This document shows, piece after piece, positions 1 to 48,015 of a DNA stretch of 48,015 nt (within the stretch, counting starts at the first letter, position 1; the number at the start of each line of letters is the position of its first letter). The stretch is taken from positions 1-48,015 of the forward strand of contig NIVC01004380.1 in the NCBI GenBank assembly GCA_002269645.1, in the 5' to 3' direction. Origin of the DNA: Macrostomum lignano (lineage: Eukaryota). The translations under genes were made by a program, and so were the position numbers. The notes beneath the pieces are model-generated. The model saw only the letters and a program-made list of their open reading frames with translations. It did not search any database and had not been told where the DNA came from.

Positions 1-1703
1 CAAGTAGACTCTCAATATCAGCATAAACCAAATACAGCGGCGGCAGTCGAGTCTCGTAGGCTGAAAAAGACAAAAGTGCTTTGCCCTCCTCTGGTAAAAC
101 CTCCTCCGTGACTGGCTTTGGCGTTCGAATGAAGCCGCCGCCGCCGCCGCCTGGTTGCTCCTCCGTCGTCTGGCCACACACGTGTTCTTTCAAGATATAA
201 TCCCAAGACGTGGTGTGAATAAAGCTCGCCAGACATTCAGGACAATAGCGCCGGCGTTTAGCACGAGAACTCAACAGCCTATCCAGATTTAGCACCGCCA
301 TGTAGTGTCCATACTTGAATTCTGCGTAAGGTGGTATGAACAGACAATTGACTGGCGCAAGGTCACCAGTGGAACGACGAAAATTAAAAAACAGCACGGC
401 AGTATTCGTGGCATGACTCCAGACAAACACACGCATCAGTCTAATTCGAGGGTTCAGCCGGCAAAACTTTCTGTAGCTCCCAATTGAGTGACGAGTCACT
501 CCGGCGCGCGTAAATCGAAAGCTTTTCAGCCAAGGCCTGTAAGACGCCTTTCGCCTTTTACGGGCTTGCCCTTCGACCTGTGAGGAAAAGACGCTCGACA
601 CGACAGCATACATAAAACAATCATGCTGATCTGCTCGGTGCGGGCGTAGAAACAAAACCGCTCCCGGCATACGACCAACAGCCAGTGGAACGCGGAATGG
701 AACGGAACGGGTCGGAGCGGATTCTGTTGGACCGCCGCCCGCCTGCGCGCCCGCCGCCGCCGCCGCCACGCCCGCCGCCACCACCACCGCCGCCCGCCAC
801 CCGCTCCCCACACGTCCTGCTGCTGTGCCGACGACTGCTAGTGTTCGACTGTAGTAGTAGATATTTTCGGCGGAATATGCACAGCATAACGTCGACCTTG
901 ACAACGCCGAGGAACTTCCAGTTACTACCTCGGGACTGAAAGTTGTCTAATTTAGCTACCAGATCGTTTGTTGCCTCGCTGTACCATTGGTTGAAAACGT
1001 CCTCAGAGAGAAGAAGTACACGGCGGCGCGGCGGCTGGAGCATTCGCATCGAAGGAGACCATAACGACTTTGGAATTGAAAAAGGGCGCGATTACTTCTA
1101 CCTCTTCGTTGTGGGGGATTCACCAACAGCCGTGTCATTGGCGGGGGGATAACGAGTACGATACATTTTTACATTAAGATGTATACATGTACGGAGTAAA
1201 CAGTCCGCAGATCCGAGAGAGTTAAAAAGACGAAAAAGTGGAACTTGCAGTTGTGGAAGTAACTCGCTGGGTGGTTCGGTCTCGCCATCGTCCTCGTCCA
1301 GCAGAGGCGTGAACGTCAGAAAGTTCGCCCGACCTCGGTGTGCGGACTCGGTATGTTGTACCGACCAGCCTGGTGGAGTGTCCTCTTCGATTAGCCGACG
1401 CACTGGTTCTCGAAGTAAAAGTTGGTCTGGTTGATAGCACGAGCCATTGTGCGAGTGCCCATGGAGGGCGGCTTGACTGTTGAATCTCTGCCGGCACACA
1501 GGGCATCTGATTTGTTTCGTCGTCGTCGTCGACGGCTGGAATGGTGTTGGCGATTGTTGGCGATGGGGTGGTTGTGATAATCGCCTAAATAGTTTGCTCG
1601 GTGGCAAAAATAAGGAAGGAATGCACAGCCTTAAGTTTGGTGGACAGTCCGAAAATGTCCTCCGCCGCGTGGTTAAACTGTATTTTACTTTGCAGAGATA
1701 CAA
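1..1703 (-). pseudogene. polB: Family B DNA polymerase, Maverick/adintovirus type, N-terminal half (frameshifted, truncated by window edge)
   Basis: Stitching frames gives: C2H2-like CPVCRQRFNSQAALHGHSH (~1510-1450); EVIAPFFNSKVV (~1095-1060); LDNFQSRGSNWKF (GSGW-type motif, ~950-915); HDCFMYAVVSSV (~625-590); YGHYMAVLNLDRLL...YCPECLASF...EHVC (~315-175); and Exo I VYADIESLL at 28-2. At least 3 frame changes (~1115, ~1030, ~740). The last frame is open from 946 to the edge and is absent from the ORF track. The start codon is not resolved. Confidence 0.82.
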
Positions 1704-1981
1704 TTATGTAGACAATTTGAATATTTAGGAATGAACAGCAGGCTAGTAAGTAGTAGGTCGTTGATGGTGGTTGAAAGAATAGTCAATGGTAGTGTTTTTA
1801 GGGGTCTGAATCAGTTCGAATGGATCATCATGATAAACAAAAATCGTTGGGTACGCATTGGAATTTTACCTTCAGGTAGTAATAGTGGTAGGTGGTGTTT
1901 TTTCAACTTGGTAGGGGCTCGGTTGAATTTAGGTGTTTATTACTACAGCAGAAAATCGTTGTTGTTAATATCAAGTGCATG

Positions 1982-3363
1982 TCAGAGCTCACGACGAATG
2001 ATGCCGCCAACAAGATGGGCTAGATCGGTCGTAGATGTATCCGATCTGATTAGAATTTCGTGTACGTTCGAGTAGTCCTGGTAGTGTCGTGTAAACGCCT
2101 CGTCTAGCGACCGTAGATAGTCCAGGGAGATGCCAGTCTCCTCACCGCTGCGTCCGCGCTGCGCGATGCGTTGAATGGCCAACTCCGGGTCAATGCGCAG
2201 GTAAATAAGCGTCGTGTTCGCGCCGGTAAAGGGTACCCCAGTCGCTTCGAGGACGTCTAGTTGGCGCTGAGCAATCGCCCATTCGGTGTCAGACAGCGAG
2301 CCTTGACGGTGTAGTACGTCTTGGAATGCTCGAGCCGACCCGAGGCAGCGGTCGAGGATAACCACCTTGTTGTTGGATTGTTGGTTAACCTCATTCCGGA
2401 CCTGGGTGGTAACACAAGATTGGCAAAAGTAGCTATACCGTGCGTGTCTTTCGACATTGGTTGTACATGCAGTAGGAGCTATACGAAAGGAATTGCTAGA
2501 TACTATAGTACCACTTACTTTGCTGTCTCTGTCGAGCAAGTCGTGGGAGACGTGCTGTTGGAATGCGACGGCCGGAAGCTCGCCTCGATAGAATGACTGA
2601 AGCAGATTTACCGAGTCCGGGAGGAGCGGGTGTCGCGCGTACTGGTGAACAGGCTCGGGACCGAAGACGGCTTTGTCGGCCCAACCCTCGAGGCGGGAGG
2701 TGAGAGCCAGTTCTCGAAGCAACGTCGACTTCCCGGCACCGATTACGCCCTCCAGGAGAAAAATGCGAGACTGGCTCGTCATATTGGCTAGAATTGGAAC
2801 AAATTCTGGTTTCGGAGCGGCTTCCTGACACAATTGTTTAACAATGTTGATCATTTCTAAAATCTGGCTAGTAGTCTTTGCACCTATTATAACGATCTTA
2901 AGGGAATGAAAAATATTGCACACCGTCCTATTGAGTGGAGCAGTACTACGGAGGGTGATGGCTTGTGGGAATATCTCCGCGTCGTAATACAGCCGAGCTG
3001 TGTGAAACGGCCCGATAAAGTTTTTCAGGGTCGAAAATTTGAGTCCAGGATAGTGGAGCAGACCAACGGTTGTAGAGCTGATTATACGAATCGATGTTTT
3101 GATTAGTTTAATTACTTTAAGGTGTATGAAATTCAGGGCACGTAGAAGTTGGACTCGGGATCTACAGCCATAAAGCGTGAGTAGTCCTCCGGGTAGAACT
3201 GACATGAAAATTGGGGCAGTCCGATACGAAGCATACTTGGCTTGGCGGAGTATAATTTGGAGGGGATTCCCGCCTGGCCTAGACGTTTTTTTAGCCTATT
3301 TAAATCTAACTTTTCTCCTGGAGGGGTACTCGTTCTGGCTTGCACTATTAGTAGGACCAATCT
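1982..3363 (-). CDS. TBP-like (two-repeat TATA-binding protein fold) domain fused to a deoxynucleoside/thymidine kinase; one frameshift near 3192 and one probable intron
   Basis: N-part LIVQ..GEKLDLNRL..YSAKPSMLRI..QFYP/GGLLTLYGCRS resembles TBP repeat 1, and YDAEIFPQ..IFHSLKIVIIGAK resembles repeat 2 (YEPELFPG..IFVSGKVVLTGAK). C-part has dNK motifs LEGVIGAGKST, PEPV, AFQ, ILDRC, IYLRIDPE..QRIAQRGR..E...SLDYL. Confidence 0.78.
2402..2518 (-). other. Predicted 117-nt phase-0 spliceosomal intron in the kinase domain
   Basis: Donor AAA|GTAAGT at 2518 and acceptor TGTGTTACCACCCAG|GTC at 2402. Removal deletes a 39-aa insertion and gives DLLDRDSK|VRNEVNQQSNNKVVILDRC, closer to normal dNK spacing. 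Confidence 0.65.
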
Positions 3364-3495
3364 CTGAAAAGAATAAATACGAGAAAAAATTCTGTATAAC
3401 GGTTAAGATTTTTATATATTTCTGGGTGATGCGTTTCCGTTTACGGAGAATGGTAGTTAGAGTTATAGGTATAGCTTCCCGCCACCAAGTGAACG

Positions 3496-4593
3496 CTAAC
3501 GGTCACTGTGCGAAGACTTCATCATCTTCGCTGTCCATGGGCTCCGTCGAGGCCCCGAGTCCACGTCCCCTAGCGCTGGGTTGGAGGCTGCAGCTTTACC
3601 CGCTTTGGGGACAGTATTGGTAACACCGCTTACAAGATCTTTGACGGGAGTCACCGTGATCCAGTCTTCAGCTGCTGCTGCTGTTGTTGCTGCTCCAGTC
3701 GTCTTGGTGGGGCGTTTGGCGGGGCTGCGACGAGTTGGGCCTTGTCGTCGTTTTCGTCCGCTAACTGGTTTCACTAGCGTCGTCGTAGTTGTTGACTCTT
3801 CTTCCTCAGTTGCGGCGGTGGCGGCGATTGGAGTCGACGTAGTTGGGATGTGAAAACGCAAAGCTTGGGCTAGCATCGGCAGGTGTTTCGGGTCGTCGTC
3901 GACCAGTGTCAGCGAGCGAAGGGCGAGGCCGAGGCGCCATGTCTTGCTTTCCTTCTGACGATAAAGACTTGTGAGCTGAACGGAGAGATGGTAAAGACCG
4001 CTAAGTCCCCTCAGCTCGCTTGTGTCAACTTCACGTGGGTGTTGATTAGGCAGTGCTCGAAAGGTGAAACATGGTAGTGTAGGTTTTATGGCAATCCACT
4101 GGGCAAAGCCCAGGTCGCCTTCCTCGGTGGCGCGGGAGATGCGAAGCAGCGGCATCGGATCGCCCATTTGCTTTAGTTTGATAGCGATGCCTCTTTCGAC
4201 TTGTCTAGCGAGAGCAAGGGGAATGAAAAGCAGTAAGAATTCATGGTCTAGTGAGTATGCACATGTAACAAGGATGGCGAATTCTTCAACTTACTTGATG
4301 CATTGTAGGAATTTGCTGCAAAAGGCCGATGATGACAGTCCGATGGCCACCGCCTCACGGTCTCCGGCTAAAAACTCTCCGGCATCCTGTATTTGGACAC
4401 CACGAAGAATCTCGACTGGGGTCGTGGTTTGAATCACTAGTGGGGACCTCCTGTCGACTTTGGGGGGCGTCCACGTTACGCTACGGAAGGTGCAGCTTGC
4501 TGTAGGAGCGTTGGGTTCGCCTAGGTGGAGATTACCAACGTCGGCTTGGATAGCACCCGGTTGGAATACGGATTCGGCAGCGAAACCAGCCAT
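3496..4593 (-). CDS. Two-exon gene (4593-4295 + 4204-3496), putative OB-fold ssDNA-binding protein with a low-complexity T/A/K tail
   Basis: ATG in ACACCATGG context. ORFs 4291-4593 and 3496-4167 share a frame; the intervening stop lies in CAA|GTAAGT, and a pyrimidine-rich acceptor ends at 4205 (90-nt intron). The spliced product reads FCSKFLQCIK|QVERGIAIKL. The SSB call is from a recalled pattern only (LVIQTT.P; YHLSVQLTSLY..WRLGLAL). Confidence 0.6.
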
Positions 4594-4680
4594 GGTGTTG
4601 ATCTTGCCTTGCTCGGAACGCGTGTTTGAAGTGCCTTCTATTTGGAGTCTTAATGAAGATTTTATTTCGTTTAGGGGTAC

Positions 4681-4690
4681 CTATTTTATA
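4681..4690 (-). promoter_or_regulatory. TATA-like box upstream of the SSB-like gene
   Basis: TATAAAATAG on the minus strand, ~90 nt upstream of the ATG at 4593. Confidence 0.35.
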
Positions 4691-5292
4691 GAGTTGTTTT
4701 TTAAGGGGGGCGTGGGATCGTTGAAGATTGTAGTTGGTCTTCTGGCTGGTGAATTCCCAGGGACTTTGACATTTTGTTAAAGAGTTTAGGGTTGGTGAGA
4801 TGCGATGCAAATATACGTGCGTTAAGAGATAATTTTGGCATTATAGTAGTGCGTGCAAATCGGTGAATTGATTTGACATGCTATTTAAGTTCACTAATTT
4901 GGTGTTCACTAGTGAATAGGAAATTGATCTCACTCGATGCGTTCGGGTTATAGTAGGCTAGGGTCGGTGAATTGACTGCATGCATTTCATGGGCGTAAAT
5001 TGCGTGCTCATTGCTGGATTGATAAAAATTTGGAAATGCCTGCACCCTAGTTTGGGTCACGGGTGACGTTTTCCCATAGAGGTCGGTTTGTAGAAAGATA
5101 CCGAAAGGGGGGTTTTTACTGGCTTCGGCATTGAGTGGTTGGTTGACAGCGCGGCGCTATCTATATGCTATATGCCGATAACGGAAATTGTGCAATCCCC
5201 CGCGTGGGTTGAGTTTCATATGAAGGGGAGATCTAGGTCATTGAGTTAGAGAGGAGACTTGGAACTGTTCGAACGATAGATTGCGAATGACA

Positions 5293-6747
5293 ATGGCCGA
5301 GGCTCAGGACGGATCGCGGGAAGAGTATTGGAAGGCACAGGAGGGATACTTTGAAGAATTGGAACGCAAATTCGCTTTCGTGGACTACGGTAGCGATCGA
5401 CTCCGACGAGTGTCGCCCTTGAGTAGACCGTCTGGTAAGTATAGTTTTTTATGACTGCCACTCCTCTTGTATGGCACCGTATTTTGATAGGGCATCATAT
5501 ACCGACTTCAGTAGACGGGCAGCAAGACCTCCGTCCGGTCGCGGTAGTTCCGCCTAGTGTGCGTGGCCGCGAGGATCCCTATGACGGGGAAATTACTATA
5601 GGGAGGAATACGTTCCCACCAAGGACAGAGGTATGTAATATGCATTCTGAGTTCGATTGCTTTGTGGTAGTATAACTTACTATGCCTTCATCTACTGGTA
5701 GGATTACTTCAACGCAAGGACGGCAGCTTTGGAGGAGCTACGTGAGGGGCGACCCGAGGTTCGCTATCGTGACGCGGGTTACGACGTAAGATTGATTTTT
5801 AAGTTAGTAGTGCCTGAGCTTGTACTTGACGAGTTCATTTTGCCTTTTTTAGCAACTATGCATGAGTGACCGAGTAGTTTTGCAGCACCAGTGGGCGACG
5901 GCAGTTTGTACGCGAATGCATGAACTGGTGCCGGAGATGGTGGCTCGGGGAAGGGAGGTACGAGACAATATTCGTATGCTTTTCTTATCACATATTGCAT
6001 TAATAAATAAAGAATTTCCATTCTCATTTTAGGAGTTTTTAGCCATGGTGAGTGGAGATGTGCTTTTTGGTGTGGTATAATTCACTCGTCCGTATGAAAA
6101 TAAATTTACTTGTCTGTTCTTTATTCTTGAATCGTAGATTCGCGGACGTGGTCGTCGGACTCGAAACGAGGTATGGATATTGTTATTTTAATTGAGTGTG
6201 ATCCTAGTTCAATATTGTAGCCCAGTTGTATTTTCTGCTGTTGCATATTCCAGGCTGCGTGTGTTTCGTCCAGCCCCACACAGCTTACAATGGTCAGTAG
6301 TCGCTTGGCATTGATTAAACATTTAAGATATAAAGGCTGGAATCTTATTTGACATTTCAGGCGAATTGCGCGATCGGAGAAGGGCGAGCTCCCGGACCAC
6401 CGCAGCCATGTGTCCCGGTTAGTGATACATCGAAAACCATGCTCTTTATTTTGGCGGTATGTACATAAGTAGCTCGGTTTGGGAGGTGCTCTTCACGTGC
6501 CGGTTTAAGATGGAGTTACGAGGTTTTATGGTAGTAGAATTCGTGTTATTTAGTGTGAGACGGGACCGTTAATGCATGAACCAGTTCTACTTTATGCTGC
6601 CACGCATTCAAGACTGCATGGCATTGATTAAAACTTGAGGGTGTAAAACAGTTGAAATCTTATTTTTTTAAATTGCAGACAAATTTCGTGTTCGGACGGG
6701 GGCGGACTCCTGGACCGCCGCAACCTTCCACGGTTGGTGTTACGTAG
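5293..6747 (+). CDS. Predicted 9-exon gene (~240 aa), unknown function
   Basis: Exons 5293-5434, 5491-5630, 5702-5785, 5853-5957, 6033-6047, 6138-6170, 6254-6292, 6361-6456, 6679-6747. All 8 introns are GT..AG (56, 71, 67, 75, 90, 83, 68, 222 nt), the frame stays open across every junction, and seven introns are phase 0. The product has an internal repeat: EEYWKAQEGYFEELER..FVDYGSDRL vs EDYFNARTAALEELRE..YRDAGYDQL. Confidence 0.68.
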
Positions 6748-6870
6748 AAGAATATGCTCTTCTTTGTAGGGTGTTCACAGTCATATCGGGTGGGGGGGGC
6801 AGGTTGGTAGTGGTTTAGGGTGAAATATGCAAGTCTATGGTGGTAGAGTTTGTGTTACAACAAAGAGTTA
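6305..6870 (+). repeat. Diverged tandem duplication of an intron-exon-intron module (~6305-6560 and ~6620-6870)
   Basis: Both copies begin ggcattgattaaa..aatcttattt..cag and encode G.GR.PGPPQP...MLF. Confidence 0.75.
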
Positions 6871-7994
6871 TTTATACAATCAAATTTCAGATTCCGAAGC
6901 CGCCATCCGGAAGTGGATTCCCTGGTGGTGGTAGGGTTAGTAAATTTTATATTGATTGCAGCGTAGTAAATTGACCTGGTAAATGTATGTCATCTTCTTT
7001 GGTTTCAGGATGCGGACCTGTCGTAGGCATTCGGGACTCGGCGTGTGGGTTGGTTGACTCCGTCGCCGCCGTCGGCTTGTTTATGTGGACTGTAGGGGAC
7101 TTGTATTTGTAAATGTTTCGTATGCGACTTTTATTCAGTGAAGGCTTGGACATATGTGTCTATTTATTCTTTTGGATTCGCTCTGTGTGCAGTATCGTAC
7201 ATGTAAATACAGTGTGGCGTAGATCCAAGGCCTTCGTTCGATGTAAGGGCTTGCCAGCGGGGTGTCTGTCTTGTTGTGTCATCGGTGGAAATATAGCGTT
7301 GTTAAAGGATAGGTTTGGATCTTGTTTGTCTTAGGGCTAAAGAGAGGGGTGATAAACTCGGGGTTTGAGTTTTCGGTGGTGTGGTTAGTTCTAGGGCTTC
7401 TGGGGTGGGGGGTCTGTATTATGGGGTCTGGTTTATCTCAAGTGGGGGGTGAAGCATGGGGGGTGGGAGTCGAATCACCCCGGGGGAATCTTAACGCGGC
7501 AATATTTTTTAAATCGCATGTAATTTGCTTTAGTTCTTTAAATTCAACTTTTATTCAATTTTATTTTATTTACTTGTTAAAAACTTTTAATACACAAATG
7601 TACCGGTTCGTCAATGAATGTATTAAAACTTGTAGTGCTAAAATACACGGATTCGATGTTGGTTGAAGTAGCTACTGAAGCCGGCGTTCAATCGAGAGGG
7701 CGGATAAGATAAACAAAAGTGCAAGATATGCATATGTAGATGCCGCGGAGACGGATGAAAAGTAACAGAAAATATGCGAAAAAGTATAAGTACGAATATG
7801 AGTGGTTGGTATCGAGGTTTTGAGTTCTATGGGTAAAATATTGAAGCCTAGTGACGGTCCCCCTGGTTCTAATCTGTACTACATAAAAATGGAAAATACT
7901 ATCCTGATCCTAAAATTGTAGACGTTTCGAGAAGTTTAACAATACAGCATAATAATGTTTGTTAGCAGGTAGGCGAGTACACTTAATGGCGGAT

Positions 7995-8576
7995 TCAGTC
8001 AATCAACACGGCCGTGGACGATAGTGGAAAGGTCGGCATGGACGGCGAGCGTGGTGTTGAGGTCCATGTTGGGGCAGCACGGCGGTTTGGGTTCGGTCCG
8101 GGTGAAGGTGTTTCGGTGCTGACTCTGCAAATAAGAGCGGAATGCTTCGGTAGTTGGGGGCCATGTTTCGGATAATGATTAGAATTTACTTACGTCTGAG
8201 TGGCTTGAGAATACTCTTGGCTACGGAAGTCATTCGGACGGCGGGACTCGGGAGAGCGGATGCGTTTGTAGCAGTGGTGAATCAAAGCGAGCACCAGGAA
8301 CAGAAAAATAATTAGACAAACGACCTTCAGGGCCACCAGTTGCGTACTTGCTAGGTTGATTAGTTTGTTGACGCTTTCTCCGATTGCGGTAACCATTTGG
8401 GTATTATTGTATGCCTGGACGGCTATACGATTTCGGAGCTCTTCTTGGGAGTAATGGGAATTCTCGGATAATTGTCTGACAACTGCCGAAAGTTGTCGGG
8501 TAGTTTCCGCGTTGTTTTGGGTGGCTTGGGCCTGTTTAATAAACACAGCCAGTATTTTTTGTAGTCGGTTCGCCAT
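7995..8576 (-). CDS. Small single-pass membrane protein: coiled-coil N-terminus, TM helix, basic then Pro/Ser/Thr-rich tail (2 exons: 8576-8194, 8124-7995)
   Basis: TM segment LVALKVVCLIIFLFLVLALI followed by HHCYKRIR. The ORF stop at 8190 lies inside donor AC|GTAAGT; acceptor CTCTTATTTGCAG ends at 8125 (69-nt intron). Splicing adds TVSTETPSPGPNPNRRAAPTW...AVLID*. Confidence 0.62.
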
Positions 8577-9065
8577 TAAGATGGTTATACGAGACTCGGT
8601 GAACTAATAATAAACTTGCCAGACTATTCACTCGAGAATCCGACTTGACGCTGTTTTTAGCGCTTGCGTCTAGAAGTTTGTATCTGTTCAAACCCTCAAG
8701 TCGTGGGGAGGGGTGGGGGTGGGGGGTAAAGGTTGTGCGCGGGTGGTTGATGAGAATCGGATTTTAATCGATTAATGTGGCGGGGGAGTGTACATTTCGC
8801 TGTGTGCGCCCTAGCGTTTGGGGTAAGGTCTTTTCTCGGAAATGTAGCACTTATGGTCCGGCGGGAACGGAGTATGGATCGTAGAGTTGGTATAGAATGC
8901 AAGTGGTTTATTTACGGAGCAAGTGGTTATTATGATCTATTCAATATCTATTACTGGAAGTGACGCAAGCCGCGCTCGTGGATAGTGTTGCCTAAGGCCG
9001 AGTAAAGCGTATACCTTATCGTGCGTTTAACACGGTTTCGGAATTTGAAGTGCTTGGTGAATAGT

Positions 9066-9467
9066 CTATTGGTTTCCACCTACTCGGGTGCGACTGCGAG
9101 TATAAGATAAGTAGGGGTACGATTTGTAGGCGGCTCGCTTGAGCGTGTTAGGACGGGTGGGGACTGTATTCATTTTTACATGTAAAAATGAGGGGTGCGT
9201 GTAATATACTAATACTACTAGCGTGTTGTCGAGTGTGGTCTGATTCCCTTCAGCTGGCGGGGGCAGAGCTCGGATTATGTCTGCAATTTCTTTCCCTGCT
9301 GTGTAGCTTAGCAGCTTGCACCGTTGGTTTTCATTGGTGATGCCCGAAGCGTCAATGAAATCTTGAAAGCGTGCTGACCACTCGCTCCAGCGTTTGCCAG
9401 CATTGTGAGGGTCGCTAATAATTGAGAACGGCTCTGGTGGGGGTAGTGAAACGTAGTTAGTGCCCAT
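9066..9467 (-). CDS. Gypsy-type gag N-terminal domain-like ORF (~133 aa), not followed by pol or an LTR
   Basis: MGTNYVSLPPPEPF..AGKRWSEWSARFQDFIDASGI..QRCKLLSYTAGKEIADII..LVYYTHP matches the W..W..RF / LL...G gag N-terminal pattern of many invertebrate Gypsy elements. Confidence 0.62.
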   Translation of the reverse strand: MGTNYVSLPPPEPFSIISDPHNAGKRWSEWSARFQDFIDASGITNENQRCKLLSYTAGKEIADIIRALPPPAEGNQTTLDNTLVVLVYYTHPSFLHVKMNTVPTRPNTLKRAAYKSYPYLSYTRSRTRVGGNQ

Positions 9468-9676
9468 TGCCCTCGCGTAGGTTTGTGTGTTTGCGACGCC
9501 ACTGTAGGAAGTCTGACAAGCCGTGTGAGTTTGCTTGGATCGATACAGATAGCAAAGTTCCAAATACGAGTAAATGCCAATGCGTGTATTTAAATATTAG
9601 TCAATGGGGGGTTGGCGCGTGCATGGTTAGAGAGTTGAATGTACGCCGATATAGAATGACACTGCTAAGGCGCAAG

Positions 9677-12600
9677 CCTACAATCTCTACAATCTCATCT
9701 CTCCTTTCTCCCCTCTTCTTACATCCCTCTCTTATCTCTATTATCTCTATCTCTTCTCTTCTCACTCTTCTCTCCCCCTCTTATCTTCTCTCTTCTCTAT
9801 CCTTTCTACTCTCTCCTCTCCTCTTGACCCTCTGTCATCTTCTTTCTGCTCTCTCATCTCTACTCTTTTCTCACTCTTCTCTACTCTCCTCTCATCGATC
9901 CTCTGTCTCATCTCTCCCCCCCTTCTCACCTTTACTCTTTCCTCTCCCTCCTTTCTCCCCTCCTCTCGCTTCTTCCTCCTTTCTTCTCTGCTCTCTCCTC
10001 ACCACTTGTCTCTTCTCTTATCTTCCATGTTTTCTCTTATCCCCGTCCCGCCTCTCCTCTCTTCTAATAGTCTATTCCGTCTCCTTTCCACTCTCATCTG
10101 GCCCGCACATAAGCTGGATTCTTTATCTGGCTTTTGAAGTAAAAGTCTGCCGATCACTGCTTCGAAAGCCAGTTTGTGGGACGTACTACTCTCATCGTTA
10201 TTCTCATGCTTTGATCACGTCATCTTTCTTGCCAATTTGCAGCCCTGAAAGGAATTTGTGTATCTTCAGCTCCACTGCAGTCTGCATCAGTCTAACAACC
10301 AAGGAAATACGCATTTCTTAGGCCATTTAAATTTCAAAGTACTTTTAAGAGAAACTTAAAATTTCCATGGTGTGCCTAATTTAGTAGGGTTGTATTTCAT
10401 TGCATCGCATCACCTTTTCATAAATATTTCGCTTTTACAAACCATGCTGGATTGCCTCGATTTGCCAATTGCCATCCACTGTTAAACTGCTGCAGAGTTT
10501 GCCTATACAGAGGGGAGGGCAGTGGTTAGAATTTCTCACTAAACTGTTATGGCTAAACGTAGCCTCTCGACTCTCGGGGTGCGAGAAGGCTATGAAAAAA
10601 GTTATTCCAAAACACTGTACATTTGCTATGTACATTCAGTCCTATCGCCTGACCCTTCGTCTGAGCTGGGGGAATGAGTGAGTGAGCGGCACAAACAACA
10701 GAAAAAGCAGACAAACTTCACATGCTTACAGTTTCTGTCCTGATTAAGATACAGAGTTGAGACTTTACATGTAGGCAGAAAATGAGTCAATAAAGAATTG
10801 TGTCAAATTTGAAGTCAATCGCTTCACGTGGAGCAAAACTATGGCAGCCGAAAGTTAGGCATTTTAAAACCTATTCACACCCTTTGCCAGGGATAGCGAC
10901 GTTTGCCTGCGGGACGTTTGCCAGCCGACGTTTGCCTGCGGGACGCTTGCCAGCCGACATTTGCCAGCCGACGTTTGCCAGCCGACGTTTGCCAGCGGGA
11001 CGTTTGCCAGCCGAAGTTTGCCTGCCGGACGTTTGCCAGCCGACGTTTGCCTGCGGGACGTTTGCCAGCCGACATTTGCCAGCCGACGTTTGCCAGCCGA
11101 CGTTTGCCAGCGGGACGTTTGCCAGCCGAAGTTTGCCTGCCGGACGTTTGCCTGCCGAATGTTTGCCAGCCGACGTTTGCCAGCCCACGTTTGCCAGCCG
11201 ACGTTTGCCAGCGGGACGTTTGCCAGCCGAAGTTTGCCTGCCGGACGTTTGCCTGCCGAATGTTTGCCAGCCGACGTTTGCCAGCGGGACGTTTGCCAGC
11301 CGAAGTTTGCCTGCCGGACGTTTGCCTGCCGAATGTTTGCCAGCCGACGTTTGCCAGCCGACGTTTGCCAGCCGACGTTTGCCAGCGGGACGTTTGCCAG
11401 CCGAAGTTTGCCTGCCGGACGTTTGCCTGCCGAATGTTTGCCAGCCGACGTTTGCCAGCGGGACGTTTGCCAGCCGAAGTTTGCCTGCCGGACGTTTGCC
11501 TGCCGAATGTTTGCCAGCCGACGTTTGCCAGCCGACGTTTGCCTGCCGGAAGTTTGCCAGCCAAAATTTGCTAGCCAATATAAAGCCAGTCAGTGAAAAA
11601 TTTGATACTGAAACATTCGCAGTTTAGCGGTTTGACAAAAACCGTTTTTACTCCAACTTTTTGACGGTTATTCGCATGTATACAAGTTTGAAAGCAAAAT
11701 ATATAAATTATGCAGTTCATCAGTCTAACGTCTAATATCTAGTTTAACAACGATTTTGGCACAACATATCAAAAGATGAACATTGGGTTTGCCTCGTATG
11801 AAAGCAATAACAATTGTTGTGCTGAAAAGATGAAAACTTCCTATCTCCCTATGGCCTTCAAAACATTTTTCATAGATTTCGAGTGCTGCGTACTTCTACT
11901 TTAGTAGTCCTTGGCATGACTAAGCTTTGCATACGTAGTGTCTAGCGCTTGCTATTCTACTAGCTTGCTACTGGTGGCTTGTCTGGCTTTCAGCTATATA
12001 GCTTACTATAAAAACGTACCGCATTCGACTCGTCTACACATGTACGTTGAGATCGCGGTTTCCTTGCTTACTTGAGTAGTAAAAAAACAGCATTGGAATC
12101 AATTTGCTTACTTTTAGATCTCCCAATGAACTGAGAAATATATGAGCCAGAATTACCGCTCAGCAGCTCTTTTTGTTTGCCTCATAACTTAATCGCTGGA
12201 GATTCCCGTTGTAATCTGCGCGTCTTCTTTCGCACATCAAAAATCAAACATCTCAAACTGGGAAAAACGATACACAATTGTCAAAAGTAAACAATATTTT
12301 CACATTCAAAGAAAATCGTTGTTAAACTGGATATTAGATGTAAATCTATATAAATTGCATAATTTATATAGATTTTGCATAAATTTCATAATTTATATAT
12401 TTTGCTTTCAAACTTGTATATATGCGAATAACCGTCAAAAAGTTGGAGTAAAAACGGTTTTTGTCAAACCGCTAAACTGCGAATGTTTCAGTATCAAATT
12501 TTTCACTGACTGGCTTTATATTGGCTAGCAAATTTTGGCTGGCAAACTTCCGGCAGGCAAGCGTCGGCTGGCAAACGTCGGCTGGCAAACATCCGGCAGG

Positions 12601-13358
12601 CAAACGTCGGCTGGCAAATGTCGGCTGGCAAACGTCCGACTGGCAAACGTCCCGCTGGCAAACGTCGGCTGGCAAATGTCGGCTGGCAAATGTCGGCTGG
12701 CAAATGTCGGCTGGCAAACGTCGGCTGGCAAACGTCGGCTGGCAAACGTCCCGCAGGCAAACGTCCGGCAGGCAAACTTCGGCTGGCAAACGTCCCGCTG
12801 GCAAACGTCGGCTGGCAAACGTCGGCTGGCAAACGTCCCGCAGGCAAACGTCCGGCAGGCAAACTTCGGCTGGCAAACGTCCCGCTGGCAAACGTCGGCT
12901 GGCAAACGTCGGCTGGCAAACGTCGGCTGGCAAACGTCCCGCAGGCAAACGTCGGCTGGCAAACGTCCCGCAGGCAAACGTCGTAGACCCCCTTTGCCCA
13001 GATCGGTATCGGGAAAGAGAGGCAGGCGGGCGGAGGTTGGGGTGGCTGCCTCGCTGAAAAAAACAGCCTAACTTTAAAAGTGCACAGCACCGCTCAGGAT
13101 TAACTTTGAGACTCGAAATTTTACATGATTGTGCCAAAATAGTTGATCGCGCATTTTGAGCAGTTTTTTGTACTTTTAGGCAGGAAGACTTGATTCTAGG
13201 AAATTTAAAGGTAGCCTAAGACATTCTCCGTAGTAAGTTTAGGGTGGGTGTAAAGTTTGGTGTCATTTGGTTGAGCGGTTTGGGAGTCCATAGCGAAGTA
13301 ATTTGTCCACAGACAGACAGACAGACAGACAGACAGAGTTTTGATTTTTAAATGTAGA
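9677..13358 (-). mobile_element. Non-autonomous Helitron-like unit L1 (3'-truncated), interrupted by a foldback element
   Basis: CT-rich block (9677-10090), a conserved core shared with L2, and (ACAG)n near a 5' terminus TCTACATTTAAAAATC at 13358. This layout resembles Lep1-like non-autonomous Helitrons. Confidence 0.55.
10890..12990. mobile_element. Foldback-like non-autonomous DNA transposon (2.1 kb) with long modular inverted arms
   Basis: Arms ~10890-11756 and ~12312-12990 are inverted copies built of 14-15-bp GTTTGCCAGCCGAC-type tandem repeats plus ~190 bp of unique sequence. Ends GGG...CCC. TSD cctttgcc(c)a at 10881-10889 and 12991-13000; single-copy empty site at 19160-19169. Confidence 0.85.
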
Positions 13359-13599
13359 GACAAGCTGTTGAAACCCGCGGATTTTGAACCCGGGGAATTC
13401 CATTCCCCGGAATTATTTTTGCATGTATTCTAAAATCTGAGGTAAAACTCAAACAAAAACTTGTTGCCTTGTTAATAGTTAGGTTAGAGTTAAATATAAA
13501 ATAGTGTACATTCAAGTAAAATTAGGATTTGAGGCAAACATTGATATTGTTGGCTGGGGTGCTGCGCAGAATGTCAGGCAAACTCTGGCCTCTACGTAC

Positions 13600-15050
<1,451 letters not shown>

Positions 15051-15259
15051 CATCTAACCTGCAGCCATGAGCTGGATTCTTTATCTGGCCTTTGAGATTA
15101 AAATCTGTCTTCAAAAGCCAGTTTGTGGGACTTAGTACTATCATGGTTGTTATCATTTCTCATGCTTTAATCACGTCATCTTTCTGGCCAATTAGCAGCC
15201 CTGAGAGGAATTTGTATATCTCCATTCTCCATCTCCACCACCACAGTCTGCTGTAGTCT

Positions 15260-15457
15260 TGTAGCGGGTGTTACAACTATGAAAAAGCAGATAATTGCAG
15301 TGGAACAAAAGTGTGAAGCTAGCGATAGGAAATGCCGCTCTGGCTTCTTAGCTTCGCGCTGTCGAACTGTATTTGATTATTAACAACTGCCATAGACAAT
15401 AGAAGCATACTTAGTGTTGTAGTGTTGTAGTGTCATATTAAAACACATAGTGCTATA
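15260..15457 (-). repeat. 3' LTR
   Basis: Direct repeat of 18369-18566, preceded on the sense strand by the polypurine tract. Confidence 0.95.
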
Positions 15458-15460
15458 ACT

Positions 15461-15475
15461 ACCCCCCCCCTCCCA
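15461..15475 (-). other. Polypurine tract
   Basis: GGGAGGGGGGGGG immediately upstream of the 3' LTR on the sense strand. Confidence 0.85.
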
Positions 15476-15694
15476 AAAGGAAGATAACTATATGTGCATC
15501 GGTTCGGTACAGTAACATCATGAAAACAGCATCATGCACAAACAAGAACATGTTCTTAGTGTCCGTAGGGGCACAAACCACACAAAGTTCACGCAAAAGT
15601 GACACGGCGGGGTCTCAACCTTGCTCGGATGGGCTCATCCGTATCGGAGGTCTTGGTAGGCTCATCGCGCTGGGGAGTGGGCAACCGTGCTGGT

Positions 15695-18283
15695 TTAACG
15701 CGGTCGATTGCAACGCTCGTAGGTGTTGCAGCGACCTCGCGCACGAAGAGCAGCCTTCAGAGAGCGATGTGCTCGCTCCACTAGACCATTGGCTCGGGGG
15801 TTATACGCTGAGGTTCTTATGTGATGGATGCCGAACAGCTTAGTAAACTCTTCCATGAGCTCTGCACGGAACTGGGCACCCTGGTCCGTAATGAGCGTCA
15901 GGGGTGGGCCAAAGCGTGACACCCAGGCGCTGAGGAATCCTTGAGCTACAGATGCGGCAGAGATGTCTATCAGCGGAATGGCCTCCAACCATCGGGTGTA
16001 GGCGTCGATGACTGTCAGTAGATAACGTGACTGTAGTTGACCGTTAGCCTCTGGTGGTGTTAGTGGTCCGACAATATCCATGTGTACCGTCGCGAATCGC
16101 TGAGAGGGAGTCGGTAACTGGTGTAATGGTCGGTGTACATGCTGAGTTACTTTGTTGGCTTGGCATTGTAGGCATTCCTCCGTCCAACGGCGCACATCGC
16201 GAGAGATCTCCGGCCAGAAGTAGCGATGGGTGATCAATCGACAGCTCGCCTTGACACCAGGATGGGCCAATGAATGAATCGATGTGAAGATGTGTTTTCG
16301 CAAGTCTGGTGGAACGACTGGTCGCGGATTGGGGTATGACGTTTCGCAGAGCAGTTTACAGTCAGTCAGTCCGATTTCGAACAACTTGAAAGTGCTGGAT
16401 TGCGATGGCAACGTTGAATCCAGCTGTTGAGCGCGTGCAATTGCGGGCAGGTCAAAACTGGGCAACATTTGAGTGTCTTCGTCCGTTGGGGCTATCTCAT
16501 GAGCGGCCGCGACCAGAAATTCTGATGTTGCGATGTTGACAGCGTCTTTCGAGGGACGGGACAGCGCATCAGCAACGACGTTGTCTTTACCGGCGATGTG
16601 AACCACGTCCGTGACAATCTCTGAGATTGCTGACATCTGGCGCTGCTGTCTGTCCGAGAAGCGTTCCTTGCTGCTTGCAAAGGCTCCGATAATTGGCTTG
16701 TGGTCGCAGAATACCGTCACTGTCTGGCCTTGCAGCAGGTGCTTCCATGCCTTGATGGCGGCGAAGATAGCAAGTAGCTCCCGGTCGAAGGTGCTGTATT
16801 TAGTTTCGGTGTCGGAAAGTTTTCTGGACAGAAACGCGAGAGGCGTAGAGTCGCCGTCTACGACCTGGTGCAGACAGGCACCGATCGCCATGGCACTGGC
16901 ATCCGTTGTTACTGTGAAGTTGGCCTCCGGATGCGGAAAAGCGAGAGTGACCGCGTCAGCGAGCGCGTCTTGCAGCGCCCGCCATGCCTGGTCATGTTCT
17001 GGGAGCCAACTGAAGGTGCCGTGCAAAAGTTGTCGCAGCGGGAGTAGCAGCTGTGCGTAGTGCTGAATGTGGCGTTGGTAAAAGCCGAACATGCCGAGGT
17101 ATCGCTGCAACTCCCTGCTGTCCTTGGGTGGAGGAAGAGCACGTAGGGCGTCGACTCGATCGGACAGCGGTCGGATCCCGTCTCCAGAAATCTGATGGCC
17201 CAGGAACTCGATTGTATCCTGATAGAATTGGCAATTGTGAGGGCTTACACGCAGTCCGTTGTCGCACAGGCGTTGCAGTACGGCATGTAGATGTGTCTCG
17301 TGCTCCTCGCGGCAGGTGCTGTGGATCAGAATATCGTCAATGTAGGTGACCACGAATGGCATGTCGCGGAAAATCGCGTCGACGAACCGTTGAAAGGTAC
17401 TGGCCGCGTTGCGTAGTCCAAATGGCATGCGCAGATACTCAAACGAACCGAATGGCGTGCAAACTGCAGTCTTCTCTATGTCCTCCGCCGCGATGGGTAC
17501 GAAGTGGTAAGCTTTGACAAGGTCAAGCTTACTGAAAACCCGTGACCCGTGAAGTCGATGGTGAAAGTGTCCGATGTGGGGTATCGGGTAGCGATCTGGC
17601 TTGGTTACTGCGTTGAGTGCGCGGTAGTCGCCGCAGGGACGCCACGAGCCGTCCTTTTTCTTCACCATGTGAAGAGGGGACGCCCATGGACTGGCGGAAG
17701 GTCGCACGATGCCGAGCTGCAGCAGTTGGTCAAACTCCGCCTTCGCTGCGTCGAACTTGGCTGGAGGGAGCGGACGAGGTCGGCAGAATAGCGGCTTGCT
17801 GTCGGTAATTATCTGGTGGCTGACTGTGCTAGACGAAGGTGCGGACGAATAGTCTGGGGCTTCTGCTAGCTGCGGGAAAGCATCAAGGGGTGTCGCTAAC
17901 ACTTCCGATGTTGCTAGCACCTGTGGGGCTGAGTCTGCTGTTGCTTGAAGAGCTGCATGAAGTTGAGTAGTCGGGTCATGCAGACGTCTGTTCCGCATGT
18001 CAATAAGGAGACCGAACTTAGCCAGGAAGTCGGCTCCCAGAATCGGCGGTGTATCAGCAACGATGAAGTTCGCGGGAAACAGGCGGCGTAGCTCTGGGAC
18101 TGCGACAGACAGTGAGCACTGACCGAGAGTACTAAATTCGCGACCATCGACGCTGCGTAGCCGGACCTGCGTGGGTGCCAGCAGGTGGCGAGGTGCAAGG
18201 TCCAAAGGCAGCAGGGAGCGCTCAGCACCGGTGTCCACAACAAAACGAACCGTTTTTCCGAACAATTTACAGGGTAACAACAA
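15695..18283 (-). CDS. pol: Gypsy pol: protease-RT-RNase H-integrase (integrase C-terminal part internally deleted)
   Basis: VVDTGAE; [29 protein letters not shown]; [25 protein letters not shown]; HHCC (HSLAHPG..CLQC); [22 protein letters not shown]. The C-terminal [14 protein letters not shown] follows in another frame. Confidence 0.95.
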
Positions 18284-18352
18284 GGAAGCGGCCTCGTTGA
18301 GGTCATGGCTCGGCCCTGGCGCATGACCTACGCGTTTGTTGGACTGGCAGCG

Positions 18353-18365
18353 CGCTCTGCTACCA
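18353..18365 (-). other. Primer-binding site, initiator-Met tRNA type
   Basis: TGGTAGCAGAGCG, 3 nt after the 5' LTR. Confidence 0.8.
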
Positions 18366-18368
18366 CTT

Positions 18369-18566
18369 TGTAGCGGGTGCTACAACTATGAAAAAGCAGA
18401 TAATTGCAGTGGAACAAAAGTGTGAAGCTAGCGATAGGAAATGCCGCTCTGGCTTCTTAGCTTCGCGCTGTCGAACTGTATTTGATTATTAACAACTGCC
18501 ATAGACAATAGAAGCATACTTAGTGTTGTAGTGTTGTAGTGTTATATTAAAACACATAGTGCTATA
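18369..18566 (-). repeat. 5' LTR
   Basis: Direct repeat of 15260-15457, followed on the sense strand by the PBS. Confidence 0.95.
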
Positions 18567-20074
18567 GTCTAACAACCAAGGAAATACGCATTTCTTAGGA
18601 GCCATTTAAATATTTAAGTTACCTTATGCGAATCTTAATGTTAAAAGCTTCATGCTGTAACTAACTAATTTAGTAGGATTGCATTGTAATCAGTTATTCA
18701 TTAATTTTTCGCTATTTTTACAAACCATCCCACTTTGTCATGACTTTTGATTTGCCATCCACTGTTAAACTGCTGCAGACTTGTGTCTATACAGAGGACA
18801 GTGGTTTGAATCTCTCGCTAAACTGTCTCTCCTCTCTACGCCTCTCCACTCTCGGGGTGCAGAGAAGGCTATAAATAAAGTTATTCCAAAACACTGTACA
18901 TTCGCTATCTACATTGAGCCCTATCGCCTAACCCTTCGTCTGGGCTGGGGGAATGAGTGAGTGAGCGGCACAAACAACAGAAAAAGCAGACAAACTTCAC
19001 ATGCTTACAGTTTCTGTTCTGGTTGAGATACAGAGTTGAGACTTTATATTTGGACAGAGAATAAGTCAATGAAGAATTGTGTCAAGTTTGAAGTCAATCA
19101 CTTCACGTGAAGCAAACGTATGGCAGCCCAAAGTTAGTCATTTAAAAACCTATTCACACCCTTTGCCCAGATCGGGAAAGAGAGGCAGGCGGGCGGAGGT
19201 TGGGATGGCTGCCTCGCTGAAAAAAACAGCCTAAATTTAAAAGTGCACAGCGGCTTTCAGGATTAACTTTGAGATTTGAAATTATACACGATTGTGTCAA
19301 AATAGTTGAAAATTGTCTGTGTTAAATTTAAAGAGAATCGGTAGAAGTGGAGCGGCGCTATGGAGGATTTAGTGAAAAAATCGCGCATTTTAAGCAGTTT
19401 TTTGTACTTTTAGGTAGGAAGACTTGAGTCTAGGAAATTAAAAGGTAGCCTAAGACATTCTCCGTAGTGAGTTTAGGGTGGGTGTAAAATTTGGTGTCAT
19501 TTGGTTGAGCGGTTTGGGAGTCCATAGCGATCAAAATTGTCCACACACAGACACACAGACAGAGTTTTGATTTTTATAGGTATAGACGAGTGGAACTCCT
19601 CCTTTCGGAGGAGAAAGGGGAAGAACTCCCATCACCGGAATTCCATTCCCTGAAATCCATCAGCTGAATCTCATGACCTCTCTGTGAAACTGAAATCCAT
19701 TCAAGTCTTCGTCCTGAAATTGACATCTATTAAAATCCCCTCTATCAAACTGTTAGATTTATTCAAACAGATGTATTTATTTTATATAAGCAGATACATA
19801 GACTTTAGTTTAACAGCTGCCCCAACCAAAATGTGCCAGTTCACCTGCCCTTTTAATAGCTGCAATTTGTGCCACTGTAAGTGCAATGCAATGGAAATAA
19901 TTCGAATAAAGCAAACATATTTATTTAGCACTTAAAGCTTTATTTTATTAGACGACACAATCCGGCAGCAACTTATCAAAGTTAAAAAGCATTGAGAGCC
20001 ATAAATCGGAGTACACTACAATAAAAAAGCCATCGGAAATGATCTTGGATTATTTCACTGAATAAAGCACAGCG

Positions 20075-20256
20075 CAGGCGCCGCGGAATAGGGGGGGGGC
20101 TGACATTGAGTTGGGGGGGGGCATTGCCCCCCTCAAATACCGTTCAACAGCATAATTTTGCTCAAATTTTTGGTCACTGTCCAAGACAGGGTCTGGGCTT
20201 GAGTTTCGGAAACTTGGTCCTGCCCCCCCTGGCAAAAACTCGTTCCGCGGCGCCTG
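20075..20256. mobile_element. hAT-type MITE (182 bp)
   Basis: 14-bp perfect TIRs CAGGCGCCGCGGAA / TTCCGCGGCGCCTG; 8-bp TSD gcacagcg at 20067-20074 and 20257-20264. Confidence 0.88.
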
Positions 20257-20666
20257 GCACAGCGTCATTGAATAAAGCATAGATCAAGGCGTCTGTTGAT
20301 TAAAATCGGAGCACAGCAAAAACAGCACTGGGGACACAAAAAGCGACTGACCAACACTGTAGCCAAGCTGAAGAACAAAAAAGGAGGTGCGATTTCCTGC
20401 AAGCCCTATTGTATGAAGACAATAATTTTAAGTGTTACAGTTACAAAAGTTCATGAGTTAATGAAATTAGTTATCTTTATTTTTAAGCATTTGTCGAGTT
20501 AAATGTTTTAATTTTGAAAACCTATGAAATTCTTATTTAATACAGATGCTCGTATACAGTAGATATTAAAATGAAATATATTACGTGTTACGTATATATC
20601 AGATAGTCTTTCACTCACTCTTCCTTGGGCCACCGACCCCACAGTCATGTGCTACTCGCGACGATT

Positions 20667-21473
20667 AGTGACCAGCCAGACACGAAGAGACACATTGAGA
20701 CAATTGGCGAGCAAGGCGAGCAACGCGCGGGAGGCGCACAGCGAAAAAGCGACCTCCAAGCTATGTATTTTACGAGTATAACGAGTTACAAGCAAAAAAT
20801 TGAGATAAAAGCAGAAATTGAATTAAAAAAAAACTCAAGCGGAGAGCTGCGCGCAAATTGAGTCAGAAAACGCGGTGAGAGGCTCACCTAAAAAGGCTAG
20901 CAGGCGGAGGGGGGGTGGGGGCCAGCCCCCACCCCACACAGATGCACAGAGACAGCAAAGGGGGCGGGCTGATCACTAAAGCCGGTTTGCACAGGCGCAA
21001 GCACCCATGCAAACCAAAGCATTAGTGACCAGCCAGACACGAAGAGACACATTGAGACAATTGGCGAGCAAGGCGAGCAACGCGCGGGAGGCGCACAGCG
21101 AAAAAGCGACCTCCAAGCTATGTATTTTACGAGTATAACGAGTTACAAGCAAAAAATTGAGATAAAAGCAGAAATTGAATTAAAAAAAACTCAAGCGGAG
21201 AGCTGCGCGCAAATTGAGTCAGAAAACGCGGTGAGAGGCTCACCTAAAAAGGCTAGCAGGCGGAGGGGGGGGGTGGGGGCCAGCCCCCACCCCACACAGA
21301 TGCACAGAGACAGCAAAGGGGGCGGGCTGATCACTAAAGCCGGTTTGCACAGGCGCAAGCACCCATGCAAACCAAAGCATTAGTGACCAGCCAGACACGA
21401 AGAGACACATTGAGACAATTGGCGAGCAAGGCGAGCAACGCGCGGGAGGCGCTCAGCGAAAAAGCGACCTCCA
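20667..21473 (-). repeat. 3' split-repeat block, ~2.3 copies of a 357-358-bp unit
   Basis: ttagtgaccagcc recurs at 20665, 21022 and 21380; the A segment is repeated again at 23659-23854. Confidence 0.95.
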
Positions 21474-21514
21474 AACCCAAAGCAAGCAAGCAAACAAAAG
21501 CAGAAGGCGAGGAG

Positions 21515-22470
21515 CTAAAACAAAGCAGAGACACCACCGGCAAAAGTCACAGCAGCCTCCGCTGCCTGGTGAAACTGGGGGAGATAACGCTGCACAGCCT
21601 CACTTCTCCAGTCACCAATGCGCATGATATCAGACACTGGGAGGCCTAGCACAGACGCCCAGGTAGCTCCTCCTCGTCGCAGACTGTGCGCGGAGTAAGA
21701 TCCTGGTCGAACGCCGGCTGCGGCAAACTTGTCACGGAGGAAGCAGTCCAGGTGCCTCCCAGTCAGCAGGCGCAAGCCGCCACTTCCGTCGGCGTAGGAC
21801 CAGAGCGGTGACTCTGCTGACTTCAACCCGTTGGCGCGGATGTGTCGCTCGACTGCGCTCACAGGGCACAGGGCTGGCTGCCGCGCCAATCTCGGCAGCA
21901 GTACCCGGTGACTGCGCTCCTTAAACTGGATGGTCTTGCCGAACTCGCAGCGCAACACCAGACCCTTCGGATGCTGAAGCAGGTCGGCGCGCCGGGAAAG
22001 GGCCGGGCCTTTGCCAGTTCGCGGCAGAAGGCTGGACTTTCGCAACATTCCCCACCAGCAGCAGATGGTCACAGCCCAGCAGGCCAGCTGCAGCCTGTCG
22101 GTCTCGTCAACTAGTCGTCGCATCTCCGTCAGCATTGTAGGTGACACAGGCCGCTTTCGGTTCACGCGCAGTCCGAGGACCCGTTTAGCGCCGCGTAGGA
22201 GAAGAACCGCTGAAGCGTGCTTAGTCAGGTCCGGCGACGAGTTTATTCGAAACCAGAGCGACAGAGAGCTGCAGACTGCCGAGATGCTGCTGTAGGCATG
22301 TAGCCGTGTGCCGATCAGACTGGCCAAATAGTTCAGCAGGCTCGTGACGTTGCAGGACACTGGATCGCAGCCGGTATGGCGGCAGAACTCCTGCCACTCA
22401 CGGATGTGTCTATTGACTGCCTGCGCCGACCGCGGTGCGTACGCAGCGCTCAGCAGCGATGTAGCGCGGC
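21515..22470 (-). CDS. Tyrosine recombinase (DIRS/Ngaro type)
   Basis: CWWGMLRKSSLL, YSAHSLRRGGATW, IGDWRSEAVQRY. The frame stays open upstream of the annotated 22360 start (AYAPRSAQAVNRHIREWQEFC), overlapping the end of RNase H. Confidence 0.92.
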
Positions 22471-23040
22471 TGCTAAGAGAGTCTGACGCAGCTGGGCGGC
22501 CTGAAAATGAAGAAAGGAGGCGGTCGCCAAGCCAAAAGCATGCTGATGCAGTGATTGTAGAATGCTAGGACAAATAAAACCATAACAGCGGAGTAAAAAG
22601 TTTAACAGCTGGCCTCGCTCGTGCAACCGCGAGGCAGCGTCAGCAAAAATTTGAAAATCACCAGGCACATGAAACGCGCGAATGCTCATTCCAAAACGCA
22701 AACACATCAGAGCCACCGTCTGCAGCAGCCGCTGCAACGCAGGACACTTTGAAACGCCTTTGTTGATGATGTGACAGGCCGTCTGGTTGTCGCAGTAGAT
22801 GCTCACCTTGCAACCTTTGAGCACATCCCTCCACCTCATCACTGCCAGCAGAGGGGCCAACGCTTCCTTGTAGTTGATCGGCAGGTCAGCGAAGACAGAT
22901 CCTGCATCCTTCTCCCAGTCCAGGTAGCATCAGTCAAACAGACCATCCTGGTCACGCAGCAGCGCCGCACCACCTCTGCCGCACGCATCGGATTCCATCG
23001 CCACAACTCGATTGTAGCTCGGCCACAGCTGCAGCTTCAA
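22450..23040 (-). pseudogene. DIRS-type RNase H, with an internal stop; RT absent
   Basis: ESDAC..D*CYLDW..INYKEAL..IYCDNQ..HVPG..ADAASR; joined directly to truncated gag sequence. Confidence 0.85.
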
Positions 23041-23650
23041 CAGCTTCCTTCACTCTGAAGGTGACTCTCCCTGATTTGTCAATGGACTGAGTCACTCCTG
23101 CCTCCTGCTGCTTTCGCTTGTTAATAAACTCAGGGATTCGGTACACCTTGCCTACAGACCGACTGGGCTCTTGCTGGGCAGCATCTTCATCGTCAGACCA
23201 CAGGTTAATGAGCAACTCACCGGGATTCTTTGACGTCGCAGGCCTTCGCTGAAGTTGGCTGACTTCCGCCTGAAGCAGAGCGGCCTCCTTGCGTAGCTTT
23301 AGCAGTCGGAGCTGCTTCTCAGCCTCCACCAGCTCGTCGTCTAGGCCGCCAGCCGCGTCAGACTCTTGACCATGTTGTACCGACTCGTTCGCGATAAAAG
23401 GCAGTTGCCTCTCCGCCGTAGCGCCGTTTCTTCTTTCACGCGTCGTCACTGTGGCAGCTTCATCTTGCTCCTCGTCCTCGTCGTCTGCATTCTCAAGATC
23501 GGAGGCGATGCGCACGAGGTGCGCCCTCAGCCGCATTAAAAGTTCACATTTTCTGCCTTGTGTTGAAAGCCCTAGGCTCTGAAGCTTCTCACGTAGCGCC
23601 CTTACAGTGCTAGGCGCTTCGGATGCAACTGGCTCGTTAGGGTTTGGCAT
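22952..23650 (-). CDS. gag-like ORF1 with N-terminal SAP-like motif, 3'-truncated
   Basis: TVRALREKLQSLGLSTQGRKCELLMRL (SAP pattern), acidic stretch and coiled coil; ATG directly after repeat A1. Confidence 0.68.
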   Translation of the reverse strand: MPNPNEPVASEAPSTVRALREKLQSLGLSTQGRKCELLMRLRAHLVRIASDLENADDEDEEQDEAATVTTRERRNGATAERQLPFIANESVQHGQESDAAGGLDDELVEAEKQLRLLKLRKEAALLQAEVSQLQRRPATSKNPGELLINLWSDDEDAAQQEPSRSVGKVYRIPEFINKRKQQEAGVTQSIDKSGRVTFRVKEAVEAAAVAELQSSCGDGIRCVRQRWCGAAA

Positions 23651-23851
23651 GATTGTGCAAAAAACTCAAGCGGAGAGCTGCGCGCAAATTGAGTCAGAAA
23701 ACGCGGTGAGAGGCTCACCTAAAAAGGCTAGCAGGCGGAGGGGGGGTGGGGGCCAGCCCCCACCCCACACAGATGCACAGAGACAGCAAAGGGGGCGGGC
23801 TGATCACTAAAGCCGGTTTGCACAGGCGCAAGCACCCATGCAAACCAAAGC

Positions 23852-24241
23852 ATTCTCGTCCTCGTCTACTTCTTCTTTCTTCTCTTCTTCCTGGCTGCGA
23901 GGTCGTTTAGCAGGTGGCTTCAAGTCGTTCTCGACGTTGACAAACAACATTTTCTCCTGCTCCTGCACCAGGGTTTCCAGTTGGTCACATTCCCTCTTCT
24001 TGAGCTCTAGTTTGGCCTCTGTGTCGGCCAGTCGCTTCTTGTAGTCGTCCAGTTCTTGCTGTTGCTCTGCTACGACTTCAGCAAGTGATGCCTTGCTCTT
24101 TGCTTCATGCAGTGATGTCTCGTGCTCCTCCCGTATCATTTCAGACGTCAATTTAAAAAATGTATTCAAGTGCTGCTCCATGGCTCTTTTCTGCTTCTCA
24201 AACTTTTCTAGGTTGCTGTCGGATTGTGTTTGATGAGCCAT
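23852..24241 (-). CDS. Coiled-coil ORF (133 aa when restored), interrupted by the Ngaro element 3 codons before its stop
   Basis: E/K/Q-rich heptads and KPPAKRPR. Removing 20667-23854 gives ...EDEN-RRE* with the stop at 20652-20654. Confidence 0.55.
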
Positions 24242-25407
24242 ATTATTCGGAAAAATGGAACTCTGGAATGAATGGATGCATAAATCAAAGAAATATTAAT
24301 AACTGCAAGTTCCTGCTTTTCTTGTCTGCTAAAATCAATGCACAATGGCGTATATTTGACCACGCCTGCGGGCATACAGCAGTTCATTAGTTGAATTTAA
24401 AAAACTTAGAAACTCAAGAACTTACTATAGAAAGAAATAAAGACAAAGACTTCATTGGCGGGTGCGCAGGATACTCTCTAAAAGTGAGACGCCGATGTCG
24501 ACAATTCCAGACAAACTTGCATAGCTAATCTAGAATGCTGTGTACGATTAAAATTTTTACTGGCAAAGGTATGACCTAGTCATAGCTGTATTATTCCCCC
24601 TCAATCAGTTGGAATCCTGAGCACCCTGAGTAACATGAGGTGTTTTATTTATAAATTATAGAAAAACTACATTAGATTACACAGTGCACAGCAGGGAAAC
24701 AGGAACAGTTAAAATAATTACGGAACAAAATGGAAGAGAAAAAAGTCTTCCTGTAAATGTCAAAGTAGGTTGTGGATTTTTTTAAATATCGGGGCTTTCC
24801 ATTAACTCTTGCTAAATAAAGGACAGCTTTTTCCAAGCAAATATGCAATAGTTGTAAGTCTGAGTAACAAAACTAAGATTTCTTTTATTCAAGTAATTTT
24901 ATTTAAGAAGACATCATTGGGGTGCGTAGGAAACGACCAAATTAAAGGGATAGTGCAAGGACAGCTCTTTATTTAGCTAAGTAAATGTTAATTTGGAATT
25001 CATGTGCATTTTATGTCTTACCATTACTTATGCTTGTTACTAATAGCCTATGAATCGACCGGCTCGTTTGTATTCTGAATCCTGCGCACCCGGAGTACAG
25101 TATGGCATACATTTGTTTGAAGCAATGCAGTTAGCTACATTGTAGGGATAAATTGAACATTTAAATGGGTTAATAGTATGGGTGAAAAATAAAATGCTTA
25201 ACATAAATAACTTCGAATGGAACTTTGTGCATTAAAAACAATCTGAAAAGTAAATAGCTTATGGGCATGGCAACTATCTTAATTGCTAAGCGCCTGAGCC
25301 TTCTTAGAAGCTCTCCTTATACTAAAATATAATAGCTATCTGTAATTCAATCAGCGCAATTCTGTCAGTCGAACAGTTCCGAGACTACTCTAGAATTTAT
25401 GTTACAC

Positions 25408-25665
25408 AATTATCACTCACAATTTATCACTCTCATAATTTATCACTCTCATAATTGATCACTCTCATAATCTATTACTCTCATAATTTATCGCTCTCAT
25501 AATTGATCACTCTCATAATCTATTACTCTCATAATTTATCGCTCTCATAATTTATCACTATTATTATAATTTGTCACTCTCATAAATATCACTTTCATAA
25601 TTTGTCACTGTCTTAATTTGTCACTCATAATTTATCACTCTCATAATTTGTAATACTGTCACTCT
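25408..25665 (+). repeat. 16-bp minisatellite (ATAATTTATCACTCTC)n, ~15 degenerate copies
   Basis: Directly visible, downstream of the RepHel stop. Confidence 0.92.
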
Positions 25666-25747
25666 TCATACTAAATTTCTGTCATCCTGCCTAGGATTTT
25701 TCGATACAAATTAGTTCAGTAATAATTCAGTTCAGTCATTGCCCCAA

Positions 25748-28700
25748 TCAGTTCTGCTTGCCGATGAGCTGGCGCAGAACAATGTTTCTCGTCCGTCCGC
25801 CTGGAGCCCGAACTTGAACGCCATCGGCACTCCGCGCACGACTCAGAGCCACGTAGAGCTGGCCATGCTGAAAGCAGGCCGTCGCCAGGTCGACGGCGTA
25901 GGTGCTCAGCGTCTGGCCTTGGCTACGGTGGATGGTCATGGCGAAGCACAGCCGGATCGGGAACTGCAGGCGGCGGAAGGTGAAGGGCAGCTCGGTTGGA
26001 CTCGGCTCCTGAGGGATCCGCGGGATGAAAACCTGCCGCCCGCGGTAGACGCCCGTGGCGACCTCCGCGAGCAGGACGTTGTCCCGCAGTTCGCGCAGCA
26101 GCAGCCGGGTCCCGTTGCACAGCAGCGGAGGGTCCAAGTTCCTGGTCATCATGACCGGCATGCCGACCTTCAGCTCTAGCCGGTGATGTGGCAGGCCGTT
26201 GGGGTCCAGCCGGTTCAGCAGCTCCGGCGGGAAGTTGGTCGCTGCCGTGTCGTCATTCGGAATCGAGTCGACCGACAGGTAGACCCGACTCTCGCCGGGG
26301 AAGAGCGCCAAGCAGGCGGCGTTGGCTTCGTCTACCGTCTTGTTGAGCGGTGATAAAATGCTCCGCTCCGCGAACATCTGGTCACGGTCGGGGCTGGGCT
26401 CAAACGACGGGTAGACGTGTTGGATGAGCTGCTCAGTAGTTGTGTCATCAGGCATGAGAATCTCGCTAGGCAAGGAAACCATGCCCTCTTCATCCTCTGG
26501 CAGCTCGCCGTTGCCAACCTAGCAGATAGAGTGATATGCGAAAGTGCATTATAATTTAATATTTTTACTGATCCTATGGGTTCCTATAGGTTAATGTAAA
26601 AATACCATATTTAGTTTTTAAGTTTTAATATTTTGATTTGATAAATACGATATGTATTGACACGGCATAATACGAAGGAGCATCAAAAGAGATCAATCAC
26701 CTGCACGAGAAAATCTGCGTAGCCCTGGAAAGCAGAACCGCTCTCCAACCGCAGATTTTTTGTCAGATTGTGCCTTCGGAAGTGCGGCCACAACTCCGAC
26801 CGAGTCAAACAGGCCTCGATGGTGTTGGCATGCGTTCCTCCGGGAACCACAGCCAGCAGCTGGCGAAAGTCGCCAGCCAGCACCAGCAGCGCTCCTCCGA
26901 ACGGCCGGTCGTTGCGCAGCAGATCCCGCAGAGACCGCTCGACCATCTCCAGGTCCTTGCGGTGCGTCATTGGCGCTTCGTCCCAAACAAGGAGCCGCGT
27001 GTCCCGCAGCATCTCAGCCAGCTTGCTCCGTCGGCCGATGGAACAGAAGGCATTGTCAAGACGCACCGCGCTGACGGGAATCTTGAACCTGGGCAGGTTG
27101 AAACAGCATTTATATGCAGAGACAATAGTATAATTTGCAGAAGTACTGCATGTACATGTAAGCATGATCTTAAAAGAAAAATACAGAAATGGCTTATCCT
27201 CTAAAAATATTTGATGTCATTCAAGTTATAATCAAGTTTAAATAAAAAATCCAAGTTATTTTGACATTTTAATTTCTTAGTAAACAGTTTTTTAAAGATT
27301 TTAAAGACAACTCACATGGAATGTGCGGTCCTTCCCCCGGGAAGAATGGTTGCCGCAGTTCCAGACGACGCCACGGCAACAGCGATCTGACGCCTTGCTC
27401 GAACGCAGTTCAGCAGCAACGTCAGCAAGAACGTCTTTCCTGTTCCGCCGGGGGCATCGATAAAATGCAGTCCACCGCCACCGGTCTCCAGATTGGACTG
27501 CACGGCCTCAAAAATCATTCGCTGCTCTTCAGTAAGCATGCCGATCTGGGCCTGGACTTCCGCGTGGAGCTCAGCGGCTTCTTGCGGTGTCGGCAGGCAG
27601 TCGGAATGCTGGCGACTCTGAGAAAATAAATTCAACTTTCAGCGTTCAAGTTCAAGTGCGCTTTCGATATGGATTTCTGATAATACTAAATAAAGATTAA
27701 AGGAAATTCACCTGATCTGGCTGAACATGAGGCTCAGGCAGTCCGTAGGCAGGCAGCTCAGCGCCTCCCATGGTGTTCAGCAGTTTCTGCAGCTCTCGCA
27801 GAACCTCCGACTCGGCAGCCTCAGGGCTATAGCCTTGGTGCAGCAGATCACCGGCCAACTCGCCGGAGAACTCCTGCCACAGCTTTGCCGGGTCGCTGGA
27901 GTCGCCGTGCGACAGAATGGCAGCGAAAAGGCGGCGCAGAGCCGCTGGCAGCCGCGTCTCCGAGGCTTCGCACAGGCACAGTCGCCAGTGCCTGTCGTCC
28001 TCCAGGAGTCCGCGGGCCTGGCAGGCGGCCTTGAAAGTCGGCAGCAGGACGCCGTCTACGGTGCGCAACGCCTCAAACGACGTCGGGCCGCGCATATTCA
28101 CCAGCAGCAGTCGCAGGTAGAAACAGTCTCCCATCCGAGGGCTGACTGTATAGACGCGGCCGATGTTGCCAGTCGTCAGCACGCCAGCTGGCTGATCAGC
28201 AGCGACTCGGCCGCGACCTGCGCGATGCCACTGGTGCGCACTTCTGTCCCAGGTGAAGTGCCGGGGCACCTCCTGGTACAGCAGGCCTCGTGCAACGGCA
28301 TCCTGGCGGCAGAGCTGCGAGATTAAGATTTTGATAAGAGAATTAAAAGTCACAGTTGACATTTTAAACTATATTTTACCAATATGAGGTCTTTATTTTC
28401 AGAAATAACTTACATAAAAAAAGGCGGTCAACGTCGTGGGCTTAGGCTGAGCAGCAACAGCCTGAGCTGTCTCGGGCGTGAAGCAGACGCGCTGGTCGTC
28501 CTTCAGATGAACGGCCAGCCTGATGACAGCCGGATACCGACTGTGCACTTCAAAGCCCAAGATGGTGTTAACCGCCTCCATAGGACCAATGTACCGGCCC
28601 AGAAGGTACTCCTTGATCTCATCGACCTCCTTGCGCTTCGCCGGCGCCGCCTTAGTCTGAGCTGACTGCTGGGGCTGCTGATCGCCACTGGCCTGAAGAG

Positions 28701-31700
28701 CCGCCGCATCGCTAGCCGTAGCAGCATGGCTGTTGGCCTTCGCAGCAGCAGCAGCAGCAGCTAGGTCCTTCCGGACTTGGAATGTCGCCATGTCGCTGCC
28801 CTTAGTTATGTACTTGACGACGTACTTTATCGCCTTGACTGTCGCGCAGATCTCGACGTTCAGGTGACACCTAAACTCGCGCAGCAGCGCAGGGCAGTAC
28901 GGCACTACCCAGCGGTTGTCAAAGGTGAAATTCGCCTTGTGACCGCCGCGCAGCTTTGCCACCTTCGTCACCGAGAAGCCGCCCATCTCGGTTGATCTGC
29001 GACGATAGTGCGGGTAGCCGTCCTCCTGAATCATGGTGACTGCCTGGAACTCTCTCGGATAGCGCTTGCTGCATGCGCCATTCTCCATGCACGACGCGGC
29101 TGGATTCAGCTGCATTCCACAGGGACCATGCAGGAGATTCTCAGCGACCAGCTTGTGCAGGTCCGCGTTGGCAACGGGATCCGGGAGTTCTGCACTGATG
29201 ATGGCGTCATACTGATCCGGCTTCAGCTTGACAGCCAACCAAAGCAGTGCGTGCACGTGGGGAAGACCTATTTGGAGTAGGATTTGGTTCATAACTTAAA
29301 AGTTTGTTTAATCCAGACATGATCAGCAAATATAACTAACATTTAATTGTCTCTAGGAATAGCGTTTTAACAATCTTGTTAGTACGGATATTAATTATGC
29401 AATAAATATTGGCATGATAGTAGTTACCTCGCTTCTGGTACTCGAGAGCGCAGACTCGAGCCAACGTGTCCCCAAACAGACTCTTGAGCCTGTCGAGGAA
29501 GGCCTTCTTCTTCAGCTCGAACACCCGGGCGGTGATGTCCGGCCGATCCATGGCAGTTTGGCCAGGCAGCAGCTCAGCAAGGATCTCAGGCCACTTCGGG
29601 TTACACGTCATCGTCAGGAACAGGTCTGGGCGGCCGAAGGCGTGCACATACGCCATGGCATCCTGCTGACGTTCCAGACGGTACCGAGGGCCACCGACGT
29701 AGCTAGACGTCAGGATGACGTGGTTCCCGATGTCGATCCCCATTGGGTCGATCTCACTCGGGTCCCCGTCATTCGCGTGGAGGGCGTCTCGCAATCCGCG
29801 CAGGCGCTCTGACAGCAGATCCTTCTGGTGCAGCCGGATGTAGTTGAGCCTCTCTGACTCAATCTTGGCAGCCTGGTCGACCAGATACTGCTGGAACAGC
29901 CGGCCTCCATAGTGCAGGCTGTTGAACTGGCCTGGGCGCACCTGGATCATGAAGGCGTAATACTTCATGATAGTGATGCCACGATCCTGCTTGAGTCCGA
30001 TGCTCCAGCCGTCCTCACCAAATGGGAACAGCAGGACGTACTCCAAGGGATCGTAGGAGCGGTGGGTGTCCCAGATGGTCTGGAGGCCTGTGAATCGAAA
30101 ATGATCGATGGGCGAATTCGTCTTTTCTTAATGAAAATACAGCAATTACTACATCTGAACTACATGAACTGAATTAAACCTGAATATGCGAATTCACACA
30201 AAAGCAAGCGATAAAAATTTGCTTCAATATTTAAGGGATACATGTGGCATTAGCGATATATAATTGTACATCTGATTCTCATATAAAGAAGCGGAAAGTC
30301 AGTCTCTTGGAAAATGATTTGATGCTTTTATTAACAAATAAAAATAAGTTTAAAATATATTTCGGGATGCAGAACTCACCACCGCCCCTCAGACGCAAAA
30401 TAACGTCCCGCCGTCGCGTCTGGGCTGCGCCTTCGGTATCGTCAAGGTCCGTCAGGATGCCGACTTCACTGCACTCGGGCAAATTGAAGCGTCTGGCATG
30501 CTCCCCTGATGGACGGGCATCAGGGTTGATGACGACCTTGGCGCTTTGCAGCTGAGGGTCGTTGCGGAGCACGTCAACGGCGGACTTGAGGCTACGCACG
30601 TAGCCGTTGCACGCATGCAGCATGGCTTGCAGCTCTTCCAGCACACGACCATTCAGTCCGGTGGCCCACTGCAGCCGAGTTTGCAGCTCCTGGTCCACAA
30701 AAAAAGACCTGGCAGAACCTGGCCTCATCCCCCGGATCCGGCAACAGGCTGCCGATCCGATGGTGCATCTGACCATGGAGGATGAAGCTCGGGTTCCAGC
30801 CGGGCTGCTAATGCTGCTTGGCACCCAGCGACGTCATGTGGAGCGCGCCATTGTACTTCCTGATGTCCTTCAGGAACTGCGAGCTGTCCGGGTGCTGGCC
30901 AGTCAGAAGCCGCTTCAGGACATCAGGGGGGTCACGGCGGGGCTCCAGGACGGTCTGAGTTGAATTAAAGTAAAAATTAAAGTTGAAAAGTTGAATTTAT
31001 CACTTTATGGTAGTGGCTTGTTTGTGAACCCAACTTTAGATTACGTGTAGCATTTAGTGTATCGCCTTTAGCTTCTTAGATTTCAAAGAAATATTAGATT
31101 TCTTAGCTTTATGTGAAGTCGGGCTGTACCGGGTTTTATACAGTAAAATTAATTTTATACAAAGATCGGCATAAAAAGGCATCAATGAGGCACCAATTCG
31201 AGTACACTAAATAAAAAATGTCAACTCACCTTTCCAGCACGGCAGCAAATGCTAGCTGGCTCGTCCTTCCAGCGTAGCGCGCTGCAGTGCGGACATTGGC
31301 GGTCCATGCGACCGAGCACATGTAGCTGGTGTGCCAGCTCCAGCAGCCTGTGGCAATGAAAGAAAGAGCATTTTAATCATGGCTCCTTCTTGAAAATCCA
31401 GATCTACATGCAGAAATTTTAATAGTCTCAGATAATGAGCAGCCGCACATAAGGTGACCAGACATTTCATCAAATATACCTTTTCGTTAAATAGTCAGTT
31501 TGTCATTTCGTCAAATAGTGTGGTAAATAGAAGTGTGCATGGAAAAGAAGTATAACGCTTGTTTAAAGGGAAGTGTTTCTAAGAAAAACATATTTTAATT
31601 TTAAAAAACTTCTTTTCGAAGCAAATCCATTCTATCTTAGAAACCCATCGCTTAAAGCAAATCCATTATTTCTTAGAAACCTTTCTTAGAATTATCTTAA

Positions 31701-32391
31701 CTTAGCAGGAAATTATATGACTTACTTAGAAAACTATTTTAACTTAAATTTAAAATAAAAAAGGGCTCTATTTTATCAATCGATTGACGAAATGACCAAA
31801 TGACTGTTTGAATAGCGAAATAAAATATAAGAACCCCTTATACCTGTCTCGGCGCCAATCTGCCTGTGCGTGTAGACGGCCTTCGCGGTCGTCAGCAGAC
31901 TCAGCTCCGCGATGCGCACTCTGGCGCTGCCGCTGCGCCTCCAAGCGACGCAGATGGACCGCCTCGGCCTCCGCTTTACGGCATTCAGCTGTGCGCAGTC
32001 GATCCGCCTCAAGGCGATGCTGGCGATCAACTTCGCCTTCAGCCTCACGGCATTCGGCTGTGCGCAGTCGATCCGCCTCAAGGCGATGCTGGCGCTCAAC
32101 TTCGCCTTCAGTCTCACGGCATTCGGCTGTGTGCAGTCAGTCGAGTCGCCTCAAGGCGATGCTGGCGCTCAACTTCGCCTTCAGCCTCACGGCATTCGGC
32201 TGTGCGCAGTCGAGTCGCCTCAAGGCGATGCTGGCGCTCAACTTCGCCTTCAGCCTCACGGCATTCGGCTGTGCGCAGTCGAGTCGCCTCAGGCGATGCT
32301 GGCGCTCGTCGGGTGTCTCCGACGCCCTGCGCTTCTTGGCTGCCGATGCAGCGCGCGTTGAACGGGAAATATTTCCGCGTTTCGGTGGCAT
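25748..32391 (-). CDS. Helitron Rep (HUH)-PIF1 helicase, 9 exons, probable frameshifts in exons 1 and 3
   Basis: Exons 32391-31844, 31347-31230, 30954-30380, 30087-29427, 29267-28414, 28314-27712, 27617-27316, 27088-26701, 26518-25748, all GT-AG. Motifs: MPPKR; CPHC..CC..GK; FGRPDLFLTMTCNPKW; EYQKRG|LPHVH; KYVVKYITKG; DAPGGTGKT; WDEAPM; GDFRQL; LCNGTRL; FAMTIHRSQGQT; HGQLYVALSR. Confidence 0.93.
31975..32300 (-). repeat. 69-bp coding tandem repeat in the RepHel N-terminus (EATRLRTAECREAEGEVERQHRL)
   Basis: 4-5 near-identical copies; one copy lacks a base (~32290). Confidence 0.85.
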
Positions 32392-33106
32392 TTTAAGGAA
32401 ATAGTAAATAGAAAAGGAAAAAAAGAGCAAAAATATGCAAATAGCAAAATCAGCAAATCAGATTTGAGAAATCTGTTATATGGAAAGAAAAAAACCTGAA
32501 TAGAAAATTCGCCTCTTTAAGAAGCGCCCATAGTGTACACGATTTTTCGTCAGTAAAATAATCAATAAAAAAGAGCCTCAAGAGCCCACCAGTCTGTCCG
32601 CCCAGCCAATGCAAGGGGCTGACTAAACGCGCCGATAATAAAACCAATCGAATCTCGACACAGTATATCTGTTTACACTGTACAACTGCTATGTACACTC
32701 AGCCCAAGCCCTACCCCCCAGTCTGGGGGAATCATTAAATTGAACTTAACCCCCCAACACGCGGGGGGTTTTATTTGCATTGAACGCAGAACACGCGCAC
32801 CCACCACCCCTCAATACACAGCGGCCCGCGGGCGGAGGTTGGGGTGGCTATTTTTACAAACTGGCTGCAGCCCCAGGCAGAGTGGCCAAAGAAGGTTATT
32901 GGGGGGTTAAAAAAGCAGTTTTCTGCTTTTTAAGGGATGTTAAAATTGGAAAATTAAAAATTAAAATAGCCTAAAGCCTGCTCCGGAAAATTTGCAGTTT
33001 TCCAATATAAGTTTCAACGCTGACTTGGCAGAATTGTAGGAGTTCACTTGCTACATACATACATACATACAGACAGACAAACATCGCTAGAGTTTTAGTA
33101 TAAGGA

Positions 33107-48015
<14,909 letters not shown>

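Follow-up and report, generated by a model that had tools for sequence, protein, structure and literature searches.

A multi-copy flatworm Polinton with spliceosomal introns and a replication arm that includes a TBP-like gene

The first 9219 nucleotides of the window analysed here (the whole 48,015-nt stretch of contig NIVC01004380.1) form the right-hand 9.2 kb of a Maverick/Polinton ~20.3 kb long, a multi-copy, virus-like element of a flatworm genome that carries spliceosomal introns and does not represent a new virus class. The unusual part of the element is the layout of its right arm, held in the window, where a TATA box is followed by SSB-like, TBP-like, deoxynucleoside kinase (dNK) and family B polymerase (PolB) genes, an order kept across six diverged lineages of the genome. 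PolB probably acquires its first methionine from a host leader, through trans-splicing. Feature coordinates are collected in Table 1.

Table 1. Features of the element's right arm and of its flank in the window
Feature	Position	Strand	Remarks
PolB 5' part, protein-primed family B, N-terminal C2H2-type zinc finger	1..1535	-	runs off contig start; frame interrupted near 1028–1112 in window copy
PolB acceptor, phase 0, predicted trans-splice site	1536..1541	-	directly before first conserved codon (Pro)
AATAAA, predicted poly(A) signal	1936..1941	-	between dNK stop and PolB acceptor
dNK, own ATG	1982..2782	-	PF01712, E 5e-24
dNK intron, 117 nt, GT-AG	2402..2518	-	joint in X1, X2, X4, not X16
TBP-like gene, two repeats	2783..3363	-	begins without ATG at phase-0 acceptor (AG at 3365–3364); frame broken near 3190 in window copy
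Candidate alternative intron, SSB exon 2 donor to TBP acceptor	3364..3633	-	in frame; would yield SSB–TBP fusion
SSB-like gene, two exons, basic linker, acidic tail	3501..4593	-	frame broken near 3552 in window copy
SSB-like intron, 90 nt, phase 2	4205..4294	-	joint in X1, X2, X4
TATA box, predicted arm promoter	4684..4690	-	97 nt upstream of SSB-like ATG
Cargo gene, 11 exons, 10 GT-AG introns	5293..7026	+	reads open over 236 aa; matches no known family
Cargo gene introns 1–5	5435–5511, 5631–5701, 5786–5852, 5958–6032, 6048–6137	+	GT-AG
Cargo gene introns 6–10	6171–6253, 6293–6360, 6418–6678, 6733–6890, 6936–7008	+	GT-AG
Predicted single-pass membrane protein gene, ~170 aa	7995..8576	-	69-nt intron 8125–8193, joint in X1, X2, X4
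Right TIR	9156..9219	.	~65 bp; Maverick-type terminus at end
TSD	9220..9225	.	6 bp; single copy at empty site in L119
gag of LTR retrotransposon interrupted by element	9226..9682	-	outside TIR, not the element's

Boundaries, copies and gene content

Mavericks/Polintons are roughly 15–25 kb long, and two sibling copies measure 20.3 kb (C297) and 21.1 kb (C362), each enclosed by TIRs of ~65 bp; TIRs of 98–196 bp occur in other lineages, and matching 6-mers also flank the C1391, C2529, C889 and C1975 elements. An earlier note on this DNA had drawn the element from 1 to 9677, an extent too long on the right, where the element ends at 9219, and ~11 kb too short on the left. The gag-like gene that it had counted as a member is flanking sequence and belongs to an LTR retrotransposon into which the element landed; the gag region has 150 scored matches in the host genome (G000) and matches an uninterrupted copy at 99%. 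The integrase, capsid and TIRs that the same note had proposed to seek to the left of the window were found in sibling copies, together with a whole PolB, 6-bp TSDs, PLA2X, dUTPase and pX-like genes.

The PolB N-terminus reported earlier is confirmed, on the minus strand, a 1426-aa sibling frame matching PF03175 above the cut-off (E 3e-20) as a protein-primed family B polymerase; a search of PolB for an OTU domain gave no match. PLA2X is a marker of the Alpha module (Alpha adintovirus), and an endonuclease VII domain in PolB (E 2.5e-8) brings to mind the HNH of pPolB2. The integrase combines rve (E 5e-7; 30.3 bits, just below the 32.6 cut-off) with Chromo (E 1.5e-5), and the double-jelly-roll major capsid protein has an Atlas score of 0.98 to clusters with PF21738 on 24–30% of members, Pfam and PDB sequence searches returning no match to it. 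A packaging ATPase candidate has a visible Walker A motif and a weak Pox_A32 match (E 0.023). Conserved frames of 181 and ~300–318 aa, in the expected places and with no Pfam match, are, by motifs and position, candidates for an adenain-type protease and a penton. The left-arm genes are single frames, each with its own ATG.

Introns and the replication arm

Thirteen introns were modelled in four genes, ten of them in the plus-strand gene, while dNK, the SSB-like gene and the membrane protein gene have a single intron apiece, so that the four intron-bearing genes of the earlier note stand and its total of 11 does not. The introns are real: among contigs of four of the 24 listed public sequencing runs (X1, X2, X4 and X16; 15 of 16 joints listed), GT..AG joints were seen for nine of the 13 in X1, X2 or X4 and for none in the DNA-like run X16. 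The first three runs are guessed to be RNA, and no listed run is recorded as such. Seven of the nine canonical joints occur in runs from at least two studies; the non-canonical joints 151/3671, 152/3669, 5772/5853, 6727/6890, 7283/7564 and 7991/9095 were left out of the intron count. The earlier view that the element depends on host splicing is supported.

The plus-strand gene has phase 0 at nine of its ten introns, a GC content of 0.59 in exons against 0.37 in introns, and six introns joined in X1 and/or X2; its genomic matches all fall in element copies, are lineage-restricted and include no host paralogue, and the gene is proposed to be exchangeable cargo. Introns in a cargo gene have a precedent in the variable region of nematode Mavericks (10.1101/2022.07.12.499685). 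The membrane protein gene, confirmed as predicted earlier, has a 29% homologue in the C272 copy.

In all six lineages a TATA-like box lies 62–102 nt upstream of the SSB-like ATG, and the SSB-like intron occupies the same codon at protein identities of 25–42%, an intron that therefore predates the split of the lineages. Gene and intron are present as first described; the SSB label itself goes no further than a weak Atlas likeness to viral clusters (0.90–0.94, recognition below threshold) that carry DUF2738/DUF5871 on 10–12% of members, exon 2 finding no match in Pfam and no convincing one in a PDB sequence search. The kinase of the earlier note is a deoxynucleoside kinase. An acceptor-like AG stands before it at 2789–2788, and the gene is in frame with TBP only in the window's lineage; its intron is absent from the same place in three other lineages inspected. 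An AATAAA also follows dNK in all three other dNK-bearing lineages scanned alongside, whereas the stretch from dNK to PolB of the C1680 lineage showed none; X1 coverage includes 1664–2086, running past the predicted signal.

The TBP assignment is upheld by an alignment profile against PDB TBPs (best E 2e-9; 10 of 12 members match) and by a model (pLDDT 89.8, TM 0.75 to TBP) with the two-repeat saddle fold of the family (PF00352), the single-sequence fold being poor (pLDDT 48.8); such a gene is, as had been remarked, unexpected in an element of this kind. TBPs have four intercalating phenylalanines, of which the C-terminal pair is invariant here (F132, F152); other residues stand in place of the N-terminal pair, and M44 and Y57, both invariant, lie close to those positions. 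A HMMER search gave seven matches: four environmental homologues, one cellular-type TBP, and two repetitive sequences that were dropped as homologues. As a hint, Gln stands at the acceptor position in two of the four environmental proteins.

The motif TATAAG(C/T) occurs at 33 sites on the coding strand and one on the other across five elements, and lies 43–51 nt upstream of the candidate penton gene in all five; enrichment per element is modest (the count is reached in 0–12 of 300 shuffles), and in C1975 several sites have no long frame downstream. From its placement before structural genes the motif is a possible viral-TBP site, and recognition of it by the viral TBP as a herpesvirus-like late switch is conceivable, with a little less than an even chance.

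Starts of PolB and TBP

TBP begins at an in-frame splice acceptor in place of an ATG in all six lineages, and PolB does so in four, its acceptor directly preceding the conserved Pro; in the other two a genomic ATG precedes the same Pro, and one of these has a nearby acceptor-like site out of frame, which a fusion protein would not tolerate. Starts of this kind, absent from the earlier note, are the stronger oddity of the element. Trees of TBP and of the PolB N-terminus did not fix the deep order of the lineages, so that either form of the PolB start may be ancestral. At the PolB frame breaks the sequence of all four runs departs from that of the window, and the breaks may therefore be assembly errors.

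The ~120 residues from the PolB acceptor to the first downstream Met are conserved. No conserved local donor exon with an ATG was found before PolB, nor a conserved cis donor between dNK and PolB; an 'ATG|GT' mini-exon, sought in six elements, was found in neither the window nor C1975, and the matches of the other elements are not shared. Exact matches to the published flatworm leader, 35 nt long and ending in ATG, number 43 in the host genome (reversed control, 0), GTAAG following in two of six inspected. An X1 contig (record 2) covers 872–1536 and leaves 24 unplaced letters, from one contig of one run and with their sequence not displayed; X1 has no depth at 1564–1651. The stop at 1536 fits a donor exon that ends like the leader, whereas the three cis donors that were checked would give 1535.

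In the mechanism favoured here, host Pol II would begin transcription at the arm TATA box and the replication genes would likely be read as a single operon-like unit, with the SSB-like intron taken out in cis and 3' ends forming after dNK. TBP would be reached through a conserved alternative donor, as an SSB–TBP fusion, or through the leader, and the ATG-ending host leader would be trans-spliced onto the PolB acceptor, capping PolB and giving it its first Met. The fuller proposition, that the leader gives PolB its start codon and that an alternative SSB–TBP fusion drives capsid genes at TATAAG(C/T) on replicating genomes, is speculative and less likely than not.

For TBP alone, a cis-spliced SSB–TBP fusion and the leader have about equal chances. 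A GT(A/G)AG donor stands at the same L|VS position of SSB exon 2 in all six lineages (of 95 control Val-Ser pairs only 32 have this coding, a probability of ~0.005 for five independent lineages), in phase 0, 259–619 nt above the TBP acceptor and in frame with both the TBP and PolB acceptors. Joined to the PolB acceptor in the manner of adenovirus E2, the same donor would give an SSB–PolB fusion read from the SSB ATG, and we consider this unlikely as the source of the PolB start. The acceptor-like site before the PolB ATG of the C84 lineage is still in frame, as such a fusion would need, and adenovirus pTP and polymerase mRNAs have common 5' exons (PMC11304566); yet the joints listed, 15 of 16, include none from 3633, X1 and X2 contigs cross 3364–3633 unspliced, and the X1 contig at PolB ends at 1536, not 1535. 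Beyond the donor, moreover, the SSB tail has a conserved motif in four lineages, so an unspliced SSB form is also under selection.

That neither acceptor is used, PolB and TBP starting at a downstream Met, a lineage-specific upstream ATG or a near-cognate codon, is improbable. M44 of TBP is invariant in 12 of 12 rows, and unspliced contigs run over both acceptors (an X2 contig spans 826–2209); of the four lineages with a PolB acceptor, two could start without splicing, at in-frame but unaligned ATGs that lie 15 and 36 codons upstream. A start at Met44 would nevertheless cost the TBP fold, which is modelled with confidence, its first strand and helix; in C84 the TBP acceptor doubles as an in-frame stop, the zinc finger of PolB is upstream of the first Met (85–124 codons in), and a pyrimidine tract with YAG stands at one codon in all lineages.

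The earlier proposal of an undescribed nuclear DNA virus lineage outside Mavericks/adintoviruses, with a gag-like gene, is very hard to sustain: TBP (two length ranges) and PolB residues 1–480 had no hit at E 0.001 in a word-indexed protein search and no confirmed relatives in IMG/VR and JGI scans, but the termini are canonical, the siblings have the standard Maverick/Polinton gene set with TSDs, chromodomain integrase, double-jelly-roll capsid, PLA2X and pX-like genes, and gag lies outside the TIR. Scarcely credible, too, is a reading in which the spliced genes belong to the host and adjoin a fragment of PolB, or one in which the introns were inserted after integration, since, although introners have spread into polinton-like elements integrated in dinoflagellates (PMC11957031) and the dNK intron and ten-intron gene are lineage-restricted, all genes lie within TIRs at several sites with differing flanks and all 14 splice-site pairs are intact in the three closest siblings; TIR enclosure and the six-lineage SSB intron rule out a host-gene location and a post-integration origin of that intron.

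Relation to known systems and significance

Animal Mavericks/Polintons, or adintoviruses, have in common with the flatworm element a length of ~20 kb, TIRs, 6-bp TSDs, pPolB, rve integrase, capsid, PLA2X and pX-like genes, as well as a packaging ATPase, for which the flatworm element has a candidate (PMC8502044, PMC8097293). Intact vertebrate Mavericks have been reported to be intronless, whereas the flatworm element has an old intron in a conserved arm gene and acceptors at the starts of PolB and TBP; the accessible text of PMC8502044 names TBP only in the legend of Fig. 5, which deals with MELD viruses and elements related to them and belongs to a section about non-animal datasets. Nematode Mavericks likewise have a variable intron-bearing gene region near a TIR and an intronless core (10.1101/2022.07.12.499685), although here no host paralogue of the cargo was found and splicing reaches the conserved arm. 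Flatworm spliced-leader operons have the AUG-ending leader, YTNCAG acceptors and operon-like spacing in common with the picture proposed for the arm (PMC8629364, PMC9851317), the leader AUG being reported as the start of >40 Schistosoma cDNAs (Cheng 2006, through a citing paper); the recipients there are host genes, whereas here a virus-like element's replicative polymerase is predicted to receive the leader. Adenovirus E2 also encodes an ssDNA-binding protein and a protein-primed polymerase on one strand, spliced from shared 5' exons (PMC11304566), but uses its own cis exons where the flatworm leader would be host RNA, and TBP and dNK join the unit here. In beta- and gamma-herpesviruses a viral TBP-like protein acts with a variant TATA before late genes (PMC12529657, PMC4893493, PMC7162547); unlike that mimic, the flatworm protein can be recognised as a TBP homologue with both repeats, and the element that encodes it spans 20 kb.

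No description of a leader-started Polinton PolB was found in a search of mainly open-access literature. To our knowledge, Polinton gene expression and any early/late programme are largely unstudied, and this family offers testable parts, namely a single arm promoter, acceptors that replace start codons, a TBP that has diverged and a motif that is its candidate target, in an apparently genetically tractable flatworm. ORF-based annotation would truncate genes that start at acceptors. Were the leader and a late TBP both at work as proposed, replication would be tied to trans-splicing cells, with host range restricted, and a herpesvirus-like late programme would exist in a 20-kb integrating element. 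If the leader gives PolB its methionine, a virus-like element would need trans-splicing for an essential protein, and its horizontal transfer would be limited to hosts with an AUG-ending leader.

Identity and boundaries of the element

The window opens at the end of its contig, and its first 1.5 kb is represented by seven further copies at 96-99% identity. Neighbouring stretches place the length of the element at 20.3-21.1 kb, with terminal inverted repeats of ~65 bp, the right end falling at window position 9219. Of the features that the earlier note proposed looking for on the left, sibling copies show the remainder of PolB, a capsid gene, integrase, a P-loop ATPase and the terminal repeats, together with a penton-like gene labelled from known motifs and position; genes of this missing part occupy single frames, each with its own ATG (see table). 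The termini, target-site duplication, PolB, integrase and capsid make the element almost certainly a Maverick/Polinton, in place of the undescribed nuclear DNA virus lineage proposed in the earlier note, whose observations were partly to mostly right and whose interpretation was partly so. An empty site has been identified in stretch L119, where an uninterrupted LTR retrotransposon carries a single copy of the 6-mer found after 9219; the gag-like frame (150 scored matches in the searched genome, G000), previously counted among the viral genes, thus lies outside the element and belongs to its target. Frames in the window copy are broken near 1028-1112, 3190 and 3552, which may be assembly errors, since all four compared sequencing runs (X1, X2, X4 and X16) disagree with the window there.

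Features of the element and the remainder of the window (window positions unless stated)
Feature	Location	Strand	Basis or remark
Protease-like frame	left part of element		position and known motifs
Penton-like frame	left part of element		position and known motifs
Double-jelly-roll capsid	left part of element		Atlas score 0.98
Integrase with chromodomain	left part of element		
P-loop ATPase	left part of element		
pX-like, PLA2X and dUTPase genes	left part of element		
PolB, 1426 aa			whole gene in sibling copies
Intron	2402-2518	minus	joint in X1, X2, X4
Intron	4205-4294	minus	joint in X1, X2, X4
Intron	8125-8193	minus	joint in X1, X2, X4
Inverted arrays of 14-15-bp repeats; ~2.3-kb tandem repeat with CT-rich tracts	10872-12983 and 32900-48015		
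LTR retrotransposon pol (protease, RT, RNase H, integrase)	15698-18379		
Presumed tyrosine-recombinase retroelement fragment	21518-23665		by eye
Presumed Helitron-like Rep/helicase	25751-30833		by eye

Two frames scanned in the last two regions gave no matching Pfam family.

Variation among copies was also observed. The 6-mer on the right of the window element (9220-9225) recurs to the left of C297, that on the right of C297 to the left of C1668, and that on the right of C1431 to the left of C362 (stretches L013, L014, L018, L022 and L042), so the assembly has probably swapped flanks of near-identical copies. On C1668 (L024) a 1.6-kb inverted duplicate of the left end replaces the right arm, and the TBP gene is cut. 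A lineage without dNK (L057-L062, on C424 and C753) retains capsid, integrase, SSB-like and TBP genes, with most of PolB also missing from both inspected copies; ~27 copies score similarly, with short PolB frames, a pattern that suggests an expanded non-autonomous family. PolB at L097:1530-5807 contains a domain of the endonuclease VII (HNH) type (E 2.5e-8); according to PMC10748475, only the pPolB2 of oomycetes and terrestrial nematodes has an HNH insertion.

Introns of the right arm and the cargo gene

Intron evidence was drawn from contigs of four of the 24 listed runs, three guessed to be RNA and from three studies and the fourth, X16, behaving as DNA; 15 of 16 joints from these runs were displayed. 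The short GT-AG introns claimed earlier are borne out by nine canonical joints in X1, X2 and X4, none of which occurs in X16, and we regard them as real with great confidence, the modelled total being 13 versus the 11 claimed. Six joints fall in the plus-strand cargo gene at 5293-7026 (four supported by both X1 and X2, and one by each of these two runs alone), where adding four further GT-AG introns leaves 11 exons that read open for 236 codons; its introns are AT-rich and, in 9/10 cases, of phase 0. All 14 splice dinucleotide pairs tested are intact in C297, C362 and C1431, with one or two lost in C1391 and C4741, which are more diverged. A non-canonical 1.1-kb joint at 7991-9095, present in X2 and X4 and not in X16, removes the TM gene and is probably a deletion variant.

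Within G000 the cargo gene matches element copies only, and in other lineages (L051 on C2529, L065 on C889) its slot holds other genes, for example an uninterrupted 237-aa frame in C2529, or is almost empty (C1975). Exons 8 and 9 (6361-6417 and 6679-6732), with their upstream introns, constitute an internal duplication at 70% identity. Intact vertebrate Mavericks have been described as intronless; the pattern here matches the intron-bearing cargo already known from nematode Mavericks, as described in 10.1101/2022.07.12.499685, and introners inserted after integration are likewise already known (PMC11957031).

Conserved replication genes and starts without ATG

Queries with TBP and the PolB N-terminus returned 56, 72 and 74 matches in G000, and inspection of ~35 further loci distinguished six lineages (window; C2529/C1090; C889/C272; C1975/C2285; C84/C424; C209/C1680), five of them independent at depth, since C2529 groups with C889. 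The order TATA box, SSB-like, TBP-like, dNK, PolB is kept on one strand in all six, with dNK lost in C84. Despite exon identity of only 25-42%, the SSB-like intron lies at the same codon in phase 2 in 6/6 lineages and thus dates back to their radiation; the dNK intron is not at its place in three other lineages inspected. As to the labels given previously, TBP-like is firm and SSB-like weak. The TBP frame is in frame with dNK in the window lineage, continues for 120-160 codons across dNK in a different frame in two, and ends at 180-202 aa in three.

TBP begins without an ATG, a pyrimidine tract and YAG immediately preceding its first strand in 6/6 lineages (in C84 this acceptor is an in-frame stop), and Met is first invariant at residue 44, downstream of a confidently modelled strand and helix. 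For PolB, TTCCAG precedes a conserved Pro in 4/6 lineages, and a genomic ATG precedes the same Pro in C84 and C209/C1680; the first downstream Met lies 85-124 codons in, beyond the zinc finger, and C889 and C1975 have unaligned in-frame ATGs upstream of the acceptor. dNK has its own ATG, preceded by an acceptor-like site.

A 35-nt leader ending in ATG has been published for a Macrostomum flatworm, and its 43 exact copies in G000 indicate that the host is very likely a flatworm of this kind and trans-splices; four of six inspected copies (L090-L093) are without a GTAAG donor and look like relics. Flatworm leader AUGs have been reported to initiate host proteins. One X1 contig covers 872-1536 plus 24 letters that match none of the displayed sequence, and X1 depth is zero over 1564-1651; the contig's end at 1536 takes in the acceptor G, as a leader junction would, and joints from the three cis donors checked, which end in T or A, would stop at 1535. 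This contig is a hint only, because the 24 letters are not displayed and X2 crosses the acceptor unspliced. For the PolB start the leader is favoured over cis fusion, and its supplying that start is somewhat probable; literature searches listed no paper on leader-supplied starts in Polintons.

For TBP, joining a donor in SSB exon 2 to the TBP acceptor would create an SSB-linker-TBP fusion isoform, to which we give an even chance: a scan for in-frame cis donors found that all six lineages have GT(A/G)AG at one shared Leu|Val-Ser position (window 3633), a coding used by only 32/95 of the Val-Ser pairs taken as controls from long frames in five elements, although the joint is absent among the 15/16 displayed and X1 and X2 contigs cross the region unspliced. 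Fusion and leader are rated about equally here, and both may be used.

A TATAAG(C/T) motif before structural genes

Across five elements, TATAAG(C/T) occurs at 33 coding-strand sites versus one on the other strand, the count of each element being reached by 0-12 of 300 shuffles. The motif precedes the penton-like gene by 43-51 nt (5/5), the pX-like gene by 43-88 nt (5/5) and the core-like gene by 50-51 nt (3/4); the SSB promoter differs, featuring a canonical TATAAA-type box. TBP recognises the 5' TA step of its box through the C-terminal phenylalanine pair and the 3' end through the N-terminal one; in the viral TBP both C-terminal-repeat phenylalanines are kept and those of the N-terminal repeat are changed, which would fit an altered 3' half. 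That the viral TBP reads TATAAG(C/T) is a tentative proposal. The literature searches listed no paper on a TBP-linked promoter motif in Polintons; a legend in PMC8502044 names TBP once, for a MELD virus figure. TATAAG(C/T) before structural genes may represent a late programme.

What the first reader, a model, noticed from the sequence alone, without database searches (positions are those of the whole stretch)
1982..3363. TBP-like domain fused to a deoxynucleoside kinase
Seen: two TBP-like repeats (KLDL; YDAEIFP; IFHSLKIVIIGAK) run in frame into a P-loop dNK. Repeat 2 keeps both DNA-intercalating Phe positions, while repeat 1 appears to keep only one aromatic. I know of no described TBP-dNK fusion. 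Inference: a virus-encoded promoter-recognition factor or TBP decoy tethered to nucleotide salvage.
Basis: partly seen in the sequence, partly recalled or inferred. Interest (0 to 1): 0.85.

Follow-up and report, generated by a model that had tools for sequence, protein, structure and literature searches.

The report
Flatworm Maverick TBP-like gene joined to kinase
A virus-like transposon (Maverick/Polinton type) in the flatworm Macrostomum lignano carries its own divergent TATA-binding-protein gene, and in this lineage that gene's reading frame runs straight into a captured deoxynucleoside kinase; the join is real in the DNA, but it is broken in this copy and may not be the main protein made.

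Summary
On the minus strand, window 3363..1982 encodes a TBP-family double repeat, then a 13-residue linker, then a Drosophila-dNK-type kinase, with no stop between them. In this copy one frameshift splits repeat 1. A near-identical paralogue (L002) has an intact 459-codon frame.

TBP homology is firm:
- Pfam TBP scores above its cut-off on the intact copy.
- A three-sequence profile hits only TBPs in the PDB (E 2e-13, both repeats).
- An AF2 model (pLDDT 87) matches only TBPs in Foldseek.

The gene is not a host gene. It lies 5.9 kb inside a TIR-bounded Maverick/Polinton-like element of about 21 kb, with protein-primed PolB, dUTPase and an rve-chromo integrase. The window holds the left 9.2 kb of that element.

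A diverged sister lineage (L003) and a metagenomic relative (L006) carry the TBP-like gene alone, ending in a stop. The dNK is therefore a lineage-specific addition.

The public transcript-based annotation starts the dNK mRNA right after an AG, 5 nt before the dNK's own ATG. This suggests a separately trans-spliced kinase.

No other TBP-dNK protein was found. I judge this a new variant of a known kind, of moderate interest.

The parts
1..9219 (-). Left 9.2 kb of a Maverick/Polinton-like element of about 21 kb. The element continues beyond window base 1.
   Evidence: Window 9219..1 aligns to L005 987..10238 at 98.4% identity. Homology stops exactly at the left TIR of L005, and the flank differs, so this is a separate insertion.
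9155..9219 (-). Left terminal inverted repeat of the element
   Evidence: The L005 arms 986-1050 and 22031-22095 are 65 nt long and 94% complementary. The window alignment starts at L005 987.
3634..4167 (-). Upstream conserved coding block (178 codons from the ATG). It is a candidate exon 1 and ends at a phase-0 GTAAGC donor.
   Evidence: 32% aa identity to L003. The homology ends exactly at the L003 GTGAGT donor. No Pfam family hit.
3364..3633 (-). Candidate intron 1, or an outron. It runs GT..AG over 270 nt and contains a TATATAAAAA box at 3409-3418, 55 nt before the acceptor.
   Evidence: Sequence read. The TATA match in L005 is at 6802-6811. There is one indel against L002. The public g1 gene model reads through the donor into this segment.
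1982..3363 (-). The TBP-like-dNK gene body (exon 2, intron 2, exon 3). It is broken by one frameshift in this copy.
   Evidence: Apart from one 1-base indel, exon 2 is identical to the intact 459-codon frame of L002.
2819..3363 (-). TBP-like double-repeat domain (holds the frameshift)
   Evidence: Pfam TBP. PDB profile search E 2e-13 over both repeats. AF2 pLDDT 87 and Foldseek top 43 hits all TBP.
2783..2818 (-). Proline-containing linker with no stop codon. It contains a candidate SL trans-splice acceptor AG at 2788-2789.
   Evidence: The P0001 CDS begins at the first full codon after this AG.
1982..2782 (-). Deoxynucleoside kinase. Its own ATG is at 2782-2780, intron 2 is at 2402-2518 and the stop is at 1984-1982.
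   Evidence: Pfam dNK E 4e-24. PDB best hits are Drosophila dNK 1j90 (E 7e-10), dCK and dGK. P0001 supports the splice.
1098..1703 (-). C2H2-type zinc-finger ORF, the next element gene
   Evidence: Weak Pfam C2H2 hits, below cut-off. 43% identical to the L003 homologue. Two indels against L002.
1..1049 (-). N-terminal region of the endonuclease-VII and protein-primed PolB gene. It runs off the window.
   Evidence: The L002/L005 homologue carries PF02945 and PF03175. Five indels against L002, four of them frame-changing.

Best explanation
SHOWN. The region is the early or accessory part of a Maverick/Polinton-like endogenous virus-like element of Macrostomum lignano. The element encodes its own highly divergent TBP-family protein with two repeats and a saddle fold. 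That gene belongs to the element clade: it is also present, standing alone, in a sister lineage and in a metagenomic relative. In the window's lineage, an intron-containing Drosophila-dNK-type kinase sits directly downstream. The TBP-like stop codon is absent, so one open frame covers both. The window copy carries one frameshift in TBP repeat 1, while its kinase part is intact.

INFERRED. Two products are made from one pre-mRNA by alternative 5' processing:
- The first is a TBP-like protein that carries the kinase as a C-terminal extension. Its start comes from the upstream exon (in-frame GT..AG) or from the AUG that ends the M. lignano spliced leader. Both are in frame at the conserved acceptor.
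- The second is a stand-alone kinase from an internal trans-splice site 5 nt before its own ATG.

INFERRED FUNCTION. The TBP-like protein seeds RNA polymerase II initiation on the element's own core promoters. The kinase, with the element's dUTPase, feeds and cleans the dNTP pool for the protein-primed polymerase. In the window copy only the kinase product remains possible.
For: Host and copies:
- The dNK hits are M. lignano proteins. The window is 98.4-98.8% identical to two Mlig_3_7 loci.

TBP family:
- Pfam scores 29.6 bits against a cut-off of 22.9 on the intact copy, and 31.2 bits on L003.
- The A1 profile hits 35 TBP chains in the PDB (best E 2e-13) and nothing else below E 0.3.
- The AF2 model has pLDDT 87.2, and the Foldseek top 43 hits are all TBPs with TMq 0.64.

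Element:
- pPolB with EndoVII, and dUTPase.
- An rve+chromo integrase.
- TIRs in two lineages.
- A different flank at the window's TIR.
- pPolB relatives lie in elements with rve, Pox_A32 and VLTF3.

The TBP-like gene is ancestral and the dNK is derived:
- L003 has the exon 1, TBP-like, ZnF and pPolB homologues but no dNK. Its TBP-like frame ends in a stop right after the repeat-2 helix.
- L006 has a stand-alone 169-aa TBP next to its pPolB.

Splice and SL model:
- The homology blocks between the lineages end exactly at the donor and begin exactly at the acceptor.
- Neither lineage has an ATG before the structurally conserved Met inside repeat 1.
- The published SL ends in ATG (PMC8629364).

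Separate kinase mRNA:
- P0001 is Mlig012932g2, annotated 'partial', and its CDS starts at L002 6001, just after the AG at 5997-5998.
- Genes within a transcriptional unit were cut at experimentally mapped trans-splice or poly(A) sites (PMC5730564).

Kinase motifs:
- The P-loop, the catalytic Glu, a DRC triplet in place of ERS, and the Arg-rich lid all align to Drosophila dNK.
Against: - No transcript or peptide data could be read here, so both products are inferred.
- The public g1 model reads through the proposed donor. This argues against efficient exon 1-exon 2 splicing in the sampled RNA.
- No annotated or Logan-derived M. lignano protein contains the TBP-like part, so its expression is unproven.
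- An SL joined at the internal site would place the SL's AUG out of frame, 5 nt before the kinase ATG, which is not ideal for translation.
- Canonical TATA boxes are not enriched in the element: 5 found against 4.5 expected in L005.
- The TBP-like gene and the exon-1 block are the fastest-evolving genes of the element, at 37% and 32% identity against 59-74% for the core genes.
- The three dNK-bearing copies are too alike to test for selection.
- The AF2 model was built from an alignment of TBP-family proteins, so it leans towards that fold.
Confidence: 0.5

Rival explanations
1. Obligate bifunctional fusion. The main or only product is a single TBP-like-dNK polypeptide whose two activities are functionally coupled, for example a kinase tethered at promoters, or a TBP decoy dimerised through the kinase.
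For: - There is no stop between the domains.
- The 13-residue proline-containing linker looks like a domain linker.
- All three copies keep the same frame across the junction.
- The dNK-family relatives in the PDB have the same compact single-domain size, so a fusion is sterically plausible.
Against: - The fusion is absent from the sister lineage and from the metagenomic relative.
- The kinase keeps its own ATG at the position where free-standing dNKs such as P0003 start.
- The transcript-based annotation starts the kinase mRNA just upstream of that ATG.
- No other TBP-dNK protein was found among 4986 TBP-family representatives. Only the top 150 were inspected, and 10 long ones were scanned.
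Confidence: 0.15
2. No fusion protein at all. When the kinase was captured, the TBP-like gene lost its stop and its function in this lineage. The TBP-like stretch is now only outron or 5' sequence of a kinase transcription unit and is starting to decay. Only the kinase is expressed.
For: - The window copy has a frameshift in the TBP-like part but none in the kinase.
- L001 has lost repeat 1 through a rearrangement, yet keeps an intact kinase.
- The only two differences between L001 and L002 in this gene are non-synonymous changes in the TBP-like part.
- The public annotation has a kinase CDS but no TBP-like CDS.
Against: - L002 keeps about 190 TBP-like codons open and carries no damage at all.
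- The copies are so young (99.8% or more identical here) that there has been too little time for decay to be informative.
- The window copy also has frame-changing indels in the neighbouring ZnF and pPolB regions, so its break is not specific to the TBP-like part.
Confidence: 0.25
3. The single-base frameshift is an assembly error, and the window copy is in fact intact like L002.
For: - Exon 2 is otherwise base-for-base identical to L002.
- The M. lignano assemblies are based on long reads (PMC5730564).
- Indels far outnumber what would be expected from so few substitutions in the coding parts.
Against: Indels are spread across the whole 9.2 kb and include several in neighbouring genes. This fits a decaying copy equally well. 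No raw reads could be examined.
Confidence: 0.3
4. A host TBP paralogue or pseudogene that happens to lie next to a host kinase, or a chance resemblance to TBP.
For: Flatworms do have TBP paralogues (PMC13134418, title and abstract listed).
Against: - The gene lies inside a TIR-bounded element found at three or more different loci.
- It is syntenic with pPolB in a lineage that is only 37% identical.
- It is only 20-24% identical to cellular TBPs.
- The profile E-value of 2e-13 excludes chance.
Confidence: 0.03

Closest known systems
Cellular TATA-binding protein core (Pfam PF00352; e.g. PDB 1cdw, 4wzs, 1ytb)
   Same: - Two tandem repeats of about 85 residues, with the same strand and helix order.
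- The profile and fold searches return only TBPs.
- Repeat 2 keeps both kink-inducing Phe residues and most of the acidic-x-hydrophobic-Phe-Pro stirrup that aligns to the TFIIB-contacting stirrup of TBP. The role of that stirrup comes from established TBP structural knowledge.
   Different: - Only 20-24% identical.
- Repeat 1 has Tyr instead of Phe at both kink positions.
- The gene has no ATG of its own.
- It is encoded by a mobile virus-like element.
- In one lineage its frame continues into a kinase.
- DNA binding is untested.
TBP-like proteins of large DNA viruses (BFVD hits: Heterosigma akashiwo virus 01 putative TBP, Moumouvirus TBP-like protein, abalone asfa-like virus B263R homologue, Chionoecetes opilio bacilliform virus putative TBP)
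   Same: They are virus-encoded, very divergent TBP folds. Foldseek probability is 1.0, with E values from 3e-5 to 4e-4 for the best hits.
   Different: Those viruses are giant viruses or nimaviruses with large genomes. Many of them have their own RNA polymerase (my own knowledge). The present element is about 21 kb and no RNA polymerase gene was seen in it.
[quoted passage not shown] 2021, PMC8502044, Fig. 5 legend)
   Same: A TBP-like gene sits in a midsize linear dsDNA, polinton-related genome that has a protein-primed PolB.
   Different: It is mentioned only as a figure label, in a section on datasets from non-animal eukaryotes. No fusion to a kinase is described. Sequence relatedness to the present gene was not tested.
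Drosophila multisubstrate deoxyribonucleoside kinase and human dCK/dGK (PDB 1j90, 2a2z, 2ocp)
   Same: Best solved-structure relatives of the kinase part. The P-loop, the catalytic Glu and the Arg-rich lid all align.
   Different: - The alignment score is low (42 bits, E 7e-10).
- A DRC triplet replaces ERS.
- The gene is carried by a transposon-like virus.
- It shares a frame with a TBP-like domain.
Maverick/Polinton elements (adintovirus-like)
   Same: - Protein-primed PolB, rve integrase and TIRs.
- A size of about 20 kb.
- A Ulp1/adenain-like protease, supported only weakly.
- Multiple insertion loci.
   Different: - It carries a TBP-like gene, dNK, dUTPase and a C2H2 ORF.
- An endonuclease-VII domain sits on the PolB.
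- Spliceosomal introns are present, and the host spliced leader may be used.
- The capsid and ATPase assignments were not confirmed by any library.

Membership tests
TBP family (PF00352) | Score above Pfam's gathering cut-off | tested here: met
   The cut-off is 22.9 bits.
- Intact paralogue N-terminus: 29.6 bits.
- L003: 31.2 bits.
- L006/P0040: 52.5 bits.
- Window 137-aa piece: 22.9 bits, at the cut-off.
- Whole window ORF: 19.7 bits, below the cut-off.

TBP family (PF00352) | Two tandem repeats forming one core | tested here: met
   Pfam finds 2 stretches. The PDB alignments span query residues 12-176 against the full TBP cores. In the window copy, repeat 1 is split by one frameshift.
TBP family (PF00352) | Saddle fold | tested here: met
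   The AF2 model of the window piece (part of repeat 1 plus repeat 2) has pLDDT 87.2. The Foldseek top 43 PDB hits are all TBP, with TMq up to 0.64. Caveat: the alignment behind the model was made of TBP-family sequences, and the first half of repeat 1 was not modelled.
TBP family (PF00352) | Four kink-inducing Phe residues on the DNA face | tested here: inconclusive
   Repeat 2 has Phe at both positions. Repeat 1 has Tyr/Tyr in L002, Phe/Tyr in L003 and Tyr/Phe in L006. All four positions are aromatic, but not all are Phe.
TBP family (PF00352) | Binds and bends TATA DNA; recruits TFIIB/Brf | not testable with these tools
   Only the alignment of the repeat-2 stirrup motif is available.
Deoxynucleoside kinase family (PF01712) | Pfam score above cut-off; P-loop, catalytic Glu, ERS/DRH-type motif, Arg-rich lid | tested here: met
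   Pfam scores 85.9 bits against a cut-off of 27. In the alignment to 1j90, the P-loop, the Glu-Pro-Val segment, DRC (in place of ERS) and the lid arginines all align.
Deoxynucleoside kinase family (PF01712) | Phosphorylates deoxynucleosides | not testable with these tools
Maverick/Polinton | [quoted passage not shown] | tested here: met
   PF03175 scores E 7e-21 on the L002/L005 homologue. The window holds only its N-terminal region.
Maverick/Polinton | Retrovirus-like (rve) integrase | tested here: inconclusive
   In L005 18348-19490, rve scores 30.3 bits against a cut-off of 32.6 (E 5e-7), and Chromo scores 25.2 against 25.1. The gene is 62% identical in L003. It lies outside the window.
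Maverick/Polinton | Terminal inverted repeats | tested here: met
   The TIRs are 65 nt at 94% complementarity in L005 and 108 nt at 95% in L003. The left TIR lies at window 9155-9219. Target-site duplications were not identified.
Maverick/Polinton | Double jelly-roll capsid, A32-type packaging ATPase, adenain-like protease | tested here: inconclusive
   Pfam gave no hits. The protease ORF weakly matches the ASFV S273R cysteine protease (E 0.008). The ATPase-like and capsid-like ORFs gave no significant PDB match.

The most novel reading that the evidence does not exclude
An animal Maverick carries its own basal transcription factor, a TBP paralogue whose start codon is supplied by the host's spliced leader. 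In one young lineage this factor is expressed as a true TBP-deoxynucleoside-kinase fusion. That would be the first TBP joined to an enzyme, and the first sign that Mavericks bring their own promoter-recognition machinery.
Probability: 0.2. Interest if true: 0.7.

Novelty: new variant of a known kind. Interest (0 to 1): 0.5.

Why it matters
Mavericks/Polintons are usually assumed to rely entirely on host transcription. A conserved element-encoded TBP paralogue in an animal Maverick clade would suggest that they partly control core-promoter recognition themselves, as giant viruses and nimaviruses do. It would also give a concrete route to finding how these elements are switched on.

The locus also shows a gene fusion at an early stage: a captured, intron-containing kinase and a lost stop codon, seen next to a sister lineage without the kinase. 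In addition, it raises the possibility that a virus-like element uses the host spliced leader's AUG to start its proteins.

For annotation, the practical point is that the TBP-like part is missing from the public M. lignano protein sets found here.

Tried and rejected
- Short intron instead of a frameshift. I looked for a short GT..AG intron that could bridge the two frames of repeat 1. The only candidate is a multiple of three, so it cannot change frame. I rejected this idea, and the comparison with L002 shows a plain 1-base indel.
- AF2 with a 7-sequence alignment gave pLDDT 49, which is unusable. It was replaced by a 97-sequence alignment.
- Nimavirus or giant-virus insertion was my first guess. 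I rejected it because the polymerase is protein-primed PolB and the element is about 21 kb with TIRs.
- Host TBP pseudogene. I rejected this on synteny within the element.
- Selection analysis among the three dNK-bearing copies was uninformative, with 0-2 differences. Between lineages, divergence is too deep for dS.
- Canonical TATA boxes are not enriched in L005. The excess in L003 is mostly (TA)n runs.
- The TBP-like gene was not detected in L004 or L007, so it is not universal among relatives.
- Literature searches found no TBP-dNK fusion. They also found no mention of TBP in two Maverick/Polinton papers.
- One broad literature search was badly specified and returned only general TBP papers.
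- PDB sequence searches did not confirm the capsid or the ATPase.
Full report
**What is at the coordinates.** The gene lies on the minus strand.
- A 407-codon open frame ends at window 1982. Pfam finds a deoxynucleoside kinase in it (PF01712, E 4e-24) and, upstream in the same frame, a weak TBP match at residues 72-122 (PF00352, 19.7 bits).
- The motif KLDL and the first half of TBP repeat 1 lie in another frame.
- The kinase part contains a 117-nt GT..AG segment (2518..2402). It is in frame and has no stop, and the public model P0001 removes it.

**Whose DNA it is.** The only close protein hits are from Macrostomum lignano: P0001 (BOX15_Mlig012932g2, partial) and a UniRef model, P0002. Two loci of assembly GCA_002269645.1 are 98.5-98.8% identical to the window. 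The rest of the window is repeat-rich eukaryotic DNA. It holds an LTR-retrotransposon pol, Helitron pieces and TC-rich simple repeats.

**The break.** Paralogue L002 has an uninterrupted 459-codon frame that runs from the acceptor through both TBP repeats and the kinase. Against it, the window's exon 2 differs by one 1-base indel and nothing else. Exon 1 has 2 substitutions and exon 3 has 1 synonymous substitution. The window copy therefore has one frameshift in this gene, inside repeat 1. Its neighbours also differ from L002 by indels: 2 in the zinc-finger ORF and 5 in the pPolB N-terminal region, 4 of them frame-changing. I could not tell whether these are mutations or assembly errors. The third copy, L001, has lost repeat 1 through a rearrangement that joins the gene to inverted capsid and protease sequence from the far end of an element.

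**Is the N-terminus TBP?** Yes.
- On the intact natural sequence, Pfam TBP scores 29.6 bits against a cut-off of 22.9, in two stretches.
- All 30 PDB phmmer hits are TBPs aligned over both repeats.
- A profile of three element-borne homologues (L002, L003, L006) hits 35 TBP chains, with a best E of 2e-13, and nothing else below E 0.3.
- An AF2 model of the window's own 137-residue piece was poor with 7 sequences (pLDDT 49) but good with 97 (pLDDT 87.2, pTM 0.78).
- The top 43 Foldseek PDB hits for that model are all TBPs (E 1.5e-5, TMq 0.64).
- In the viral library, the best hits are giant-virus TBP-like proteins, with a weaker nimavirus hit further down.
- In the HMMER alignments, repeat 2 keeps both kink Phe residues and most of the stirrup motif. 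Repeat 1 has Tyr at both positions in L002.

**The kinase.** The best solved relatives are Drosophila dNK (1j90, E 7e-10), dCK and dGK. The P-loop, the catalytic Glu and the Arg-rich lid align to them, and a DRC triplet stands where ERS normally is. The nearest database relative outside M. lignano is 26% identical (P0003). It sits on a metagenome scaffold with ribonucleotide reductase and a YqaJ exonuclease, which looks like a giant virus.

**Context: a Maverick/Polinton-like element.** Downstream on the same strand lie, in order:
- a C2H2 ORF;
- a gene with endonuclease VII and protein-primed PolB (PF02945, PF03175);
- a dUTPase;
- a P-loop ORF;
- an rve+chromo integrase;
- a 440-aa capsid-like ORF;
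- a Ulp1/adenain-like protease, supported only by a weak match to ASFV S273R.

TIRs bound the element: 65 nt at 94% in L005, giving about 21.1 kb, and 108 nt at 95% in L003, giving about 19.6 kb. The window matches L005 only from the first TIR base inward (window 9219..1), and the flank differs, so the window holds a separate insertion. The pPolB relatives at 27-33% identity come from metagenomes and invertebrate genomes. Two of them lie in loci that also carry rve, one with Pox_A32 and VLTF3 as well.

**Fusion or neighbours?** A second M. lignano lineage, L003 (pPolB 59% identical), has homologues of the upstream block (32%), the TBP-like gene (37-39%), the zinc-finger ORF (43%) and the rest of the element. 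It has no kinase, and its TBP-like frame ends in a stop just after the repeat-2 helix. A beach-sand metagenome contig, L006, has a stand-alone 169-aa TBP (Pfam 52.5 bits) beside its pPolB and an rve gene. The TBP-like gene is therefore ancestral in this clade, and the in-frame kinase is a recent addition.

I searched for the same architecture elsewhere and found none:
- The hits to the whole ORF carry only dNK domains.
- The hits to the TBP profile carry only TBP domains and are 128-196 aa long.
- An exhaustive HMMER search found 4986 TBP-family representatives. I inspected the top 150 by length and scanned ten long ones, which held TBP only.

**How the proteins might start.** Neither lineage has an ATG before a Met that is invariant within the three-sequence alignment A1 and lies inside repeat 1. 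Yet sequence conservation begins exactly at the acceptor, and the upstream block's conservation ends exactly at a GTRAG donor in phase 0. Two readings fit:
- Cis-splicing of exon 1 to exon 2, which is in frame in both lineages.
- Trans-splicing of the 35-nt M. lignano leader, which ends in ATG (PMC8629364) and would be in frame in both lineages.

A TATATAAAAA box lies 55 nt before the acceptor. The public g1 model reads through the donor, which speaks against efficient cis-splicing.

**Evidence that the kinase is made on its own.** In the Mlig_3_7 annotation, transcriptional units were cut into genes at experimentally mapped trans-splice and poly(A) sites (PMC5730564). P0001 is gene g2 of unit Mlig012932. 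Its CDS is 5'-partial and begins at L002 6001, the first full codon after an AG at 5997-5998 and one codon before the kinase's own ATG. Had the transcript extended further upstream, the open frame would have been called further upstream. This is indirect evidence, but it points to a kinase mRNA that starts at window 2787.

**Most likely mechanism.** What is shown is a Maverick-borne TBP paralogue and a captured dNK that share one frame. I infer three things. The TBP-like protein nucleates Pol II initiation on element promoters. The kinase and the dUTPase support protein-primed replication. Alternative 5' processing yields both a long TBP-like-kinase protein and a free kinase. In the window copy only the free kinase could be made. 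My confidence in this composite explanation is about 0.5. The obligate-fusion reading gets about 0.15, and the reading in which the TBP-like part is already dead gets about 0.25.

**Novelty.** Viral TBP-like proteins are known. A 'TBP' gene label also appears in a figure of MELD viruses with adintovirus-like PolB (PMC8502044). I found no description of a TBP-like gene in an animal Maverick, of a TBP-dNK frame, or of Mavericks in Macrostomum. I rate the finding as a new variant of a known kind.

Noticed in passing
window 3363 and L003 8478 (acceptors); window 2787: Two element genes have no ATG of their own before conserved coding sequence: the TBP-like gene and the zinc-finger ORF of the window lineage. 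For the TBP-like gene, the coding sequence starts right after an AG acceptor. The M. lignano spliced leader ends in ATG, which would be in frame for the TBP-like gene in both lineages. A virus-like element may be borrowing its start codons from the host leader.
   Followed up: partly
L001 4425-5692 (minus strand), joined to the TBP-like gene at about 5690: In copy L001, the first TBP repeat is replaced by inverted capsid-like and protease ORFs from the far end of an element. This is a rearranged or nested copy that still keeps an intact kinase.
   Followed up: partly
L003 (pPolB and P-loop ATPase-like genes): The sister-lineage copy L003 has at least one frameshift in its pPolB gene and one in its ATPase-like gene, seen as split tblastn hits. 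Its TBP-like frame is unbroken.
   Followed up: no
window 9066-9563 (minus strand): An open frame runs across the element's left end at 9219. To my eye its outer half looks Gag-like, which would mean the Maverick inserted into another retroelement. Pfam gave no hit.
   Followed up: partly
window 8190-8576 (minus strand): A 128-aa ORF with a C-terminal hydrophobic segment lies just inside the left TIR. It has no family match.
   Followed up: no
window 10897-11576 and 12523-12983: Two arrays of the same 14/29-nt tandem repeat (GGCTGGCAAACGTC and its complement) lie in opposite orientation about 1 kb apart.
   Followed up: no
window 15695-18283 (minus strand): LTR-retrotransposon pol frame with protease, RT, RNase H and integrase (Pfam).
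   Followed up: yes
window 25748-30824 (minus strand): Helitron remnants: a Helitron_like_N domain and Pif1-type helicase pieces, split over several ORFs.
   Followed up: partly
window 20664-21474 and 21515-23650: A 358-nt tandem repeat (2.3 copies, 99% identical) lies next to ORFs that look by eye like a tyrosine-recombinase (DIRS/Crypton-type) element. Pfam gave no hit for the 281-aa ORF.
   Followed up: partly
window 33200-48015: A unit of about 2-3 kb recurs at least six times. It consists of TC-rich simple repeats, 30-nt GAAATCCTCTCCGTGAAACTG... repeats and short TTAGGG/GGTTAG arrays. It produces a strong negative GC skew.
   Followed up: no
L008 (metagenome scaffold holding P0003): The nearest non-flatworm relative of the kinase lies among ribonucleotide reductase, YqaJ exonuclease, RNase T and glycosyltransferase genes. 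This looks like a giant-virus contig.
   Followed up: no

Follow-up and report, generated by a model that had tools for sequence, protein, structure and literature searches.

The 48,015-nt window analysed here, one whole contig (NIVC01004380.1) of the Macrostomum lignano assembly GCA_002269645.1, raises the question of whether a chain of very short exons inside a virus-like element is a genuine spliced gene and, if so, what the element does with it. A preliminary description, made from the letters alone, had linked nine exons by eight GT-AG introns at 5293-6747; these exist in the sequence and leave a frame of 241 codons open. Eight of the 24 listed public sequencing runs were aligned to the region, seven being RNA-like and one (X15) behaving like DNA; run type is a guess, no run being recorded as RNA, and the contigs carry no strand and hide rare isoforms. 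Exon-exon joints at GT-AG introns occur in contigs of four of the seven RNA-like runs (X5, X6, X7 and X8, from studies P2, P3 and P4), the other three (X1, X9 and X12) gave unspliced contigs only, and the DNA-like run contains no splice joint, with structural deletions alone. The corrected model comprises 11 exons on the forward strand (5287-7026) with a 717-nt coding sequence for 238 amino acids and 0 internal stops, and this structure is almost certainly correct.

The coding part of exon 1 (5287-5434) has in-frame ATG codons at 5287 and 5293 and ends at a donor (5435) from which X5 and X6 remove intron 1 (5435-5511, 77 nt); these two runs join to 5511 and not to the acceptor first placed at 5490, which had begun exon 2 at 5491. 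Exon 2 (5512-5630, 119 nt) is bounded by the joints 5434/5512 and 5630/5702 in RNA-like contigs, and is followed by intron 2 (5631-5701; X5, X6, X7 and X8), exon 3 (5702-5785, 84 nt, with a weak likeness to exon 1), intron 3 (5786-5852; X6, X7 and X8) and exon 4 (5853-5957, 105 nt), both exons having joints in RNA-like contigs. Exon 5 is a micro-exon of 15 nt (6033-6047), whose letters lie between the sides of the joint in X5 and at loose ends in X7, the same evidence defining the flanking introns 4 (5958-6032) and 5 (6048-6137); a copy at another locus (L009) has this 15-nt exon with both splice sites present. Exon 6 (6138-6170, 33 nt, Arg/Gly-rich) and exon 7 (6254-6292, 39 nt) are likewise joined in RNA-like contigs, with intron 6 (6171-6253) removed in X5, X7 and X8 and intron 7 (6293-6360) in X5 and X8, and the proposed exons of 15, 33 and 39 nt are thereby confirmed. 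Exon 8 (6361-6417, 57 nt, Gly/Pro-rich) is a paralogue of exon 9 (6679-6732, 54 nt, its tandem duplicate, with joints in RNA-like contigs) and is connected to it across intron 8 (6418-6678) by the joint 6417/6679 in X5 and X7; these runs use the donor at 6418 and not the one proposed at 6457, which had prolonged exon 8 to 6456. The stop codon originally assigned to 6745-6747 falls within intron 9 (6733-6890; X5, X6, X7 and X8), and two further exons lie downstream: exon 10 (6891-6935, 45 nt), beyond the original coordinates and joined in all four of these runs, and exon 11, whose coding part with the stop codon (7009-7026) follows intron 10 (6936-7008; the same four runs) in RNA-like contigs that extend to at least 7290-7390. 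The multi-exon gene was therefore rightly recognized but its exon count was not, and six of its eight predicted introns (introns 2-7) were exact, acceptor 1 and donor 8 being wrong.

Eight of the ten introns are 67-90 nt long, the remaining two being intron 9 (158 nt) and intron 8 (261 nt), and the exons have a GC content of 58% versus 37% for the introns, a contrast reached in none of 20,000 length permutations. Nine of the ten introns are in phase 0 (binomial p 0.005-0.023, against an assumed phase-0 background of 45-55%), and exons 3-10 are each removable in frame. Together with the exons of 15, 33 and 39 nt, this symmetry would suit a variation device resembling the micro-exon genes (MEGs) of schistosomes, in which many combinations of skipped exons yield a family of protein variants, as the preliminary description had proposed. 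However, the joints in all eight runs connect consecutive exons only (at contig depths of 3-19, with rare isoforms dropped from the contigs), and splicing is very probably constitutive in the main. Schistosome MEGs are characterized by micro-exons of at most 36 nt, a signal peptide, introns of 0.1-5 kb and variation by skipping, according to the accessible parts of PMC8293314 and 10.1101/2023.06.21.545858. The gene is like them in having several short symmetric exons, including one of 15 nt, a partly disordered product and a duplicated exon, but it differs in that it has no signal peptide, its introns are short (67-261 nt), its exons are mostly longer, no sequence links it to them, and it resides in a mobile element; only 66 of its 717 coding nucleotides (9%) are in exons of 36 nt or less, and 36% in exons no longer than 81 nt. 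A skipping-based variation device is thus very unlikely, the suggested likeness to flatworm MEGs does not hold, and the gene is likely to be an accessory regulator rather than a schistosome-style MEG.

Contigs that are unspliced or partly spliced carry variants matching copies 96% identical to this one, some of which are without the intron 1 donor or the intron 4 acceptor; antisense read-through is a possible alternative source of such contigs, which have no strand. The joints cannot derive from a processed copy in this assembly, because all 11 genomic matches to the gene retain introns, and a retrocopy was rejected as their source, there being no intronless copy among these matches. The possibility of a mirtron or small-RNA host gene was also rejected, with no Rfam match and no whole-intron hairpin; two of 11 intron pieces fold at a z of about -2. 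Origin from introners was rejected too, since the introns are not copies of one repeat: likeness among them is confined to a local duplication (intron 6 with 8, 7 with 8, and 8 with 9), that between introns 3 and 7 being marginal. In this respect the gene is unlike the introner-invaded Maverick-Polinton-like elements of dinoflagellates, which, in the accessible text of PMC11957031, resemble the present case in that spliceosomal introns are found in a Maverick-like element.

The preliminary description had placed a multi-exon gene with symmetric short exons in a virus-like element, and so it proves: the element is a Maverick/Polinton of about 20 kb, with the gene in its right arm. Bases 1-9223 of the window match another contig (C297) at 99%, and there the element continues to about 20 kb; in the window it extends past the start, with 5' pieces of a protein-primed DNA polymerase B at 2-1049 on the reverse strand. 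In the C297 copy, the polymerase matches PF03175 above the cut-off (E 3.4e-7) over several frames, the retroviral-like integrase matches PF00665 with E 3.2e-7 (31 bits versus a cut-off of 32.6), a packaging ATPase has Walker A and B motifs and a weak match to Pox_A32 (E 0.035), and a cysteine protease has a weak match to S273R (E 0.056). ORFs of 440 and 328 aa, neither with a match in Pfam or NCBIfam and the former with none in the PDB, are presumably capsid proteins, judging by sequence pattern and gene order, and small ORFs of the same copy (L017:212-520 and 779-1120; L016:5549-5956 and 5971-6267) are taken to resemble a PLA2-like protein, a dUTPase, a basic core protein and a chromodomain. 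The right terminal inverted repeat (9156-9219), which ends in (ACT)2, matches the left end in C297 at 94%; the repeats measure 64-71 nt, match at 93-94% and have the termini (AGT)2/(ACT)2. The adjoining 6 bp (9220-9225), a likely target-site duplication in a Gypsy gag, equal the left flank of the C297 copy, whose own right flank is different, and Gypsy pieces flank the insertion on both sides; we infer that the right flank in the window and the left flank in C297 stem from one insertion. That differing right flank of the C297 copy (C297:248366-268675, compared with 9220-9684 of the window) would reflect either recombination between copies or an assembly chimera.

Elsewhere in the window, two inverted arrays of a 14-15-nt repeat (10872-12996) have arms of up to 230 nt that are 97% complementary and foldback-like, and 32900-48015 is a tandem array whose units, about 2.2-2.8 kb long, contain CT-rich and 30-nt sub-repeats. 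Between them, on the reverse strand, are what we take to be a Gypsy-like pol (15695-17998), pieces of a tyrosine-recombinase retroelement (21515-23650) and a Helitron-like Rep/helicase spread over several exon-like ORFs (25748-30776).

A search of the genome (764 Mb in 5,269 contigs) returned 11 matches to the gene, all Maverick-linked, so other copies of the element carry it as well; eight have 95-100% identity, and the other three make up a 69%-identical subfamily within deleted Mavericks. Five copies that were examined have five different right flanks, so the gene moved along with the element, and it has reached at least five insertion sites. Splice sites are retained in copies down to the 69% subfamily, which has kept most of them, as well as the 15-nt exon 5, and which contains a stop codon and frameshifts. 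The capsid-like ORF has 97 genomic matches in several families at 33-100% identity, many of them near-identical, implying that Mavericks have recently been active in this genome.

Comparison with the 69% subfamily over 125 of the 238 codons (the indel-free parts of exons 1-4) gives a dN/dS of 0.36 (Fisher p 5e-6) and mismatches by codon position of 41/24/56, and frame-shifted controls for the same exons give 0.93 and 2.71. The values per exon are 0.26 for exon 1, 0.75 for part of exon 2, 0.60 for exon 3 and 0.19 for exon 4. Exons 1-4, which this test covered with the tail left out, were under purifying selection. Between young copies dN/dS is 0.51-0.55 for the whole gene, and among the three 96%-identical copies the constraint lies in exons 1-2 only (0.15-0.18, with 8 synonymous versus 4 non-synonymous changes, p 0.002), with exons 3-4 at 0.8-1.67 and exons 5-11 at 0.94-1.33. 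Introns, diverged by 3.6-3.9% versus 4.3-4.7% for exons (20% versus 30% in a gapped comparison), are not more diverged than exons, and this counts against a simple picture.

Such figures bear on the idea that the gene is a decaying remnant, once functional and still transcribed and spliced because its signals have not yet eroded. As assembled, nine of the 11 copies have a stop, a frameshift or a lost splice site (some of which may be long-read errors), the entire 69% subfamily being among those with stops and frameshifts; dN/dS is near 1 for exons 3-11 between young copies; and the variants in the unspliced contigs of X1, X9 and X12 are those of copies whose splice sites have been lost. Yet exons 1-2 are constrained even between those young copies, ten of the ten introns are still spliced, and similar relaxation in control genes of young copies (0.81 for the kinase gene and 0.80 for the SSB-like gene described below) is expected for integrated copies; pieces of the polymerase gave 0.34-0.41. 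A remnant is accordingly a distinctly unlikely explanation.

The internal repeat between exon 1 and exons 2/3/4 that had been offered as independent support for the frame is present but weak (score 36, matched by 60 of 5,000 shuffles). A stronger internal repeat, which had been overlooked, is that of exon 8 with exon 9, introns included. Local alignments place it at 6181-6857 on the forward strand, with unit 1 at about 6181-6548 and unit 2 at about 6544-6857; the unit is 310-370 nt long, and unit 2 is without most of the copy of exon 7. Exons 8 and 9, which are absent from the 69% subfamily, are the product of a tandem duplication that illustrates how the gene gains or loses phase-0 cassettes. 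The modularity claimed at the outset is thus found in DNA, as cassette duplication or loss between subfamilies, but not in RNA. In the 69% subfamily, a 32-nt unit over the exon 2 donor is present three times (L009:1300-1400), with one more in L011, resulting in tandem donor sites.

The product is predicted to be an intracellular protein of 238 aa, with no signal peptide (hydropathy averaged over 9 residues peaks at 0.23 within the first 35 windows) and no membrane span (19-residue hydropathy nowhere above 0.73). Residues 1-150 are acidic and include 14 aromatic residues, exon 1 being predicted as a single long acidic/aromatic helix (three-row model, pLDDT 77, pTM 0.35), and Gly, Pro, Ser and Arg make up 50% of the final 88 residues, where GRG, FGRG and PPQP motifs occur. 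Searches of Pfam, NCBIfam, PDB and Atlas with single exons were blank or gave chance matches, as did word-index searches with exon 1 against longer proteins and with a three-row exon 1 alignment against proteins of similar length, and a single-exon search of viral sequences (IMG/VR) gave no match. The sole HMMER match of single exons among 1.84 billion proteins, to an Ala/Gln/Asp/Gly/Ser stretch of a repetitive 1237-aa protein, was rejected, as were three 24-residue metagenome matches, of which the one inspected crosses ordinary bacterial ORFs. These single-exon queries revealed no relative beyond the element itself, and the gene appears to be an orphan.

The gene points away from the SSB-like, TBP-kinase and polymerase genes, with which it shares an intergenic stretch. 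Its divergent neighbour (3496-4593, reverse strand) has two exons and encodes a beta-rich protein of 335 aa that gives only weak OB-fold/SSB rows and no match at E 0.001; its intron (4205-4294) is spliced in X6, a candidate intron is at the matching place in all seven other loci examined, and its 63 genomic matches show it to be common to many Maverick families. Next to it, a TBP homologue is joined in one frame to a deoxynucleoside kinase (1982-3364, reverse strand; 5' end not mapped) and starts at an acceptor-like site, making a further exon likely. The 117-nt intron of this gene (2402-2518), removed in X6, is in frame and open, so ORF callers read through it. The TBP homologue has two full repeats, aligns in a profile search with solved TBPs across positions 17-176, at a best E of 2.8e-8, and has 62 genomic matches (other loci include L017:7276-7818, L044, L046, L048, L049 and L054), with Pfam TBP above the cut-off in three of four proteins scanned from other families; a word-index search with the TBP domain gave no match, and the literature search found no account of a Maverick TBP. 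The convergent neighbour (7995-8576, reverse strand, lower end approximate), which has a homologue in L047, encodes a 170-aa protein whose coiled-coil-like N-terminal part has a heptad-like pattern and which carries a single transmembrane segment, a Cys/basic patch and a Pro-rich tail spliced in X6 (intron 8125-8193), a layout loosely reminiscent of fusion-associated small transmembrane proteins. Four genes of one arm therefore have at least 13 spliced introns between them, the three in reverse-strand neighbours being known from X6, and with the candidate sites of the SSB-like gene in other loci this indicates that splicing is a trait of the whole arm. The element is like the intact vertebrate Mavericks of PMC8097293 in its polymerase B, integrase, ATPase, capsid-like and protease-like ORFs, its size of about 20 kb, its (AGT)2/(ACT)2 ends, its 6-bp duplication and its accessory regions at the ends, whereas those elements, in the accessible text, have no introns.

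Among 20 stretches around the neighbour genes at other Maverick loci, the gene was matched in only one, that of the same family. By eye, the same slot, which lies upstream of the SSB-like gene on the strand opposite to it, is occupied in three other families by unrelated forward-strand orphan ORFs that are intronless or have a single predicted intron; in the most numerous family it contains no clear gene. This absence from the matching slot of other families would fit a host gene captured with its introns, perhaps as a passenger or as half of a toxin-antidote pair, whose host parent was lost or diverged past detection. Nematode Mavericks carry such intron-bearing cargo (wasp proteases and krma kinases) beside intronless core genes, as reported in the accessible part of 10.1101/2022.07.12.499685, and the present gene is like that cargo in having spliceosomal introns, in lying in a variable region between core genes and the terminal inverted repeat, in being family-specific and in moving with the element; its ten introns, short and mostly unrelated, and its GC-rich exons also resemble those of an ordinary eukaryotic gene. 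Capture is nonetheless unlikely: exons 1, 2 and 4 match just the 11 Maverick-linked loci and nothing elsewhere in this genome, where host homologues of the nematode type outside Mavericks were not found; the product has no enzyme, toxin or ubiquitin-like domain and no relative in the collections searched; and the same-arm genes common to many families are also spliced, unlike the nematode core genes, so that introns here need no capture. Introns in a Maverick arm are already known in kind from the nematode cargo, as far as the accessible account goes; what sets the present case apart from earlier ones is ten introns within 1.7 kb, nine of them in phase 0, in a gene for which no relative was found, together with exon gain by tandem duplication within the element and spliced neighbours across families. 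No description of this element or of a multi-intron orphan Maverick gene was found in the literature searched, which did not include subscription papers, Repbase entries or supplements, and the accessible parts of PMC10748475, PMC12220804 and PMC12801592 contain nothing on spliceosomal introns in Mavericks.

The gene is transcribed, has its ten introns removed and moves with the element, past selection on its N-terminal half and duplication of a cassette in its tail completing the picture. The reading that we favour by a modest degree is that it encodes an intracellular, host-facing accessory regulator that helps expression or copying of the element. Host RNA polymerase II and the spliceosome would make one main mRNA, starting at a divergent promoter; the N-terminal half, helical and acidic/aromatic, may dock to a protein of the host or of the element; and the tail, rich in Gly/Pro/Arg and presumably disordered, would tolerate gain or loss of phase-0 cassettes, which may account for the predominance of phase 0. 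This slot, upstream of the polymerase, may be a fast-turnover position for regulators, comparable to that of the adintovirus Oncoid gene. Like Oncoid (PMC8502044, in its accessible text), the gene lies upstream of PolB, here by about 4 kb and on the opposite strand, and has a small low-complexity product expected to work via short motifs; unlike Oncoid, it has no LxCxE, CR1 or paired CxxC motif, and splicing is not mentioned in the main text of that source. A PxDLS motif is also absent from the product, as is any single CxxC. A narrower guess is that the GRG/FG tail, which we take to be similar to germ-granule motifs, might act in germ granules against silencing. A more elaborate proposal, which we regard as rather doubtful, is that this clade has an adenovirus-like, splicing-dependent early region made up of the spliced TBP-kinase, SSB-like and membrane protein genes and the regulator slot, and that the gene arose within the element, by duplication and loss of phase-0 cassettes and without capture, and works together with the TBP homologue of the element on its transcription.

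The genes of intact Mavericks are mostly reported to lack introns, which makes this spliced gene unusual, and Maverick annotation by ORF calling assumes that intact genes have none. Under this assumption, a gene such as this one goes unseen, as do the true ends of its three neighbours, and elements seem smaller or more decayed than is the case. Exon gain via cassette duplication has here been caught inside a virus-like genome. The many young transcribed copies would make the control of Maverick expression testable by RNAi and long-read RNA sequencing. Adenoviruses depend on the host spliceosome, and a selected, expressed and mobile gene with ten introns means that at least one clade of Mavericks does too.
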